64,000 nucleotides of DNA from Alphaproteobacteria bacterium (GTDB taxonomy: Bacteria; Pseudomonadota; Alphaproteobacteria; Micavibrionales; Micavibrionaceae). Shown here piece after piece: positions 1-64,000 of this stretch. A program made the position numbers and the translations under genes. The stretch spans positions 87,871 through 151,870 of the forward strand of contig NVUR01000001.1 in the NCBI GenBank assembly GCA_002401965.1, given 5' to 3'. The notes below the pieces were generated by a model. That model was not told the origin of the DNA and ran no database searches. It saw only the letters and a list, made by a program, of their open reading frames with translations. Positions within the stretch are counted from its first letter, which is position 1; each line of letters opens with the position of its first letter.

Positions 1-1214
1 GGATTACGATGACCAAAACGTAACACCACCGTTTTATAACGGGAAAAAACCACTGCATCTTCAAAATCAGGAACAACTCCTATCCAAAGGTAATCATCTG
101 TCGTACCACCCATATTGGCCGCACCGCCAGCCTCTGTTGTGCCATCATGAAGTAAAACCGCCGTCGTATCATCACTATGTGGTCGAATGAAATAAGGATA
201 AACATCAATACCATTCGCAATTTTCTCTGCCACGATACACAGACGCACAACATGCATAAACTGGGTTAGCCCCCCTATTTCAGGTAAGTTTGGTTCGGCA
301 AGTAAACTTTGCGATTGTCCCAAAAACTGACTTGTCGTACCAATGGCTGCATCATTAAATTGTAACCACGCATTTGTTGCCATATTTGACCCAAATTTCG
401 CGACAGAAAACACAATAAGCTGCGCCACATTAATGCCCGCATTATTATTTGTTGTGCTAATTGGCGCAAGTAGCGCAAAAAATACAATCAATCTTGGTAC
501 AAACCATGCACGATTAAGACGCTGCCCAAAGGGTGTCCCCGTTGTTACGGTCTCCCCCACAATCGTAATCACAAAATAAATAAGAATAACACCCGAAATC
601 ATGGCGATACCCATAGTATAAAAATGCAACATGCTATGTAACGCTGTGTGCATCGGTAATGGATAGGATGTAGGTGAGGGAATAATATTACCCTGAATAT
701 CCAGACAAGGCGTTCCCAAATCAGAAATACAGGAATTATAAAACCCAACACTGCCCGTACCGCCAGAGCCTTGCATCATACCAAAAACATTATCCAGAAC
801 AATAAAAGCAATATCTTGCGATGATGTATGCCCAGTGGGTGTATTTATAAATAGACTAGACCACGTCCCTGCCAATGCAGGACTGGCAAGCAAAGCCATC
901 CCCAAAAGCGCAAATTGCACCGCAATCAAAGCCAAACCAATTAAAATCATAAAATATAATACAATTTGGTCTGTATGCTTACGCTCAAAAACAAGATTTC
1001 TTCCCGCTTCTGCAATAACATGACGGATACCATAACGGCCAAAATTTTCAGATCTCAAATATGCATGCCCTGCAGGTAATAGCCCTACATTATAATAAAT
1101 GACTGCAATCAAGCTCGCCAAAAAGGAAAAACCCGAGCCAAAAAGACCGCTTATCCGAGGCAAAACCCCGGGCAATATAGTGTATTTTACAAAATCATTT
1201 TTGGTTATCGCCAT
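1..1214 (-). CDS. DotA/TraY-like polytopic membrane protein, paralog 1 (N-terminal ~404 aa only; 3' end runs off the window)
   Basis: Hand translation of the minus strand from the ATG at 1214..1212 gives MAITKNDFVKYTILPGVLPRISGLFGSGFSF.... I checked codon by codon about 22 codons at the 5' end, the TGTPFGQRLNRAWFVPRLIVFF block near 470-540, and positions ~200 down to 1. No stop was seen in these parts; the remainder was read by eye. It is colinear with the two neighbouring paralogs. It is absent from the ORF track because it has no in-window stop. Confidence 0.7.
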   Translation of the reverse strand, partial: MAITKNDFVKYTILPGVLPRISGLFGSGFSFLASLIAVIYYNVGLLPAGHAYLRSENFGRYGIRHVIAEAGRNLVFERKHTDQIVLYFMILIGLALIAVQFALLGMALLASPALAGTWSSLFINTPTGHTSSQDIAFIVLDNVFGMMQGSGGTGSVGFYNSCISDLGTPCLDIQGNIIPSPTSYPLPMHTALHSMLHFYTMGIAMISGVILIYFVITIVGETVTTGTPFGQRLNRAWFVPRLIVFFALLAPISTTNNNAGINVAQLIVFSVAKFGSNMATNAWLQFNDAAIGTTSQFLGQSQSLLAEPNLPEIGGLTQFMHVVRLCIVAEKIANGIDVYPYFIRPHSDDTTAVLLHDGTTEAGGAANMGGTTDDYLWIGVVPDFEDAVVFSRYKTVVLRFGHRN

Positions 1215-1237
1215 ATACTCATATCTTGCTAAAAAAG

Positions 1238-4117
1238 TTAGCTTGTAGCACCCTTAACAACAGCCTGTAAACCGCCACCAACTTTGGAAAGAGCCTGTTG
1301 TGAGCCGACAGTTGTTTTGGATACCAATCCCTGTGCAGGATCTTCACGTTGATCCCCGAATGTTGCAACACTTTGCCCCATCCATCTTAAAATATTATTC
1401 GGTATCGTATCAATTAATTTGAAAGATGACATACCAATTAGATACACAATAATCGCATAAATAACTGTAAAGAAGAATTCATCAACCTTTGACCTTATAT
1501 ATTGCTGTTTCGACGTCGCCGCCGTTGCCGTAAGCTCTACATCCATATCAAAGCCACCAACATTTTCCGTGACGATTGAAAAGATACTATTCAATACGTC
1601 AATTAATGCCGAGAAAATAGAGATACTGGCCAGCAAACCAAATACCGTCAAAATAGGTCTTAAAAACACCTCGAATATCAAGAAATAACCATTAATCGCG
1701 GCATTACCAGGCATACCATGACCATCAATTCTGATATGTGCCAAAGCCCATAACGGCGCGCCGACCATGGCCTCGAATATGCCTTTGATCCAACCACCAA
1801 CCGCAAAGAAGAAATAAATGAACGGTAAGAACGGTACAACATAAAACAAAACGAAACCAACCGTTAAGCCCATCATCGCAATAGAGACAAAGAAACTCGC
1901 CGCAATTCCGCCAACCGCGCCACCAACTTTCATTGCACCCAAGGTCGAAGCCATCGCCGCATACCCTAAGGAACGCACTGCGCTTTCAACCAAGGCACGA
2001 CCCACACCAACCAACATCGCCAAAGGATGCGTGCCAACATTGCTACGTAAATCATATAACCCATCCAAACCCAGCACAGCAGTAATCGCATCTAAAAATG
2101 CGTTACCTGTTAATGCTTCTTTCGTCAAAGAACCTGATGACCATTCAAATTCCGCCGTGTAAAGGGTTGCCGCAAATTCCATTTTCGTCGCACCACCCAA
2201 CAACGTCTCCATACTATTAATACCCGCTGCATTCGGTTCATGTTGTGTTGTACCATCAGGATCCTTGTCATATTTGGTCTTAATCTCCAAAACCTTTTCC
2301 ATGACCGCCGGATATTTGGACACAGTCGGCACCGCATATGCCGCACTAATCAATGAACCATTCATTTCAGCAACCCGATTATACCATATACCGGCACCGG
2401 CCCACCCCCGACGTTGCAAGGTTGCCAAATTTGGATCAGCTGTCGTTACTCTAGCCGATGTACCTTGTGCAGAAACCGCCGCCGCCAAAAACCCACTGAC
2501 CACAAGCTCAACTTGTGCCTTCATATTACTAACATATACGGCATTTAATTCCACAGCATTATTACTCACCGTGGTCGTACCAACATCCTCAGCCAGACCT
2601 TTGGTCATACGAATTGCCACCTCAATTTCACGCTTATTCGCTGTGAGAGTTTCCGCAGGATGCAAAGGACCACCATCAACCAGCGTCATGGACAAACCAT
2701 GCCATATATCTAAAATCATTATATAATAAAGCAACTGCATGAAAGCAGGCCCAGGTTCAGCATTAGCCAAATCCCGCGCATCTTGCATTGTTAATGTGAC
2801 TTCCCCACATGTGGGGTAAACAAAAGAATGACTTGCCGGATATAATGCCTCATTTTTAATCCCAAAACGAATAGTGACAGAATTCGCATCATCAGCCAAT
2901 GCAGTCACCAGATTATTGTAACCCGTAGACGGTGCTATTAACAAAGAATTGACAGTCTCTGAATGCTGAAACAAGGCATACGCTTCGACAACTTGCACTG
3001 GCACAACAGGCTGTGGAGGACCGCCGAGAGCAACCGCCGCCGCCGCCGCTGCTGTTTCTTGCTCAAACCGTTGTCTTTCATAGTAATCATTCACATATCT
3101 ACAAACCTTGGCGACATATAAAAATTGCAGCACAGGCGAAACATCTGGAAGATTAGGCGTAGACACCATATTCGCTCCACCGCCCAAACTCTGCGTTAAT
3201 GTGGAGTTGAACAAACTCCAACCATTTGATGCAAAAGCCGAGCCAATCTTCGCCGCATATAAAACAACATATTGCGAAGAATTTAATCCCGATCCCAACG
3301 GCATCAGCAATCCAAAGGCAATGACAATTCGCAAAGGCGCCCATGTTTTATTAAAACGTTTGCCAAATGGCGTACCAGTCTGCGCGGTCTCTGCCAAAAT
3401 GGTTACAATGAAATAGCTGGTAATAATAACGGCAATAACCAAAAGGCCGGTACTATATATACTAAATAAACGATGTATCCCAAGATGATAGGGAAAAGGG
3501 AAATATGTATAGGCAGTAGGCGTCAATGGGCCGAATTGCCCCGCAATTGTGGCCGAAACCCCTGTGCCTGTCGTATCTGTAATCGCAATATTTGTACCAA
3601 AATTATCGGTACAATTAACCGCAGAACCAATACAAGATTCAAAGAATCCCATCGTTGAAAGACTAGGGTGGGGAACACCAAACACCATATCCAACATCAT
3701 AAAGGCCAAATCATGCGGTCTATTAGCAATAGGAACAGTAAAGAACCCAACCCATGATGTCGGTATCGCCATTGCCGGCTGTAAAAACAATACCATCGCC
3801 AAAGACAAAAGCTGAACCGAGAATATAACCAGCCCCACTAAAACAGCCATAAACATAAAGATTTGATCTATATTTTTAAGACGAAACGTTACATTACGCG
3901 CCGCCTCACAAACAACATGTCGAATACCATACAAACCAATATTACGTTGATCTAAATATGGATGAGAGCGCGGCAACAAACCAACCATTTGATAAACAAC
4001 AGCAATAAAGAAGGGAATATAATGGAAACCGCTCATGAACAAATCACGCATTCTCGGCACGATTTGCGGCATAACGCTGTAACTAAATAATCCTTTTGGC
4101 ATTAATAAACCAAACAT
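1238..4117 (-). CDS. DotA/TraY-like polytopic membrane protein, paralog 2 (959 aa)
   Basis: Long ORF with N-terminal TM helices, a block TGTPFGKRFNKTWAPLRIVIAFGLLMP, a large central non-hydrophobic domain, and a C-terminal TM bundle with GAPLWALAHIRIDGHGMPG...FLRPILTVFGL. The family call rests on remembered DotA/TraY motifs. Confidence 0.75.
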   Translation of the reverse strand: MFGLLMPKGLFSYSVMPQIVPRMRDLFMSGFHYIPFFIAVVYQMVGLLPRSHPYLDQRNIGLYGIRHVVCEAARNVTFRLKNIDQIFMFMAVLVGLVIFSVQLLSLAMVLFLQPAMAIPTSWVGFFTVPIANRPHDLAFMMLDMVFGVPHPSLSTMGFFESCIGSAVNCTDNFGTNIAITDTTGTGVSATIAGQFGPLTPTAYTYFPFPYHLGIHRLFSIYSTGLLVIAVIITSYFIVTILAETAQTGTPFGKRFNKTWAPLRIVIAFGLLMPLGSGLNSSQYVVLYAAKIGSAFASNGWSLFNSTLTQSLGGGANMVSTPNLPDVSPVLQFLYVAKVCRYVNDYYERQRFEQETAAAAAAVALGGPPQPVVPVQVVEAYALFQHSETVNSLLIAPSTGYNNLVTALADDANSVTIRFGIKNEALYPASHSFVYPTCGEVTLTMQDARDLANAEPGPAFMQLLYYIMILDIWHGLSMTLVDGGPLHPAETLTANKREIEVAIRMTKGLAEDVGTTTVSNNAVELNAVYVSNMKAQVELVVSGFLAAAVSAQGTSARVTTADPNLATLQRRGWAGAGIWYNRVAEMNGSLISAAYAVPTVSKYPAVMEKVLEIKTKYDKDPDGTTQHEPNAAGINSMETLLGGATKMEFAATLYTAEFEWSSGSLTKEALTGNAFLDAITAVLGLDGLYDLRSNVGTHPLAMLVGVGRALVESAVRSLGYAAMASTLGAMKVGGAVGGIAASFFVSIAMMGLTVGFVLFYVVPFLPFIYFFFAVGGWIKGIFEAMVGAPLWALAHIRIDGHGMPGNAAINGYFLIFEVFLRPILTVFGLLASISIFSALIDVLNSIFSIVTENVGGFDMDVELTATAATSKQQYIRSKVDEFFFTVIYAIIVYLIGMSSFKLIDTIPNNILRWMGQSVATFGDQREDPAQGLVSKTTVGSQQALSKVGGGLQAVVKGATS

Positions 4118-4169
4118 TCTTGCTCTCTTTCCTACTCTAGAAAATCTTTATTTTATTCCCAATATTCAC

Positions 4170-7100
4170 TCACGGTGTTGTTACTGGCGTTGACGGCGTT
4201 GACGCACCACCTGGGCTTGTATTACCACTGGAAGGTTTTGCGCCTGTCGTCGCCCCAGCTACCTGACCACCAACACTCTTACCAAGACCACCGCCTAATT
4301 TCACAACCGCACCTGCGGCCTGATTACCCATTGTCATACCACCCATTGCGGCATAACGACTAAGGCTGTCCACTTGATCTTGATTAATATCACCAAACGA
4401 AGACACACCCGCACCTGCCCAGCGTAATATATTATCCGGAATTCTATCTATCAACTTAAACGATGCCAAAGCCATCATATAACAAACAATCGTATAGATA
4501 ATAGTGAAGAAAAACTGGTCAATTATACCACGTTGGAAACGCGCATCATTCACAGAAGTCATATTCAAGATATCTCCAGTCACACTTGATGCATCCCCCG
4601 CAACATTAGAGACCACAAGATCCCAAATCAAATTCAAAATTTGTACCTGTGTTGAAAAAATAACAACCGCCGCAACCAAACCTATGACCGTCAAAATAGG
4701 CCTTATAAATATTTCTAAAATCAAAAAATATCCGTTTTGCGCCGAATCACCAGGTAAACCATCACCATCAATACGTAAATGCGCCAAAGCCCATAGCGGT
4801 ACACCGACCATCGCCTCAAAAATCGCCTTGATCCACGACGCCGCCGCAAAATAAAAATACACAAACGGCAAGAACGGTAAAACATAGAATAAGACAAAAC
4901 CAGCCGTCAGCCCCATAAACGCCGTTGACAATAAAACCTGACTAGCCGCCTCTGAAAGTGCGGCGATTTTACTATTCTTCTCCATAACACCCGCCATACC
5001 GCCAAGAAATGCACTACCGGTCGCGCCCGCCAAATTCCGAACCGCAGAATCAACAAGCCCCTTTCCAACCATGATAAGTTGCACCATAGGATTCAAATGA
5101 GCGTTCGACGTACGCATCGCCGCCAAGCCGGACGTCCCGAATAACCGATTCAAAACATCCATAAAAACATTCTGATAATTAATTCGGCCTTTATCATCGA
5201 AACTCTTGGCATCATTATTCCAATACTCAAACACACCTGATAACCCTAACGCAACCTTATATGGCTGAGTCATAGATTTATAACCCTCTGGCGTATCTTT
5301 ACCGGATTGCGCCTTCGTAGACATCGTAAACTGCCTTTTATATTCGACATTTTCATTACTTTTTCGATTTTGCTTACGCACTTCTTCCATTGCAAGGGGA
5401 TACAAATCCATATAGGGAACCGCCTGCACACCATCAATCCAGCCACCATTCGTTTCGGCAAGTTTGCTATAAAAAATACCGGCACCAACCCAACCATAAC
5501 TTCGATCCACAGCGGTATGCTCCTCGGCTGTAGAATTCAAGACATGATCCCCCCATGCGGTTCTTATCGCATCCAAAAGATCATCTGTATATTCACTAAT
5601 TTTCTCCTGTTTCCATGCCGCCTCTGGTGTTGCCCGCACTTCACATTCTGCTACAGTTGCAACGAATCCTGGGAAAATACTTCCCACACCAGCCAAAGGC
5701 CCCAGCCCCAACCCTGTTGCTTCGTTGCCCGTACAAAATGCCGTTTTCTCGGTTGACGCGCTCACAACTGCATCAACAATCAAAGACCGTGCAAACTGGC
5801 GCATTTCAATATCATCAAACCACATTTTTGCGACCATATCATAATATGTCTTCAACATATAATCCGCACCACCTCTAGAAAAAGAGGCCCCTCCGATATC
5901 AGCCAAAGAGGCAATCGGTATACGGATTTCTCCACATAGAGGTTTCACCAAACCAGGATTGCCAGTATGCTGACCGCTTGTCGCAGATGGCGTTATATAC
6001 TCCCCGAACCGAATAATGATATCACCACCATAATAAAAACCCAGCGCCTCCAAATAATCCGGCGTGGCACCATATGTCAACAGCAGGCGCTCTGTCGGAT
6101 CTCCTTGAAAAAGTATATTACCAGCAATCGCACCAGCAGGGTTAGATGTTTTTTGCTTTACCAAGAATGGTACAATTCTGAACGCAGTCTCCGTCGTGGG
6201 ACCATGATATCCCGCATCAACACCAAAATAATTTCCACCGGAAGGATTATCCATATTAGCACTCACGCGCAAATAAGAATATGCACAAGCATGTACAAGC
6301 GTCATCGCCTCAACAAGAGCTGTAAGATCCGGTGCCTCCGGAATGGCAAGTAAAGAATAGCGTTGTCCCATTGGCCGAGTATCTGATGTAGAAAATTGAG
6401 AATGCCCCACAACAGCATCATTAAACCCATTCCACCCCACCGTTGCGAAACTTGATCCATATTTTGCAGCATACAGCACGATATACTGACCAGAGTTCAG
6501 TGTCGCACCAACCCCCGCAACAGGCGCAGGCATTAACAACCCCAATGCAACAACCAATCGTATAGGCACCCAAACATTTTGAAAACGTTGCCCAAACGGC
6601 GTGCCGCTCACTGCAGTTTCAAAAACAATAACCACAATAAAATAAAGGAAAATCAGAACAGCAATCATAAGAAGGGCTGTCGAATAGAATCTAAACAACT
6701 GATGCAACGCGGCCTGAAAAGGTAACGGCATGATAGAAACCCCCGTTGCCGGCCCAACATTAGTAAACGGCACCCCTGCACTAAAATTCGTACAATTGGC
6801 AATCGTTGTTGTAGAACAGAAAACACCCGGGACACCAAAGACACGATCCAATAGGTTATAGGCAATATCCGACGCTGGATCAGGCGTATCAAACCACGAA
6901 AATGCCATGGCAGGCGAAACCACCAACGCATAAATCAAAATAAGAAACTGCGCCGCCAACATCACAACACCTGTCAACATCCCAAAATAAACGAAGATCT
7001 GATCGATATTTTTTCTTGAAAAAGTAAGATTGCGCGAAGCCTCTGTAATTACGTGACGTACACCAAAACGTCCGATGTTCTTCGAGGACAAGTACGGATG

Positions 7101-7250
7101 ATGCGCGGGTAACAAACGAACCATAAAATAGATATGCGCCATCCAAAACGAAACATAAGAAAAACCGGAAGAAAATAATTCCTGCACACGCGGTACGATA
7201 CGCGGCATAGACGCATAAATCAGGACATCTTTAGTTTTAATATTTCGCAC
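4170..7250 (-). CDS. DotA/TraY-like polytopic membrane protein, paralog 3 (1026 aa, GTG start)
   Basis: Same architecture as paralog 2: SGTPFGQRFQNVWVPIRLVVALGLLMP and GVPLWALAHLRIDGDGLPG...FIRPILTVIGL. It has a Gly/Ser/Thr/Pro-rich C-terminal tail. The GTG at 7250..7248 gives an N-terminal length matching the other two paralogs; an alternative ATG is at 7208. Confidence 0.75.
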   Translation of the reverse strand: MRNIKTKDVLIYASMPRIVPRVQELFSSGFSYVSFWMAHIYFMVRLLPAHHPYLSSKNIGRFGVRHVITEASRNLTFSRKNIDQIFVYFGMLTGVVMLAAQFLILIYALVVSPAMAFSWFDTPDPASDIAYNLLDRVFGVPGVFCSTTTIANCTNFSAGVPFTNVGPATGVSIMPLPFQAALHQLFRFYSTALLMIAVLIFLYFIVVIVFETAVSGTPFGQRFQNVWVPIRLVVALGLLMPAPVAGVGATLNSGQYIVLYAAKYGSSFATVGWNGFNDAVVGHSQFSTSDTRPMGQRYSLLAIPEAPDLTALVEAMTLVHACAYSYLRVSANMDNPSGGNYFGVDAGYHGPTTETAFRIVPFLVKQKTSNPAGAIAGNILFQGDPTERLLLTYGATPDYLEALGFYYGGDIIIRFGEYITPSATSGQHTGNPGLVKPLCGEIRIPIASLADIGGASFSRGGADYMLKTYYDMVAKMWFDDIEMRQFARSLIVDAVVSASTEKTAFCTGNEATGLGLGPLAGVGSIFPGFVATVAECEVRATPEAAWKQEKISEYTDDLLDAIRTAWGDHVLNSTAEEHTAVDRSYGWVGAGIFYSKLAETNGGWIDGVQAVPYMDLYPLAMEEVRKQNRKSNENVEYKRQFTMSTKAQSGKDTPEGYKSMTQPYKVALGLSGVFEYWNNDAKSFDDKGRINYQNVFMDVLNRLFGTSGLAAMRTSNAHLNPMVQLIMVGKGLVDSAVRNLAGATGSAFLGGMAGVMEKNSKIAALSEAASQVLLSTAFMGLTAGFVLFYVLPFLPFVYFYFAAASWIKAIFEAMVGVPLWALAHLRIDGDGLPGDSAQNGYFLILEIFIRPILTVIGLVAAVVIFSTQVQILNLIWDLVVSNVAGDASSVTGDILNMTSVNDARFQRGIIDQFFFTIIYTIVCYMMALASFKLIDRIPDNILRWAGAGVSSFGDINQDQVDSLSRYAAMGGMTMGNQAAGAVVKLGGGLGKSVGGQVAGATTGAKPSSGNTSPGGASTPSTPVTTP

Positions 7251-7440
7251 GTTATTTACTCACCATTTCGTCTAATTATCATCCGCAAATAATGCGAACT
7301 TTAGATAAATCACGACTAATAGTAACATCATTCAGATATAGAAAGCGAGTTTTATGTCATGTTTTGGACATTTTTTATATCGCCCCTATATCAAAAAAGC
7401 CAGAAACCGAAGCGCACAGCCAAAAACAGACACGTACACC

Positions 7441-9126
7441 CTATCCAGTTTTGCGTAACGGTCTGTATTTTATACGCCGTGGTGTATCAGCATCATGCCC
7501 CATACGTTTACGATAATCGGCCTCATAATCCTGATAATTGCCTTCAAACCATGTGATTTGTGAATCACCTTCGAAAGCCAGAATATGCGTTGCCAAACGG
7601 TCAAGGAACCAACGATCATGCGAAATCACCACAGCGCAACCTGCAAAGCGTTCCAACGCCTCCTCAAGAGCCGCCAAAGTTTCCGTATCCAAATCATTGG
7701 TCGGCTCATCCAACAGGATAACATTTGCCTCTATTTTCAACATCTTAGCAAGATGTACACGGTTACGTTGCCCCCCTGATAAGTCACCGACCTTTTTCTG
7801 TTGATCCGACCCACGGAAGTTAAAAGCAGACACGTACGCCCTGCTTTGCATCTCTATTTTGCCCAGCTTGATAATATCCGTACCACCTGAAATTTCTTCC
7901 CAGACATTATTGTCCGCATTCAGCGCATCACGACTTTGATCCACATAGCCCAGTTTAACCGTATCACCAACCTTGAACGTGCCCTCATCAGGCGCTTCCG
8001 CGCCTGTAATCATCTTAAACAGCGTTGATTTACCCGCGCCATTGGGACCAATAACACCTACAATACCACCCGGCGGCAAAGAAAAGGACAAATCATCCAT
8101 CAACAAACGATCACCAAAGCCCTTACGGATATTTTTCGCCTCAATAACCAGATCACCCAAACGCGGCGGCGTTGGAATAACAATTTGTGCATTCCGCATA
8201 TCGGTCTTTTGGCTCTCGGCCAACAATTCTTCATACGCATTAATACGCGATTTTGACTTGGAACGACGGGCAGACGGGCTTTTCCCCATCCACTCCATTT
8301 CACGCGCCAATGTTTTCTGACGGGTATTCTCTTCACGATCCTCTTGCTTCATACGCTTGGCCTTCGCCTCAAGATACGCAGTATAATTGCCTTCATAAGG
8401 AATACCCGATCCACGGTCTACCTCTAAAATCCAGCTTGTCACATTATCAAGAAAGTAACGATCATGCGTTACCATCACCACAGCGCCTGTATAATCCAAC
8501 AAGAACCGTTGCAACCACGCCACACTTTCAGCGTCCAAATGGTTTGTCGGCTCATCAAGCAACAAAAGGTCAGGCTTTTCCAGTAACAGCTTACAAAGCG
8601 CAACACGGCGCGCCTCGCCACCAGATAGATTTTCTACAGAAGACTCAGCGGGCGGGCATCTCAACGCCTCCATCGCAATTTCAATCGTGCGATCAAGCTC
8701 CCATCCATCGACAGTATCAATTTTTTCCTGTAACTCGCCCATTTCCGTGCCCAGTGCATCAAAATCGGCGTCAGGCTCACCCATTTCCATGCCAATCGCG
8801 TTAAAGCGATCAACCATCGCCTTCACATCAGCCAAGGCCTCCATCACGTTCTCGCCAACTGTTTTACTCTGATCCAACTGCGGTTCTTGTTCCAGATAGC
8901 CAACGCGCGCGCCTTTTGCCGACCACGCCTCGCCCATGAATTCCTGATCGACACCGGCCATAATTTTCAGCAATGTCGACTTACCCGCACCGTTTGGCCC
9001 CAAAACACCAATCTTCGCACCAGGCAAAAAGCTAAGCGTTACATCTTCGAGAACCTTCTTGCCGTTGCCGTACGCCTTACTCAGACCGTTCATCACATAA
9101 ATATATTCATACGCCACCATAATCAC
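7441..9126 (-). CDS. ettA: Energy-dependent translational throttle protein EttA (ABC-F ATPase)
   Basis: Two ABC cassettes (GPNGAGKST twice, LSGG signatures) and a typical EttA N-terminus [12 protein letters not shown]; 561 aa. Confidence 0.95.
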
Positions 9127-9250
9127 TTATTCCCTAACCTATCGAAGATTTACAAGCATCCTTTGTGTCCGATCCTGCGCGTGAAGTCAATCAAAGATAA
9201 GGATTTCACCGTTTCCTGTTTTCATCTCGTAATCTCAATATTCCAATGCT

Positions 9251-9874
9251 ATGATCCGTCCAAACATAATGGGAAATTTTATAATGCTGGACAAAAGTTT
9301 AATCATCGGAGAAGACAAAAAACAAAGATGCTGGTGGTGTGGAGCAGACGAGGAATACGTACGCTATCACGATACGGAATGGGGGCACCCTGTTCATGAT
9401 GATACCCGCCTGTTTGAAAAAATCTGTCTGGAGGGGTTTCAAGCAGGGTTAAGCTGGATCACGATTTTACGAAAACGCGAGAATTTCCGCGCCGCATTTG
9501 ATGATTTCGACTTTAACAAAGTCGCGAAATACGACAATGATGCCATAAATTCACTGCTCCAAAATGCAGGTATTATCCGCCATCGTGGCAAGATAGAAGC
9601 CACAATAAACAACGCTCAACGCGCTATAGAGCTAATAGAAGAAAAGGGAAGTTTAAGCAATTATTTCTGGAGCTTTGAACCACAGAACAAGCCCACACCA
9701 AGACTGGAAACAGACATCCCAAGCAAAACCGAGGACTCTATTATCCTATCAAAAGATTTGAAAAAACGGGGTTGGAAATTTGTCGGACCGACAACCTGTT
9801 ACGCCTTTATGCAAGCCATGGGCATGGTCAATGACCATATCGAAGGATGCACAGCCCAGAAAAAGCCCTATTAA
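9251..9874 (+). CDS. tag: DNA-3-methyladenine glycosylase I
   Basis: RCWWCGADEEYVRYHDTEWGHPVHDD...LEGFQAGLSWITILRKRENFR is the Tag signature. The true start may be the internal ATG at 9284. Confidence 0.9.
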   Translation: MIRPNIMGNFIMLDKSLIIGEDKKQRCWWCGADEEYVRYHDTEWGHPVHDDTRLFEKICLEGFQAGLSWITILRKRENFRAAFDDFDFNKVAKYDNDAINSLLQNAGIIRHRGKIEATINNAQRAIELIEEKGSLSNYFWSFEPQNKPTPRLETDIPSKTEDSIILSKDLKKRGWKFVGPTTCYAFMQAMGMVNDHIEGCTAQKKPY

Positions 9875-12800
9875 CTAACGCCCGCCACCCATTGCATTTT
9901 GGTTAGATTCAAACGTAAGATCATCCATAGGCACAGCGTCAGGATCATAAGGCCGTCCATCATTTATATCATATATATTATTTTTTATATCCGCATCACT
10001 GTCATTTTCTTGCTGATCAGGTTTATCCCTGAAAAACTTACCAATCAGAGGAATACGGCTCATAACGCTGCCACTCTTATTATTAAACTCCGACTGTCTG
10101 TCAGACTGGGAATTATCACGCGGCCCCATATTTTCATAACGTGAACTCTCATTATAACGCAAACCAACACCATTTGCATATGCCTGCTGATTCACCTGCG
10201 TTGTCATGTCACGTCCATAAACAGCCTTAAGACCATTGGTAATACCTATGCTATCTTGCCCATTTGGAACAATGCCCGACATCTGGACATACCCACCTTC
10301 TGCGCCTTGAATAATACGTCCGCCAGGCACACGTTCAATCACACGCAACAAATCATCCAGACGTCTACTACCTTGTGCAGGTGCGGTATTCTCCGCCATA
10401 TCGACTGCACCACCCGCTCTTTGTTCTGATAATGGCTTAATAAAATCCGTTTCATAATCAACAAAGCGATATTCAACACCACTGCCACTACGCATCGCGA
10501 CAACTGCGTCAAAATCATTGTGACGTATACCAAATGCCTCCAGCTCCAAGAATACAAAGCGTGACCGTCCATCCTGTAACCCAATAGCATCAGCAAAAAA
10601 AGTATCTAACGGATGCTGGCTATTACGCGTGGCACGTTCCATAAGATCTGGTCTGTCATTCGCCAAATCAAGTTCATCAAGAAGAAAGTTCGCCTTATCC
10701 TCATCCAAAAGACGTAAATCTCTGAAAGATTCCGGTGTCGGGTGAACTTCCGCTCTGGTATTAAAGACCTGCGTTACTGGTTCAGACTGCTCCACACTGG
10801 CTTGTGGGCGTGGCTCTAAACAAAGAACCCGATCAATTACATTTTCAACACCCTCTTGCGTTGGATTTCTCCAATTATAATTATCAAGCAATGCTTTTAG
10901 GTGATCTGGGTTATCCAACGATCTGGTATTCAGGTAATCTTCTAACTCCAACACCTTAAACGTATCATTGGATGGATCATTATCCATCGGCCCATCACTC
11001 TTCACACGGATAAGTGCGAATACTGAATCGCTGCCCTCTTCTTTGTAAAAGACAGGTACATCGCACGGAATACGATCTTTATTATGCGCCATATATTGAT
11101 CACGCAGCGGATCACTCTCTATTACCGGCTCAACCTTTGCAGCCACCACAGCAACAGCAGGGGCAACCACTATCGGCTGCGGAACCCATTGGGCAAGATT
11201 GGGCGTCAATTGCCCCCAAAGCAAAGCCTGATCGAGAACAGTAATATTTTGCGTTGAGCCATCCGCCGTAGACACAAAATCCTGATCCAATTCCAACATT
11301 TTTGCCGAGAACATATCAATATCATCTTGCGGCACGCCCTTATCATGCATGTACGTTAAAATCACATCCATATTTTCAGATGAAAGTGGCGTTTTCGCAA
11401 TATCAGCTAAATTCTCTTCGGTAATTTCAGTTCCCGCCTCTACCAACTCATGTATATTGGCGCGAATCCAAACCTCTTCCAAAATACCGCATGTTTCTTT
11501 ATTCAAAGTATCAGTGAAGGTGTCTGTACCACTATCATCATGCATAAGCGCAGGATTCACCGCAGATATACCCAGCAAATCCGCATTATTATAAAGAACA
11601 TTTTGAATTTCTGCCACACGACCACGTGAATAACGCTCTGGATCTTGTTCAAAATCTTCTGTGCTACGTTCAAATTCTATTTCTACACGTTGTTCACCTG
11701 CCGCAATAACCTCTGCATCAACCGCAGGCAACGTCGCTTTATAAGCCGGCGCAGATGCCACCACCGCCGCCAGTTCTGGACGCTGTGTAATAACATTATC
11801 CAACGTATTTCCGACATCTGCCACACGTTCCTGAATATCAATATTCAGGCCATTGCCGTTTTTATATTCTTCGCCAATATCAGCCAATCTATCAACAAAA
11901 GCGGCTCTTGCATCTGCAAGATTACCCGCGCTCGCCGCATGATCCATCGCATTTTCTAACGCCGCCTTGATTTGACCAGCATCCGCACTGCCCAGCACAA
12001 GCTTCATCGCAGTACTGGGAACAAAACCATCCATTTTATCCATAAAGTCTGCTTTTGAGCGCGCCATAATTTTGGCAAAATCAGCATCAGGGTCAAGACC
12101 TTCAGCCTTCGCTATTTTATTAAAGGAATCTTCAAATTTATCACCAACAACATCAACCGCATTTTCCAATGCCGCCTTATCATCCTTATCGCCCCAAATA
12201 CGATTAATATTAATCCCAAACATGGAAAGTATACCACCCACCATTTTACCAAAATCACTATTGGTGAAGAAATCTTTCAACGCATCCTTAAAACCAGGTG
12301 CAAAATTATCCATGGCAGACGCAAGACCATCCAATATCATATTCATCTTGGTTGTTGATTTTGCCTTTTCATCATTCAACAAATCATTTTCTTTCAACAC
12401 ATCTAAACTGTGAAAAAGAACATTTAATTTATCCGTTTCTGCCTGCAAAGCATCATATTCTGCTTTTTGTTGATTATATGCTGTCAAAGCTGTTGCATGG
12501 GCGGTTTGCTGCGCGGCATCCGCATTCGCGGCCAATGGCTGAATTTCTGTTGGTGGCGGTGCCATCAATGCCTTCGCCTGTGCAGGTGTCACCTTTTCAA
12601 TTTCCAACTGCTCGCGCAGCATAGAAAAATCATCTTTGGTTAAAACCGCAAATTTCAGCTGTCGACCAATTGTTTCGGTATATAATCCATTTGGGTTTTT
12701 CTCACCATTCAGCGTCTTAAGCAACATAATGGCCTTCGCCGCCATATCCTGAGAATTCTCACCAAACACACCATCCGTCAAATCGTCTTCCGTCAATGGC

Positions 12801-13954
12801 GTCACAACCGAGCTTGTAAGGTTTTTCCCGATACCACCAAGTTTACCAGTTATGTCATCAAGCTGATCGCCCAATGTAAATAAAGCCGCCTCAACCGTAA
12901 AAATCGCACCATTTATCTCAGCTTGCTTCAACGCATCGGCGCGATCTTGTTCCTGTGTCTCTGTTCTTTCAACAACAGGAGCAGAAGCAACAACAGTAGA
13001 AGCCGCGTTAACAACAGCAGGATTTCCACCCACAACTTTCGGGGATTCTGCAACAAGAGTGGATGCGACATCATTCACTGGAACATCTACAGGAACCTCC
13101 ACAGAAATTTCTTTCATGGCGACAACACTCAATGCATTTTTGTCACGCAAAAATTGAATATCATCAAATAATTGCGGCACAGCAGCAAGACTATCTTCCA
13201 ACTCCGCAACATCACCAGCTGTAAATTTTGGATCACTTTTCGCAGCGACAATATCACTTGATAATTTCAGTGAAATTGCACTCTGCAACATAAAATCATT
13301 AAGCATACTCTTAGAAAATACAGTCGCTTCAGCGGCCTCATCCTTCAAATAATCCATTGTCTTTTCATAGGACGCGAATGATTGTGCATCAAAAACACCA
13401 TCCACAGTGCCAGGAGCAGACAAATTCGCGTTGGGATCATCCGCATTTACAGTCGCAACAATATTAACCAATGCCTTTTCAATACGCATAACACGCATCT
13501 GCACATCCGCAGGAATTGCATCAACAGGAACCATCTTCGTCACGGTCTGCGTTTGTGCAGGGGACGCCGCCTGTTTCATCTGTGCATCAACCTGATTCAG
13601 AATGGATATATTCCCCCCCGCATCATTGATTAAGCCCAGCACCGTTTCCGCATTTACATTTCCATCCGAATTATCCGCCAACATTTGCGCCAGAACATCT
13701 TTATCGGTAATGGGTCGCAAGGGAATTGCAGGTTGCACGATAGAGCCATCGGCAATGCCCGCTGTCAATGTTCGTTGTGCCGCTTCCAACGCTGTATCAA
13801 GATGTGATTTCAGCTGCGCGCCAGCCTCTGGCGTATAAACAAAATCAGGCTGTATCACGCCACCCAAAGCAACAGAGAGACCAGCGAATTCGCTCTTGAC
13901 CTCATTCAAATCGTCTTGTGTTAATTCTAATGTTTTGGAAACGGTATCTACCAT
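9875..13954 (-). CDS. Giant acidic hypothetical protein (1359 aa), with no signal peptide or TM segment seen
   Basis: Uninterrupted 4.08-kb ORF. I recognise no domain. It is D/E-rich throughout, and its stop codon directly abuts the tag stop. Confidence 0.8.
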   Translation of the reverse strand: MVDTVSKTLELTQDDLNEVKSEFAGLSVALGGVIQPDFVYTPEAGAQLKSHLDTALEAAQRTLTAGIADGSIVQPAIPLRPITDKDVLAQMLADNSDGNVNAETVLGLINDAGGNISILNQVDAQMKQAASPAQTQTVTKMVPVDAIPADVQMRVMRIEKALVNIVATVNADDPNANLSAPGTVDGVFDAQSFASYEKTMDYLKDEAAEATVFSKSMLNDFMLQSAISLKLSSDIVAAKSDPKFTAGDVAELEDSLAAVPQLFDDIQFLRDKNALSVVAMKEISVEVPVDVPVNDVASTLVAESPKVVGGNPAVVNAASTVVASAPVVERTETQEQDRADALKQAEINGAIFTVEAALFTLGDQLDDITGKLGGIGKNLTSSVVTPLTEDDLTDGVFGENSQDMAAKAIMLLKTLNGEKNPNGLYTETIGRQLKFAVLTKDDFSMLREQLEIEKVTPAQAKALMAPPPTEIQPLAANADAAQQTAHATALTAYNQQKAEYDALQAETDKLNVLFHSLDVLKENDLLNDEKAKSTTKMNMILDGLASAMDNFAPGFKDALKDFFTNSDFGKMVGGILSMFGININRIWGDKDDKAALENAVDVVGDKFEDSFNKIAKAEGLDPDADFAKIMARSKADFMDKMDGFVPSTAMKLVLGSADAGQIKAALENAMDHAASAGNLADARAAFVDRLADIGEEYKNGNGLNIDIQERVADVGNTLDNVITQRPELAAVVASAPAYKATLPAVDAEVIAAGEQRVEIEFERSTEDFEQDPERYSRGRVAEIQNVLYNNADLLGISAVNPALMHDDSGTDTFTDTLNKETCGILEEVWIRANIHELVEAGTEITEENLADIAKTPLSSENMDVILTYMHDKGVPQDDIDMFSAKMLELDQDFVSTADGSTQNITVLDQALLWGQLTPNLAQWVPQPIVVAPAVAVVAAKVEPVIESDPLRDQYMAHNKDRIPCDVPVFYKEEGSDSVFALIRVKSDGPMDNDPSNDTFKVLELEDYLNTRSLDNPDHLKALLDNYNWRNPTQEGVENVIDRVLCLEPRPQASVEQSEPVTQVFNTRAEVHPTPESFRDLRLLDEDKANFLLDELDLANDRPDLMERATRNSQHPLDTFFADAIGLQDGRSRFVFLELEAFGIRHNDFDAVVAMRSGSGVEYRFVDYETDFIKPLSEQRAGGAVDMAENTAPAQGSRRLDDLLRVIERVPGGRIIQGAEGGYVQMSGIVPNGQDSIGITNGLKAVYGRDMTTQVNQQAYANGVGLRYNESSRYENMGPRDNSQSDRQSEFNNKSGSVMSRIPLIGKFFRDKPDQQENDSDADIKNNIYDINDGRPYDPDAVPMDDLTFESNQNAMGGGR

Positions 13955-14151
13955 TATTCACCCTTTATACGTCGAGACCTTCGTCTCTTCTCAATCACCA
14001 TCTTCGACCTGTAAAAACGCTTTATTTTGTTTATATTTTAGCGCTGTTTTCACGGCTTTTTTTACGAAGTTAGGCTCATTCTTACATATTTAGAGGATTT
14101 TTACAAATTTAATTTGCATATATGTGTGCGACTATATGTGAGACGATAAAA

Positions 14152-15213
14152 TTACAGCTTTTCAACAATGCGCGCCTGTTCAAAATAATCAATATAATCT
14201 TGAACGGTTTGGTTCTTTGTGAACTCCTGTAAGTACCTGTTATAGCCACATCCAACCATTTTATCACGTAAATCATGATCCGATATAACACGTGCAATTG
14301 ATGCGCTCATCGCCGCGACATCATCAATTGGCGTCACTAGACCGTCCTCCTCATGGCGAACAAATTGCCGCGGGCCAGCAGAATCGGTCGTAATTAATGG
14401 TGTGTTTTGCGCCCATGCCTGCACAAAAACGGTGCCAAATGGCTCATAACGTGAAGGGAACACACAGATATCTGCCGCATCAAACAATGCCGCGCGATCA
14501 TCGCGCCACCCAAGCAACTTTACACGATCCTCCACCTTCAAATCACAGATCAACCCTTCCAGATCCGCGCGATCCGGTCCCTCGCCTGCGATCCAGAGAT
14601 ACACATCAGGCAACACAGCAACTGCACGAATAAGAGTGTCGAAAGCCTTGCTACTATGTAGCCTCCCGAGACTCAAACATAATTTAACATTCTTCGGAAC
14701 ACCATACTCACTGCGATCTATCGCAGTTTCAAAAGTTTCCGTTTCTGCAAAATTATTAATATGGCGCACCCTATCATCCGCAACACCACAATCCTCAACC
14801 AGATACCTCTTTAGATCTGGTGTAATAACTGCAAAATAATCCGTATTTTTGAAATTCTTGATTTTGTAATACCCACCCAGCCGAGACACAACCAGATAAG
14901 GCGGAATATTCATAGACGCCTTCCAACGCGTTACCTTTTGCGATGCTCGTGACATCCAACTCTGTACGATATCAGGCTTAAACTGCTGCACAATCCTACG
15001 CAAAGCAAAAGGCGTATAGACATCAACAGCCCCACCAAAGGGCAATGTATGTACGGTGATACCTGCCGCCCTTAACCGTGGAACGCGCCCTTCATTCGCG
15101 CGCGTTACCACCTCAATCACTTGACCGACATCATGCATCGCGATGCACATATCAACAAATGCCGTTTCTGCGCCTCCATGTGGCGCACCCGCTAAAACTT
15201 GGAGAACTTTCAT
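14152..15213 (-). CDS. Glycosyltransferase family 4 (GT-B fold)
   Basis: MKVLQVLAGAPHGGAE N-terminus and the C-terminal motif FPSRYEPFGTVFVQAWAQNTPLITTDSAGPRQFVRHEEDG are typical of GT4/RfaB-like enzymes. Confidence 0.85.
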   Translation of the reverse strand: MKVLQVLAGAPHGGAETAFVDMCIAMHDVGQVIEVVTRANEGRVPRLRAAGITVHTLPFGGAVDVYTPFALRRIVQQFKPDIVQSWMSRASQKVTRWKASMNIPPYLVVSRLGGYYKIKNFKNTDYFAVITPDLKRYLVEDCGVADDRVRHINNFAETETFETAIDRSEYGVPKNVKLCLSLGRLHSSKAFDTLIRAVAVLPDVYLWIAGEGPDRADLEGLICDLKVEDRVKLLGWRDDRAALFDAADICVFPSRYEPFGTVFVQAWAQNTPLITTDSAGPRQFVRHEEDGLVTPIDDVAAMSASIARVISDHDLRDKMVGCGYNRYLQEFTKNQTVQDYIDYFEQARIVEKL

Positions 15214-15240
15214 GGCGTTTACAATACCAGCATAAATGAA

Positions 15241-15852
15241 TTACTTCTGCGTTGCCCGCAATACATTAGCATAACTCAATAATGTCATTTTAAGTAAATG
15301 CCTCATACTCTCTTGCGTTTGATCCATCTGACTCATCATAAACTCACAGGCCTCGGGCGTTGTTACCGGCGCAGTTTCAAAACGTGAAGAATTAACAGCA
15401 CGCACCTCATCCACCAATTTAAAAAGCACATTAACATCTTTCTGCGGCATATAATTCTGCGCCAAAGCCATATTTGTTACACCTGCAAGCGAATCCTTCA
15501 TCGTCCCACCAACAGATTCATCCCATCGCTTAAACCTATCTTGAAGATCCTTCGCCATATCTTTATTATTATCCACACATGCCTGTACAGCACCACCAAC
15601 ATCCTTACTCACCGCCTTAACCATACTATACATCGTATAATTCTTATACATAGTGAGGAAATGGGTCGCTTCATCCTGAGATAAAGTCGGCATAATATTT
15701 GTAACAATCCCCTTTAAGGCATCACTTTGAGCCTTATGCAACGCCTCTGATGTTGTCTCTGTTCTGGGGGCTACCTCTTCGGCTCTCACCTCAGTCAAAC
15801 ACCCAAATGATATTGCGAAAAGAGATAAAAGTGCTGTAACACGTAATAACAT
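15241..15852 (-). CDS. Secreted hypothetical protein (203 aa)
   Basis: N-terminal signal peptide MLLRVTALLSLFAISFGCLTEVRA followed by a helical, polar body. It lies 27 nt upstream of the glycosyltransferase. Confidence 0.6.
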   Translation of the reverse strand: MLLRVTALLSLFAISFGCLTEVRAEEVAPRTETTSEALHKAQSDALKGIVTNIMPTLSQDEATHFLTMYKNYTMYSMVKAVSKDVGGAVQACVDNNKDMAKDLQDRFKRWDESVGGTMKDSLAGVTNMALAQNYMPQKDVNVLFKLVDEVRAVNSSRFETAPVTTPEACEFMMSQMDQTQESMRHLLKMTLLSYANVLRATQK

Positions 15853-16098
15853 TGTCGAACCTTTTGTTTCATATATTATAGATCACAATCATAGTATCGC
15901 GATAAAAGTAATATAGCAAAAAGAATCCACCCAAACACAAGGCCATGTACAATAATATCACATTAAATTAACAATAAATACATCGTCACACACCTTAAAA
16001 CAACACGCCCCCTCTGTTTTGAACTTGATTTACAACGATTTTTCAGGCTTTTTATAATATCATATAATGACACTTCTTTTTCGGATATATATCAAACC

Positions 16099-17256
16099 AT
16101 GACTGACACGATGAAAATTTCCAACCGATCCGATATCACCACCTTCCGCGCACTAGATATTTTACGTCAGGTGAATGAACGCGAAACACAGGGCATCAAC
16201 ATCGCACGCATGGGCGCAGGGCAACCAAATGTCGGCGCACCGCAAGAGGCTCTGGACTACGCCATTTCCAAAATACAATCCGACCCCCGCCAAGGCTATA
16301 CCGAGGCCATCGGCATGCCCGCCTTAAGAGAGCGCATCGCCCAATATTACAAAACATATTACGATACAGATGTCAGTGCCGATAACATCATCATCAGTGC
16401 AGGATCATCAGGTGCTTTCATCATCAGCCTCCTCGCCGCCTTTGATGCAGGAAATCGCGTGGCTCTGACAACGCCAACATATCCCGCCTATCGCAACATG
16501 CTAAAAGCACTCAATCTCAAGACCATAGAAATTGAGTCCAGAGCCGAGGACAACTACCAACCCACCGTCGAGTTACTGGAAAACTGCGGTCAAACATTTG
16601 ACGGTCTCATCATCAACTCCCCCTCAAACCCATCAGGCACAATGATTGATGAAACAGAACTGGAAAAAATATGCAACTGGTGTGACGCGAAAAACATCAG
16701 ACTGTTTTCCGATGAGGCCTACCACGGTATTACCTATGGCGCGAAAGCCCAAACGGCGCGCAAATATTCAAAAAATGCCATTGTTTTAAACACATTCTCT
16801 AAATATTTTGCCATGACAGGCTGGCGATTGGGATGGAGTATTATTCCCGATAATATGACCGAAAATGCAAAAAAACTCTCCGAAAGCCTGTTCGTCTCCG
16901 CGCCAACAATATCCCAACATCTGGCGTATAAAATATTCGATCACCTTGATGTTCTAGATGGCTATGTCGAAAATTATCGCAAAAACCGCGAGATCCTGAT
17001 GAATGAGCTGCCTAAAGCAGGTATCACAGACATCACAAACGCCGCAGGCGCGTTCTATGTCTACGCCAATGTTCACCATTTAAGCAATGACAGCGAAGCC
17101 TTCTGCTCTAAAATGCTAAGTGAGGCAAAAGTCTCGACCACGCCGGGCATAGACTTCGATTTAACGCGCGGACACGGCAATATTCGCATTTGCTACGCCG
17201 ATAGTCAGGAAAATATTATTGAGGCTTGCAAGCGTTTAAAAAACTGGCAATCATAG
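16099..17256 (+). CDS. Class I/II pyridoxal-phosphate aminotransferase (aspartate/aromatic type)
   Basis: NSPSNPSGT and FSKYFAMTGWRLGW (PLP-lysine region) motifs; 385 aa. Confidence 0.9.
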   Translation: MTDTMKISNRSDITTFRALDILRQVNERETQGINIARMGAGQPNVGAPQEALDYAISKIQSDPRQGYTEAIGMPALRERIAQYYKTYYDTDVSADNIIISAGSSGAFIISLLAAFDAGNRVALTTPTYPAYRNMLKALNLKTIEIESRAEDNYQPTVELLENCGQTFDGLIINSPSNPSGTMIDETELEKICNWCDAKNIRLFSDEAYHGITYGAKAQTARKYSKNAIVLNTFSKYFAMTGWRLGWSIIPDNMTENAKKLSESLFVSAPTISQHLAYKIFDHLDVLDGYVENYRKNREILMNELPKAGITDITNAAGAFYVYANVHHLSNDSEAFCSKMLSEAKVSTTPGIDFDLTRGHGNIRICYADSQENIIEACKRLKNWQS

Positions 17257-17260
17257 ACGC

Positions 17261-17980
17261 ATGAAAGATGCTCTTCGAAATCAAAGCGGAAACGCCCTGT
17301 GGTTTATATTACTGGCCGTTGCCCTGCTTGCATTTCTAACTGGCGTTATCAGCCGAAACAGCTCCTCCGTCGATCAAGCAGGCAGTGTCGAGCGCGCACG
17401 CATAAAAGCATCCTCCATACTTAACTACGCCAAATCAGTCGAAGCAACCGTACAACAAATGCTGTTAAGCGGGGTCAGTGAAAATGACCTCGATTTTATT
17501 GAAATCAGCGCCGCACACGACAACACCAACTGCACCAGCACAGAATGTGAAATCTTTCATGTTGGCGGCGGCGGTATCGCATATAGAACCCCCGCGGCAC
17601 TCTTAAGTGACAACACACATACAGATATTTGGCATGTCTCTACAGAAAACCGTGTCTATCTATCAGGGTGCGAAGACGCCAATAATCGCTGTACAGAATT
17701 ACTCCTGATCGCAACAAACATTCCTCAATCCATTTGCCTGCAAATCAATAAAATTCAAGGCATTACAAACACCGGCGGCGACGCACCACAAATACAAGAT
17801 ATCCTTGAAGGAACAGCCTTTACAGGCACGTACAGCACGACGGTAAATACAATTTCCATTGGCGGCGTAAACGCCACAAACGAAGCCCCAGAAGCTCAGG
17901 GAAAAGCCGCGGGCTGTGTCTATGAATTTGGATCAGGTCAGAATATTTACACGTTCTATCAAGTGCTTATTCCGCGATAG
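17261..17980 (+). CDS. Hypothetical exported protein with a pilin-like N-terminal hydrophobic segment
   Basis: N-terminus RNQSG/NALWFILLAVALLAFLTGV resembles a prepilin leader plus hydrophobic helix but lacks the Glu at +5. The body is Cys-containing and Thr/Gly-rich. It starts 4 nt after the aminotransferase stop. Confidence 0.5.
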   Translation: MKDALRNQSGNALWFILLAVALLAFLTGVISRNSSSVDQAGSVERARIKASSILNYAKSVEATVQQMLLSGVSENDLDFIEISAAHDNTNCTSTECEIFHVGGGGIAYRTPAALLSDNTHTDIWHVSTENRVYLSGCEDANNRCTELLLIATNIPQSICLQINKIQGITNTGGDAPQIQDILEGTAFTGTYSTTVNTISIGGVNATNEAPEAQGKAAGCVYEFGSGQNIYTFYQVLIPR

Positions 17981-18021
17981 ATAACCCCTATCCTGCCCCC
18001 ACACAATTAAAATAATCCGCA

Positions 18022-18049
18022 TAAAAAAAGCGGGCTTAATAAAGCCCAC
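18022..18049 (-). terminator. Rho-independent terminator downstream of rne
   Basis: GGGCTT-aata-AAGCCC hairpin (18032..18047) with an A7 run at 18023..18029, which is a U-tail on the minus strand. It sits in the convergent gap between the pilin-like gene and rne. Confidence 0.6.
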
Positions 18050-18098
18050 TCTTAAATACTTATACGAAAAATCTCTGTGAAAAACAGAGTGGAATATA

Positions 18099-20771
18099 TT
18101 ATCTATTCCACCAACCCTTTTTCTTCTTTTTTGGTGCTTGATTAACCGTTTCATGCTGGCTTGCAACAGATGGCTCCTCATCCTTTTTCGACAAAGGTGC
18201 TTTTTTCTCTGCTTTAGCAACAGGTGCGACTTTCTTCTCCGCTACCGCTGGAGCAGGCGCATCTTCCTTTTTCTTGGCTGGCGCACGTCGCTTACGCACT
18301 GGCTTTTTCGGCGCGTCATCCTGCGCGCTATCATCGTTCGCAGGAGAATCCTTCTCAGGCGCTTCCGCTTTATCATCAGACTTCGAAGGTTTTACACCTT
18401 CATCACCAGACGCGGCAACATCAGCAGAATTATCAACCTTCTTACGACGACCACCGCGACGCTTTGGCTTATCTTCTTTATCGCCCTCCGCTTTGTCAGC
18501 AGGTTTTTCATCCGAAGGTTTGGCACTATCCTGTGCTTTGTCCTGCACATTTTCATCTTGTGCGCTATCCTCTTGTTGATCCGCTTCATTACGAGTATTA
18601 CGATTACGGCCACCACGGCGACCACGACGACGACGGTTACCTTCGGCTTTATCATCAACACCGTCCGAAGTAACAACCTTCGTCTCGCCATCATCAGGCT
18701 TATCATCACCCTCCGCAGGTTTTGAAACCTCTACACGATAATCGGACGCCGCGATTTCATCATCGACACGCAACAAAATTTCCATATTATAACGCTCTTC
18801 TATTTGCGCCAACTTCTTACGTTTGAAGTTAAGAGTATAAAGCGCAACACTGCTCGACACTTGCACAATAACCTGCGCCGCGCGACCGCGTATGCCTTCT
18901 TCCTCAATCGCACGTAAGACGAGAATAGACATCGCATCATCTGTACGTACCAAGCCGATACCACTACAATTATGACATTGCTCGAACTGTGCTTCGATTA
19001 AACTAGGGCTTAATCTTTGGCGCGACAATTCCATCAAACCAAAAGAAGAAATGCGACCAACTTGAACACGCGCACGATCCGAAGACAAAGCTTCCTTCAT
19101 ACGGCGTTCAACCTTCGCATTATTACCGCGATGTTCCATATCGATAAAGTCGATCACAACCAAGCCACCCAAATCGCGCAACTTCAATTGACGCGCAACT
19201 TCTTCTGCTGCCTCTAAATTTGTTTTTAACGCCGTTTCTTCAATATGACGGCCCTTTGTCGACTTACCGGAGTTCACATCAACAGACACAAGTGCTTCCG
19301 TCGGGTTAATCACAAGATAACCACCGGATTTCAAACGAACCTCAGGCTGGCCAATCTCGTTAATCTGACTTTCAATTTGAAAACGATTAAACAAAGGCAA
19401 TTGCCCGCTCTTATAATGCTTAACCTTCTTAACATGCGAAGGAATCAACATGTTCATAAAATCTTTTGCTGTCTCGTATCCTGCCTCGCCGGCAACCTGA
19501 ACTTCATCAATATCACTCGTATAGAGATCGCGGACAGATCGTTTAATCAGATCAGCTTCCTCATACACAATCGCAGGCGCAGTTGATTCCAAAGTAAGCT
19601 CACGGATATTATTCCACAAACGCATCAAGTAATCCAAATCGCGCTTAATTTCATCCTTTGTACGTGTCACACCAGCGGTACGAACAATAACCGACATGCC
19701 CTTCGGCACATCAAGGCTTTTAACAATGTCCTTCATGCGCGCACGGTCTTTTTGATTTGCGATCTTGCGGCTAACACCACCCGCACGTGGGCTGTTTGGC
19801 ATCAAGACACAATAACGACCCGGCAAAGAAAGATACGAACCGACAGCCGCACCTTTATTCCCGCGCTCTTCTTTATTCACCTGAACCAGCATAATCTGAC
19901 CGCGTTTTACAACTTCTTGAATTTTGTACTTACGGCGCAAGTTAAAGCGGAAACGTTGAGAATCATCACTTTCCTCACCACCGACAACTTCAACATTGCG
20001 GTTGCGATATTGTGAGCGCTTATTCCCACGACCACGACCACCGCGTCCACGACCACGACCACCGCGATTATTATTTTTCTTGTTATTCTCGTCCTTATCT
20101 GCATTTTCCGCAGCATCAGCCGCGGCACTATCCTCCGCGTCCTCATCAACAGCAGGCAAAGCAACATTCCCATCCGCATCACCAGCAGTCTCAGGATCCA
20201 CATCTGCATCACTTGGCACAGCATCCTTAACATCCGATTCTTTCTTCGTATCCGCTTTTTCTGCCTTGGCATCAACCTTCTCAGCATCATCTTTTTTCGC
20301 TTTAGCAGGTTTTCTACCTTTTTTCTTCGGCTCAGCTTCTTTTTCAGCATCCACATCCGCACTAGTTTCATCACCAGAATCCTCAGACGTATTATCGTCC
20401 TCAGCGTCCGCACTTTCTACGTCTGCATCATCATTATCCGGGCTCTCGTCTTCAAGTGCTTCTTCTTCATCATGTTCTTGAAGCAAAGCCTCTTGCTCGG
20501 CCATTAAGGCATCGCGATCAGCAACCGGAATTTTAAAGTAATCAGGATGTATTTCTGAAAACGGTAAGAAACCATGACGATTTCCACCAAAACTAACGAA
20601 CGCCGCCTGTAAAGACGGTTCAACCCGTGTCACCTTCGCCAAAAAGATACTCCCCTTTAAAGGTTTGCGGCTTTGGCTCTCGTAATCATATTCTATAAGT
20701 TTATTTCCATCGGTAATCGCAACACGCGTTTCTTCTTTGTGTGTTGCATCGATAAGCATTTTCTTTGACAT
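18099..20771 (-). CDS. rne: Ribonuclease E
   Basis: MSKKMLIDATHKEETRVA start, S1 domain and catalytic core (VVIDFIDM, CHNCSGIG zinc link), with long acidic and Arg-rich inserts. The start was moved to the ATG at 20771, whereas the ORF track begins at 20807. Confidence 0.9.
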   Translation of the reverse strand: MSKKMLIDATHKEETRVAITDGNKLIEYDYESQSRKPLKGSIFLAKVTRVEPSLQAAFVSFGGNRHGFLPFSEIHPDYFKIPVADRDALMAEQEALLQEHDEEEALEDESPDNDDADVESADAEDDNTSEDSGDETSADVDAEKEAEPKKKGRKPAKAKKDDAEKVDAKAEKADTKKESDVKDAVPSDADVDPETAGDADGNVALPAVDEDAEDSAAADAAENADKDENNKKNNNRGGRGRGRGGRGRGNKRSQYRNRNVEVVGGEESDDSQRFRFNLRRKYKIQEVVKRGQIMLVQVNKEERGNKGAAVGSYLSLPGRYCVLMPNSPRAGGVSRKIANQKDRARMKDIVKSLDVPKGMSVIVRTAGVTRTKDEIKRDLDYLMRLWNNIRELTLESTAPAIVYEEADLIKRSVRDLYTSDIDEVQVAGEAGYETAKDFMNMLIPSHVKKVKHYKSGQLPLFNRFQIESQINEIGQPEVRLKSGGYLVINPTEALVSVDVNSGKSTKGRHIEETALKTNLEAAEEVARQLKLRDLGGLVVIDFIDMEHRGNNAKVERRMKEALSSDRARVQVGRISSFGLMELSRQRLSPSLIEAQFEQCHNCSGIGLVRTDDAMSILVLRAIEEEGIRGRAAQVIVQVSSSVALYTLNFKRKKLAQIEERYNMEILLRVDDEIAASDYRVEVSKPAEGDDKPDDGETKVVTSDGVDDKAEGNRRRRGRRGGRNRNTRNEADQQEDSAQDENVQDKAQDSAKPSDEKPADKAEGDKEDKPKRRGGRRKKVDNSADVAASGDEGVKPSKSDDKAEAPEKDSPANDDSAQDDAPKKPVRKRRAPAKKKEDAPAPAVAEKKVAPVAKAEKKAPLSKKDEEPSVASQHETVNQAPKKKKKGWWNR

Positions 20772-21127
20772 TGTATTCTCCATTCTCGCATACGGCAGCC
20801 TGCCCAATCATGTCAAAACAGACATAAAAGGAGCGGCGCAATTGCGCATAAATTAACTATTTAATGCTTGCAGCTCGACGGAACTTTTTAAACTTTACAA
20901 ACTAAACGTAAAGCCGCAGGCATATAAAACCTCTGACACTCTACACAGTTGTAATGAAATGCTCAATGCTAAAACGAGATTCTTATAAGAAAAGTTATAT
21001 GCTTAATCTTTACCAAGGGTGAAAACGTCCCAAAAACACATACACTCTATAAATACACAACGAATTGTATATTTATGAAATATTTCCGTAAATTGAATGA
21101 TACAGAGATAAGAAAACAACACGTATA
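20772..21127 (-). promoter_or_regulatory. Long (356 nt) promoter plus 5' leader region of rne
   Basis: The non-coding gap upstream of rne is unusually long. RNase E genes are known to carry long autoregulatory leaders. No specific structure was verified here. Confidence 0.3.
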
Positions 21128-22657
21128 TCAGTCTGAGTGGGCATTATTCGCAAATTTTGTATCGCCGCCAAGACTTGCATATTTCTGCTTAATCAAAAAA
21201 ATTTCTTGCTTAAAATTCTTCAATGATTTTCCAGCCAATTTTTCACCAACAGACGATTTTATGCTTTTCGGGTTAACCTGTTTACCGCCCTTTAGAACCT
21301 CAAAATGCAAATGTGGTCCTGTAGAGCGCCCCGTTGTTCCAACATATCCAATGATTTGCCCCTGCGTCACACGTTTCCCCGAAGACATTCCCTTGGCAAA
21401 TTTACGCATATGGGCATAAGCCGTTTTCAAGCCGTTACTATGACGGATACGAATATAGTTCCCATATCCCCCATGACGTCCAGCTTTCTCAATCGTACCA
21501 TTACCAGCCGCATAAATCGGCGTACCGCGAGGCGCAGCGAAATCAACGCCTTTATGCATTTTATTATACCCGAGAACTGGATGGTGGCGCATCCCGAAGC
21601 CCGATGACATCCGCGCGCCATCAATCGGTGTTTGCATCAAAATACGTTTCAGGCTTGTGCCGTTTTCACGGTAATAATCCACAACGCCCCCCTTAGACTC
21701 ATAACGATAAACCGGTATTTTCTTACCGCCCACCATCAAATTCGCGTAGAGCACATGACCATAGCGCGCAAAGTCACCCTCCTCGGTTTCATATGTCTCA
21801 TACAAAGCCTCAATCTGATCGCCACGACGAATATCACGTTGGAAATCCACATCATATGAGTATATTTTAATAATTTCCGCAACAATAGAGGCAGGAATAC
21901 CCGCGCGCGCAGCAGAACCATAAAGCGATGTTTCGATTTTCGCCTTGGCCGCTTTAGTGTGCAAAATAACCTGTTTTTTATCAAGAACCGCAACAAAACG
22001 CCCTTGCGTATCGCGTGCAATCACAATTTCCGTGGTTGCATTAATCTTCATACTTAAAGCCGCCAACTCCATACCGTTTGCAGAAGGCTCCATACGCAAG
22101 GAAATCGCCTGCCCCGGCTTTATGGAACGAGGATCATAATGCTTACCCATCGCCTTAACCACACGGTATGCCGCTGCACCACCGACACCGGCAACCTGCA
22201 ACGCACCACCAATTGTATCACCCGCACCGATTTCAATAACATCTTCACGCGCGACCATATCTTTAAGCTGAGCAGGCCCCATCACATCACCGCCCGCAAG
22301 ATTTCCTTCACTTTCTAATGCATATAACAAAGGCGCAACGGCTTTATCTGCATCATCTTGTTCAATATCCTGTATTATACCTTCTTCCAAATCAGCCTCG
22401 GCAGACACTGACGCCAATATAACATCAGATTTCGGTGAAGGCATATCCATACGCGCAAGTTCTGAACGAGCAGGCGCAAATGCAACGGATGAACTCATCG
22501 AGCCAAGAAAACTCGTCAAAGTCAAAGAGGTAATAGCAACCAAGCCCACAATATAACGCAAACGCAAACGATTAGATCTTGTAAAAAGGTCACGATGACG
22601 CAACCGAATAAAGCGGTAAGGGGCTATCCTTTGATTTAAAACAGACACTAAATGCAC
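21128..22657 (-). CDS. M23 family peptidoglycan metalloendopeptidase
   Basis: C-terminal HKGVDFAAPRGTPIYAAGNG...GYVGTTGRSTGPHLHFEV is the M23/LytM signature; an N-terminal TM anchor is present. Confidence 0.85.
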   Translation of the reverse strand: MHLVSVLNQRIAPYRFIRLRHRDLFTRSNRLRLRYIVGLVAITSLTLTSFLGSMSSSVAFAPARSELARMDMPSPKSDVILASVSAEADLEEGIIQDIEQDDADKAVAPLLYALESEGNLAGGDVMGPAQLKDMVAREDVIEIGAGDTIGGALQVAGVGGAAAYRVVKAMGKHYDPRSIKPGQAISLRMEPSANGMELAALSMKINATTEIVIARDTQGRFVAVLDKKQVILHTKAAKAKIETSLYGSAARAGIPASIVAEIIKIYSYDVDFQRDIRRGDQIEALYETYETEEGDFARYGHVLYANLMVGGKKIPVYRYESKGGVVDYYRENGTSLKRILMQTPIDGARMSSGFGMRHHPVLGYNKMHKGVDFAAPRGTPIYAAGNGTIEKAGRHGGYGNYIRIRHSNGLKTAYAHMRKFAKGMSSGKRVTQGQIIGYVGTTGRSTGPHLHFEVLKGGKQVNPKSIKSSVGEKLAGKSLKNFKQEIFLIKQKYASLGGDTKFANNAHSD

Positions 22658-22937
22658 AAGTCTTACTCCAGCGTACCAGATAAAAGAATCAAATGGACGA
22701 CATTTCCACCACAGAAACCGCCATTATCTAGTCTATCTAACAAATATTTAGAATTAGTTATCATAGTGCTACATTTATTCCAAGCATTCTCGACAAAAAC
22801 CACTGTTTTTATAAAAAAACAGCAACTTACACCAGAAACCCTCGCCCTTCAGAGCATATCATACCAGATAAAAAACACAGTAAAAACTCAACCATCAGAA
22901 ACGATGATAAAATCTATACGCAGCAAGAAACGCTCGA

Positions 22938-23459
22938 TTAACGAACGCCACAGGCATTAGAAATCGCCTTATACGCCGCGCCAGAACCCTTCAGGCTGTA
23001 GGTATCCACAGTCAACGTCCCGCGCGATGACGTGCCCTGCACAATCATTTTAGAACCTGTTTGTATGGCCTTAGCCAATTTTGCATCCGCGCTGGCATCC
23101 GGTGCCCACGCTGTATCATCTTGTGTAAACAAAATATGGCGTTTTCCATCAATCGTAACCGTTGCATCACTGCCTGATTTATACGTATATCCGGTAATAT
23201 AGCTGAACACATCGTGTGTGTTTTCGGATGGACGATGCGTAATCAACGCAAAAATCTCACCACGATTTGTATATTTACCTTTTGTTTTAATGGGCTTACT
23301 CACCATATAGCATACCTTACTGCCACGTTCCGATAACGTGTAAGATGTCCAATCACCATACTTACCAACCTGCTTTGGCGTCGCCGCATGAGAAGAAGAA
23401 GCAATAAGCACCGTGGCACTTAATGTTAAAAGGGAAAATACGAAAAATTTTCTAAACAT
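22938..23459 (-). CDS. Invasion-associated locus B (IalB) family periplasmic protein
   Basis: Signal peptide MFRKFFVFSLLTLSATVLIASSSHA, then GKYGDWTSYTL...KVCYMVSKP and a C-terminal Cys, which is the IalB-like pattern. The start was set at the internal ATG at 23459. Confidence 0.6.
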   Translation of the reverse strand: MFRKFFVFSLLTLSATVLIASSSHAATPKQVGKYGDWTSYTLSERGSKVCYMVSKPIKTKGKYTNRGEIFALITHRPSENTHDVFSYITGYTYKSGSDATVTIDGKRHILFTQDDTAWAPDASADAKLAKAIQTGSKMIVQGTSSRGTLTVDTYSLKGSGAAYKAISNACGVR

Positions 23460-23579
23460 AATTACAATCCAACTGTAAGACTTAAATAGAGCATGCACAT
23501 GGCATAATCTTATCGAAAGCCTTCGGTCAGGCATAACCGAAAATGCACATCAACCCGTTTCATCCACAAAACTATAACA

Positions 23580-24296
23580 TTATTTTTCACGATTCATCTG
23601 CGGCGCGATAAAACGCAGGATATAAATACCCACCATCGCCACCGCCATCGCAAACCAGAAAAACGCATATTGCGCGTGGTTATTATTGGGGTTAATCCGC
23701 GTGGCCGCTGCGATAGGATACATTTTCTCGTCCGCACCTTCGGTTTCAACATAGAATATATTAGACGCAACCCCCTTAAGCCCCCGCACCACCGCAATTT
23801 GTTCAAGATCAATGCGATACCACATAGATTGCGCTGGTACATTCTCTGGCACAAACGAACTCACACGCGGAACAGAACGCAACATACCTGTAATTTTCAG
23901 AACACCATCAGGCTTACGCGCCTTATCATCCCCCAAGACATCCCAATCAAAAGGCACCCAACCACGATTAACCAGAATAATGATGTCTTGCGCGCCAGAT
24001 AAATACAGAGGTGTCAAAACATGATACCCAACCTCTCCATCATGCATACGCGGCTGGAGCAGCACCGTCTTATCATGCATATACGTGCCAACAATATGCC
24101 CGCGTTTAAAATCTATCTCTTCTGATAACATCGCCTGCGATAATAAATTCTCAGACGCATCAACAGCATACTCCGCCTCAATCGCATCAAGAATATCGCT
24201 CTTCCATTGCAAACGCTGCACTTGCCACGTGCCCAGCGTACACAAGATCGCAACACCAATAATCGTCAGGACTGTGCCCCAAAATGGTAATTTCAT
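23580..24296 (-). CDS. SURF1 family cytochrome oxidase assembly protein
   Basis: Two terminal TM helices, a GTWQVQRLQWK motif and a YAFFWFAMA C-terminus. It is in the conserved position after ctaE-DUF983. Confidence 0.85.
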   Translation of the reverse strand: MKLPFWGTVLTIIGVAILCTLGTWQVQRLQWKSDILDAIEAEYAVDASENLLSQAMLSEEIDFKRGHIVGTYMHDKTVLLQPRMHDGEVGYHVLTPLYLSGAQDIIILVNRGWVPFDWDVLGDDKARKPDGVLKITGMLRSVPRVSSFVPENVPAQSMWYRIDLEQIAVVRGLKGVASNIFYVETEGADEKMYPIAAATRINPNNNHAQYAFFWFAMAVAMVGIYILRFIAPQMNREK

Positions 24297-24649
24297 TCCC
24301 AGTCCCCCGGTCTATGTTTAAATTGCAGGGCGATGATAAAGGATTTAAGCGGCTTTAACGTACCGATCGTGACGCTCAACGCAACCACCGTCCACAAAAC
24401 CCCATGCACCCACAAAGGCGGTGACACGTAAGCATCAAACAATAGAGCAAGCGGCACAAGGGAAAAGCCCAATACAAAAATAAGGAATACCGCAGGACCA
24501 TCCGCACTGTCATTTTTCGTAAAATCCAAGTCACATACCGCACATTTATCGTTTAATTCAATTGTGTAACCTTCCCCGTAAAGCGCACCGTCATGACAAC
24601 GCGGACATTTACAGGCAAGGGCTTGTTTAAACGTATCAAAATTAGACAC
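24293..24649 (-). CDS. DUF983 zinc-ribbon membrane protein
   Basis: CPRC...CAVC zinc ribbon plus two TM helices. It overlaps the SURF1 start by 4 nt, which is the typical alphaproteobacterial cta neighbourhood. Confidence 0.8.
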   Translation of the reverse strand: MSNFDTFKQALACKCPRCHDGALYGEGYTIELNDKCAVCDLDFTKNDSADGPAVFLIFVLGFSLVPLALLFDAYVSPPLWVHGVLWTVVALSVTIGTLKPLKSFIIALQFKHRPGDWE

Positions 24650-24658
24650 AACGCAAAC

Positions 24659-25546
24659 CTACGGCGCAGGCGGTGTTAAATCCATACCAAAGTTTGTGCC
24701 CCAGAAATAAATCGCAAGGAACAAGAACAACCACACAACATCAACAAAATGCCAATACCACGCCGCCGCTTCAAATCCGAAATGACCTTTGGCTGTAAAA
24801 TGCTTCTTTTTCGCGCGCGCCCAACAGACAAACAAGAAAACCGTTCCAACAAACACATGGAAACCATGAAAACCCGTCGCCATAAAGAAGGTCGAGGCAT
24901 AAATACCATCCGTAAATGCAAAGTGAGAATTCGCATATTCGTAGACCTGAAAACCAAGGAAAAATGTACCAAGGAAGACCGACATCGCCAACGCCTTTAT
25001 CATTTGATCATTCTTGCCCTCTAAAATCGCATGATGCGCCCAAGTGACCGTACACCCCGATAACAACAAAATCATTGTCATCATCAACGGTAAATCAAAG
25101 GGATCAATCGTATGGATGCCTTCTGGCGGCCAAACAAAGCCTATTTGCTCTGTCGGGAAGAAAGCCGCATTAAAATACGCCCAGAAAAAGGCCACAAAGA
25201 ACATCACCTCTGATGCAATAAACAAAGACATACCATAACGAAAACCAACAAGCGCAATTGGTGTATGTGCCTTTTCAACAACAGATTCATGAATAATGTC
25301 TTTCCACCATCCAAACATCACACCTAAAATCGCAAGAACACCCGCATACACACCGTTTAAACCAACCGCAATGCCCGCATTTCCATTCGCAGGATCCGCA
25401 AATAAATGAACATCATGCATATACATCACCATGCCAACGGCAAACAACCCGCCTGCACACGCAGACGCCAAAGGCCAGATGCTGGGTTCGACTATATGGT
25501 ATGGATGCGGTTTGCCAGTTGTTGTGTATTCTATATTTTCAGCCAT
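24659..25546 (-). CDS. ctaE: Cytochrome c oxidase subunit III
   Basis: HPYHIVEPSIWP N-terminus and a seven-TM pattern, with GFHGFHV and AAAWYWHFVDVVWLFLF motifs. Confidence 0.95.
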   Translation of the reverse strand: MAENIEYTTTGKPHPYHIVEPSIWPLASACAGGLFAVGMVMYMHDVHLFADPANGNAGIAVGLNGVYAGVLAILGVMFGWWKDIIHESVVEKAHTPIALVGFRYGMSLFIASEVMFFVAFFWAYFNAAFFPTEQIGFVWPPEGIHTIDPFDLPLMMTMILLLSGCTVTWAHHAILEGKNDQMIKALAMSVFLGTFFLGFQVYEYANSHFAFTDGIYASTFFMATGFHGFHVFVGTVFLFVCWARAKKKHFTAKGHFGFEAAAWYWHFVDVVWLFLFLAIYFWGTNFGMDLTPPAP

Positions 25547-25672
25547 AATATAACTTTTTGTTGCAGGAAAAATAACGGTTTATATATATTCATCTTTACA
25601 GAAAAGATACAACAGTATTACGTAGAATCTAACGTTTTTCAAGATGTGTAATACAACAGAGTTAAAAAGGGG

Positions 25673-26308
25673 CTATTCAGCCTCATAAAATGCGTCCAAG
25701 GCTTGCTCCAAACCATCTGAATCTGTCTTGAAAAAGCTATAAGACAGCGTAATGGTTGTCACATCATCCATATTGCGATCATCATGTAATTTCGGGTCAA
25801 CGTAGAATAATACAGGCATATTCACCTTTTGGTTTGGCTGCAAGATTTGCTCATCAAAGCAAAAACACTGTATCTTGTGAAAATACTTCCCCGCCTTAAG
25901 CGGCGTCACATTGAATGTCGCCGTTCCTGCTGTTGGTGTTTGTGCGCGGTTCACGGCAATAAAGTTCGCAAAGCCACGCTCCCCCAATTTCACCTTAATC
26001 GATATTTTTTCAGGCCGGAAATTCCACGGCAAATCGCGCGCCGTATTTCCATCAAAGCGCACCGTAATATCGCGATCAATAATTTCATCTGGGGAAGGCA
26101 GAACCTCTGACACTTGCGTTGTACCACCCCACCCTGTTACACGGCAAAACACGCTATATAAAGGCACAGACGCAAAAGACAGCCCCACCATCGCGCACAC
26201 CACCAACAACACAGTTGACAACATCCGCGCATTTTTTTGCGCCAGATCCGCCTGCGCGCCGCTCATATCTTGAGAGGGCTTTGATTGTTTGGTATCTGCT
26301 TCACTCAT
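25673..26308 (-). CDS. ctaG: Cytochrome c oxidase copper-assembly protein CtaG/Cox11
   Basis: PLYSVFCRVTGWGGT and KIQCFCFDEQ motifs. Confidence 0.9.
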   Translation of the reverse strand: MSEADTKQSKPSQDMSGAQADLAQKNARMLSTVLLVVCAMVGLSFASVPLYSVFCRVTGWGGTTQVSEVLPSPDEIIDRDITVRFDGNTARDLPWNFRPEKISIKVKLGERGFANFIAVNRAQTPTAGTATFNVTPLKAGKYFHKIQCFCFDEQILQPNQKVNMPVLFYVDPKLHDDRNMDDVTTITLSYSFFKTDSDGLEQALDAFYEAE

Positions 26309-26350
26309 AGGGAAAACTTATACGCCTTTCCCGAAAGAAATAATACCCGC

Positions 26351-26379
26351 ATAAAAAACAGCCCATTCAACACGGGCTG
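26351..26379 (-). terminator. Rho-independent terminator after the acidic secreted protein gene
   Basis: CAGCCC-N9-GGGCTG hairpin (26359..26379) preceded on the plus strand by an A7 run at 26352..26358, which is a U-tail on the minus strand. Confidence 0.55.
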
Positions 26380-26410
26380 CACATATTTTTATCTATCATT
26401 GAGTACAGGC

Positions 26411-27052
26411 TTACAAATCAGCTGGATCAAATTCAGGTGCATCATCAGGCATCACAACCTTCTTCTTTGCTGCGCCTTCTTCATCGCTGTCAGATGGTAT
26501 TGGTTTTTCTATCAAACCTGGTGCTTCTTCGTCTTGCGCGTCATCATCCGCAGAGGCAACCTCTTCCTCATCCATCGGCATATCATCGGACTTTTTCGCC
26601 TCATCAGATGCATTCACAGAAATCGTCACCTTATCTTCCTCGGCGTCTTCATCCTTTTCCATCGCGGCATCCCTAACATCGGCTTGATATGCCACAGTCT
26701 CTGCCGCATAAACCTTCGTTACAGTATCACGATATCCCTCAAGTGCCTCTACGCGTGGGGCTCCGAAATTTTCACGGCGCACATCCAAAGACGCACGTAA
26801 TTCCTTCGCACTCTCTCTAAAGGAAACTTGACGACCATATATATCATAGAACCCTTGCGATTGCGTAGGAACAGCCCCCGACACAACATCATGCGCCGTC
26901 GGCAAACCATCAATAAGGTTACGTGCCTCTTCTAAAGTCAATACCTCTGCCTCTGATTTTTTATCATCAGACACATCTTCCGCATATGAAAAAGAAAGAG
27001 GAAACGCAGCAAACGCCACAAAAAGAAAAGCAACACGAGTATAAAATTTCAT
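26411..27052 (-). CDS. Secreted, highly acidic hypothetical protein (213 aa)
   Basis: Signal peptide MKFYTRVAFLFVAFAAFPLSFSYA. The C-terminal half is a D/E-rich low-complexity region. The start was set at the internal ATG at 27052. Confidence 0.6.
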   Translation of the reverse strand: MKFYTRVAFLFVAFAAFPLSFSYAEDVSDDKKSEAEVLTLEEARNLIDGLPTAHDVVSGAVPTQSQGFYDIYGRQVSFRESAKELRASLDVRRENFGAPRVEALEGYRDTVTKVYAAETVAYQADVRDAAMEKDEDAEEDKVTISVNASDEAKKSDDMPMDEEEVASADDDAQDEEAPGLIEKPIPSDSDEEGAAKKKVVMPDDAPEFDPADL

Positions 27053-27107
27053 CGAAAAACTCCGAAAGTAATAAAACAACTTATACACAGTACAGTATAT
27101 TTTCAAT

Positions 27108-27896
27108 TTAATCAAAGCGTTCTATAGGATTTGGCGCAAAAGATTGCACTGTTGGCATAATTTCCATGCGATTCACGTTGAAATAAGGGGGTAAAGTCGC
27201 GCTCCACACGATGGCTTCGGCGATATCCTCCGCATTCATATTATTCGTATTCGCATAAACCGCATCCGCGCGCACATCATCGCCCTTAAAACGTACTTTA
27301 GAAAACTGGGTCTCGATTGCGCCAGGCTCAATATTGGTTACACGCACATTCGTACCTTGCAAATCCCCGCGCAAAGACAAAGAAAACTGCTTCACGAACG
27401 CCTTGGTCGCACAATAAACATTCCCGCCCGGATACGGATAATTCCCCGCAGTTGAGCCTATATTAATGATATGACCGCACTTACGCTCTGCCATACCGCC
27501 AATAACCAAGCGCGTCATACGTACCAATGCCATATTATTAACCGCAATCATGGTTTCCCAATCCTCAAGATCACACTCCTGTGCAGGCTCAAGCCCCAAT
27601 GCAAGACCGGCATTGTTAATCAGCAAATCAATATCTTGAAATTCGGCAGGAATACCGTCAAGCGCCGCGACCATCGCCGCCTTATCTTGTATATCAAACG
27701 CGCACTCATGCGTTTTGACCTTATACTGCCCGCGCAAATCATCTGATAAATCGCTCAATTTTTCCGCATTACGCCCAACCAGAACCAGTTTAGACCCCAG
27801 TGCCGCAAAACGATGTGCGAATGCCTTACCGAAATCACCCGTCGCACCGGTAATCAGAACAATATTTGGAATATGGGCATAGCGTTTTTCGTACAT
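27108..27896 (-). CDS. Short-chain dehydrogenase/reductase, YdfG-like NADP-dependent 3-hydroxy acid dehydrogenase
   Basis: ITGATGDFG cofactor motif, NNAG, and the catalytic YCATK. Confidence 0.85.
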   Translation of the reverse strand: MYEKRYAHIPNIVLITGATGDFGKAFAHRFAALGSKLVLVGRNAEKLSDLSDDLRGQYKVKTHECAFDIQDKAAMVAALDGIPAEFQDIDLLINNAGLALGLEPAQECDLEDWETMIAVNNMALVRMTRLVIGGMAERKCGHIINIGSTAGNYPYPGGNVYCATKAFVKQFSLSLRGDLQGTNVRVTNIEPGAIETQFSKVRFKGDDVRADAVYANTNNMNAEDIAEAIVWSATLPPYFNVNRMEIMPTVQSFAPNPIERFD

Positions 27897-27899
27897 GAT

Positions 27900-28031
27900 C
27901 TAACCACTCATTTTTATAATACTAATAACCCAAATCAACGCAACGAAGCCAAAAATAATGGCTAGAACCGCATAGTTCTTTTTCGCTTTTTTCTTGTGGA
28001 GTTCACTTTTATAGGAATCATCATGTGGCAT
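27900..28031 (-). CDS. Small single-TM protein (43 aa), below the ORF track length cutoff
   Basis: Hand translation gives MPHDDSYKSELHKKKAKKNYAVLAIIFGFVALIWVISIIKMSG*. The ATG overlaps the ctaB stop by 11 nt, and the stop lies 3 nt before the SDR start. A small membrane ORF after ctaB is common in alphaproteobacterial cta clusters. Confidence 0.5.
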   Translation of the reverse strand: MPHDDSYKSELHKKKAKKNYAVLAIIFGFVALIWVISIIKMSG

Positions 28032-28926
28032 TTATCATCACCGCTAAAAATAGTGCAAATAAGTAAAATATCGAATAGCGAAACATCAAACGTGCAGGTT
28101 TCAAATCATCCGAAAAGAATACTTTAATCGCTGTTAAAATAAAGAAACCACTCAGCGCAATCGCGCTTATAAGATAAACAACACCAGCCACACCCATAAA
28201 ATACGGCAGTAATGTAATCGGGAACAAAACGATCGTATAGATAATCATCTGTATCTTCGTCGCACGCACACCCGCAACCACAGGCATCATAGGTATTTTC
28301 GCAGCCTTATAATCAGAGTTAGCAAACAAAGATAACGCCCAAAAATGCGGCGGAGTCCAAAAGAATATAATCGCAAATAAAACAACAGCCTCTATCGCAA
28401 CATCACCCGTCACAGCCGCCCAGCCAACCATGGGCGGGAAAGCCCCCGCCGCGCCGCCAATCACAATATTTTGCGGCGTAGAACGTTTCAGCCACATTGT
28501 ATAAACCACAACATAGAACAAATTGGCAAAGGCCAAGATGCCAGCCGCCACCCAATTCAAAGCAACGCCCATCAACATCACTGAAAAAACCGACAGCACA
28601 ATGCCAAAGGTCAACGCATCATTCGCATCCACACGTCCCATCGGAATAGGACGACCGCGCGTACGCTTCATCACCGCATCAATATCGCGATCATACCACA
28701 TATTAATCGCACCCGCCGCGCCTGCATTCACCGCCAGACACAACATCGCAATAATAATAAGAAAGGGATGCATATCAAGGGCGTGCGGTGCCACCCACAG
28801 CCCTGCAAAACCAGTAAACACAACAAGGCTCATCACCCGTGGCTTTAAAAGCGCAAAAAAATCCGAAACACGAGACTCACGCGCAGATATTTCACAGCCA
28901 AAATTTGATGATAAAATGTTACTCAT
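28021..28926 (-). CDS. ctaB: Protoheme IX farnesyltransferase (heme O synthase)
   Basis: UbiA-superfamily motifs NMWYDRDIDAVMKRTRGRPIP and a multi-TM profile, within the cta cluster. Confidence 0.95.
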   Translation of the reverse strand: MSNILSSNFGCEISARESRVSDFFALLKPRVMSLVVFTGFAGLWVAPHALDMHPFLIIIAMLCLAVNAGAAGAINMWYDRDIDAVMKRTRGRPIPMGRVDANDALTFGIVLSVFSVMLMGVALNWVAAGILAFANLFYVVVYTMWLKRSTPQNIVIGGAAGAFPPMVGWAAVTGDVAIEAVVLFAIIFFWTPPHFWALSLFANSDYKAAKIPMMPVVAGVRATKIQMIIYTIVLFPITLLPYFMGVAGVVYLISAIALSGFFILTAIKVFFSDDLKPARLMFRYSIFYLFALFLAVMINAT

Positions 28927-29001
28927 GCCCTTTATCTATCATATATCACCAAAAGGTCACGCATTTTTTAAATTTCATAGGCCAGCAAGCCTGAATAAAA
29001 A

Positions 29002-31440
29002 TCAATTCGGAATATCAACCCAGCTTGCTCCGTCGCAAAAAACCATTTTGTTGGACGTGGTGTCATATTGATAACCACCCTCTACACCTGCAACTTTGGT
29101 TCCCGCCGCGGCGCATCCACCGCCGCCTGCGCCTGCTGTTCCCGCGTTATAAACATCCAAAACAACATCACACCATTGCAAAACATGCGCGCCAAAATTA
29201 TAGCCCATCTCACCAGGTTTTGTACAAATGGAAAGCTGCGCGATTTCAGAGGCAGACAGCGCGCGATTATACATGCGCGCTTCATCAATCACGGCAGTTA
29301 CATTATAATATGGAGAAACATTAAAACGCCCGATCGATGTCGGTGTTGCAACATTATAATTAAAATCACCAGTAAATGACCCTGCCGTACTATTTTGCAA
29401 AACACCATCAACATATATGTATATGATTGCGCTGCTATGCCCCTCTTTAACACCTGCAACATGATGCCATACACCATCATTTAGAGGGGTGTTCCCTATC
29501 GAAGATATAGATATGTCATCGCTATCCTTTGCTGTAAATGTTGCATACTGGTCACTAACATGGCACGCAAGATATGTATGGGGTCTGGAACTATCTCTTT
29601 GTCCTATAAATGTTTCCCCATCTCCTGCGGAGCTACAATCTTCCGAAGTTGGAACATTTACCCATGCGGCGAAACTAAAATCTCCTGTACCAAAATCCAG
29701 CGTATCATCATCATTAATACCTATATAATCATCACTACCATCAAAACTTAGGGCCGTATCAATTTTTCCAGCCACCGAAACGACAGCGGCTTCACCACTG
29801 AAAGTACCAGTATTACCATTACCCGAACTATCCGCAATAGACGTTCCGCTGGTCTCATCCAGTTTCCAATGCCCAACGAGACCATAATTCTGAGTTTGTT
29901 GATAAATCGCTTTAATTTCAGAAGCACTGAGCGTTCCACCATATATGCGCGCATCGTCAATTTGACCGTCAAATGTTCTGGCTGTATTATCCATATTTCC
30001 AATAAGGAGATTTTCAGCAGAATCGCTGGAAAATGTCGTGCATGAGCCAGTGGAAGTATAGCTAACACTTTCACCGTTTACATACATGGTCGGGGTGTTT
30101 GCTGTATTGTCTGTATCCATACTGACCGCGACATGTGACCATTCATTAATTTGCAGAGTTCCCGTATTTGTCCGCCACCATTCATTTCCAGCAGCAACAC
30201 AATTGACAGAAAAAGCAAAAGCTTCGCCAGTGCCTCCATCCATGTGCATATGCCAACCATCACTGCCGCCACTTGCTTTTGCCAAAATCCTACCGTAATT
30301 ACCACCCTCACCGTACGTTTCCGGATATATCCAAGCCATAATCGTACCACCACCCGTAAAAACATCATTAATAGTCGCATCCGCCGATATACTGACATAG
30401 TCATTACTATTATCAAATGTAAGTGCAGTATCGATTTTCCCATCGGCTGAAACAACGGCAGCTTCACCAATAAATGTCCCCGTATTACCATTACCAGAAT
30501 ATTCAGTCACAGATGTGCCGCTTGTCTCATCAAGTGTCCAATGCCCAACGAGATCTTTGGTGGAGGCATAAAGATAGGCAATTTCAGTGGAGGTAAGGAC
30601 ACGGTCATAGATGCGAACATCGTCAATATCACCATCAAAATTATTTACCCCCGCTGCGTATGATCGTTGTCCTATCTGCACCGAGCCTGTTGTATCTGGC
30701 AGATCGTATGTGAGTGTAAAAGTGGATTCGAGGACACCATTAACATACATCTTAAGTGCGTTCGTATTACCGTCATATGTTGCGGTAATCAGATTCCATT
30801 CCCCCGTGTTAAAAGTAGATATGGTATCACATCTACACGGAGCATCGTTGCCACTACCATTTTCGTAGTAGAAACGAACTGTTTGCCCATCTTTATAAGC
30901 AAATTCCCAGTCTTTATTTTCCGAACTCAGTGATTTTGTCAAAAGTTGAGCTTCTCCAGCAGGGATACTATCGGGATTAAACCAAAAACTCCAAGTTAGT
31001 GTAGCATTGGTTCCTCCACTTAACGCCGCATTATCCGCGATTGTGACATAATCATCTGTTCCATCGAAATGAATAGAAGTACCGAGCTTTCCTGCTACGG
31101 TTTCTTCTGCGACATCAGCATTTACATTATCCGACCACGTGCCGCCATTACCACTGCCTGAGCTATCAGTAATAGTCGAGCCACTGGTTTCATCCAGACG
31201 CCAATGACCAACAAGGGCGGCGTTCATATTGGGTTCAATCGCAACCACAGGGGCAATCGCGCCCGCTTCGACCCAACTGGTATCGTTACAATACTCCATC
31301 TGACCAGTACCAGTCAGGTCAAACCCCATCTCTCCGGCCACGCCCGTAGGGGAAGAACACACCGCATGGGAAGCACTTGGAAACACAAGTAAAACCATGA
31401 CAAATAATACAAGAAATATTTTGAGACGCTCACACAACAT
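29002..31440 (-). CDS. Secreted protein with three tandem LamG (concanavalin A-like lectin) modules and Cys-bracketed terminal motifs
   Basis: Signal peptide ...VFPSASHA. There are three modules, each starting LVGHW(R/T/K)LDETSG and containing FDG.DDY and DD(V/A)RIY motifs. Short C..P.G..G...(Y/F/W)C(N/D)..SW motifs occur at the N-terminus and twice at the C-terminus. Confidence 0.8.
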   Translation of the reverse strand: MLCERLKIFLVLFVMVLLVFPSASHAVCSSPTGVAGEMGFDLTGTGQMEYCNDTSWVEAGAIAPVVAIEPNMNAALVGHWRLDETSGSTITDSSGSGNGGTWSDNVNADVAEETVAGKLGTSIHFDGTDDYVTIADNAALSGGTNATLTWSFWFNPDSIPAGEAQLLTKSLSSENKDWEFAYKDGQTVRFYYENGSGNDAPCRCDTISTFNTGEWNLITATYDGNTNALKMYVNGVLESTFTLTYDLPDTTGSVQIGQRSYAAGVNNFDGDIDDVRIYDRVLTSTEIAYLYASTKDLVGHWTLDETSGTSVTEYSGNGNTGTFIGEAAVVSADGKIDTALTFDNSNDYVSISADATINDVFTGGGTIMAWIYPETYGEGGNYGRILAKASGGSDGWHMHMDGGTGEAFAFSVNCVAAGNEWWRTNTGTLQINEWSHVAVSMDTDNTANTPTMYVNGESVSYTSTGSCTTFSSDSAENLLIGNMDNTARTFDGQIDDARIYGGTLSASEIKAIYQQTQNYGLVGHWKLDETSGTSIADSSGNGNTGTFSGEAAVVSVAGKIDTALSFDGSDDYIGINDDDTLDFGTGDFSFAAWVNVPTSEDCSSAGDGETFIGQRDSSRPHTYLACHVSDQYATFTAKDSDDISISSIGNTPLNDGVWHHVAGVKEGHSSAIIYIYVDGVLQNSTAGSFTGDFNYNVATPTSIGRFNVSPYYNVTAVIDEARMYNRALSASEIAQLSICTKPGEMGYNFGAHVLQWCDVVLDVYNAGTAGAGGGGCAAAGTKVAGVEGGYQYDTTSNKMVFCDGASWVDIPN

Positions 31441-31477
31441 CCCTTCATTCTAGCACAAAACCCTAAAGCGTCTTCAT

Positions 31478-31506
31478 AAAAAAAGCCCCGCAATAGATAC
31501 GGGGCT
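31478..31506 (-). terminator. Rho-independent terminator after ctaD
   Basis: AGCCCCG-N9-CGGGGCT hairpin (31484..31506) with an A7 run at 31478..31484, which is a U-tail on the minus strand. It lies 24 nt downstream of the ctaD stop. Confidence 0.65.
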
Positions 31507-31529
31507 TTCAAAAAATTTAACGGCTAAAG

Positions 31530-33119
31530 CTATTTCACTTTTGGCTGAATTTCGAACTGATGGAATGGTGGCGGTGAAGACACTGACCATTCCAGCGTAA
31601 AGCACTGCGGCTCAACATCCCAGTAATTATCCGTTGCTTTCTTACCGAAGAACAAGGTGTAGAACACCACCACAATAAACCAAAGCGTCGCAATCCCCGT
31701 CAGATACGCCCCATAAGACGAGATCATATTAAACCCTGCATACGCATCAGGATAATCAACATAACGACGTGGCATACCCTGCAAACCAAGAAAATGCTGC
31801 GGGAAGAAAATCAAATTCACGCCAACAAATGTCAACCAGAAATGAATTTGCCCCATCCATTCAGGAATAATTTTACCAAACATCTTACCCGCCCAGTAAT
31901 AATAACCCGCAAACAGCGCAAAGACCGCACCAAGCGACAACACATAATGGAAATGTGCAATCACATAATATGTGTCATGCAACGCAACGTCCATACCCGC
32001 ATTCGCCAAGACAACGCCAGTAACACCACCAACAGTGAAAAGGAAAATAAACCCAATCGCCCAAAGCATCGGCACTTTGAAACTAATAGAACCACCCCAC
32101 ATCGTCGCAATCCATGAAAAAATCTTAATCCCCGTTGGAATGGCAATAATAAGCGTCGCCGCCGTGAAATAAGCCCGTGTATCAACGCTCATCCCCACTG
32201 TATACATGTGATGCGCCCAAACAACAAAGCCAACCGCGCCGATAGAAACCATCGCATACGCCATGCCAAGATATCCAAAAATCGGACGTTTCGAGAACGT
32301 TGAAATAATATGGGATATAATACCAAATCCTGGCAAAATCATAATATACACCTCAGGATGTCCAAAGAACCAAAACAGATGCTGGAACAAGATAGGATCG
32401 CCACCACCTTCAGGGTTAAAGAATGCTGTGCCAAAATTACGATCCGTCAACAACATCGTAATCGCACCACCCAAAACAGGCAAAGACAATACAAGCAAGA
32501 AAGACGTCACCAGCATCGACCAAACAAACAGCGGCATTTTATGCAATGTCATACCCGGTGCGCGCATATTAAAGATCGTCGTAATAAAATTCGCTGCCCC
32601 TAAAATAGAGCTTGCCCCCGCCAAATGAAGCGCAAAGATCGCCATATCGACCGACATACCATCATGCCCGAAAGCACTGCCCGAAAGCGGCGGATAAATC
32701 GTCCACCCCGTTCCTGCACCGCCGCCAATCACCGTCGATAAACCCAAAAGCAAAAAGGCAGGAACCATCAACCAGAATGAAATATTATTCAAACGCGGAA
32801 ACGCCATGTCAGGCGCACCAATCATTAACGGCACAAACCAGTTCCCGAATCCACCGATCAACCCTGGCATCACAACAAAGAACACCATAATCAAACCATG
32901 CGCGGTAATAATCACATTCCACATGTGACCATCAACACCACCAGCGGAGTCTAAGAAGTACTGCACACCAGGCTGTTCCAGCTCCAGACGCATAAACATG
33001 GAAAATAAACCACCGACAAGACCGGCAATAATAGAAAATATGATATAAAGCGTTCCGATATCCTTATGATTTGTGGACATGAACCAACGTTTAAAAAAGC
33101 TCGGTTTGTGGTCGCTCAT
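31530..33119 (-). CDS. ctaD: Cytochrome c oxidase subunit I
   Basis: Canonical CoxI sequence ([17 protein letters not shown]-like, HHMYTVG and others), 529 aa. Confidence 0.97.
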
Positions 33120-33174
33120 ATTTTTATTCTCTCTGTATTCTTCTTTGTTTTAATAGTCTTTTTAACGGTAAAAA

Positions 33175-34011
33175 TTACTGCTGTAACGCCGTTAACTTAA
33201 TAGTTTTGGGAAAGTTATCATTCGCAGAGAACTCTTCCGTCGCACGCAATGTCCATGCCTTAAACTCTTCCTTGGTCACAGCGTGTACTTCAATCGGCAT
33301 GAAGCTATGATCCTTACCACACAGCTCCGAACACTGACCGTAATACACACCTGGTCTATCAATACGGAACCATGTTTCATTCGTGCGCCCAGGCACGGTA
33401 TCAATTTTCACGCCAAAAGCCGGAATTGTCCATGCATGAATAACATCATTCGATGTCACCAAAATGGCAATATCGGTGTCAATTGGTAAGACAACAACGT
33501 TATCAGTCGACAGTAATCTTTTTTGATCGGGGCGCAAATCTTCCGTCGCCACCATCCGTGAATCAAACGTCAAGCCACCTTGATCAGGATATTCATATCC
33601 CCAATACCACTGATACCCCGTAATCTTCAAAGTCATTTCCGGCTCAACAATACGGTCATTCTTATAGAGTATCTTAAAGGACGGAATAGCAATAATAATC
33701 AAAAGAACAATCGGAAGGACCGTCCAAACAATCTCCAGCAAAACATTATGCGTCACCTTGGATGGTGTTTTGTTCACATGTTTATTATAGCGAATAACAA
33801 CAAAAATCAGTAACAACGTCACAAACACCGTGATGCCTGTAATAATGATCATCAATAGGGTATGAAAGTCCTGAATACGTTCTGCCGAAGAAGTCGCAGC
33901 AGGCTGAAAGCCAAATTCCCAATTTACCGGTTCATTTGCAAGCGCAGGGTCAACCAAAACGACCAGACCTAGAAATGCCAATAACGCCGTCCATAATATA
34001 TTTTTGTTCAT
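33175..34011 (-). CDS. ctaC: Cytochrome c oxidase subunit II
   Basis: Signal peptide, two TM helices and the CuA site CSELCGKDHSFM. Confidence 0.95.
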   Translation of the reverse strand: MNKNILWTALLAFLGLVVLVDPALANEPVNWEFGFQPAATSSAERIQDFHTLLMIIITGITVFVTLLLIFVVIRYNKHVNKTPSKVTHNVLLEIVWTVLPIVLLIIIAIPSFKILYKNDRIVEPEMTLKITGYQWYWGYEYPDQGGLTFDSRMVATEDLRPDQKRLLSTDNVVVLPIDTDIAILVTSNDVIHAWTIPAFGVKIDTVPGRTNETWFRIDRPGVYYGQCSELCGKDHSFMPIEVHAVTKEEFKAWTLRATEEFSANDNFPKTIKLTALQQ

Positions 34012-34143
34012 TATAAAATCTTTTTTGTTTTCTTATGTCAAAACCGAAAAATGCATGCATAAATTTCGATAGTATGAATAAGAATATATCACTGAAAAAG
34101 CAAGCCTGAACAGGGTAATTTCCGGATTTTTTTAATCTATCTA

Positions 34144-34881
34144 CTAAGGAGCCAACATTTTGGCATAAGATAAACACGCAATTGCCGCGGTTTCTGCGCG
34201 TAAAATCGTTTCCCCCAAATCGACCAACCTTATATTTTCTGCGGTAATCAAGGCCTTAACCTCTTGATCGTCAAAGCCGCCCTCTGGTCCAATTAAAAAT
34301 GCCGCGCCCTTCTCATATGAATACGAAGATAATGGCGCGGCAAGCTCTCGGCGTTCCAAACAGACAAAAAGAGGCAATTTAAGAAACAATGTCTCTTTCA
34401 TCCGCAATAATTCGGGTAATTTTTGCACGGGATGTAATGTCGGCAAGTCAAGGCGTTCGCACTGTTCTGTCGCCTCAATGATCTGAGCGCACATACGCGC
34501 CTCATTCAACTTCCTGTTTTCCGTTCTGTTCGTGATAACGGGATATAGACCGCTCACCCCCAGTTCCACCGCTTTCTCAATCAAGAAATCCATGCGCTGC
34601 TTTTTAATCGGGGAAAAAAACAAGTACAGAGGGGCAGAGATATCAGGCTGTTGCTTTATTTGTTCGGTTAACAGGGCTGAGCCATTCTTTTTCCCAAGCA
34701 CTTTAAGACTGGCCAACCACTCCCCGTCACGCCCGTTAAACACGCGCAAAACATCGCCAACACTCTTACGCAAAACATTTTTCAAATAGTGACTATGCGA
34801 CGCGTCCAGAGAAATTTCTGCGCCTTGTGAAAAAGGCACATTGATATATAGGCGCGGATACTTGTATATATGATCTATCAT
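34144..34881 (-). CDS. rsmE: 16S rRNA (uracil1498-N3)-methyltransferase
   Basis: PRLYI N-terminus and the LIGPEGGF motif. The start was chosen at the ATG at 34881 (MIDHIYKYPRLYI); the ORF track begins at 34920. Confidence 0.85.
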   Translation of the reverse strand: MIDHIYKYPRLYINVPFSQGAEISLDASHSHYLKNVLRKSVGDVLRVFNGRDGEWLASLKVLGKKNGSALLTEQIKQQPDISAPLYLFFSPIKKQRMDFLIEKAVELGVSGLYPVITNRTENRKLNEARMCAQIIEATEQCERLDLPTLHPVQKLPELLRMKETLFLKLPLFVCLERRELAAPLSSYSYEKGAAFLIGPEGGFDDQEVKALITAENIRLVDLGETILRAETAAIACLSYAKMLAP

Positions 34882-35803
34882 GACAGATCTAATAAACACT
34901 AAAGTGCACACAGATATCAAGAGGCTTGTCTGGATAGAGAAATTTCTTCCCGCCTCTATGCGCCCGTACGCCTATTTAATGCGCCTCGACAGACCTATTG
35001 GTATCTGGCTTTTGCTATTGCCTGGGTTCTGGAGCATCACCCTTGCCTCTGGTGGAATATCAAACTTCGGATCGCATAAATGGCGCATCATTGCCCTCTT
35101 TATTCTCGGCGCAATTATTATGCGGGGCGCAGGATGTGTCGTGAATGATTTATGGGATCGTGATCTGGATAAAATGGTCGAACGCACCAAAAACCGCCCT
35201 TTAGCCAGCGGCGCAGTCTCCACCAAAAAAGGAATTGCATTTTTAGCAACTTTGTTGCTGATTGGCCTTGTCATCCTTCTGCAATTCAACATCACAACCA
35301 TTATTTTAGGGATCATAACCCTCCCGCTTATCATGTCCTACCCCTTGATGAAACGCTTCACATGGTGGCCCCAAGCCTTCCTTGGTCTGACTTTTAACTT
35401 TGGTGCTTTAATGGGTTACAGCGCGATCACGGGAAATATCAGCGCGCCCGCACTCCTGCTTTATCTGGGTGGGATATTCTGGACACTGGGCTATGACACC
35501 ATCTACGCCCATCAAGATAAAGAAGACGACATCATGGCGGGCATTAAATCAACCGCCCTCAAATTCGGAGAAAACAGCAAAATCTGGATTGCGGGTTTTT
35601 ACGCCTTAAGCATCACCTCAATACTTGGCGCGTACATCACCGCAGGAAACACGTACAGCACATCGGTTTTTATTCTCATACCCATTGCACATTTTGCATG
35701 GCAAATATGGATATGGAACCCGAATAACCAGTCCAGTTCTCTATCAATTTTCAAATCAAATCAAATCACAGGACTACTTATATTGCTTATGCTCAGCCTA
35801 TAG
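34880..35803 (+). CDS. ubiA: 4-hydroxybenzoate polyprenyltransferase
   Basis: NDLWDRDLDKMVERTKNRPLASG and YDTIYAHQDKEDD motifs. An alternative start is at 34958 (MRPYAYLMRLDRPIG). Confidence 0.9.
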   Translation: MTDLINTKVHTDIKRLVWIEKFLPASMRPYAYLMRLDRPIGIWLLLLPGFWSITLASGGISNFGSHKWRIIALFILGAIIMRGAGCVVNDLWDRDLDKMVERTKNRPLASGAVSTKKGIAFLATLLLIGLVILLQFNITTIILGIITLPLIMSYPLMKRFTWWPQAFLGLTFNFGALMGYSAITGNISAPALLLYLGGIFWTLGYDTIYAHQDKEDDIMAGIKSTALKFGENSKIWIAGFYALSITSILGAYITAGNTYSTSVFILIPIAHFAWQIWIWNPNNQSSSLSIFKSNQITGLLILLMLSL

Positions 35804-38800
35804 TCAACCGCCATACAAACCGCGTAAACGTTGCTCCGCAACGATCAACATCGTCAAATCAACCGTACCCACACGACGCAAATCGGCGAATAAGGGGTCT
35901 AACTGCGTTACATGATGCGTATGCGTTTCCAGCCAAGCATCAAAACTTGATGCATCTTTTGCCTTTTTACCTGCATCACGTAAAACACGTACGGTCAAGC
36001 CCGCCTGACAACCATAAAGCTGCCCCATCAGACCATTCGCCGCTTCGCTTTTCCAATGATCGCCTTGTGGCAAGAAACGCGCTTTTTGACGCAACCAATC
36101 AAGATGGAAACGCTCTCCCACTTGGAAATAAGTCTGCGCTGCATTTTTCAAATCAACTTTTTGTTCCGTTGCAATACGAATAATATCACATGCAGAAGAC
36201 AAAACAGGCAAAAGCGCAATTTGACGTGCAAGGTCTTTGGGTAAACCATCCGATAATGCCGCATCTTGACGCTGCTTAATCGTAATTTGAAGGCTTTCTG
36301 GCACCAATTTATCCAACTCTTGAGACAAAATCTGAATTGCCGCACCAAATTCTTTCGCATCCTTATTAATATCTAAATCACGCCCCAAACGCGTCAGAAA
36401 CCATGTAATGCCATACTCTGATAAATTAACAATCTCACGCATCGCTTTCAGCTGTACTTGCGCGGGAACACGTCCGTCTAACGCTTCGATACTATCCCAT
36501 AAACGACGCAAACCAAACGCATCACGTACAATGATATAGGCCTGCGATATTTCATTCACAGTCGCCCCCGTCTTATTCATACGTGACTTCAAGAATGTCG
36601 GCCCCATACGATTAATCAAAGAATTCGCCATCATTGTTGCAATAATCTCACGTTTCAGACGGTGACGCAGAATTTCCTTTTCGAATTTCTGACCCAAAAT
36701 ATCGGGGAAATAATCCATAATCCAATAATTCATTTCGGAACTATCGGGAGTATCGGAATTCAAAAGATCCTGTGTCAAATTAATTTTCGCATAAGCAAAA
36801 ATAACGCACAATTCTGGTCGTGTCAGCCCTTTGCCCATACGCAAACGTTCCTGAATGATGCTTTGATCTGGCAATCCTTCAATTTCACGGCTTAAGCCCT
36901 CTTCACGCTCCATATCTTGAATAAATTCATCATGTAACTGTAGGTTTTCAGGCGCTTGCATTTCCATCAAGGAAATCGCCTGTGCTTGCTGATAATTATG
37001 GCGCAACACATGTGACGCAATTTCGCTGGTCATTTTCTCAAGCAATTTATTACGCGCCGCAAGATCCATGCCGTGATCTTTTTGCCCCATAACATCACGC
37101 ATCAGGATTTTAATATTCACCTCATGGTCAGAGGAATCCACGCCAGCCGAATTATCAAGAAAATCGGTGTTAATACTGACACCGCGCTCTGCCATTTCAA
37201 TACGCGCCAATTGTGTGATGCCAAGATTTGCACCCTCACCAATAACTTTCGCACGCACTTCATCCGCATCAACACGCAACGCATCACTTGCCTTATCATC
37301 CGCATCGGCGTCCGTTTCGCTTGTCGCTTTGATATATGTACCAATACCACCAAACCACAGCAAATCAGTCCGCGCCCTTAACATAGCCTGAATCAGCTGA
37401 TTCGGCGTGACGCTGTTTTCCTCAATATCAAAACGTTTTTTAATTTCTGACGTCAATTTCACGGTCTTATCGCTACGCTTGAAAATACGCCCGCCCTTAG
37501 ACAAAGTTTTCTCATCATATTGATCCCAACCACCAACACAATCAAACAAACGCTTACGCTCCGCAAATGATTTGGCTGTATCAGGATTAGGGTCACAGAA
37601 AATATGCAAATGATTAAATGCACCAATCAGATTAATATGCTCGGACAGCAACATACCGTTACCAAAAACATCCCCACCCATGTCACCGACACCAACCACA
37701 TCAAATGGCTGATTTTGTATATCGTGATTGAATAAACGGAAATGGTATTTCACAGATTCCCACGCACCGCGTGCCGTAATACCCATTTTCTTATGGTCAT
37801 ATCCCGCAGAACCACCAGAGGCAAACGCATCATCCAGCCAAAACCCATAATCTTGTGACAAACCATTGGCAATATCGGAAAACGTTGCCGTTCCTTTATC
37901 TGCCGCCACAACCAAATACGGATCATCACCATCACGGCGCACAACATCCTTAGGCGGAATAATCTTCTTGCCCTCTTGGTTATCTGTAATATCCAACATA
38001 CCGCGGATAAATATTTTATAACATTCAATCCCCTCGGCCATAAATTCTGCGCGACTATTGGTTGGAGTTTTAACAACAAACCCACCTTTAGACCCCACGG
38101 GCACAATCACCGAATTTTTAACCATCTGTGCCTTCATAAGACCAAGAACTTCGGTACGGTAATCTTCATGGCGATCTGACCAACGTAAACCACCGCGTGC
38201 AATTTTATCACCGCGTAAATGTATCGCCTCCACACGTGGTGAGAAGACAAAAATCTCACGGAACGGCTTAGGCAAAGGCATATAAGGAATTTGCCCGCAA
38301 TAAAATTTCAGCGACAAACACGGCTTAACGCGACCATCACTTTGTCTCTGGAAATAATTCGTTCTGATCGTTGCCTGCACCAATACAAGCATAGCACGCA
38401 AAATACGGTCATAATCACTCGACTTAACCTTATCCAGCGCACTCATAATTTTCTCCGTAAGAAGATCAACCATCGCATCAGAATCCTTACCATTCTTAGG
38501 ATCATGATATGCCTTAAACAAATCAATCAGAAAACGGCTAATCATTGGGTTTTCTGTCAAGACTTTCTCAATATAAGACCGACTGAACGGAAAGCGCAAC
38601 TGCTTAACATAGCGCACATAAGAGCGCAAAATCATAACCTCGCGCCAATTCGCGCCCGCACTTAAAACAAGACGGTTCAAACCATCATTATTCGCCTCAT
38701 TATTCCAAACCTTTATAAAGGCGCGCTCAAAATTCTCTTTCACATCTTGAACCACAATAAAATCTTCGATTTCTGGCGTTTCCAGCAAAAAATCATGTAT

Positions 38801-40633
38801 CCAGACAGACTCCTCCGCCTCCGAAGGCTTCACCTCAAACGGTAATTCTGAAATCACGCGCAATCCCATATCTTCCAAAATCGGCAAAACATCAGATAAG
38901 ATAACCGGTGAGCCAACCTGAAACATTTTCAAACGGATCTTCTTCAAATCAATATCATTAGGACGATACAGATCAAGCCCGACAGACCCGCTTTCTAAAA
39001 CATCCTCTATTTTTTCAATATCAAAAACCGCACCTTTTGCCAGATAAGCCGACGTATAGGATATCGGGAATGCATCAGCATAACGAAATGTAAGATTCGT
39101 AATTTTTGAATGATCTTCATACGCATCACTTAACGCCTGTGACAAACGCTCCGCCCATGTTTGCCCACAATCACGTAACCTCTGCTCAATGCGTTTAGGT
39201 ATTATTTTAGGCGGATCTTTCTGACTGACGTTAATCACAAACATAACACGGGCAAAAACCGAATCATCCAACGTTGTATAAAAATTCGAACACGTGCCAT
39301 GTGTTTCTTCTTCTAAAATGTCCTGAATATCCATCCGTAACTTTGTACCAAAGCGATCACGCGGTATATAAACAAGGCAAGAAATATAACGCCCGAACGG
39401 GTCCATCCGCATAAACAGAGCAATACGTTGACGCTCCTGCAAACGAATAATATTCTGGCATACTTTCAACAACTCTTTCGGTTCCATTTGAAACAGCTCA
39501 TCACGCGGATATTTCTCCAGAATATGGCGAAGAGCCTTACAATCATGCGTTCCATCAATATATCCAGAAATCGCAATCGTATCTTCAACTTTAGCACATA
39601 GATAAGGCACATCACCCACGCTGCGTGAATAAGTTACCGATGTGAACAGCCCAAGAAACAACTTCTCCCCAATGACACCACCATCATCATTATAAACCTT
39701 AACGGCAACACAATCCATTGGCACACGCCTATGCACAGTTGCCAAACGATTAGTCTTGGAGATAGAAACAGGCGGCAATTTACGACGCAACTCTTGCAAA
39801 TTACGCGGCAAGCCCTCTTCCGTTTCAGTAATATAGGCCGGACTAACATCATTATGCAGCAAACCTAGGCTCGCACCATTGACTGTCTTACTGTAAATAC
39901 CGTGCTTGCCATCAACAAATCTATATTCCCGATATCCCAATAACGTAAAGTTATTATCAGAGAGATAATCAAGAAACGCACAATATTCCTGTATTTCCGC
40001 CGCGGGCCTACGCGTTCTTGCACCATTCAACGCAGAAGATGCTTCCTTTAACTTTGCCAACATCGCATGCCAATCAGAATTCGCATAAAACACATCATTC
40101 AGCGCGGTATATAAGCCCTCTTGTAAATCTTTTATCGCTTGCTCGGATAACGTTTCGTTAATTTGAACGTGAATATGCGCCTGACGGAAACAATCATCCT
40201 GCACAGCCTTTGCCGTTATCCCCTTCAAATTCCCCTTCTTATCGTAAGATGAGTAAATATTCGGGTGAATCAATATGCCAATTAAAATATTGTGTCTGTT
40301 AATCTCCGCCGCAATTGAATCCACCAAAAAAGCAAGATCATCACTTACGATATCTATAACTGTTTTACGATATTCGCTTCCCTCGACAATCGAAGAATAA
40401 ATTCGCAATTTTGGTTCACCCTTACCGCGTTCTTTCGCCATTTCCCAATGTGACACCGCCATTTCAGACAATATTTTGGGATCAAAAAACTCTAAATCTT
40501 CTTCGTTAATCTTCTGACATAAAATCTCCAGCATATTAACCAAGCCTTCTGGCGACTTAGCAGGAAGTTCTTTCTGTGCTTTTTGCACTAGGAATTCAAA
40601 TTCTTTTTTCTTTTGGGACATATGAGGACACAC
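35804..40633 (-). CDS. NAD-specific glutamate dehydrogenase, large (~180 kDa) Bac_GDH type
   Basis: The 1609-aa length and conserved core (GGLRWSDR, VPVGSKGGF, VVAADKGTATFSD) are typical of the GdhB/GdhZ family. The first ATG may be at 40621. Confidence 0.93.
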   Translation of the reverse strand: MCPHMSQKKKEFEFLVQKAQKELPAKSPEGLVNMLEILCQKINEEDLEFFDPKILSEMAVSHWEMAKERGKGEPKLRIYSSIVEGSEYRKTVIDIVSDDLAFLVDSIAAEINRHNILIGILIHPNIYSSYDKKGNLKGITAKAVQDDCFRQAHIHVQINETLSEQAIKDLQEGLYTALNDVFYANSDWHAMLAKLKEASSALNGARTRRPAAEIQEYCAFLDYLSDNNFTLLGYREYRFVDGKHGIYSKTVNGASLGLLHNDVSPAYITETEEGLPRNLQELRRKLPPVSISKTNRLATVHRRVPMDCVAVKVYNDDGGVIGEKLFLGLFTSVTYSRSVGDVPYLCAKVEDTIAISGYIDGTHDCKALRHILEKYPRDELFQMEPKELLKVCQNIIRLQERQRIALFMRMDPFGRYISCLVYIPRDRFGTKLRMDIQDILEEETHGTCSNFYTTLDDSVFARVMFVINVSQKDPPKIIPKRIEQRLRDCGQTWAERLSQALSDAYEDHSKITNLTFRYADAFPISYTSAYLAKGAVFDIEKIEDVLESGSVGLDLYRPNDIDLKKIRLKMFQVGSPVILSDVLPILEDMGLRVISELPFEVKPSEAEESVWIHDFLLETPEIEDFIVVQDVKENFERAFIKVWNNEANNDGLNRLVLSAGANWREVMILRSYVRYVKQLRFPFSRSYIEKVLTENPMISRFLIDLFKAYHDPKNGKDSDAMVDLLTEKIMSALDKVKSSDYDRILRAMLVLVQATIRTNYFQRQSDGRVKPCLSLKFYCGQIPYMPLPKPFREIFVFSPRVEAIHLRGDKIARGGLRWSDRHEDYRTEVLGLMKAQMVKNSVIVPVGSKGGFVVKTPTNSRAEFMAEGIECYKIFIRGMLDITDNQEGKKIIPPKDVVRRDGDDPYLVVAADKGTATFSDIANGLSQDYGFWLDDAFASGGSAGYDHKKMGITARGAWESVKYHFRLFNHDIQNQPFDVVGVGDMGGDVFGNGMLLSEHINLIGAFNHLHIFCDPNPDTAKSFAERKRLFDCVGGWDQYDEKTLSKGGRIFKRSDKTVKLTSEIKKRFDIEENSVTPNQLIQAMLRARTDLLWFGGIGTYIKATSETDADADDKASDALRVDADEVRAKVIGEGANLGITQLARIEMAERGVSINTDFLDNSAGVDSSDHEVNIKILMRDVMGQKDHGMDLAARNKLLEKMTSEIASHVLRHNYQQAQAISLMEMQAPENLQLHDEFIQDMEREEGLSREIEGLPDQSIIQERLRMGKGLTRPELCVIFAYAKINLTQDLLNSDTPDSSEMNYWIMDYFPDILGQKFEKEILRHRLKREIIATMMANSLINRMGPTFLKSRMNKTGATVNEISQAYIIVRDAFGLRRLWDSIEALDGRVPAQVQLKAMREIVNLSEYGITWFLTRLGRDLDINKDAKEFGAAIQILSQELDKLVPESLQITIKQRQDAALSDGLPKDLARQIALLPVLSSACDIIRIATEQKVDLKNAAQTYFQVGERFHLDWLRQKARFLPQGDHWKSEAANGLMGQLYGCQAGLTVRVLRDAGKKAKDASSFDAWLETHTHHVTQLDPLFADLRRVGTVDLTMLIVAEQRLRGLYGG

Positions 40634-40778
40634 CGATTGGATTTAAATTATACACGCCGTATCATAAAAGGAAAACAACATCGGGTCTAGCCTGTTTCAT
40701 CCGATAGCACATAATTATCACTGTTTTAATTTCAAGAATTTTATATATAGTATTTATGTTGTTCAAAAGGGAGACATA

Positions 40779-41561
40779 ATGGCTTTAAATGGAAAAACTG
40801 CACTTATCACTGGCTCAACCAGCGGCATAGGACTCGCCATCGCGCAAGGCTTCGCGCAACAAGGCATAAATATTATCCTGAACGGCTTCGGCGATCCGCA
40901 AGAAATAGAGGATATCCGAAAAAGTCTTGAGATAAACGGCAACAAAATCACTTACAGCAACGCTGACATGACAAAACCCGATGAAATCGTAAACATGATT
41001 CAAAGCGCAGAGCAAAAATTCGGGGCAATTGACATCCTCGTCAATAATGCAGGCATTCAACACGTATCGCCCATTGAAGACTTCCCACCTGAAAAATGGG
41101 ATGCGATTATGGCCATCAATTTATCCTCCGCTTTTCATACAACCCGCGCCGCAATCGGCGGTATGCGAAAAGCCGGATGGGGACGCATCATCAATATGTG
41201 TTCCGCGCACGGCCTTGTCGCCTCCCCCTATAAAGCTGCCTATGTCGCCGCTAAACACGGTATATTAGGTCTCACAAAAACAATCGCACTGGAAGTTGCA
41301 CAAGATAACATCACATGCAACGCAATCTGTCCGGGCTATGTCCGCACGCCTCTGGTTGAAAACCAAATCGCCGACACCGCCAAGGCCAGAGGAATCAGCG
41401 AAGAAGAGGTTATCCGTGATGTCCTACTCACCGCGCAATGGACAAAGAAATTCGTAACCGTGGAACAAATCTCCGGCATTGCCCTGTTCTTATGCTCAGA
41501 CAGCGCGGAAAATATAACAGGCATTGATTTACGCGTTGATGGTGGCTGGACCGCCGCTTAA
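40779..41561 (+). CDS. bdhA: 3-hydroxybutyrate dehydrogenase
   Basis: SDR with GKTALITGSTSGIGLAIA, NNAGIQH and YVAAKHG; the overall sequence is typical of BdhA. Confidence 0.9.
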   Translation: MALNGKTALITGSTSGIGLAIAQGFAQQGINIILNGFGDPQEIEDIRKSLEINGNKITYSNADMTKPDEIVNMIQSAEQKFGAIDILVNNAGIQHVSPIEDFPPEKWDAIMAINLSSAFHTTRAAIGGMRKAGWGRIINMCSAHGLVASPYKAAYVAAKHGILGLTKTIALEVAQDNITCNAICPGYVRTPLVENQIADTAKARGISEEEVIRDVLLTAQWTKKFVTVEQISGIALFLCSDSAENITGIDLRVDGGWTAA

Positions 41562-41573
41562 GTTTCAAGAATT

Positions 41574-41672
41574 AATCACTCATATCTTTATTTGGACAAG
41601 GCATGAGTGAAGCAGCGTATTCTTATACGTAATGAGCGAATAACGATGTTCCAAGTAAAGATATGAATGATT
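41574..41672. repeat. ~100-nt imperfect palindromic element, copy A
   Basis: The 5' arm AATCACTCATATCTTTATTTGGACA is complementary to the 3' arm TGTTCCAAGTAAAGATATGAATGATT. The central hairpin is GCGTAT-tctt-ATACGT. It shares the blocks ACAAGGCATGAG and AACGNTGT with copies at 52571 and 59347. Confidence 0.6.
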
Positions 41673-43028
41673 ATGTATGATGTAGATTTATTTGTGATCG
41701 GCGCAGGCTCCGGCGGTGTACGTGCAGCGCGCATAGCCGCAGGCCATGGCGTAAAAGTCGCGCTGGCTGAAGAACGATTTTATGGCGGTACGTGTGTAAA
41801 TGTTGGTTGCGTCCCCAAAAAACTTATGACCTATGTCGCTGGATATGAAAGCAGCATGCGCGATGCGCAGGGCTATGGCTGGGACATTGGCGAACGTACG
41901 CTGGACTGGACAAAGTTCATCACGCAAAAAAATACAGAAATTGAACGCCTCAACGGTATTTATGAAAATATGCTTGAAAACGCAGGCGTACAACTCCACT
42001 GGGGCACCGCAACCATCATCGATCCGCATACCGTAAGTATAAACGGAGAAAACATCACCGCAGAGCGTATCCTGATCGCAACAGGCGGCAAAATCTCCGT
42101 CCCCGATATCGAAGGCGCACGCGAACACGGCATAACATCCGACGACATATTCTATCTGGAGGAAAAACCAAAAACTCTGATTGTCGCAGGTGTGGGTTAT
42201 ATCGGATTGGAGTTCGCCGGAATATTTAATCAGCTTGGCACGGACGTACACGTTATATACCGCCGCGACACCATCTTAAACGAAGGATTTGACGGCGATG
42301 TACGCACGTTTTTGCATCAAGAAATGACCAAAAAAGGTCTCCACTTCCATCCAAAAACCAACATCTTACGTGTTGAGAAAACCGATAAAGGCGTAACCGT
42401 ACATCTTGATGACGGCAAAACAATAAAAGCCGATCAAGTCCTGTTCGCCACAGGACGTACGCCCAATACAAACAACCTCGGACTGGAAAATGTCGGGGTT
42501 GAATGCAATAAGGGCGGCGCGATCATCGTTAATAAAGATGAACAAACAAACGTACCCTCCATCTATGCCGTTGGCGATGTCACAGACCGCGTTGCCTTAA
42601 CGCCCGTTGCCTTGGCAGAAGGACACGCCCTCGTCGATCGTCTGTACGCCAAAAGCAACCGCCATATTTCCTACGAAAACATCCCGAGCGCAGTGTTTTC
42701 CGACCCAAACGTCTCGCAAATCGGCCTCACGGAAGAACAAGCACAGGCACAATACCCTGATGAAATCGATATCTATAAATCCGACTTCCGCGCCATGAAA
42801 ATGATATTGGCGAACAGCGAAGAACGTACATTGATGAAACTCATCGTACACAGCAAAACCGACAAAGTTTTAGGACTGCACATGGTTGGCTCGGACGCAG
42901 GAGAAATCGTTCAGGGCTTTGCCGTTGCCATCATTGCCGGCGCAACCAAGGCTGACTTTGATCGCACCATCGGCATCCACCCGACCAGCGCCGAAGAATT
43001 CGTCACTATGCGCACAAAATCGAGCTAG
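41667..43028 (+). CDS. gor: Glutathione-disulfide reductase
   Basis: FVIGAGSGGVRAAR and the redox centre GGTCVNVGCVPKK, with the C-terminal HPTSAEE motif. The start is at 41667 or 41673. Confidence 0.92.
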   Translation: MIMYDVDLFVIGAGSGGVRAARIAAGHGVKVALAEERFYGGTCVNVGCVPKKLMTYVAGYESSMRDAQGYGWDIGERTLDWTKFITQKNTEIERLNGIYENMLENAGVQLHWGTATIIDPHTVSINGENITAERILIATGGKISVPDIEGAREHGITSDDIFYLEEKPKTLIVAGVGYIGLEFAGIFNQLGTDVHVIYRRDTILNEGFDGDVRTFLHQEMTKKGLHFHPKTNILRVEKTDKGVTVHLDDGKTIKADQVLFATGRTPNTNNLGLENVGVECNKGGAIIVNKDEQTNVPSIYAVGDVTDRVALTPVALAEGHALVDRLYAKSNRHISYENIPSAVFSDPNVSQIGLTEEQAQAQYPDEIDIYKSDFRAMKMILANSEERTLMKLIVHSKTDKVLGLHMVGSDAGEIVQGFAVAIIAGATKADFDRTIGIHPTSAEEFVTMRTKSS

Positions 43029-43564
43029 CTTTTAGACTTATTACGCACACGACGACGCTGTACGTGTGCGGGTTTTTCATACTCAACCAACGGGCCGCCG
43101 GGGCGCACCGGACGCTCCGCAAAACGCCCCATACTAATCATCCGGTCATACATCACCAACGCTCCTGCTACACCGACATTCACACAAAATTTCATCGGTA
43201 TTTTAACCACATGATGGCACTTCTCTACGGTTTGTGGAGAAAGATTACCCATCTCCGGCCCCAGAATATAGGCCGCACGTGTCGGATGGCGAAACGTCGG
43301 CAAGTCTATTGATTCATCCGTAAACTCAACCCCCACCAACGTACATTTCATCGGCAGCTCCAGCGCCTCGGGCGAGGTGTACTGATAATACGGCATATGA
43401 TCAAACGCGTCGGATGTATCACTCTTACGCAAGCCCTTAATATCCACGTACGGATTAATAGCAAAGAAAAAACTCGCCCCAAAAGAATGTGCAGAACGGG
43501 CAATCGTGCCGACATTTTGTTCCTTTGTAATGCCCTCAACCCCAATGCCGAAATAACCACGCAT
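43025..43564 (-). CDS. SpoU/TrmH family RNA 2'-O-methyltransferase
   Basis: NVGTIARSAHSFGA, ILGPEMGNLS and IPM...NVGVAGALVMYD motifs. Its 3' end overlaps the gor 3' end by 4 nt. Confidence 0.8.
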   Translation of the reverse strand: MRGYFGIGVEGITKEQNVGTIARSAHSFGASFFFAINPYVDIKGLRKSDTSDAFDHMPYYQYTSPEALELPMKCTLVGVEFTDESIDLPTFRHPTRAAYILGPEMGNLSPQTVEKCHHVVKIPMKFCVNVGVAGALVMYDRMISMGRFAERPVRPGGPLVEYEKPAHVQRRRVRNKSKS

Positions 43565-43577
43565 AACGTACTGCTTC

Positions 43578-44798
43578 CTATTTACAAATCACACGTTCGA
43601 TGCGATCTAACGCCTCAGTTAAACGCTTTTCAGAAACCGCAAAGCATAAACGTATGTACCCCTTGGCTTCCTTTCCAAACGCTGAGCCGGGGGAAAGAAG
43701 TACACTCGCTTCGTCAATCAAACGCTTAGTCAGAGCGATACAATCATCCTCACCATCAACCTTGAAAAACGCATAAAACGTTGATGCAGGGTAAGACATA
43801 CTCACATTACCCATCGCCTTAAAACGCTCCACCACCAAATCACGGTTAGAGTGCCATAACGCCAGTTGATCTTTCAAAAACTCTTCACCGTTCTCCAATG
43901 CCTCCATCGCGCCATATTGTGTAAAGGTTGGCGGGCAGAGCTTATTATACAGCGCAACATCACGGATTTTATCTTCCGCAATACGCGGCCCAACAATCCA
44001 CCCCAAACGCCAGCCCGTCATTGCCCAGCTTTTAGAGAAACTATTCACCACCAACAAGAGATCATCTTCACGCGCAACATCAAGAAAACTCGGCGCACGT
44101 ACACCATCATAAACAAGCCGCCCATATACTTCATCCGACAACACCCAGATACCACGCTCCCGCGCGAAATCAAGGATCGCTCGCAACTCGTCAAGGCGCG
44201 CTGTCCAACCTGTCGGGTTAGAAGGCGTCACAATTAAGATAACTTTTGTTGCCTCGGTAACAGCAGAAAACAATTTATCCAGATCCAATTGCCACTGATC
44301 ATCGATATAATCCAGTGATACTTGCTTTGTGCTGGCCTGTGTTAATTCCACCGCGCCCAGCAAATTCTTCCAAATCGGCGTAATCGCGACAACCTCATCA
44401 CCTTTATCCAGCAATGCAGCCAAAGATAAATGCATCGCCGTAGACCCCGAAGAGGTCACAAAAACACGTTCCGCAGGGATTTCAAGATCATAGATACGTT
44501 GATAATAATCTGATAAACACTCACGCAACTCGTTCGATCCTAAAACAGGCCCATAAAACGTCTTTCCGTCTTTCAACGCTTGCGCCACTGCATCACAGAT
44601 AAAATCAGGGGTCGGCGCATCGCCCTCACCCTGCCCCAACGTAATTATATCTTTCTTACCATCAGCATAGCGCATCATCTCCGCGCCCGGATTGGCCGTT
44701 AATGCATGTAAAACAGGGCGAAATTTAGGCTCTGAGTCTTGATCGGAATTGTTCATATCTTGTGTACTCATCTGTGGAATATTCTGTAATGTCTTCAT
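43578..44798 (-). CDS. Class I/II pyridoxal-phosphate aminotransferase
   Basis: VTPSNPTGW and NSFSKSWAMTGWRLGW motifs. Confidence 0.88.
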   Translation of the reverse strand: MKTLQNIPQMSTQDMNNSDQDSEPKFRPVLHALTANPGAEMMRYADGKKDIITLGQGEGDAPTPDFICDAVAQALKDGKTFYGPVLGSNELRECLSDYYQRIYDLEIPAERVFVTSSGSTAMHLSLAALLDKGDEVVAITPIWKNLLGAVELTQASTKQVSLDYIDDQWQLDLDKLFSAVTEATKVILIVTPSNPTGWTARLDELRAILDFARERGIWVLSDEVYGRLVYDGVRAPSFLDVAREDDLLLVVNSFSKSWAMTGWRLGWIVGPRIAEDKIRDVALYNKLCPPTFTQYGAMEALENGEEFLKDQLALWHSNRDLVVERFKAMGNVSMSYPASTFYAFFKVDGEDDCIALTKRLIDEASVLLSPGSAFGKEAKGYIRLCFAVSEKRLTEALDRIERVICK

Positions 44799-45072
44799 TT
44801 TATTATCTCATAACGTTCTCAAAACAAAAGTAAAAACTCTTATTCTGTTTCATTTAATTTTGTAAGGAAAAATGCGCGGCTCTTGCGCTATGGGCTTATA
44901 TACGGGCGTTGCCCGCCGCATTCGCCGCTGCTGCCGCACTTTGCGCACGTACAAAAAGGGCACTTGTGTAAGCACCTTTAAATTCAGCAACAATGTTACA
45001 TTCGATAGTCATAGAAATATCATATAATGACACAATGCTTTTTGACAAGCTTTTTTAAAACACAGCGACCGA

Positions 45073-47025
45073 TCAAGAACGAAGTTCTTCCAAATCCCGA
45101 TACAAATCAAGCGCCTCAGGATTGGCGAGCGCCTCAACATTCTTAATAGGCCGCCCCATAACAACATCACGAACAGCAATCTCGGTAATCTTCCCGCTTT
45201 TCGTACGTGGAATATCGCTAACCGCTATAATTTTCGCAGGAACATGGCGCGGTGAAGCGCCCTTTCTGATCTGGGTTTTAATTTCTTTGATCAAATCATC
45301 ATCCAACGTACAGCCCTCATTCAAAATCACGAACAGGATAATACGCACATCTTCTTCCCAATTCTGCCCGATCGCAACGCAATCCTGCACGGCGAAGATT
45401 TTCTCTACCTGACCATAAAGCTCCGCCGTGCCAATACGTACACCGCCAGGATTAAGCGTCGCATCACTGCGCCCATGAATAATAAAGCCACTATTTTCGG
45501 TTTTTTCGATCCAATCACCATGACACCATATATTATCAAAGCGATCAAAATATGCCTCGCGATAACGCGCACCATCGACGTCGTTCCAAAAAGATACGGG
45601 CATAGAAGGAAAAGGTTGCGTACAGACCATCTCACCTGAACTTTCGCGCGTTGACGTTCCATCATCATCAAACACATCCAACGCCATGCCTAACCCTGCA
45701 CATTGTATTTCCCCACGATAAACAGGCGACACAGGATTGCCCAATAAAAAACAGGAAACAATATCCGTCCCCCCCGAAATAGAGGCCAAATGCAAATCGG
45801 ATTTCACCGCATCATACACATAATCAAAACTGCTCGGAACCAGAGGAGAACCCGTTGACGTCATCGCCCGCAAATGCGATAAATCATGCGTCTTCTTAGG
45901 CACAATATCATTGGTTTTCATCGCTTCGATATACTTGGCCGACGTCCCGAACAACATGCATTCATGCGCCGAAGTATAATCCCACAGCACGTTTCCATCA
46001 GGATAAAATGGCGAACCATCAAACAGCAACAATGTCGCATTCGATGACAACGCGCTAACCAACCAATTCCACATCATCCACCCACAAGTGGTAAAATAAA
46101 AGACTTTATCGCCGGACTTAATATTGCTTTGTAACTGGTGTTCTTTCAGATGTTGTAACAATGTCCCGCCATGCCCATGCACAATACATTTCGGCGCGCC
46201 CGTTGTGCCAGACGAGAACATAATGAACAATGGATGATTAAACGCAACACGCGTAAAAACAATGTCTGAGGGCGTATATTCACCAATAAAATCATCCGCA
46301 CTTTGCGTATTTGGCAGTGCACTAACCTCCAGATCAGAACCCGCAAACGGCACAACAATTGTACTCACCAGCCCCTTCAATTGTGGTTGGATATCCCTCA
46401 CCTTGCCCAACACATCAATCACCTTGCCATTGTAATAATATCCATCAACAGTGATCAGCAATTTAGGCTCAATCTGTCCAAAGCGATCAACAACGCCCTG
46501 CACTCCAAAATCAGGCGAAGCAGACGACCAAACCGCACCCAAGGAAATCGCCGCCAAAGCCGCGGTAATTGTTTCCATCATATTGGGCATATATCCCGCA
46601 ACACGATCCCCCGCACCAACGCCGCACGCGGTCATGGCCTGCTGCCAGCGGGATACATCATCATAAAGCTGCCCGCGTGTTATTTGGCTCTCCACGCCTT
46701 GCTCATCACGAAAAATCATCGCGCAACCATCATCGCGGCTCTGCAATAAATTCTCGGCGTAATTCAGGCTCGCATCAGGGAAGAACTGCGCGCCAAACAT
46801 TTGCCCGCCATTATCATCCAGTACGCGCGTACCTTTATCCCCGATCACACCGCAAAAATCCCAAACAAGATCCCAGAATATTTCCTTATCCCGTACAGAC
46901 CATTGCCACAAAGCATCATAATCCTTAAAATCATGGCCTGTACGCGTCTTAACCAGCGCCATAAATTCATGCAAAACACTTGAATTTATCTGCTGCTGAG
47001 AGGGAGACCAAAGGGGCGAGCGCAT
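45073..47025 (-). CDS. aacS: Acetoacetyl-CoA synthetase
   Basis: Adenylate-forming enzyme (FSSGTTGAPKCIVH) with the N-terminal LW.PS....... pattern and 650-aa length typical of AACS. Confidence 0.88.
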   Translation of the reverse strand: MRSPLWSPSQQQINSSVLHEFMALVKTRTGHDFKDYDALWQWSVRDKEIFWDLVWDFCGVIGDKGTRVLDDNGGQMFGAQFFPDASLNYAENLLQSRDDGCAMIFRDEQGVESQITRGQLYDDVSRWQQAMTACGVGAGDRVAGYMPNMMETITAALAAISLGAVWSSASPDFGVQGVVDRFGQIEPKLLITVDGYYYNGKVIDVLGKVRDIQPQLKGLVSTIVVPFAGSDLEVSALPNTQSADDFIGEYTPSDIVFTRVAFNHPLFIMFSSGTTGAPKCIVHGHGGTLLQHLKEHQLQSNIKSGDKVFYFTTCGWMMWNWLVSALSSNATLLLFDGSPFYPDGNVLWDYTSAHECMLFGTSAKYIEAMKTNDIVPKKTHDLSHLRAMTSTGSPLVPSSFDYVYDAVKSDLHLASISGGTDIVSCFLLGNPVSPVYRGEIQCAGLGMALDVFDDDGTSTRESSGEMVCTQPFPSMPVSFWNDVDGARYREAYFDRFDNIWCHGDWIEKTENSGFIIHGRSDATLNPGGVRIGTAELYGQVEKIFAVQDCVAIGQNWEEDVRIILFVILNEGCTLDDDLIKEIKTQIRKGASPRHVPAKIIAVSDIPRTKSGKITEIAVRDVVMGRPIKNVEALANPEALDLYRDLEELRS

Positions 47026-47172
47026 ATTACAATCTTTCCTGTTAGAAATAACCCTATGATTCTGTGCAATTTAGTAACGAAAAGCAAGAACTAGCGAATA
47101 AGAATTCATAAGATGTTATCTTTACGATATAAATAAAGTGAATTTGATTCGCTGGATATAGATCAGGAGCCT

Positions 47173-49323
47173 GTGTTGCATAGAAAAATTATATACTTTG
47201 CTGTTTTGTTTATGGGGCTTGTTTCGCAATCCATAACCCCCGTATATGCCGATGAAGAGCTGGAGCGATATGCCGAAGCCACCATCATTGCAGAGCGTAC
47301 AGCCATTCATCCAGCCGATGAAATCACGCTGGCCATCAATATAAAGCTCGCCCCGCATTGGCATGTTTACTGGAAAAACCCCGGTGATTCCGGCTTACCC
47401 GTCAGAATAGAGTGGGACGTACCCGAAGGCTTTGAAATCGGAGACATCCAGTGGCCAACGCCAGATAAGATCTCCTACGACATCTTGGTAAATTACGGCT
47501 ATTACAATCAAGCCGTACTTCTACAGACCTTGAAAACCCCCGACACATTACCCGAAGGCAAAATCACACTCACCGCCACGGTGAATATGCTGGTTTGTAA
47601 TGACATCTGTATTCCCGAAACAAGTACGATTTCGATTGATCTGAATAACCCTGACGATCTGGACACAGATAACAGCACGCTTATTCAGGACGCATACAGC
47701 AAAATCGCCAAGCCGATCAACGGCGCGTTTTTATACTCGGAAAACGAAAAGATATTGCACCTTTCCCTAACACCGGAAGATCGTACGCTTTTAAATGAGG
47801 CCACAGCAGAAAATCTGGAGTTCTTCCCACTAGATTGGGGAATCATTAACCACCTTGCCATGCCAAACGTACAGATCGAAGATGGTGTCATCACCATCGA
47901 CCATGAGCGCGGCGACCAAGCCTTTACCGAAATTACAGAGATGAAAGGTCTATTGGTCATTAAAGGAGAGCAAGGCCAGAATAAAGGCTTCGCCATAACC
48001 GCTCTGCCTGATAAATCAGCAACGACACCCACTGTTACAATTAACAAGAATAACGTAGAAACAGCGCCTATCACAAAAAACGTACGAACCAGCAAGACAA
48101 CGTGGTTCAGCGCCCTTTACCTTGCTCTGTTCGGCGGTATCATCCTTAATTTAATGCCCTGCGTGTTCCCTATTCTATCAATGAAGGCCTTAAGCCTTGT
48201 TAAAATGAACGATAAAGAAAACAAAGAGGCACGTACACATGGCATCGCTTATACGCTTGGCGTGGTCTTAAGCTTTCTGGCGATTGGCGGCATATTACTC
48301 ATCTTGAAAGAAGCAGGTACGGTTGTCGGATGGGGATTTCAACTTCAAAATCCGATAATTGTCGGTATTCTCGCTTATCTATTATTCGTCATAGGCCTGA
48401 ACTTGATCGGCTTTTTCGAATTTAAATCCAGCTTCGGTAATGTCGGTAATAAATTAACACAAGGCCAATCCCTTAGCAGCTCCTTCTTCACAGGTACACT
48501 AGCAACCGTTGTTGCAACGCCGTGTACGGCGCCCTTCATGGGTGCAGCCATGGGCTTTGCCCTAACGCAACCCGCCATTGTCAGCATGAGCATCTTCGCC
48601 ATGCTAGGTTTCGGCCTCGCTCTGCCTTATCTCGTTTTATCGTATGTCCCGCAATTTCGTCGCATATTGCCCAAGCCAGGCGCATGGATGGACGTGTTTA
48701 AACAATTCCTCTCCTTCCCGATCTTCGCCTCCTCGATATGGTTGATATGGGTGTTGAGTCAACAATCAGGCTCTTACGGTGTATTACTGGTTCTGCTCGG
48801 CATGCTCGCCATTGCGTTTTGTGTCTGGCTTTCTCACTTAAAAAGCAAGGGCATCGCAAGACGCTTAACAAGTACACTCTTCGTGCTATGCATGTTCCTG
48901 CCAATTTTCAGCCTGTCTTATATAAAGGACACGCACCAAAACGCATCCTCCTCACAAAAAGCGTACAGCTTCGGCGAACCATTTTCCCCTGAAAAACTAT
49001 CGGAACTTCTCGAAGGAGACGCACCCATCTTTGTTGAAATGACCGCGGCATGGTGCATCACCTGCAAGGTTAATCATGCCATTGCCATTAACATCGACTC
49101 CACAAAAGCATTATTCAAAGACAATAACGTACGCTACCTAATCGGCGACTGGACAAGCAATGACGACACCATCACGCAATACTTGCAAGCCTTCGGACGC
49201 AACGGTGTACCTATTTATGTCTTTTACGGCAAACGTGACACCAACACAGGTAAAAGACCGGAGGCAGAATTACTACCGCAGGTCCTGACAGCGGCAACCC
49301 TACAAAAAACAATAGCAAAATAA
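47173..49323 (+). CDS. DsbD/ScsB-family membrane thiol:disulfide electron transporter (GTG start)
   Basis: Signal peptide, an N-terminal periplasmic domain (HWHVYWKNPGDSGLP, VCNDICIP), a central CcdA-like TM core (two conserved Cys-containing helices: LNLMPCVFPIL, ATPCTAPFM) and a C-terminal thioredoxin fold (WCITCK). Confidence 0.85.
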   Translation: MLHRKIIYFAVLFMGLVSQSITPVYADEELERYAEATIIAERTAIHPADEITLAINIKLAPHWHVYWKNPGDSGLPVRIEWDVPEGFEIGDIQWPTPDKISYDILVNYGYYNQAVLLQTLKTPDTLPEGKITLTATVNMLVCNDICIPETSTISIDLNNPDDLDTDNSTLIQDAYSKIAKPINGAFLYSENEKILHLSLTPEDRTLLNEATAENLEFFPLDWGIINHLAMPNVQIEDGVITIDHERGDQAFTEITEMKGLLVIKGEQGQNKGFAITALPDKSATTPTVTINKNNVETAPITKNVRTSKTTWFSALYLALFGGIILNLMPCVFPILSMKALSLVKMNDKENKEARTHGIAYTLGVVLSFLAIGGILLILKEAGTVVGWGFQLQNPIIVGILAYLLFVIGLNLIGFFEFKSSFGNVGNKLTQGQSLSSSFFTGTLATVVATPCTAPFMGAAMGFALTQPAIVSMSIFAMLGFGLALPYLVLSYVPQFRRILPKPGAWMDVFKQFLSFPIFASSIWLIWVLSQQSGSYGVLLVLLGMLAIAFCVWLSHLKSKGIARRLTSTLFVLCMFLPIFSLSYIKDTHQNASSSQKAYSFGEPFSPEKLSELLEGDAPIFVEMTAAWCITCKVNHAIAINIDSTKALFKDNNVRYLIGDWTSNDDTITQYLQAFGRNGVPIYVFYGKRDTNTGKRPEAELLPQVLTAATLQKTIAK

Positions 49324-49377
49324 AAATGAATCACTTATAGTTTACAACCCATAACATACCCTTGAAAGGATCATATT

Positions 49378-50001
49378 ATGTTTAAGAAAATAGCTTATTT
49401 CACATTGGCACTGGCCTTTGTACCACTCGCACTCGGCTGGGTTAGCGTACCCGTACAGGCCTCCGTCGAAATCGGCGAAGCCGCACCAAACTTCACCGCA
49501 ACAGATATTCACGGCAACAACTTTAACCTTGAAGACCATAAAGGGAAAATCGTTGTACTTGAGTGGACAAACCACCTTTGCCCGTTTGTGAAAAAACATT
49601 ATGACACAAGCAACATGCAAAACACACAGAAGACCGCCACGGATAATGGCGTTGTTTGGGTTTCAATTGTCTCTTCTGCTGAAGGTAATCAGGGATATGT
49701 CTCCGCTGAAGAAGCCCTCACAATAGAAGAAAAAGCCGGCACACACGCAACCGCACGTATCCTTGATGCCTCAGGCGAAATCGGCAAGCTCTATGCGGCG
49801 AAGACAACACCGCACATGTTTGTAATCTCCGCTGAAGGTAATGTCGCCTATGCCGGTGCAATTGACAGCAACCCAAGCCCAAGCCCTGACGCTGTAGAAG
49901 GTGCAACAAACCTTGTGCTTGCCGCGCTGGATGATTTGTCGGCTGGTCGCATCGTAAAAGTTCCACGCACTGCGCCATACGGATGTTCGGTTAAATACTA
50001 A
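49378..50001 (+). CDS. Periplasmic thioredoxin-fold / peroxiredoxin-like protein
   Basis: Signal peptide, then AAPNFTATDIHGNNFNLEDHKGKIVVLEWTNHLCPFV (AhpC/TSA-redoxin-like). It lies directly downstream of the DsbD/ScsB-like gene. Confidence 0.75.
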   Translation: MFKKIAYFTLALAFVPLALGWVSVPVQASVEIGEAAPNFTATDIHGNNFNLEDHKGKIVVLEWTNHLCPFVKKHYDTSNMQNTQKTATDNGVVWVSIVSSAEGNQGYVSAEEALTIEEKAGTHATARILDASGEIGKLYAAKTTPHMFVISAEGNVAYAGAIDSNPSPSPDAVEGATNLVLAALDDLSAGRIVKVPRTAPYGCSVKY

Positions 50002-50024
50002 CCCCCTGAGCAGCTAAAATAACC

Positions 50025-50056
50025 AAGGTCGGATGTGAAAACTTCCGACCTTTTTT
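50025..50056 (+). terminator. Rho-independent terminator after the redoxin gene
   Basis: GGTCGGA-N10-TCCGACC hairpin (50027..50050) followed by T6 (50051..50056). Confidence 0.7.
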
Positions 50057-50179
50057 GTGACTATAATACATAAAACAAGACAATTATCAGCCCCGAATAT
50101 CAGACCCAAAATAGAAATATGAAAAAGGGCTTGTCAGAATCAGTGGTTTTCGCGTACCATAACAACAGTACAACCTGTA

Positions 50180-52138
50180 TTGATTCTCCTTATGTCCATA
50201 AGAAATAAAATAGACCTAAAGCCACAAATATCTGCCCTCGCACGACCACAGGCAGAACACGCGCGCTGTGCCATTAACGAAGATGGCACAATCATTTACG
50301 CGAATGAGGCTTTCTATCAGCTCTGCGGGATCAACGAAGGGCAACGCAATTACGCGCTCGATATCTTTACATTCTCGGAAAATGTTCTGGACGATATACA
50401 TGACATCACCACCCTGCCTAAAGGCGATCACGATGTCCATATTAACGGCAATCCAATCATCAGTGGCTTTCACTTTGACTGGCTGAGTACTTCGGATGAT
50501 AAGCGTTACCTTATTGCCTCGGCAACAGATGATGCCTTAGAAAGTGATCTGGAGGGCGACCTCAACCTGCTCATCACAAAAATACAAAACTCTGCCGCAC
50601 GCATAGAAACAACCGCCGATAATGTCATAGACATAAAGCCCACAGCTAACGATTTCGCAGAATTTGTCCTGATGACACATGACATCATGATTACCACTGA
50701 TGAACAGGGGCGAATCATAAACGCAAATAACGCCTTTCTGGAGAGCTTTGGTTACACCTCGAATGAGCTTAGAGGCGCATCTTTCCTCAATTTATTTAAT
50801 CACGAGGACAGATCGACAGTCCGCAATACAATGCTGAGCCTGACCTATAACGCAAACAAAGAAAATAATTCCGACCAAATTATCGACTTCGAATCACGCA
50901 TTCTAACGCGCGGGAAACAGGCACGTTGGGTTGAGTTCCGCCAGAAATGCGTCAATGGTAAAATCTATGCCTTAGGGCGCGACATCACCAACATAAAACA
51001 GCAACAAAGTAACCTAGAGAGACGTCAAAAACAACTCTCCGAAGCCGAAGCCATCGGGCGTATGGGGCATTGGCACTGGTTGATTGGTGAAGATAATATC
51101 TCATGGTCAGAGGAAATATTCCGCATCTTCGGCGTTGACCAAAACCAATATAAACCCTGCATCAATGGTCTGACCGACCTGATTCATAAACGTGATTTAG
51201 GGCGCGTTGTGCAAGTTTTTCAACGCGCCATCATCGAAGAAAAAAACTATGATATGGAATTCCGCATTGTCCGCCCAGGCGGCGATATCCGCTTTATCAT
51301 GTGTGAAGGACGCTGCGAAAAAGATGACACTGGTGAGATCATCGCCCTCTACGGCATCATGCAAGACATGACAGAGCGCATGCTCTACGAACAAGAGCTA
51401 CGCCAAGCCAAGGACGCCTCAGAACAAGCCTACGCCGCAAAATCACGCTTCCTCGCTAATATGAGCCACGAACTGCGTACGCCTTTAAATGCAGTGATCG
51501 GATTTTCCGAAATGATCGAATCACAAATGCTGGGGCCGATCTTTAACGAAAAATACATCGAATACGCCACCAGCATCAAAGACAGTGGAAAACACCTGCT
51601 TGACCTGATTAGTGATATTCTCGACATGTCCAAAATCGAAGCAGGCAAGCATACGCTCGATCTGGAAGAGATTAACATCAAAGATATCATTGATCGCGCC
51701 ATCCACATGATTAATGGACGCGCCGCAGAACAAGAAATATCACTACGTACACCTGAGCCCGAAGAAAGTGACATCAATATTATCGGCGATAGACGCGCTT
51801 TAACACAAATCTTGCTTAATCTACTATCAAATGCGGTGAAATTCACCCCTGCTCATGGCTCTGTCTGGATTGAATGCTGTAAAAAGGACACGTACATCTC
51901 TTTAAAAGTCTGTGATACAGGTACAGGCATTCCACCAAATAAACTCGCCTCTGTTTTACGCCCCTTCGAACAAGTATCATCGCAATATACCCGCGATCAC
52001 GAAGGCACTGGTCTTGGGCTATCCATTACCAAAAAATTGATTGAGCTTCATAACGGTTCTATCCATATTGAATCATCTATTGATGTTGGTACAACCGTCA
52101 GTGTACGCCTACCTTATGGCATAAATACAGCAGAATAA
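50180..52138 (+). CDS. Cytoplasmic PAS-PAS sensor histidine kinase
   Basis: H-box FLANMSHELRTPLNAV and N/G1/G2 boxes (LLNLLSNAVKF, DTGTGI, GTGLGLSI), with two PAS-like regions and no TM helix. The ORF track start is a TTG at 50180; the first ATG is at 50192. No response regulator is adjacent. Confidence 0.88.
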   Translation: MILLMSIRNKIDLKPQISALARPQAEHARCAINEDGTIIYANEAFYQLCGINEGQRNYALDIFTFSENVLDDIHDITTLPKGDHDVHINGNPIISGFHFDWLSTSDDKRYLIASATDDALESDLEGDLNLLITKIQNSAARIETTADNVIDIKPTANDFAEFVLMTHDIMITTDEQGRIINANNAFLESFGYTSNELRGASFLNLFNHEDRSTVRNTMLSLTYNANKENNSDQIIDFESRILTRGKQARWVEFRQKCVNGKIYALGRDITNIKQQQSNLERRQKQLSEAEAIGRMGHWHWLIGEDNISWSEEIFRIFGVDQNQYKPCINGLTDLIHKRDLGRVVQVFQRAIIEEKNYDMEFRIVRPGGDIRFIMCEGRCEKDDTGEIIALYGIMQDMTERMLYEQELRQAKDASEQAYAAKSRFLANMSHELRTPLNAVIGFSEMIESQMLGPIFNEKYIEYATSIKDSGKHLLDLISDILDMSKIEAGKHTLDLEEINIKDIIDRAIHMINGRAAEQEISLRTPEPEESDINIIGDRRALTQILLNLLSNAVKFTPAHGSVWIECCKKDTYISLKVCDTGTGIPPNKLASVLRPFEQVSSQYTRDHEGTGLGLSITKKLIELHNGSIHIESSIDVGTTVSVRLPYGINTAE

Positions 52139-52170
52139 GCCCCTGCCCTCCTCGTTGAGGAATTTATTCC

Positions 52171-52199
52171 TTGACACAATAAGAATAATATCCTATATA
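52171..52199 (+). promoter_or_regulatory. Near-consensus sigma70-type promoter with no annotated gene downstream
   Basis: TTGACA (52171..52176), a 17-nt spacer, then TATATA (52194..52199). There is no convincing ORF, and no plus-strand gene before the window turns to minus-strand genes. Confidence 0.35.
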
Positions 52200-52570
52200 T
52201 GCCTATAAGACCGGTTAGCATGAGAAGACCTCAGACCGTCGGCACCGCCCATCAGCCTTGGGTGATAAGTCCTACGCAGGAAAATTCATGCCTTTTTTAA
52301 GGCTACGCGCAATCTATGGGCGCCCATTCTTGTATCAATGGTGATATGAAGAAATAAAGAGATGAAAGCAAGAAAATCCACGAAAAACAGGATAGAAACA
52401 AGAAAAACACTCAGGCGACCCCGCCCCTTTTTATCATCCGCACACCAGCGAAGCCTTTTTGTCATCCCGAGCGAGCGCAGCGCCGAGGGATCTTACACCC
52501 GCACCACAAAAAACAGCTTACGCCATTCCGTATTTGAGATAACATTGGAGGATAGAAAATACAAAAAGCG

Positions 52571-52671
52571 TAGCCAATGATATTTTCTTTTCTACAAGGC
52601 ATGAGCGGCGATGCGTATTCTTATACGCGAGACGTGATATAACGCTGTAGAAAAGGAAAGATCGAAGGCTA
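52571..52671. repeat. ~100-nt imperfect palindromic element, copy B
   Basis: The 5' arm TAGCCAATGATATTTTCTTTTCTACA is complementary to the 3' arm TGTAGAAAAGGAAAGATCGAAGGCTA. The central hairpin is GCGTAT-tctt-ATACGC. The internal blocks are the same as in copy A. Confidence 0.6.
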
Positions 52672-52722
52672 ACAGGAGGAAAGTTCTACGAACAAACTAT
52701 ATAAAACACTAAAAATGAAGCT

Positions 52723-53655
52723 CTAAACACGGCTTTTCAGAATAGAGGACGCGTAATTTTCTGCGTCTAGACACCCTTGCAGCCCTTCTTTATAACTGGG
52801 ATATTTTAGTTTTATGCCAAGTTCATTTTTGATTTTATCATTGCGTACGCGTTTATTATCCGCATAAAAACTAATCGTTATGGGCGCTAAATCAACATCA
52901 TCAAAGCGTTGAAGGGGGGGCGGTTCAATCCTCAATAAAGAACAAGCATAACCAATCACTTCATGGCTGGGGGCGGGCATATCATCGCAAATATTATAGA
53001 TTTCTCCAGCTTTCGGCGCAGACATAGAGGCCAATAAAATATGTGCTAAATCCTCAACATGAATACGGCTAAAAACATGATCTGGCTTATCAATCCGGCG
53101 CGCAATGCCCGAGCGTACAGAATCAAGTGCACTACGTCCAGGGCCATAAATCCCTGCTAAACGAAAAATATGAACAGGCAATTTATAGGTCTGAAACAAA
53201 GAAAGCCATTGTCTTTCTACATCTAAACGCTTCGCACCACGTTTCGTGATTGGACGCGCTTCTGATGTTTCATCAACCCATTTTCCACCCCGATCACCAT
53301 AAGGACTGGTCGTGGATAAATAGCCGATCCACTCCAATTTCGGCAAATCAAGAATATCTTGTGCATGTAGGTTAAAACTAGGATCACCATCACGTGAAGG
53401 AGGCGTACAGATCAATAAATGTGTAACATCCCGCAACATATAAAGTGGGTCAGGCAAAGGCGCATCATAATCGAATAAATGCGCCTTTACACCGCGCGCG
53501 CGTAAATCTTTTCTCTTATCCCGATCACGGGTTGTGCCTGACACACGCCAACCACCGCGTTGCATCAATTCATGTCCGATATAGTCACAGCTATAGCCAT
53601 AACCGAAACAAAATAAATGTTTTTCCGTGCTCTCCAATGCCCTATTCCCTAACAT
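52723..53655 (-). CDS. NAD(P)-binding Rossmann-fold epimerase/dehydratase-like (SDR family) protein
   Basis: N-terminal FCFGYGYS dinucleotide-fold-like segment and a conserved alphaproteobacterial SDR-like body. The function is not resolved. Confidence 0.75.
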   Translation of the reverse strand: MLGNRALESTEKHLFCFGYGYSCDYIGHELMQRGGWRVSGTTRDRDKRKDLRARGVKAHLFDYDAPLPDPLYMLRDVTHLLICTPPSRDGDPSFNLHAQDILDLPKLEWIGYLSTTSPYGDRGGKWVDETSEARPITKRGAKRLDVERQWLSLFQTYKLPVHIFRLAGIYGPGRSALDSVRSGIARRIDKPDHVFSRIHVEDLAHILLASMSAPKAGEIYNICDDMPAPSHEVIGYACSLLRIEPPPLQRFDDVDLAPITISFYADNKRVRNDKIKNELGIKLKYPSYKEGLQGCLDAENYASSILKSRV

Positions 53656-53669
53656 ACCCGTTTGTTATT

Positions 53670-54338
53670 TTATGATACTGTTTGAATGTGATTTACAGCC
53701 GGATTAAAATCGGGAACGCGTTCCTCAACCAAAAAATCATAGCCTGTACGTGCCTTTATTTTCTCGTACCATTGATGTGCCACATGATGCTGTTCCCAAG
53801 GTACATCGCCGACATAATCGACCGCCGATAACTGCGCTGCAGCAGAGATATCCGCAAGAGAAAAAGTATCACCGGCAAGCCACTGACGCCTTTCTATCAA
53901 AAACCCGATATAATCAAGATGGTAATGTATGTTCGCCCGACCGGCACGTACAGAAGGACCATGTGGCTCTCCAAGATTAAGAATCGCCTTCATCAGCTTT
54001 TCATCAACAAGATTTTCTGTGACTTCCTTATTAAATTTTCGATCAAACCAGTTCACCAACCGCCGCGTTTCCGCGCGCTGTACAGGATCATGACCAATAA
54101 GATTAATTTCCGGATAAACTTCATCCAAATACTCACAAATAACCTGGGAATTAGAAAGGATAGTGCCATTTTTCTCAACCAAAAGAGGTAAATCCCCTGC
54201 CGGATTCATTGCCAAGAATTCTGTGCGACGTTCCCATGTCTTTTCAATTGTGAGGTCGAAAGACAGATTTTTTTCCGTCAAAGCCATTCTGACTTTACGA
54301 GAAAAAGGGTGCAACCAAAAATGAAATAACATACGCAT
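53670..54338 (-). CDS. Glutathione S-transferase
   Basis: Thioredoxin-like N-domain (PFSRKVRMAL, NPAGDLPLL, ESQVICEYL-like) plus a helical C-domain. Confidence 0.88.
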   Translation of the reverse strand: MRMLFHFWLHPFSRKVRMALTEKNLSFDLTIEKTWERRTEFLAMNPAGDLPLLVEKNGTILSNSQVICEYLDEVYPEINLIGHDPVQRAETRRLVNWFDRKFNKEVTENLVDEKLMKAILNLGEPHGPSVRAGRANIHYHLDYIGFLIERRQWLAGDTFSLADISAAAQLSAVDYVGDVPWEQHHVAHQWYEKIKARTGYDFLVEERVPDFNPAVNHIQTVS

Positions 54339-54404
54339 GCGGGTAGTCTAACGAATAAAGAGAAATATTCAATATCACAAGTCAAAATTTATGAAAAAAC
54401 AATG

Positions 54405-55613
54405 TTACAGCATAGCAGCTATAACGGAAATATCAAGATTTACACTGCCACCTATCGCATCTGTGCTTTGCCATTTCCCCTGTCCGATACCAAAATCCAA
54501 ACGGTTTAAATCAAGCGCAGCCTTCATTTTTACGGTGTTTGTCTCTTTGCCTACATCCAATGTAAATGGTAAATCCATCGAAACTTTAACACCATGTAAG
54601 GTCAGGCTTCCACTTGCTATAAATTGATTCGCACCTGTTTTTTCAAAAATATTTGATTCAAATATGGCATACGGGAATGTTTTTACATCAAACCATTCCA
54701 TTGAAACTGCCTGCCTATCACGATCATTACTGCCCGTTTTTATGGATGAAATATCAATTTCGATGCGCACCTTGCTTTGATCCAATCGTGCCTCGTCAAA
54801 AAATATCTGCCCGCGCCCAATTTTAAAGCTGCCCTCAAATCCTTGTCCATATTGTGTCGCTTCAAAACGTATTGAACTGCTTTCAAAATCAATAAGCCAC
54901 TCAGGCAAAGGAGAGGATATCGCAATAACATCTTTTTCCTTATCAACAGAAACACGCACACTGGCATCAGAAGAATAAACCGCTAAATATTGCTTTTTCA
55001 AATGCTGAAACGCATAGATGCAGCCAGATACGTACAGTGAAAAAACAAAAACAGTTAGAATAACACCACCCACCAATCCTAGATCAGGCATAGTTATCCG
55101 GCGCAATGTAGCATCCCGATCAACAAAATGATGTTTCAGCGCACCGACCATATGAAGACCAATAATTAACAACAATGTATAGGCGAGAATTTCATGTAGT
55201 TCTCTAGAACTATTGAACAGGAATTCATTTTTCTGTGTTAAATCAGGCATATAGAAGCCAAAAAACTTAACGGTAAAATCCCCAGCAGAAGACATCACCC
55301 ACCCTGATAACGGCATAATAAAAAGAGCCAAATACAAGAAAATATGCACCAAACGGGCAATCACATGTTCCCATTTTTTATGCGTTCTTAATGGCTTGGG
55401 CTTTCGTTTCACAACGTGCCAGACAACACGTACACCTACCAACATCAACACCAATAAACCAAACGACTTATGCCAGCCATACAGCAACAACTTATCCTCG
55501 CTAAAGGCCAATGAGTTCATATAAAACCCGATAAATAACAGCCCCAAGACTAGCAGGGCTGTCACCCAATGTATGATTTTGGAAAACACATGATATGAGT
55601 CTGCTTGTTCCAT
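54405..55613 (-). CDS. Cytochrome b561 - YceI domain fusion protein
   Basis: The N-terminal four-TM region has b561-type His ligands (IHWVTALLVL, WHKSFG, HIFLY, HFVDRD). The C-terminal ~180 aa are YceI-like (FEGSFK, TGSNDRDRQ, LTLHGV). Confidence 0.8.
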   Translation of the reverse strand: MEQADSYHVFSKIIHWVTALLVLGLLFIGFYMNSLAFSEDKLLLYGWHKSFGLLVLMLVGVRVVWHVVKRKPKPLRTHKKWEHVIARLVHIFLYLALFIMPLSGWVMSSAGDFTVKFFGFYMPDLTQKNEFLFNSSRELHEILAYTLLLIIGLHMVGALKHHFVDRDATLRRITMPDLGLVGGVILTVFVFSLYVSGCIYAFQHLKKQYLAVYSSDASVRVSVDKEKDVIAISSPLPEWLIDFESSSIRFEATQYGQGFEGSFKIGRGQIFFDEARLDQSKVRIEIDISSIKTGSNDRDRQAVSMEWFDVKTFPYAIFESNIFEKTGANQFIASGSLTLHGVKVSMDLPFTLDVGKETNTVKMKAALDLNRLDFGIGQGKWQSTDAIGGSVNLDISVIAAML

Positions 55614-55637
55614 GTGTCCTCCTTTAAATCACCAGTT

Positions 55638-56276
55638 CTATTCAGATTCAGGTGCAGCTTCTGCTTCGCTGCGTAAGCCTTCAACCTCAATACGGATTTC
55701 CACATCATCGCCAACCATCGGCAATCCATATTGCATACCAAATTCAGAGCGCTTAATGGTTGTCGTCGCTGAAAAACCACTGACATATTTACCACCGCTA
55801 AACGCGTGCTTATCCGACTTGTTATGCGTAACAGCCAAAACTACAGGCTTTGTCACACCCAACAGCGTGAAATCACCTGTTATATTCGCCGTTTTCTTAC
55901 CCGTCACTTCAATAGCCGTACTTTTGAATGTCATGGTCGGGAATTTTTCTATATCAAATAAATCTGCACTTTTCATGTGCGTATTCCATTTGTCATCGTC
56001 CATATCAAGACCAGAAACATTAATGCTGACGTCTACGTTTGATTTTTCAGGATGCTCAAGATCAAAGTTGAAAAAACCGTCAAAGTCCAAAAATTCGCCT
56101 TGAGATTTCGAAAAGCCAAGATGATCAACAAAGAATAAAATCTGTGTGTGTGCCTTATCAAAAGTGTAATGCTCCACGTTGATAGGGGTTACGGGTGCGG
56201 CTTTATCTTCCGCAAAAACAGGCTGTATATAAGACATCGCACAAACGGATGCCGCAAGAAATAGAAACTTTTTCAT
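55638..56276 (-). CDS. Periplasmic YceI family protein
   Basis: Signal peptide MKKFLFLAASVCAMS, then YTFDKAHTQILF and TGDFTLLGVTKPV, which are YceI motifs. The start was set at the internal ATG at 56276. Confidence 0.85.
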   Translation of the reverse strand: MKKFLFLAASVCAMSYIQPVFAEDKAAPVTPINVEHYTFDKAHTQILFFVDHLGFSKSQGEFLDFDGFFNFDLEHPEKSNVDVSINVSGLDMDDDKWNTHMKSADLFDIEKFPTMTFKSTAIEVTGKKTANITGDFTLLGVTKPVVLAVTHNKSDKHAFSGGKYVSGFSATTTIKRSEFGMQYGLPMVGDDVEIRIEVEGLRSEAEAAPESE

Positions 56277-56345
56277 AAATATTCTCCTTAATATGCTATG
56301 AATAATCAATCACACTAGACATTTTATAGAGATATTACGAGCTAT

Positions 56346-56549
56346 TTAGAGAAAATATTTTTCATACATCGAAACGCCTGCGTACGCGCCTAAAATCGCA
56401 CAGCCCCAATTCAAAAGCCCGTATTTCCACTTAATATAAGGATCATTCATAAGATCCTCCCGCTTCACATTACGCAAAAGAAAGGTCAACAGCATCAGAC
56501 CACACATAAAGCCACCAATGAGACCAATAATACCTGCAACGTAAACCAT
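56346..56549 (-). CDS. Small two-TM membrane protein (67 aa)
   Basis: The ORF has two clear hydrophobic helices. No family was recognised. Confidence 0.45.
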   Translation of the reverse strand: MVYVAGIIGLIGGFMCGLMLLTFLLRNVKREDLMNDPYIKWKYGLLNWGCAILGAYAGVSMYEKYFL

Positions 56550-56604
56550 TGTCTTTTTCCTTCATTTAGAGTAGCTATGAGAATGATTTAGAAAGTACCA
56601 TATC

Positions 56605-57429
56605 ATGAGTTTATACCACATCATATTACTGGCTGTCATCCAAGGGTTAACAGAATTCTTACCCGTCAGCTCCAGCGGACATCTCGGCCTGTTCCATTGC
56701 TTCACCGATCAATGCGCGCACTGGGATAACGATAACCTGACCATGGATATCGCCGTGCATGTTGGCACACTGCTGTCTGTTTTGCTCTATTTCTGGCGTG
56801 ATGTGATCCGTATGGTGCTTGGCGTCAAAGATATTGGCACGGGCAAAGTGAAAACAGATAACGCGAAACTGACCCTGTACGTATTACTCAGCTCCATCCC
56901 CGTTATTATCGTTGGCTTTATCCTGCATATGTTTGAGCCGGACTGGCTAAAAACGCTGTACGTTATTGCATGGGCGACGATTATTTTCGGGGTTGTCCTG
57001 TGGTGGGCGGACAAAAAAGCACCCGTAGAGCGCGAAATGAAAGATTTAACACTGAAGGATGCTGTACTTATAGGATGCGCTCAAGTTCTTGCCCTTATTC
57101 CAGGAACAAGTAGATCAGGTATTACCATGACCGCCGCTCGTTTCCTTGGCTTCAGCCGCAGCGAAAGCGCGCATTACTCTATGTTACTCGCCATGGTCGC
57201 GATCAGTGGCGCGGGCGCTCTGATAGGCATAGGCCTGATCAAAAGCGGTGATGTTACCCTTGGGATGGACGCGCTGATTGCGGTTGCCCTATCCTTTGTT
57301 TCAGGGTGGGTTTCTATCGCGGTGATGATGAAGTTCCTACAAAATTCAACCTTCACAGTCTTTGCCATCTATCGTGTTATTCTGGGCGCAGGGTTGCTCG
57401 GCCTGCTTTACTCAGGTGTGATCGGTTAA
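56605..57429 (+). CDS. uppP: Undecaprenyl-diphosphate phosphatase
   Basis: LTEFLPVSSSGHL and PGTSRSG signature motifs. Confidence 0.95.
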   Translation: MSLYHIILLAVIQGLTEFLPVSSSGHLGLFHCFTDQCAHWDNDNLTMDIAVHVGTLLSVLLYFWRDVIRMVLGVKDIGTGKVKTDNAKLTLYVLLSSIPVIIVGFILHMFEPDWLKTLYVIAWATIIFGVVLWWADKKAPVEREMKDLTLKDAVLIGCAQVLALIPGTSRSGITMTAARFLGFSRSESAHYSMLLAMVAISGAGALIGIGLIKSGDVTLGMDALIAVALSFVSGWVSIAVMMKFLQNSTFTVFAIYRVILGAGLLGLLYSGVIG

Positions 57430-57966
57430 ACGGATCAGCGTTATTTTCGTATCACCGTACGTCTTCTCATAATCCATCTCACATCCAGCTATTGTACTAT
57501 AAGTGAAGGCGCGCTCTGTCTCGCACACAACCCAGCCCTCAGGCGCAATCCAATCGCCATCAAGCAACCCCTGCAACGCCGCAGAAACTAGCCCCTTCGC
57601 ATAAGGCGGATCAAGAAAAACCAAATTATAAGCTGGTGTTTTCTCTGTACGTGCGCTTATGTTCGTCGCATCGCGCAGAAAAAACTCCGCCTCCACGCCC
57701 AACATCTCCGCATTATCCTGCGCTAAAGAAAGCGAATCCCGCGCCTTATCCATAAACACACAAGACGAAGCCCCCCGCGAGAGAGCCTCCAACCCCAACG
57801 CGCCCGTCCCACAAAATGCATCCAAAACATGCGCACCATCCAAAACACCACGAGATTGCAGCATATTAAACACCGCCCCACGGATTTTATCACTGGTCGG
57901 ACGGATATCATTATTCTTGGGAACAAACAGTTTTCGCCCGCCAAAGTGACCCGCCACTATTTTCAT
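57412..57966 (-). CDS. rsmD: 16S rRNA (guanine966-N2)-methyltransferase
   Basis: RPTSDKIRGAVFNML, DAFCGTGALGLEALSRGA and FLDPPY motifs. Confidence 0.88.
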   Translation of the reverse strand: MKIVAGHFGGRKLFVPKNNDIRPTSDKIRGAVFNMLQSRGVLDGAHVLDAFCGTGALGLEALSRGASSCVFMDKARDSLSLAQDNAEMLGVEAEFFLRDATNISARTEKTPAYNLVFLDPPYAKGLVSAALQGLLDGDWIAPEGWVVCETERAFTYSTIAGCEMDYEKTYGDTKITLIRLTDHT

Positions 57967-57968
57967 GA

Positions 57969-58877
57969 TTATTTACTTTTATTGCGGAATTTAGTGTTTT
58001 TTGACGTATTTCTTCTATTTTCTTGTGATTTTGACGATGATTTTTCAAAATTTTTGTTATTTTCACGAAACGTACGCTTTGCCTTCTCTGGATCTGTACG
58101 TTTATTTAACTTAATATTATTCTCCCGAAAATATTCCCCGATTTGATTACGCATCACGCCGACGCTTACTTCACTGACAGAACCGCGTGACATCTTGCCC
58201 AAAGAAAACGGACCATAATCTGTACGAATTAATCGTGTAACACTTAAACCCAACGCTTCTAAAACACGACGAATTTCTCTGTTCTTTCCTTCACGCAAGG
58301 TCATTGTTATCCATGAATTTGCGCCTGCACTCTCGCGCTCATCAGGCTGCACATCTAACGTCGCCTCGATTGATTTATAACGTACACCCTCAACAGTAAT
58401 CCCGTTTTTCAAGGATAGCAGCCGTTTTTCATTCACTCTACCGTTCACACGTACGCGATATTTACGCTTCCACCCCGTATCAGGTAACTCAAGATGACGG
58501 GCTAGTCCACCATCATTGGTCAGTAAGATCAACCCCTCCGTACTCAAATCCAAGCGTCCAACACTCACCACACGCGGCATCGAATCCGGCAATTCTTCAA
58601 ACACCGTAGTACGCCCTTGTTCATCTCTATGCGTTGTCACAAGACCAGGCGGCTTATGATATAAGAACAGCCGTGTTTGCTCCATAGACGGCAAAGCCTT
58701 GCCATCAACGATAATTTTATCATCCTCAGTCACATTCAAGGCAGGGGAATCAATGGTCTTGCCATTCACTTTAACGCGGCTTTCACCAATCCAACGCTCC
58801 GCATCACGGCGCGAGCAAAGACCCGCGCGTGCCATTCTCTTTGCAATCCGTTCGCCTTTATGCTTTTCTTCACTCAT
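57969..58877 (-). CDS. rluB: 23S rRNA pseudouridine synthase, RluB/RsuA family
   Basis: S4 domain (ERIAKRMARAGLCSRRDAE), the catalytic GRLD motif and a Lys/Arg-rich C-terminal tail. The start was set at the ATG at 58877 (MSEEKHK); the ORF track extends further upstream. Confidence 0.88.
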   Translation of the reverse strand: MSEEKHKGERIAKRMARAGLCSRRDAERWIGESRVKVNGKTIDSPALNVTEDDKIIVDGKALPSMEQTRLFLYHKPPGLVTTHRDEQGRTTVFEELPDSMPRVVSVGRLDLSTEGLILLTNDGGLARHLELPDTGWKRKYRVRVNGRVNEKRLLSLKNGITVEGVRYKSIEATLDVQPDERESAGANSWITMTLREGKNREIRRVLEALGLSVTRLIRTDYGPFSLGKMSRGSVSEVSVGVMRNQIGEYFRENNIKLNKRTDPEKAKRTFRENNKNFEKSSSKSQENRRNTSKNTKFRNKSK

Positions 58878-59343
58878 GACTGATCCTTTCACAGAAAACG
58901 ACCATAGCTGTATGCGCGCCGCATTGGAAGAGGCAAATCGCGCTGCTGCACGTGATGAAGTGCCTATTGGTGCAATTATCACGGATGAGAAGGGTGGAAT
59001 CGTTGCACGTACAGGCAATAAAACTCGCGAATTAAGCGATCCTTGCGCCCATGCCGAAATTCTAGCCATCCGTACCGCTTGTGAGAGCATAAATTCACAA
59101 CGTATTCCGAATTACACTTTATACGTCACCTTGGAACCCTGCGCCATGTGCGCAGCAGCCATATCTTTCGCCCGCATTTCCCGTGTGGTTTTCGGCGCGT
59201 CCGACCAAAAAGGCGGCGGCATCTTGCATGGCGGGGAATTCTACACCCAACCAACCTGCCACCATAAACCAAGCATACAACACGGTTTAATGGCAGAAAA
59301 GTGCGGAGAAATTCTAAAGGCATTTTTCAAACGAAAGCGCTGA
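58876..59343 (+). CDS. tadA: tRNA adenosine(34) deaminase
   Basis: EVPIGAII, HAEILAIR and TLEPCAMC zinc-binding motifs. The start was set at the ATG at 58876 (MTDPFTEN). Confidence 0.9.
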   Translation: MTDPFTENDHSCMRAALEEANRAAARDEVPIGAIITDEKGGIVARTGNKTRELSDPCAHAEILAIRTACESINSQRIPNYTLYVTLEPCAMCAAAISFARISRVVFGASDQKGGGILHGGEFYTQPTCHHKPSIQHGLMAEKCGEILKAFFKRKR

Positions 59344-59346
59344 AAT

Positions 59347-59449
59347 TATAATCGTTTAATTTTATTTTTCACAAGACGCGAAGAATGCCGCGTATAATTG
59401 ATACGCAAACGATGGGCAACGCTGTGAAAGATAAAAGTAGACGATTATA
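59347..59449. repeat. ~100-nt imperfect palindromic element, copy C
   Basis: The 5' arm TATAATCGTTTAATTTTATTTTTCACA is complementary to the 3' arm TGTGAAAGATAAAAGTAGACGATTATA. The central hairpin is GCGTAT-aattg-ATACGC. It fills the tadA/purD convergent gap. Confidence 0.6.
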
Positions 59450-60719
59450 GAGCGCGCCAACCGATATCACGGCGACAAAAACCTTCCGCCCAATCGAGAC
59501 AATCTACTGACTTATAAGCCCGAATTTGTGCCTCGGCAATTGTTGAACCCGTCGCAGTTACGCCAAGTACACGTCCACCAACGCTAAGCACTGCGCTATT
59601 TTCACCTTCGGTTGTACCTGCGTGAAACACGTACGCGCCATCAATTTCATTGGCCTGATCTATCCCTGAAATCACTGTATTTTTCTCATAAGACCCAGGA
59701 TATCCCTTGGCCGCCATAACCACGCACATCGCCGAATCATCAGACCAACTTATCTGATCCTTCATCTCATCCAAGCGTCCTTGCGCCGCTGCCAACAAAA
59801 TCTGCGCCAAATCCCCTTGCATACGCATCATCAACGTCTGGCATTCAGGGTCGCCAAAGCGAATATTATGCTCCAACAACGTCACAACACCGTCTTTCAC
59901 CATTAATCCAGCAAAGAGTACACCCGTAAACGCGCAGCCCTCCGCCGCCATCGCGGCAATTGTCGGCTCAATCGTTTTCTCGATAATTTGCTGTTCCAGC
60001 GCGGGTGTCATGAAATGTGCAGGGCTGTACGCGCCCATTCCGCCCGTATTTAAGCCCGTATCCCCCTCACCAACACGCTTATGATCCTGCGCCGAGGTCA
60101 AAGGCAATATCGTTTTCCCATCTGATAGAGCAAAAAAGCTGACCTCTTCACCCTCAAGGAACTCTTCGATCACAACTTCGTGACCGGCAGATCCGAATGA
60201 GCTGCCCGATAGCATATCGCGTGCGGCTTCGATTGCTTGTTCTTTGGTTTCACAAATAATCACGCCTTTACCCGCTGCCAAGCCATCTGTCTTCACAACG
60301 ATCGGCATATCCGCCTCTTCAATGAAATATATAGCCAATTCAACATCTTTAAATCGGCCATATTTGGCTGTTGGAATATCATACTTAGCGCACAAATCCT
60401 TCATAAAGCCTTTCGAACCCTCAAGTTGCGCCGCTTTTGCAGATGGGCCAAACACATTGATGTTTTCCGCATTCAATTTATCGGCCAAACCATCGACAAG
60501 CGGAGTTTCAGGCCCGACAACAACCAGATCAATGGCATTATCCTTCGCAAAAGCAACCAAATCATCAATCGCATCCACTGAAATCGGAACACATTCCGCC
60601 TGTGCGGAAATCCCGACATTCCCCGGTGCGCAATAGAGCTTTGTGCAACTTTCGGATTGTGCGAGCTTCCACGCCAACGCATGCTCTCGACCACCTGATC
60701 CAATCAATAATATTCTCAT
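59445..60719 (-). CDS. purD: Phosphoribosylamine-glycine ligase
   Basis: MRILLIGSGGREHALAWK N-terminus and the full-length ATP-grasp PurD pattern. Confidence 0.96.
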   Translation of the reverse strand: MRILLIGSGGREHALAWKLAQSESCTKLYCAPGNVGISAQAECVPISVDAIDDLVAFAKDNAIDLVVVGPETPLVDGLADKLNAENINVFGPSAKAAQLEGSKGFMKDLCAKYDIPTAKYGRFKDVELAIYFIEEADMPIVVKTDGLAAGKGVIICETKEQAIEAARDMLSGSSFGSAGHEVVIEEFLEGEEVSFFALSDGKTILPLTSAQDHKRVGEGDTGLNTGGMGAYSPAHFMTPALEQQIIEKTIEPTIAAMAAEGCAFTGVLFAGLMVKDGVVTLLEHNIRFGDPECQTLMMRMQGDLAQILLAAAQGRLDEMKDQISWSDDSAMCVVMAAKGYPGSYEKNTVISGIDQANEIDGAYVFHAGTTEGENSAVLSVGGRVLGVTATGSTIAEAQIRAYKSVDCLDWAEGFCRRDIGWRAL

Positions 60720-60738
60720 AAATACGCTCCTGAATATG

Positions 60739-60806
60739 AATTACGCCCCATACATAGCATGAGAGCGCAGAAAAACAACTTTTGTTATGCGTTATAGGCT
60801 GAAATT
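60739..60806. repeat. 68-nt imperfect hairpin, possibly a degenerate relative of the palindromic element family
   Basis: Outer AATT..GCC / GGC..AATT pairing, a 5' internal loop containing TAGCATGAGAGCGC (compare AAGGCATGAGCGGCG in copy B), and an inner CGCA..AACAA-ctt-TTGTT..TGCG hairpin. It overlaps the putA stop by 2 nt. Confidence 0.3.
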
Positions 60807-63800
60807 ATGCGTCATCACCCATAGAAATCAGCCCTGCATTGCCGCCAGAGGCCGTTGTATCGATGGTAACCAGCTTCTCGACCGCGAAGGCTTGCAAATA
60901 ATGCGGTCCGCCTGCTTTGGGTCCCGTGCCTGACAGAGCCATGCCGCCAAAAGGCTGCACCCCGACCACTGCGCCCGTCATGGAACGGTTAATATAGACA
61001 TTCCCCGCATTAATCGCCTCTATCGCCTGATTTTGGCGCGCCTGTATCCGACTATGCATACCAAAAGTGAGACCATAGCCCGTTTCATTGATCTGCGCGA
61101 TCACATCATCCAACTGATTGACGTCATAACGAATGATATGCAAGACAGAACCAAAGACCTCTTCCTTCAGAACATCAATATGAGGAATTTCATAGATTGC
61201 AGGCATAAATAATCGGTCATTATCGGCTGGTACATTTTTATTCTCTGCCCTGCAAACTAGAGTAGCCGTATTACTCATGTGTTCAACATGCTTATCGAGT
61301 ATCGCCTTGGAATTTTCGTCAATAATATACCCGACATCGGTTGAAAGATGAACAGGGTCACCAATTTTAAGCTCCGCCATCGCCCCTATCAAGATCGTAA
61401 TCACCGAATCCGCAATATCACTTTGCAGATACAGCACCCGCAAAGCCGAGCATCTTTGCCCTGCCGAACCAAAGGCACTGGCGATCACATCATCAACAAC
61501 TTGCTCTGGCAGGGCCGAGCTATCAACGATCATGGCATTTTGCCCACCTGTTTCAGCAATAAAAGGCACAATTCGCGGGTTTTTAACCGCTAGCGTCTTT
61601 TGAATATGCTTCGCCGTCGCCGTAGAGCCTGTGAAAACAACGCCAGCAACATCTTTGTGCGAGACCAGAGCCTCACCAAACTCCCTGCCCTTAGCAAAAA
61701 GGTGCAAAACCTCGTGCGGCACGCCTGCCTTGTGCATTAGTTCAACTGTACGCATCGCAATATAGTGCGTTTGAGACGCCGATTTCGCAAGAACAGCATT
61801 ACCAGATACCAGCGCCGCAACAATCTGCCCCGTAAAGATCGCCAGCGGAAAATTCCACGGACTAATACAAACAAACACCCCGCGCCCTTGTAAAGTCAGG
61901 CGATTACTCTCCCCCGTATAGCCAGGCATCAAAATACCATCCGCAACGAAATCTTCACGTGCGCGTGCGGCGTAATAACGGCAAAAATCTACGGCCTCGC
62001 GCAACTCGTCCTGCGCATCGGGAATCGTCTTGCCCGCTTCATACACCAAAACAGCCATCAGCTCTTGCGCGTTTTCTTCTAAAAGATCGGCAACGCGCTC
62101 AATAATCATGGCACGTTCCTGTACGTCTTTCTTATTCCAGCCCGCAAACCCTTGATTTGCGATGTTAAACGCGCGATCTATGAATTTCAGTTCTATATCA
62201 TCAAACGCTTTACCATCAATAATAGAGCGCACCTGCATTTGGGATTCAGCTTTATAAGCCTCTATATAATCTAACAAAGATTGCGAAGAGGCCGGATCAT
62301 CCAAATCAATCCCACGGGAATTTACCCGATCATCTCCGAAGATATTTTGAGGCAAAGGTATCGAGGGATGACGGTACTCACCGTCATAGCCCCGCACTTG
62401 CATGACAGGATCACGTACAGCGTCTTGCGCAGGAATTTTGGCATCCAGCAATTGATTAACAAACGAAGAGTTAGCACCATTTTCAAGCAATCGCCGTACA
62501 AGGTAAGGCAGTAAGTCTTCATGCGGGCCAACAGGTGCGTACACACTGATTTTTACATCATCATCACCGATTATTTGCGCGTACAGCCCCTCACCCATAC
62601 CGTGAAGGCGTTGAAATTCATAGCTTTTAGCAACTTTACCCGCCATATGCCTGATCGCGACAATCGTATGGGCATTATGTGTTGCAAACATCGGGTAGAT
62701 CACATCGGCGTGGCTAAACAGGGCTTGCGCGCAAGCAAGATAGGATAAATCTGTGTTGCTCTTACGTGTGAAGACGCCATATTCAGGGAAGCCATGCATT
62801 TGTGCGTGCTTAATCTCGCTATCCCAATACGCGCCCTTCACCAGACGTATTTGAATTTTGCGCCCTGTTTCTTTCGCACGTTTTGCTAGATAATCAATCA
62901 AAGGCAAAGCACGTTTCTGGTAAGCCTGCACCGCCAACCCGAAACCATCCCAACCATCCAACGCCGAATCATCAAAAATATTATCGATAATCGCGATCGA
63001 TAAATCGAGTCTGTTCATTTCCTCCGCATCGACGGTCAACGGCAGGTCATACACGGCGGCTTGCACGCACAAAGCCTTTAATTTCTCGGTTACTTCGGGG
63101 ATACAACGGGATTTCTGGCTGTACGTGTAGCGCGGGTGTAATGCCGATAATTTTACAGAAATCCCTGCATTTTGGGCATTTTCATGACTATTATCCTTGT
63201 TTTTATGAGCAATTGCATCAATAGAGGCACTGTACGCCTTAAAATATCGCTTCGCCGTATCTTGATCACGTGCGCCTTCACCTAACATATCATAAGACAT
63301 ACGATATCCTTGTCGCTCCCACATACGGGCATGCGATAGAGCGTCCTTAATCGACGTGCCGAGAACAAATTGCTTGCCCATCATCTGCATGGCTTTAATC
63401 ATCGCCTCGCGAATAATCGGCTCGCCCAAACGAGACAAAGGACTATCCAGTGTTTTGCGCGTCAAGGACATGCCGATGCCTGCGGCTTTGGCCATCCAGT
63501 CTTTAGAGCCACCGCCCTGCTTTTTCAGCCAATTCGCCGCAACAACTTTATCTTTAATCAAAGCATTCGCGGTTTTCGCATCAGGAATACGCAAGAGTGC
63601 CTCGGCCAGACACATCATCGCCAGCCCCTCATCCGTATTCAAGGAGAATTCTTGTAAAAAGGCCTCTAACTGCCCGCCACGACCTTTTTGCGCACGGGTT
63701 TCATCCACCAAATCAATCGCCGCCGCCTGAACATCAGCCGCCGTTTCATCAGACCAATCTAATAAATCAAGCAATTCTGCAACCACTTGGTTTTCATCTT

Positions 63801-63831
63801 TATAGAGATATGAAGAAAAAGAATAAGTCAT
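60805..63831 (-). CDS. putA: Bifunctional proline dehydrogenase / L-glutamate gamma-semialdehyde dehydrogenase
   Basis: An N-terminal PRODH barrel region (YRMSYDMLGE, VKLSALHPRY) is followed by an aldehyde dehydrogenase domain (FTGST, ETGGQNAMIVD, GQRCSALR). It is 1008 aa, with no ribbon-helix-helix DNA-binding domain. Confidence 0.95.
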   Translation of the reverse strand: MTYSFSSYLYKDENQVVAELLDLLDWSDETAADVQAAAIDLVDETRAQKGRGGQLEAFLQEFSLNTDEGLAMMCLAEALLRIPDAKTANALIKDKVVAANWLKKQGGGSKDWMAKAAGIGMSLTRKTLDSPLSRLGEPIIREAMIKAMQMMGKQFVLGTSIKDALSHARMWERQGYRMSYDMLGEGARDQDTAKRYFKAYSASIDAIAHKNKDNSHENAQNAGISVKLSALHPRYTYSQKSRCIPEVTEKLKALCVQAAVYDLPLTVDAEEMNRLDLSIAIIDNIFDDSALDGWDGFGLAVQAYQKRALPLIDYLAKRAKETGRKIQIRLVKGAYWDSEIKHAQMHGFPEYGVFTRKSNTDLSYLACAQALFSHADVIYPMFATHNAHTIVAIRHMAGKVAKSYEFQRLHGMGEGLYAQIIGDDDVKISVYAPVGPHEDLLPYLVRRLLENGANSSFVNQLLDAKIPAQDAVRDPVMQVRGYDGEYRHPSIPLPQNIFGDDRVNSRGIDLDDPASSQSLLDYIEAYKAESQMQVRSIIDGKAFDDIELKFIDRAFNIANQGFAGWNKKDVQERAMIIERVADLLEENAQELMAVLVYEAGKTIPDAQDELREAVDFCRYYAARAREDFVADGILMPGYTGESNRLTLQGRGVFVCISPWNFPLAIFTGQIVAALVSGNAVLAKSASQTHYIAMRTVELMHKAGVPHEVLHLFAKGREFGEALVSHKDVAGVVFTGSTATAKHIQKTLAVKNPRIVPFIAETGGQNAMIVDSSALPEQVVDDVIASAFGSAGQRCSALRVLYLQSDIADSVITILIGAMAELKIGDPVHLSTDVGYIIDENSKAILDKHVEHMSNTATLVCRAENKNVPADNDRLFMPAIYEIPHIDVLKEEVFGSVLHIIRYDVNQLDDVIAQINETGYGLTFGMHSRIQARQNQAIEAINAGNVYINRSMTGAVVGVQPFGGMALSGTGPKAGGPHYLQAFAVEKLVTIDTTASGGNAGLISMGDDA

Positions 63832-63891
63832 ATGCTTATAATATCACGAGAACGCTGGAAATTCTTCTTTTTTACGATTATTATGCTGAGC

Positions 63892-64000
63892 ATGAGTGAA
63901 AAATCGACCCAAAGAAGCAATGTCCCTGAATTTTCAGTATCCGAGCTGGCGTTTTCATTAAAACGTACGTTAGAGGATAACTACGCCCGCGTTCGTGTAC
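63892..64000 (+). CDS. xseA: Exodeoxyribonuclease VII large subunit (N-terminal fragment; continues beyond the window)
   Basis: Hand translation gives MSEKSTQRSNVPEFSVSELAFSLKRTLEDNYARVRV, which matches the conserved XseA N-terminal OB-fold lead-in (..SVSEL...LK..LE.....V.V.GE). An in-frame ATG also occurs at 63883. Confidence 0.7.
   Translation, partial: MSEKSTQRSNVPEFSVSELAFSLKRTLEDNYARVRV

Follow-up and report, generated by a model that had tools for sequence, protein, structure and literature searches.

A tandem trio of DotA/TraY-family membrane proteins in Micavibrionales, probably part of a dispersed type IVB system

At the left end of a 64,000-nucleotide stretch of DNA from a Micavibrionales alphaproteobacterium (referred to here as the window) lie three consecutive genes encoding paralogous membrane proteins, probably three versions of a DotA subunit that serve a type IVB system dispersed over the chromosome. 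DotA/TraY is a VirB6-like subunit that in Legionella assembles with IcmX into a gated pentamer, the "protochannel", on the Dot/Icm machine's axis. Its triplication appears to have gone undescribed until now.

The three genes and their family

The genes form one operon on the minus strand. Its first gene, paralog A (4170..7250), has a GTG start and encodes 1026 residues; the second, paralog B (1238..4117), starts with ATG and encodes a polytopic membrane protein of the DotA/TraY family with 959 residues, a 100% match to an NCBI protein (locus tag COB14_00440) from an Alphaproteobacteria MAG. Of the third, paralog C (1..1214), the window holds the 404 N-terminal codons, the gene running past its left edge. 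These coordinates, the strand and the spacers of 23 and 52 nt were given in the original prediction and are borne out by the ORF calls. The 190 nt that separate the ettA stop from the start codon of paralog A (7251..7440, minus strand) presumably contain the operon's promoter and leader, as judged from their position alone; consensus matches for promoters or terminators did not exceed those expected in shuffled sequence, and the corresponding gap measures approximately 150-230 nt in most relatives.

The paralogy that had been proposed for these proteins is, judged by sequence, far above chance. BLASTP aligned A with B over two segments (E 6e-95 and 3e-78) and the N-terminal part of C with B (E 7e-71), and the motifs quoted earlier were found in the translations. 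A C-terminal block estimated by eye at ~70% identity is in fact 76% identical between A and B (B residues 754-828), and the central domain, said to be strongly diverged, is indeed only 24% identical, the overall value being 40%. A close relative (L005) has a full-length third copy of 997 aa, with which the fragment of C shares 84% identity.

The assignment to the DotA/TraY family also held. The NCBIfam profile TIGR04346 (DotA/TraY, curated cut-off 100 bits) gave 271.9 bits for B and 243.9 bits for A, and 45.2 bits (E 5e-12) for the truncated C, as expected for its first 404 residues. The cut-off of NF033886, the Legionella-type DotA equivalog (500 bits), was not reached by either B (158 bits) or A (161.8 bits). 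On these profile scores, A and B are members of the family without orthology to DotA in the equivalog sense, and the identity of the proteins to plasmid TraY/DotA is 23-29%. In a sequence search of the PDB, the sole match of B was DotA (9ngy, E 1.8e-15). A Foldseek comparison of the AF2 model of B (pLDDT 84.8, pTM 0.77) with the PDB likewise returned a single significant match, DotA chain 9ngy_FP1, which aligned over 904 columns with probability 1.00 (E 1.6e-10) and modest TM-scores (0.38/0.42); matches to R388 TrwI/VirB6 (7o3v) were not significant (E 6.7-9.6). The suggestion that the proteins might match PF04610 (TrbL/VirB6) failed, given that a Pfam search at E <= 1 yielded nothing except a spurious Pup match, and no known lipid-transport family was matched in the profile and Pfam searches.

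The layout of the proteins is DotA-like: two membrane helices in the N-terminal part are followed by a large central domain and then by long hydrophobic helices toward the C terminus; in the model of B, hydrophobic helices of 63 and 49 residues carry just 2 and 4 charged residues. DotA itself has long hydrophobic helices (HH1-5) and a disulfide-rich extended domain (PMC12501162). The central domain, of approximately 400 residues and presumably periplasmic, contains invariant cysteines. C339 and C437 are conserved in at least 95% of 232 copies, and C162 and C169 are invariant in 112 sequences, mostly of paralog B; in all, identity across the 232 copies reaches at least 95% at 96 positions. The match to the DotA/TraY profile leaves out a further conserved module at the N terminus, about 215 residues long, which consists of a head, presumably cytoplasmic, a single long membrane helix and a loop containing cysteines.

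The array in the window and across the order

The gene neighbors named to the right of the array were verified as ettA (TIGR03719, 946 bits) and tag (TIGR00624, 241.5 bits), and the remaining window genes are housekeeping (a cytochrome oxidase operon, NAD-GDH, PutA, PurD, RNase E and others). The reported lack of any dot/icm/tra gene, relaxase or integrase in the 64 kb window was corroborated by family scans of every non-overlapping ORF of at least 150 aa, in which mobilization genes were also absent, and by a six-frame search with 20 IncI1 type IVB proteins, which gave matches with TraY only (tblastn E 2.8e-18 in the window, and down to 7.5e-21 against the array). The window contained neither tRNAs nor Rfam RNAs, its G+C content is even (40-49%) and the composition is native.

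A scan of genome contigs retrieved 235 matching stretches, and the best 80 species representatives, all Micavibrio-like, were analyzed. This survey of related genomes, which the original prediction had called for, revealed the triplet throughout: three full-length copies in 66 loci and four in 3, the 12 loci with fewer than three each being cut by a contig end. The copies were co-oriented in 80/80 loci, with a median spacer of 29 nt (88% of spacers <=60 nt). The usual site of the array is between ettA, upstream in 61 loci, and mlaC-mlaA-lptGF-pepA, with mlaC downstream in 66; in at least seven lineages the trio occupies other housekeeping contexts, such as those of PBP1a, MltA, EF-P, HemY or Mic60. 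The closest relatives are L005 and L006 (77% identity) and L001 (76%).

These loci bear directly on the proposal that a larger, atypical type IVB cluster extends to the left, with the trio as its right-hand end. In favor of this idea, the third gene is cut by the window, which puts its own left flank beyond view. However, the arrays in the 80 species stop after the third copy (a fourth in three of them) and are followed by mlaC, mlaA, lptG, lptF and pepA or by other housekeeping genes, the former directly after the third copy in L005, L006 and L001 and in 66 of the 80 species. No type IVB gene other than the array itself was detected within 10 kb in any of the 80 species, nor in the 57 kb that the window covers on one side, and tblastn with the 19 other IncI1 type IVB proteins found no matches in ~1.7 Mb of array flanks. 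None of the MPF_I genes typical of such a cluster (traU/dotO, traJ/dotB, traI/dotC, traH/dotD, traN/dotH, traO/dotG, traW/icmX, trbC/dotL) was thus co-located with the array. Because other type IVB genes are lacking from both the window and the 10 kb flanks of relatives, the cluster-edge proposal is refuted for practical purposes, and we regard it as very improbable. For IcmX/TraW, the partner that caps the DotA pentamer, the best TraW match in the window and the loci (E 0.005, not significant) was a small ORF just downstream of pepA in one locus (L060); this position is that of holC in relatives.

In a simple neighbor-joining distance tree, built without support values, the array proteins were monophyletic with respect to four plasmid DotA/TraY sequences. 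Position-1 copies formed a clade of their own, and the copies at positions 2 and 3 formed sister clades; a few divergent lineages and the four-copy arrays sorted uncleanly. The duplication had been thought old, and the separation of the three position groups across most of the sampled species agrees with this: as far as sequences can tell, the duplications are older than most of the sampled radiation.

Information on expression could be drawn from M. aeruginosavorus ARL-13, whose genes GMV_196-198 encode three "putative membrane proteins" (2694, 2763 and 2742 nt) flanked by mlaA-mlaC and ettA, in the same synteny as the array loci. Synteny and gene length make them the presumed orthologs of the trio; in a search directed at M. 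aeruginosavorus, the species was absent among the best 120 matches listed. The expression indices of the three genes in attack/attachment phase are 11.9/3.9, 4.8/1.7 and 3.6/2.8, and the housekeeping genes flanking them show attack-phase indices of 0-0.7. The presumed orthologs are thus transcribed in the free-swimming attack phase.

Two further explanations can be weighed at this point. The first is that the trio serves housekeeping envelope biogenesis, for instance by moving lipids or lipopolysaccharide. The location of mlaC-mlaA-lptG-lptF directly downstream in 66/80 loci, the hydrophobic interior of the DotA chamber (PMC12501162) and the order-wide, core-gene-like conservation of the trio would all fit such a role. 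However, the mla and lpt genes lie convergently on the opposite strand and so are not co-transcribed with the trio, which is found elsewhere in the seven or more lineages mentioned above and matches no known lipid-transport family; moreover, in ARL-13 lptFG has an attack-phase index of 0 and mlaA one of 0.7, at a time when the presumed orthologs of the trio are transcribed. An envelope role therefore seems quite improbable. The second explanation, that the genes are decaying, functionless remnants of an ancient conjugative element, could appeal to the absence of relaxase and transfer genes nearby and to the low similarity to plasmid TraY, but it can hardly be credited in view of three intact frames in at least 66 species, the 96 nearly invariant positions, the native composition with neither integrase nor tRNA, and the transcription of the presumed ARL-13 orthologs.

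A type IVB system elsewhere in the genome

The reading of the trio as part of a dispersed type IVB system draws on published surveys. According to Table S3 of Abby 2016, TXSScan assigned one pT4SSi to each of M. aeruginosavorus ARL-13 and EPB, and in the survey statement of Needham 2022 MacSyFinder reported pT4SSi in seven marine Micavibrionales. As these sources word it, pT4SSi denotes a relaxase-less Dot/Icm-type system, defined in Needham 2022 by VirB4/IcmB plus more than six components. In addition, the gene table of ARL-13 includes an orphan "icmO" (GMV_383), located outside the nine genomic islands. The link between the trio and pT4SSi consists of these two MacSyFinder survey statements and one automatic gene name. 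Given the pT4SSi calls and the ARL-13 "icmO", the isolation of the trio is local and most likely does not extend to the whole genome.

The same observations bear on the other original proposal, a stand-alone DotA-derived channel lacking a type IVB core and accompanied at most by an orphan IcmO-like ATPase. If true, it would represent a type of envelope conduit that is new and confined to Micavibrionales. The absence of type IVB genes around the array, in the 80 species and the window alike, speaks for it, as do the additional N-terminal module and the missed DotA equivalog cut-off. Furthermore, for ARL-13 Wang 2011 reported "no evidence" of a type IV system, and the trio is apparently near-universal (235 stretches), while the statement in Needham 2022 places pT4SSi in just seven marine Micavibrionales. 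Against it stand the TXSScan calls in both complete M. aeruginosavorus genomes, as tabulated, and the number of components, including a VirB4/IcmB ATPase, that such a call needs with the same tool. Besides, the assembly of DotA in Legionella depends on DotG and the core complex (PMC12501162), and MAG incompleteness combined with the co-localization rule of MacSyFinder would lead to the under-detection of a scattered system. Overall, a stand-alone channel is probably the wrong reading and can be considered unlikely, although some lineages, perhaps that of the window itself, may keep the trio without the full machine.

Comparison with known systems and a possible role in predation

With Legionella pneumophila DotA (9NGY/9NH0), the trio has in common the TIGR04346 family and the overall fold, including the two membrane helices, the large cysteine-bearing central domain and the long hydrophobic C-terminal helices; residues 216-305, 751-849 and 879-944 of B align with DotA 59-148, 743-840 and 909-981, respectively. 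The differences are considerable. Identity to B in the structural alignment is only ~15%, DotA is encoded by a single gene in place of three paralogs, and the trio sits outside any dot/icm cluster, has no adjoining IcmX-like gene and bears its conserved ~215-residue module instead of the DotA signal peptide. TraY of IncI1-type (MPF_I) plasmids belongs to the same family and similarly has membrane helices at both ends, but it is shorter (719 aa) and single-copy, and its gene lies between traX and excA within the tra operon of a plasmid that carries a relaxase.

The closest precedent is, by analogy and not by membership, found in the tandem VirB6 arrays of Rickettsiales. The rvh type IVA system is alphaproteobacterial, chromosomal and relaxase-less, as that of the trio would be, and its genes are scattered in several islets with 3-5 tandem rvhB6 copies carrying large insertions (PMC10732058). 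In both cases a VirB6-class channel subunit has been multiplied in tandem, DotA being considered to take the place of VirB6 in type IVB systems (PMC12857230); the wider scatter of genes in the case of the trio is known from the literature only. In contrast, rvhB6 belongs to the type IVA VirB6 branch (Pfam TrbL/VirB6), while the trio is DotA-type and has no PF04610 match, and the bacteria with rvh live as intracellular parasites of eukaryotes and do not prey on other bacteria.

Under the preferred reading of a triplicated DotA subunit, the trio would provide a Dot/Icm-like system lacking a relaxase (pT4SSi) with its channel in the inner membrane and periplasm; the remaining genes of this system would be located elsewhere on the chromosome, as the published MacSyFinder surveys report. 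Because the three position groups have been kept together and tightly spaced, A, B and C most likely co-assemble, as a mixed channel or as stacked rings, and are unlikely to be redundant. The conserved hydrophobic core would give them shared packing surfaces, and the periplasmic face of each subunit would be made distinct by its divergent central domain. In these epibiotic predators, such a machine could plausibly be used on contact with prey. It is conceivable, and put forward here with some diffidence, that a mixed, non-homopentameric DotA channel, belonging to a type IVB machine aimed at bacterial prey and not at eukaryotic hosts, is the conduit of these predators. If so, the divergence of the central domains and the presence of the extra N-terminal module would reflect adaptation to this prey-directed task, and the trio would provide the long-sought conduit by which epibiotic predators of the Micavibrio type feed on the cells to which they attach, or inject into them.

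Three tandem paralogs of the DotA/TraY family

The left end of the window holds three minus-strand genes, named C, B and A by rising coordinate and transcribed in the order A, B, C. Paralog C (1..1214) runs to the left window edge as an open frame of 404 codons, paralog B (1238..4117) encodes 959 residues, and paralog A (4170..7250), which has a GTG start, encodes 1026; the spacers between them measure 23 and 52 nt. At the level of sequence comparison their mutual paralogy is beyond doubt (BLASTP of A against B, E 6e-95 and 3e-78; of the C fragment against B, E 7e-71), and both coordinates and BLASTP agree with the three tandem paralogs seen in the original prediction. A and B share 40% identity overall, 24% in the central domain and 53% in the C-terminal hydrophobic core, with 76% in the block that the same prediction had picked out. 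A promoter and terminator scan of positions 1-9400 was uninformative, the counts equalling the shuffled expectation. A defence-system or phage reading of the trio was rejected, since none of the three proteins had a match in PADLOC or PHROGs.

The proposed membership of the DotA/TraY family was likewise borne out. The NCBIfam profile TIGR04346 (DotA_TraY, cut-off 100) matched B with 271.9 bits and A with 243.9 bits, and DotA was the sole structural match. Both proteins remained far under the cut-off of 500 of NF033886, the equivalog for Legionella-type DotA (158 and 162 bits), and a Pfam search of the trio proteins returned nothing, TrbL/VirB6 included. Plasmid TraY/DotA proteins are only 23-29% identical to those of the trio, for whose type the databases already use the name "DotA/TraY family". 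Among solved structures, sequence similarity extends to DotA alone, in three aligned blocks (in situ Dot/Icm entries 9NGY/9NH0, E 1.8e-15). For B, AlphaFold2 produced a confident model from 112 sequences (pLDDT 84.8, pTM 0.77), and a Foldseek comparison of this model with the PDB gave one significant match, the DotA chain (E 1.6e-10, probability 1.00, 904 columns, 15% identity), with R388 VirB6 reaching E 7-10 only in the same search.

As judged from the model and from hydropathy, the layout is that of DotA (Yue et al. 2025): a pair of membrane helices precedes a large extended domain, after which come very long hydrophobic helices, which in B span 63 and 49 residues and carry 2 and 4 charges, respectively. 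Over all 232 copies compared, identity reaches at least 95% at 96 positions; C339 and C437 are conserved at this level (at least 95%), and C162 and C169 are invariant in 112 sequences, mostly of paralog B. The first ~215 residues, which precede the profile match, are an addition relative to DotA/TraY, and this N-terminal module has a head that is conserved and presumably cytoplasmic, a single long membrane helix and a loop with cysteines.

Conservation and genomic setting of the array

An Alphaproteobacteria MAG encodes a protein (locus tag COB14_00440) that matches B at 100% identity, an assignment with which the alphaproteobacterial gene content agrees, as does the gene order shared with Micavibrio aeruginosavorus ARL-13. 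When one genome of each GTDB species was scanned, 235 stretches encoding relatives emerged, and the best 80 are all labelled Micavibrio sp., Alphaproteobacteria, Rhodospirillales or Pseudobdellovibrionaceae/Bdellovibrionales; in NCBI taxonomy, Micavibrio still stands within the last of these, under Bdellovibrionota. The Micavibrionales trio is also carried by MAGs with odd labels, such as "Zetaproteobacteria bacterium" (L001, GCA_002747015.1) and "Alcanivorax sp." (L024, JBQDYD010000001.1), and those at loci L039, L078 and others, the labels including "Bdellovibrionales" and "Pseudobdellovibrionaceae". L001, L024 and L078, which are not cut by contig ends, show the alphaproteobacterial ettA/mla/lpt synteny too. 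Because NCBI still places Micavibrio under Bdellovibrionota, these labels are regarded as taxonomic or binning artefacts.

Exactly three full-length copies were counted at 66 loci and four at 3, and contig ends cut every one of the 12 loci with fewer. All copies are co-oriented at 80 of 80 loci, with a median spacer of 29 nt. In a distance tree, the 232 copies grouped together to the exclusion of four plasmid DotA/TraY proteins, and position-1 copies stood apart from those of positions 2 and 3, which are sister clades; this position-wise grouping indicates that both duplications are older than most of the sampled radiation. At L066, L067 and L077, where four DotA-like copies lie in tandem, the extra ones fall with the position-3 clade.

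The setting is a housekeeping one. ettA and tag adjoin the trio on its right, and the other sizeable ORFs of the window encode a glycosyltransferase, aminotransferases, RNase E, an M23 peptidase, IalB, a cytochrome c oxidase operon, NAD-glutamate dehydrogenase, DsbD, a PAS histidine kinase, BacA, PurD and PutA. G+C is even, and no tRNA genes or Rfam matches were found in the window. Among the best 80 of the 235 relatives, ettA lies upstream of the array at 61 loci and mlaC(-)-mlaA-lptG-lptF-pepA downstream at 66, deviating contexts being likewise housekeeping (PBP1a, MltA, EF-P/EarP, HemY, Mic60) together with an RTX protein.

In a divergent lineage with another context, an MltA-type lytic transglycosylase is encoded directly 3' of the array on the same strand (L076:5321-6532, L083:12932-14167); cell-wall hydrolases frequently accompany envelope-spanning machines. 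One species encodes, directly 3' of the array, an RTX protein of 712 aa with calcium-binding repeats (L033:15830-17968, minus strand), and RTX/hemolysin-type proteins have been put forward as predation-factor candidates for M. aeruginosavorus. Beside tag, the window carries a 1359-aa ORF (9875-13954, minus strand) with no match in Pfam, NCBIfam, PADLOC or PHROGs; L001 and L004 have large ORFs (1387 and 1704 aa) in that place, and the Micavibrio sp. locus L003 is without one. Within the cytochrome c oxidase gene cluster, coxI and the gene for heme O synthase are separated by an ORF (29002-31440, minus strand) whose 812-aa product has three lectin domains of the concanavalin/LamG type. In the RNase E gene (18099-20807, minus strand), the catalytic region covers residues 26-632 against a 415-position profile, which implies that ~200 residues are inserted between the S1 and RNase E/G domains. 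Across 1-64000, every 2-kb bin has negative GC skew (-0.07 to -0.29), and the minus strand carries most of the genes, consistent with a single replichore whose origin and terminus lie outside the window.

Cluster edge, isolated locus or dispersed system

Two options had been offered for such an array: the edge of an atypical type IVB secretion locus extending leftward, or a stand-alone DotA-derived system. The first is wrong. In the closest relatives (76-77% identity) and in most of the remaining ones, mla/lpt genes on the opposite strand come next after the third copy, and tblastn with the 19 other IncI1 type IVB proteins found nothing in the window or in ~1.7 Mb of flanks.

The stand-alone option at first seemed right, given the statement in the ARL-13 genome paper (Wang 2011) that evidence for type III or type IV systems was lacking. 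An icmO entry in its gene table and calls of pT4SSi, the relaxase-less Dot/Icm-type system, in two surveys make it probably wrong. The table lists GMV_383 as "icmO" (Wang 2011, Additional file 4), a gene that the paper itself never mentions, of 860 aa and 2583 nt, with expression of 4.3/3.5, in a core-genome setting between argS and a tetR gene and outside all nine genomic islands. A TXSScan survey counted one pT4SSi for each of the two genomes of M. aeruginosavorus (Abby 2016, Table S3). Among 18,671 marine genomes surveyed with MacSyFinder, seven Micavibrionales had pT4SSi, there meaning VirB4/IcmB plus more than six components without relaxase (Needham 2022). Within GMV_382-385, hypothetical genes of 768, 582 and 1215 nt flank the orphan icmO. 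The 582- and 1215-nt neighbours are presumably near the Legionella proteins DotN and DotM in size, a likeness offered as speculation.

On balance, the literature makes it fairly likely that the trio is part of a dispersed type IVB system. The closest precedent is the rvh system of Rickettsiales, with scattered gene islets, three to five enlarged RvhB6 copies and no VirB5.

Expression in ARL-13 and a putative role in prey contact

The gene order in ARL-13 is pepA (GMV_191), two LptF/G-sized genes, vacJ/mlaA, ttg2/mlaC and then GMV_196-198, three "putative membrane proteins" of 2694, 2763 and 2742 nt, beyond which come the gene for an M50 peptidase and an ABC-F gene that matches ettA in length. 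Since this synteny matches, GMV_196-198 are almost certainly the orthologs of C, B and A, on the basis of gene order and length. A homolog search seeded with the Micavibrio sp. ortholog L051 did not have the M. aeruginosavorus protein among its best 120 matches, and the link thus stays at synteny and gene length. RNA-seq indices for the three genes (attack/attachment) were 11.9/3.9, 4.8/1.7 and 3.6/2.8, the first attack-phase value being in about the top tenth by a hand count of ~190 listed genes; flanking housekeeping genes had 0-0.7 in attack phase.

DotA is the VirB6 counterpart. Together with IcmX it builds a pentameric protochannel, located in the inner membrane and periplasm, that is closed until contact turns it into a trans-envelope conduit (PMC12501162, PMC12857230). 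At this locus, a single operon would supply three non-redundant DotA-type subunits, whose conserved hydrophobic cores may let A, B and C co-assemble in a mixed ring or in stacked or alternative rings, and whose divergent central domains would present distinct periplasmic surfaces. The N-terminal module could be a cytoplasmic docking site, possibly for a coupling ATPase. Given the lifestyle and the attack-phase transcription of the presumed orthologs, a role in prey contact is plausible. A lipid-transfer idea taken from the preprint "Type IV Secretion System Drives Lipid Mixing" was set aside as unsupported for the trio, lipid mixing there requiring DotG, not DotA.

The presence of pT4SSi in Micavibrionales (two surveys) and the DotA/TraY naming (databases) are on record. 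Literature searches for Micavibrio together with DotA or IcmO yielded no paper, those on Micavibrionales secretion and Micavibrio Icm none treating the trio, and none was found on its order-wide conservation, separate fixed locus or extra module. Cluster-based detectors and genome papers can overlook or split such systems, as the ARL-13 genome paper illustrates. Where DotA has been resolved, in a single type IVB machine, it is present as one gene copy and forms a homopentamer; it is now viewed as a gate that opens into a trans-envelope conduit upon host contact. An order-wide, co-retained DotA trio would be the first multiplied channel subunit among type IVB cases and a natural test of how subunit heterogeneity affects the gate, paralleling the unexplained VirB6 arrays of Rickettsiales. 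It would also flag a Dot/Icm-like system in obligate predators of other bacteria; for epibiotic predators, the mode of feeding through the envelope of the prey is still called unknown (PMC11055950). M. aeruginosavorus being cultured, the presumed orthologs GMV_196-198 are directly testable.

Follow-up and report, generated by a model that had tools for sequence, protein, structure and literature searches.

Three intergenic palindromes (copies A, B and C) in the window, i.e. in the whole 64-kb stretch of DNA analysed here, are very probably old, diverged copies of a non-autonomous MITE of about 105 nt, homologous to the short form of the Correia element (CREE/NEMIS). Work on Correia elements goes back to 1986-88 and has treated them as regulators of Neisseria genes that act through promoters, IHF sites and RNase III targets. 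The original prediction had envisaged either a novel REP/ERIC-like family of 3'-end hairpins or a cis-regulatory RNA; what we found is not a new kind of regulatory RNA but a multi-copy, mobile family, whose homology to the Neisseria elements was detected both with an nhmmer profile and with a covariance model (termed here R1).

With respect to the literature searched, in which CREE are confined to Neisseria, the family appears to extend the host range of Correia-type elements to another bacterial class. Also new, as judged from the alignments, is the finding that arm sequences can change as long as core and pairing persist. Two orientation biases of the copies, one to transcription and one to replication, are likewise new.

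Three long palindromes in the window

All three palindromes lie on the plus strand and, as had been described, share one layout: a T-rich 5' arm ending in ACA, a block AAG(G/A)C..GA, an apical hairpin GCGTAT-(TCTT or AATTG)-ATACG, a second block AACG(A/C)TGT, and an A-rich 3' arm complementary to the 5' arm (Table 1). Their pairwise identity is only 60-65%, each being self-complementary nonetheless. They are the sole inverted repeats of at least 16 nt within 150 nt in the 64-kb window, and the hairpin motif occurs there five times against 0.09 expected, a count matched by no shuffle. The predicted RNA folds of A, B and C have energies of -34, -38.6 and -37 kcal/mol (z = -6.4 to -7.1; 0 of 200 shuffles as good), and in every copy the plus strand folds better than the minus strand. 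The covariance model of the family assigns the three copies 86-95 bits on the top strand vs 25 bits on the bottom strand. Neither the nhmmer profile nor a filter-free search with the covariance model revealed any further copy in the window. The GC content of the window is 45%, and the relatives of its genes are of the alphaproteobacterial type.

Table 1. Features of the bdhA-gor region and of the three copies in the window (CM, covariance model)
Feature	Position	Strand	Remarks
bdhA, 3-hydroxybutyrate dehydrogenase	40779..41561	+	NCBIfam TIGR01963, 387 bits; upstream cistron, reads into copy A
Copy A, whole element (TA-ATCAC...GAATGAT-TA)	41573..41673	+	bdhA-gor spacer; nhmmer E=6e-19, CM 92.7 bits
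Copy A, 5' arm	41573..41598	+	T-rich, ACA at end
Copy A, asymmetric conserved core	41599..41646	+	AGGC loop, two covarying pairs, purine-rich loops, AACGA loop
Copy A, apical hairpin	41615..41629	+	GCGTAT-TCTT-ATACG
Copy A, 3' arm	41647..41673	+	both candidate gor start codons within or at its end
gor, glutathione-disulfide reductase	41667..43028	+	NCBIfam NF004776, 607 bits; start in or at end of copy A
Copy B (TA-GCCAATG...GAAGGC-TA)	52571..52671	+	nhmmer E=2e-19, CM 95.2 bits
Copy C (TATAATCG...CGATTATA)	59347..59449	+	nhmmer E=5e-16, CM 86.4 bits

The low pairwise identity is the sole point in favor of the three hairpins having arisen by chance, or as locus-specific structures unrelated to one another. 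This explanation has practically no probability left: it is refuted by the motif count and the inverted-repeat scan, by the scores of all three copies on the family model, and by the genome scan and nhmmer searches described below, which added 60 more copies outside the window.

Copies B and C are both located between convergent genes. Copy B lies 432 nt past a PAS histidine kinase gene (plus strand, ending at 52138) and 51 nt from the end of an epimerase-like gene (minus strand, ending at 52723). Copy C starts 3 nt after the stop codon of tadA (plus strand, 59341-59343), and its other terminus contains the stop codon of purD (minus strand, 59445-59447). TATAAT at the 5' terminus of copy C creates -10-like boxes on both strands, which occur at about the background frequency in the consensus scan; altogether, promoter and terminator scans of the window copies returned counts at the background level. 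Copies B and C are most simply regarded as passengers at the 3' ends of genes, with C supplying the stop codon of purD.

A multi-copy family in Micavibrio-like genomes

We scanned 185,579 species genomes (one per bacterial species) with the pattern ACAAG-N14-GCGTAT-N3-6-ATACG-N10-15-AACGNTG and found 51 loci (L001-L051). All but one belong to metagenome-assembled genomes (MAGs). These are annotated as Micavibrio sp. or "Alphaproteobacteria bacterium", apart from two that carry the labels Bdellovibrionales and Deltaproteobacteria; at least the former label is explained by the NCBI taxonomy, which puts Micavibrio under Bdellovibrionales. A locus from Cohnella (L031) was rejected as a chance match, since it possesses the core pattern but neither the arms nor any HMM match. 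An nhmmer profile built from 53 copies then brought the count across the loci and the window to 63 at E<1e-9; a few truncated copies came in addition. The prediction that the palindromes form one real family with one architecture has been borne out. The family spans about 20 Micavibrio-like genomes, and copy A is 82-85% identical to copies in MAGs of Micavibrio sp.

The length of all 63 copies is about 95-112 nt, and their anatomy can be summarized as (TA)TA-(G/A)TC...GA(C/T)-TA(TA), with two arms of ~25 nt whose sequence differs by subfamily yet remains complementary. Most copies have the termini TATAGTC...GACTATA; wherever the termini were inspected, a TA adjoins (G/A)TC...GA(C/T), while the outer TA is variable. 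The arms enclose a conserved, asymmetric core composed of ACA-AGGC, two covarying pairs, purine-rich loops, a 6-bp hairpin with a loop of 4-6 nt, and AACG(A/C)-TGT. The invariance of the core among the 53 copies is due in part to the retrieval pattern, which demanded ACAAG, GCGTAT/ATACG and AACG.TG; the copies found by nhmmer alone, as well as the CREE, still conserve the core blocks with small changes.

Covarying arms and a preferred strand

The compensatory changes noticed among the three window copies proved to be real in the whole family. In the alignment of 53 copies, 93.4% of the cells at the predicted pairs are complementary, compared to 77.0% after shuffling the letters of the 3' side and to only 30-44% when the partners are slid by 1-3 columns. 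Cells with two-sided changes number 230 vs 69 in the shuffles, and the observed values were reached in 0 of 500 shuffles. RNAalifold predicts for the same 53 copies a single long stem broken by the conserved core, with two-sided changes in 16 of 25 pairs. Two pairs inside the core, which had been described as unpaired, also covary (AU:36/GC:13 and UA:25/CG:23).

The two strands of the element are not equivalent. Among 40 clusters at 85% identity, the arm mismatches on the top strand comprise 78 G·T vs 29 A·C (p=2e-6), and as RNA the top strand folds more stably than the bottom strand in 36 of the 40 clusters (means of -36.9 vs -29.7 kcal/mol). Because the local skew (C>G, A>T on the element strand) would push mutation on this strand toward A·C, the excess of G·T suggests that the top strand has been selected as a single-stranded molecule. 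The arms may stay complementary since only those copies that form a hairpin propagate or persist, with the top strand being under constraint.

Strong covariation, together with the preference for G·U over A·C in the strand that is transcribed, also speaks for a structured RNA selected by the host, either a cis-regulatory leader or a 3'-end stabilizer, in which case copy A would be a translational control element of gor. We consider this explanation improbable, although several features of the genomic context discussed below add to it; the evidence against it begins with the mobility of the element and its relationship to a known transposon-like family.

Evidence for mobility

In the MAG JAOUOR01 we found at least 26 copies, which fall into two main subfamilies, and pairs of copies at different, unrelated loci are 92-97% identical. 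Furthermore, sites occupied in one genome are empty in relatives. At L029 the element is located between an upstream ORF and a gene of the ybaB family, and the same spot in L042 is an empty 17-nt spacer, AAGGAGACTATCAC, before the ATG. Likewise, L022 and L033 carry elements at orthologous spacers, and L017 is empty there. The third case is the gor site itself, described in the next section. As read from these genomes, the near-identical copies and empty sites show that the element spreads within the genomes of Micavibrio-like bacteria, which is at odds with an RNA maintained by the host at fixed positions. The covariation had been taken as an argument against a mobile element. That argument does not hold: the differences between the arms are differences between MITE subfamilies, and hence covariation says nothing against mobility.

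Filled and empty junctions were compared by eye. The empty junctions of L080 (the closest relative of the gor locus) and L042 fit insertion at a TA that is preceded by the ribosome-binding site and followed by the start codon, at a protein identity of 70-79% to these relatives that is too low to prove a 2-bp duplication. There are two TAs at each end of the element, and either may be the target duplication.

Weighing against the MITE interpretation is the lack of a parent: all-against-all BLASTP of 700 ORFs from L001-L051 (~330 kb) revealed no multi-copy ORF that could represent a transposase or an autonomous element, only orthologs shared between MAGs, and the ORFs beside the clustered copies in L030 and L040 are exclusively housekeeping genes. 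A solo 3' half in L030 (5038-5077), considered as the end of an insertion sequence, turned out to be a truncated copy just after a stop codon. The ends that a candidate parent element would have to match are TA-TAGTC...ACAAGGC and AACGATGT...GACTA-TA.

Insertion of copy A in front of gor

Copy A begins 12 nt past the stop codon of bdhA (41559-41561) and lies in sense orientation. There are two candidate start codons of gor, ATG at 41667-41669 and ATG at 41673-41675, the A of the latter being the last base of copy A. Both fall within the 3' arm or at its very end, and the gor initiation region is enclosed by the element, as had been proposed. An exact-protein lookup for gor returned no match, and the first 51 loci contained no orthologs of the window insertion sites; a metagenome scan supplied an orthologous site for copy A only, among the three window copies. 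In the locus with the closest gor relative (L080, 79% protein identity), bdhA (1694-2476) is separated from gor (starting at 2492) by a 15-nt spacer, TAAATAGAGGTAAAT, which has a normal ribosome-binding site, AGAGGT, and lacks the element. The corresponding junction in the window reads TAA-GTTTCAAGAAT-[TA-ATCAC...GAATGAT-TA]-TG-TAT-GAT-GTA, and the N-termini of the two proteins align as MSNYDVDLFVIG (L080) vs (MI)MYDVDLFVIG (window). None of 80 gor loci (433 kb) contains a match to the model, a result that doubles as a control of its specificity. The comparison of these loci indicates that the position of copy A at gor is a lineage-specific insertion and not a conserved leader.

The element entered the short spacer of what is an operon-like bdhA-gor pair in L080, apparently at a TA, and displaced the native ribosome-binding site. 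In the window, gor has lost the AGAGG-type site, and the AAAGA that is left upstream is a weak Shine-Dalgarno-like sequence. The consensus scan found no promoter-like site on the plus strand of copy A. By analogy with the processing of CREE-containing mRNAs by RNase III, we infer that gor would be translated from a read-through transcript, whose initiation region would be locked in a stem of ~25 bp until the latter is opened or cleaved. With the native ribosome-binding site displaced and the start codon lying inside the 3' arm, translation of gor in the window lineage probably requires that the hairpin be opened or cleaved. A regulatory role of copy A at gor, by sequestration or by RNase III processing, is plausible. 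Against selection of the element by the host as an RNA, the GGA motif of copy A's subfamily has decayed in copy A to ATGAATGA. In practical terms, the start codon of gor is derived from the element in this lineage, which may mislead gene callers and operon predictions.

Genomic context and orientation biases

No copy of the family is located inside a long ORF. According to a simple ORF classification, 21 copies lie between tandem genes and are co-oriented with them, 5 are antisense to tandem genes (4 if copy C is counted as convergent), 15 occupy convergent spacers (16 with copy C counted there), and 9 divergent ones. In 24 of 59 copies, the start of a co-oriented long ORF falls between -15 and +25 nt relative to the 3' end of the element. 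In 8 of these the terminal A coincides with the A of the ATG; this is also the case for copy A of the window, L017 and L037, with termini in a register that differs by 2 nt. Approximately a fifth of the copies thereby have their end exactly at a start codon. Several 3' arms contain GGA, GGGA or GAGGA 8-11 nt upstream of the terminal ATG, and in two distant MAGs (L007 and L021) an element is found 5-16 nt upstream of an orthologous gene encoding a 454-aa protein.

The co-orientation with tandem genes (21 to 5), the exact abutment of start codons in about a fifth of the copies, the GGA or GGGA placed 8-9 nt upstream in several arms, and the shared position in front of the 454-aa gene are the contextual arguments for selection of the element by the host as an RNA. 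Against it, the element is also found in convergent and divergent spacers, and no T-tract is present that would let it act as a terminator. Together with the near-identical copies at unrelated loci, the empty sites and the homology to a transposon-like element, these observations speak against host selection as a description of the family itself, for which the MITE interpretation is preferred; host selection is compatible with secondary domestication of single copies.

The second bias concerns replication. After removal of the coding effect, 47 of 54 copies have their top strand on the strand of negative GC skew, which is rich in C, and this placement is without exception in the convergent (15/15), divergent (9/9) and antisense tandem (5/5) classes of the ORF classification. 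For 58 of 63 copies the element strand has a positive AT skew. In the window the GC skew is between -0.11 and -0.24 throughout, and all three copies, being on the plus strand, fit the bias. The leading strand is usually G-rich; by this rule the top strand of the element would lie on the lagging strand, the direction of replication being deduced from skew only. Such a bias could possibly result from insertion coupled to the replication fork, or from selective loss of copies where the stronger hairpin forms on the lagging-strand template. It is not explained by a simple cut-and-paste model of a MITE. For CREE in prophage contigs the orientation agrees with the skew in 14 of 25 cases, local skew being there a poor proxy for the direction of replication, and the table of CREE in strain FA1090 lists all of them in one normalized orientation and is therefore of no use for the analysis of this bias (PMC2649163).

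An alternative is that a Correia-type element moves, or survives, at the replication fork in the form of a folded single strand of DNA, and not through recognition of its double-stranded terminal repeats by a cut-and-paste transposase. In such a mode the arms would need only to be complementary, and the orientation would follow the direction of replication. This agrees with the arms being free to vary between subfamilies, with termini and an asymmetric core that are conserved in Micavibrio-like bacteria as well as in Neisseria, with the covariation of pairs inside the core, with both skew biases, and with the absence of any DDE-type parent element among the ORFs of L001-L051. A precedent would be the transposition of IS200/IS605, which Ton-Hoang and colleagues reportedly found in 2010 to be coupled to the lagging-strand template. 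On the other hand, the strand that folds better lies on the C-rich strand, i.e. usually on the leading-strand template and not on the exposed lagging-strand template, and the bias would follow equally from selection against stable hairpins on the latter. No candidate enzyme, HUH or otherwise, was found, flanking TAs are a typical feature of cut-and-paste elements of the IS630/mariner type, and the prophage CREE do not show the bias. On balance we regard this mode of movement as rather unlikely, and retain the MITE interpretation in what follows.

Relationship to the Correia elements of Neisseria

Real CREE sequences were taken from the supplement of PMC2649163. The nhmmer profile of 53 Micavibrio-type copies aligns with CREE of 106-107 nt from end to end (HMM positions 3-109 of 111), with E=0.002-0.04 in a 4-Mb decoy database in which no decoy matched the profile at E<=10. 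We also searched 26 IMG/VR contigs carrying the CREE repeat with the covariance model R1, which had been built only from the 53 Micavibrio-type copies. R1 aligned with CREE over model positions 1-111; the best match reached 58.9 bits (E=2.4e-12), six more had E-values of 5e-9 to 1e-7, and the long forms of ~160 nt were detected at ~6e-5, their additional 50 nt being aligned as an insertion.

By extrapolation from experiments in Neisseria, RNA read through a Micavibrio-type element from a flanking gene would fold into a stem of ~25 bp, the type of substrate that is bound or cleaved by RNase III in CREE-containing mRNAs. The element may in this way change the stability and translation of neighboring genes.

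Comparison with known systems

We compared the family with other palindromic elements and structured RNAs. The suggestion that it is "REP/ERIC-like" was close to the truth. Membership in ERIC itself is supported neither by the HMM nor by the covariance model. ERIC/IRU elements are likewise intergenic, imperfect palindromes (~127 bp) with TA termini, and their inner-arm motifs AAGGCGGCAAGCGAG and GAGCGA..GCC(AAC)GCA resemble those of the family by eye only, the central part being different. ERIC are transcribed, and their effects on mRNA depend on orientation (PMC10969869). A genuine E. coli copy (L052:1501-1627) was matched neither by the HMM (E up to 100) nor by the covariance model (E up to 1), and the resemblance to ERIC is retained as a visual lead only; the ERIC consensus used had been validated against E. 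coli at 94.5% identity. REP/BIME (REPIN) sequences are also intergenic palindromes that are kept as hairpins, strand-asymmetric and long-lived; however, REPs have 20-40 nt, are GC-rich and are linked to a RAYT gene that they flank; size, composition and termini all differ. BLASTP of the ORFs from L001-L051 revealed no RAYT gene.

RUP of Streptococcus pneumoniae and other MITEs derived from IS630 share with the family a length of ~107 bp, TA targets, terminal inverted repeats and a lack of coding capacity (PMC2229807). Unlike the family described here, which has no known parent insertion sequence, RUP has repeats that match those of the transposase-bearing IS630-Spn1. Moreover, a repeat bound by a transposase is expected to be conserved, whereas the arms vary here.

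The elements are not intrinsic terminators, contrary to one of the proposed roles: their stems are rich in AT, and a T-run is lacking after the 3' arm of A, B and C as well as in the contexts of the other family members. Searches of the window against Rfam, at gathering and at E-value thresholds, yielded no match at the gathering level, the only matches being generic hairpins of miRNA precursors (16-26 bits vs cut-offs of 68-101). CREE are absent from Rfam. Integron attC sites, which have R''/R' core sites (RYYYAAC...GTTRRRY) and an integron integrase nearby, were rejected as well: the termini are of the form TA(T/G/A)... with no GTTRRRY, and there is no integrase-like multi-copy ORF among those of L001-L051.

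The closest counterpart is the short form of the Correia element. CREE occur in forms of ~107 and ~155 bp with TA termini, duplicate their target and are processed by RNase III (PMC2229807; PMC10969869), and they have been reported to create promoters (PMC2649163; PMC2229807; PMC10969869; PMC5399841). Their repeat variants include tatagtggattaacaaaaatcaggacaa and tatagtggattaacaaaaaccggtacgg, and the directional core runs from a TCAGGACAA end to a CCGGTACGG end; the mechanism or transposase that mobilizes them was described as undetermined (PMC2649163). The two groups agree in length (105-107 nt), in inverted arms of ~25 nt, in TA-flanked termini TATAGT...ACTATA, and in a directional core, one inner end of which carries GGACAAGGC and the opposite one GCAACG.(C/T)GT. 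Both have an apical hairpin of 4-6 bp with a loop of ~5 nt, are intergenic and often abut start or stop codons, would form a long RNA hairpin if transcribed, and are multi-copy with presence or absence varying between related genomes.

The differences concern, among others, the arms and the host. The 26-bp Correia repeat, TATAG(C/T)GGATTAA(CAAAAA/ATTTAAA)(CCGGTACGG/TCAGGACAA), is not matched by the arms of the family beyond TATAGT and the inner GGACA(A), which counts against the MITE interpretation in its Correia-homologous form, and the Micavibrio-type arms differ widely between subfamilies. The apical hairpin is GCGTAT/ATACG in the Micavibrio-type elements vs a short GTAC/GTAC stem in CREE, and the far end of the core is ACG(A/C)TGTCC vs ACGCCGTACC. 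None of the 63 copies represents the 155-bp form with an IHF site, which is not required for the short class of CREE. Promoter, IHF and RNase III functions have been established for Neisseria CREE only. CREE have been described as found only in Neisseria (PMC5399841), and clusters of MITEs are in general largely bound to a genus (PMC11602168), in contrast to the present family, whose hosts (Micavibrio-like MAGs) belong to another bacterial class.

It is possible, though we assign it a low likelihood, that Correia-type elements constitute an old superfamily that crosses bacterial classes, in which the selected entity is a folded single strand with arms of free yet complementary sequence, a conserved asymmetric core and TA termini, orientation is coupled to the direction of replication, and movement or survival depends on the hairpin at the fork instead of on classical terminal-repeat recognition. 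Were this the case, the Micavibrio-like genomes in which the element proliferates would offer a comparative route to the enzyme that mobilizes Correia elements. Irrespective of the mechanism, which the biases to transcription and replication constrain, the comparison indicates that the conserved part of these elements is the core and the ability to form a hairpin and not the sequence of the arms, and the homologous family in predatory Micavibrio-like bacteria provides an independent set of genomes in which a shared mobilizing enzyme can be sought.

Element copies at orthologous genes and in a phage

Two pairs of element copies lie beside orthologous genes of different metagenome-assembled genomes (MAGs). 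In the first pair (loci L047 and L048), the element is found just beyond the stop codon of genes that are 53% identical and that each lie on the minus strand of their own locus, and the two copies are oriented opposite to each other. The two copies could have inserted independently of each other, or an inversion could have taken place; CREE, the Correia elements of Neisseria, have been described as undergoing inversion (reference in PMC10969869). In the second pair (L007 and L021), from two distant MAGs, co-oriented copies precede by 5-16 nt the start of a gene of ~454 aa, whose orthologues are 55% identical. Here either the insertion is old and has been retained, or the site is a recurrent target. 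At L030, a 3' half of the element stands alone, without its 5' half, and begins directly at a gene's stop codon.

A short-armed copy on an IMG/VR contig (L053) overlaps the final ~25 codons of the capsid ORF of a T7-like phage, in which the portal, scaffold and major capsid proteins are recognised by Pfam. A phage could carry the element from host to host. The portal gene of this phage is split into two ORFs.

Features near and beyond the window copies
Feature	Sequence	Position	Strand	Remark
GC-rich imperfect palindrome	GTCATCCCGAGCGAGCGCAGCGCCGAGGGATC	window 52461-52492		430-nt gap between histidine kinase gene and copy B
Solitary 3' half	AACACTGTGCAAAAATAAATGGGAATGACTATA	L030:5038-5077
Short-armed copy		L053:6313-6420	-	covariance model, 75.7 bits
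Copies beyond stop codons		L047:1926-2027; L048:64-166
Copies upstream of starts		L007:2337-2441; L021:5607-5709
ERIC copy (E. coli)	AAGGCGGCAAGCGAG; GAGCGAACGCAGCC..GCA	L052:1501-1627		inner-arm motifs

Surroundings of the copies in the window

Upstream of copy C, the longest-ORF calls for a pseudouridine synthase gene (minus strand) and tadA (plus strand), at 57969-59343, overlap by ~390 nt. The Pfam domains begin only at ~residue 80 and ~residue 66, respectively; therefore the N-terminal extension of each gene is probably spurious, and the two genes likely diverge from ~58880. The plus strand has a strong, uniform negative GC skew over positions 1-64000, each 4-kb bin having a value from -0.11 to -0.24, and a positive AT skew; the window appears to lie entirely within one replichore, with plus as the C-rich strand.

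Comparison with other repeats

The palindrome near copy B occurs once in the window, has no match in Rfam, and is similar to the short GC-rich repeats of many genomes. The inner-arm motifs of the E. coli ERIC copy resemble by eye those of CREE and of the Micavibrio-type family; kinship is supported neither by the HMM nor by the covariance model.
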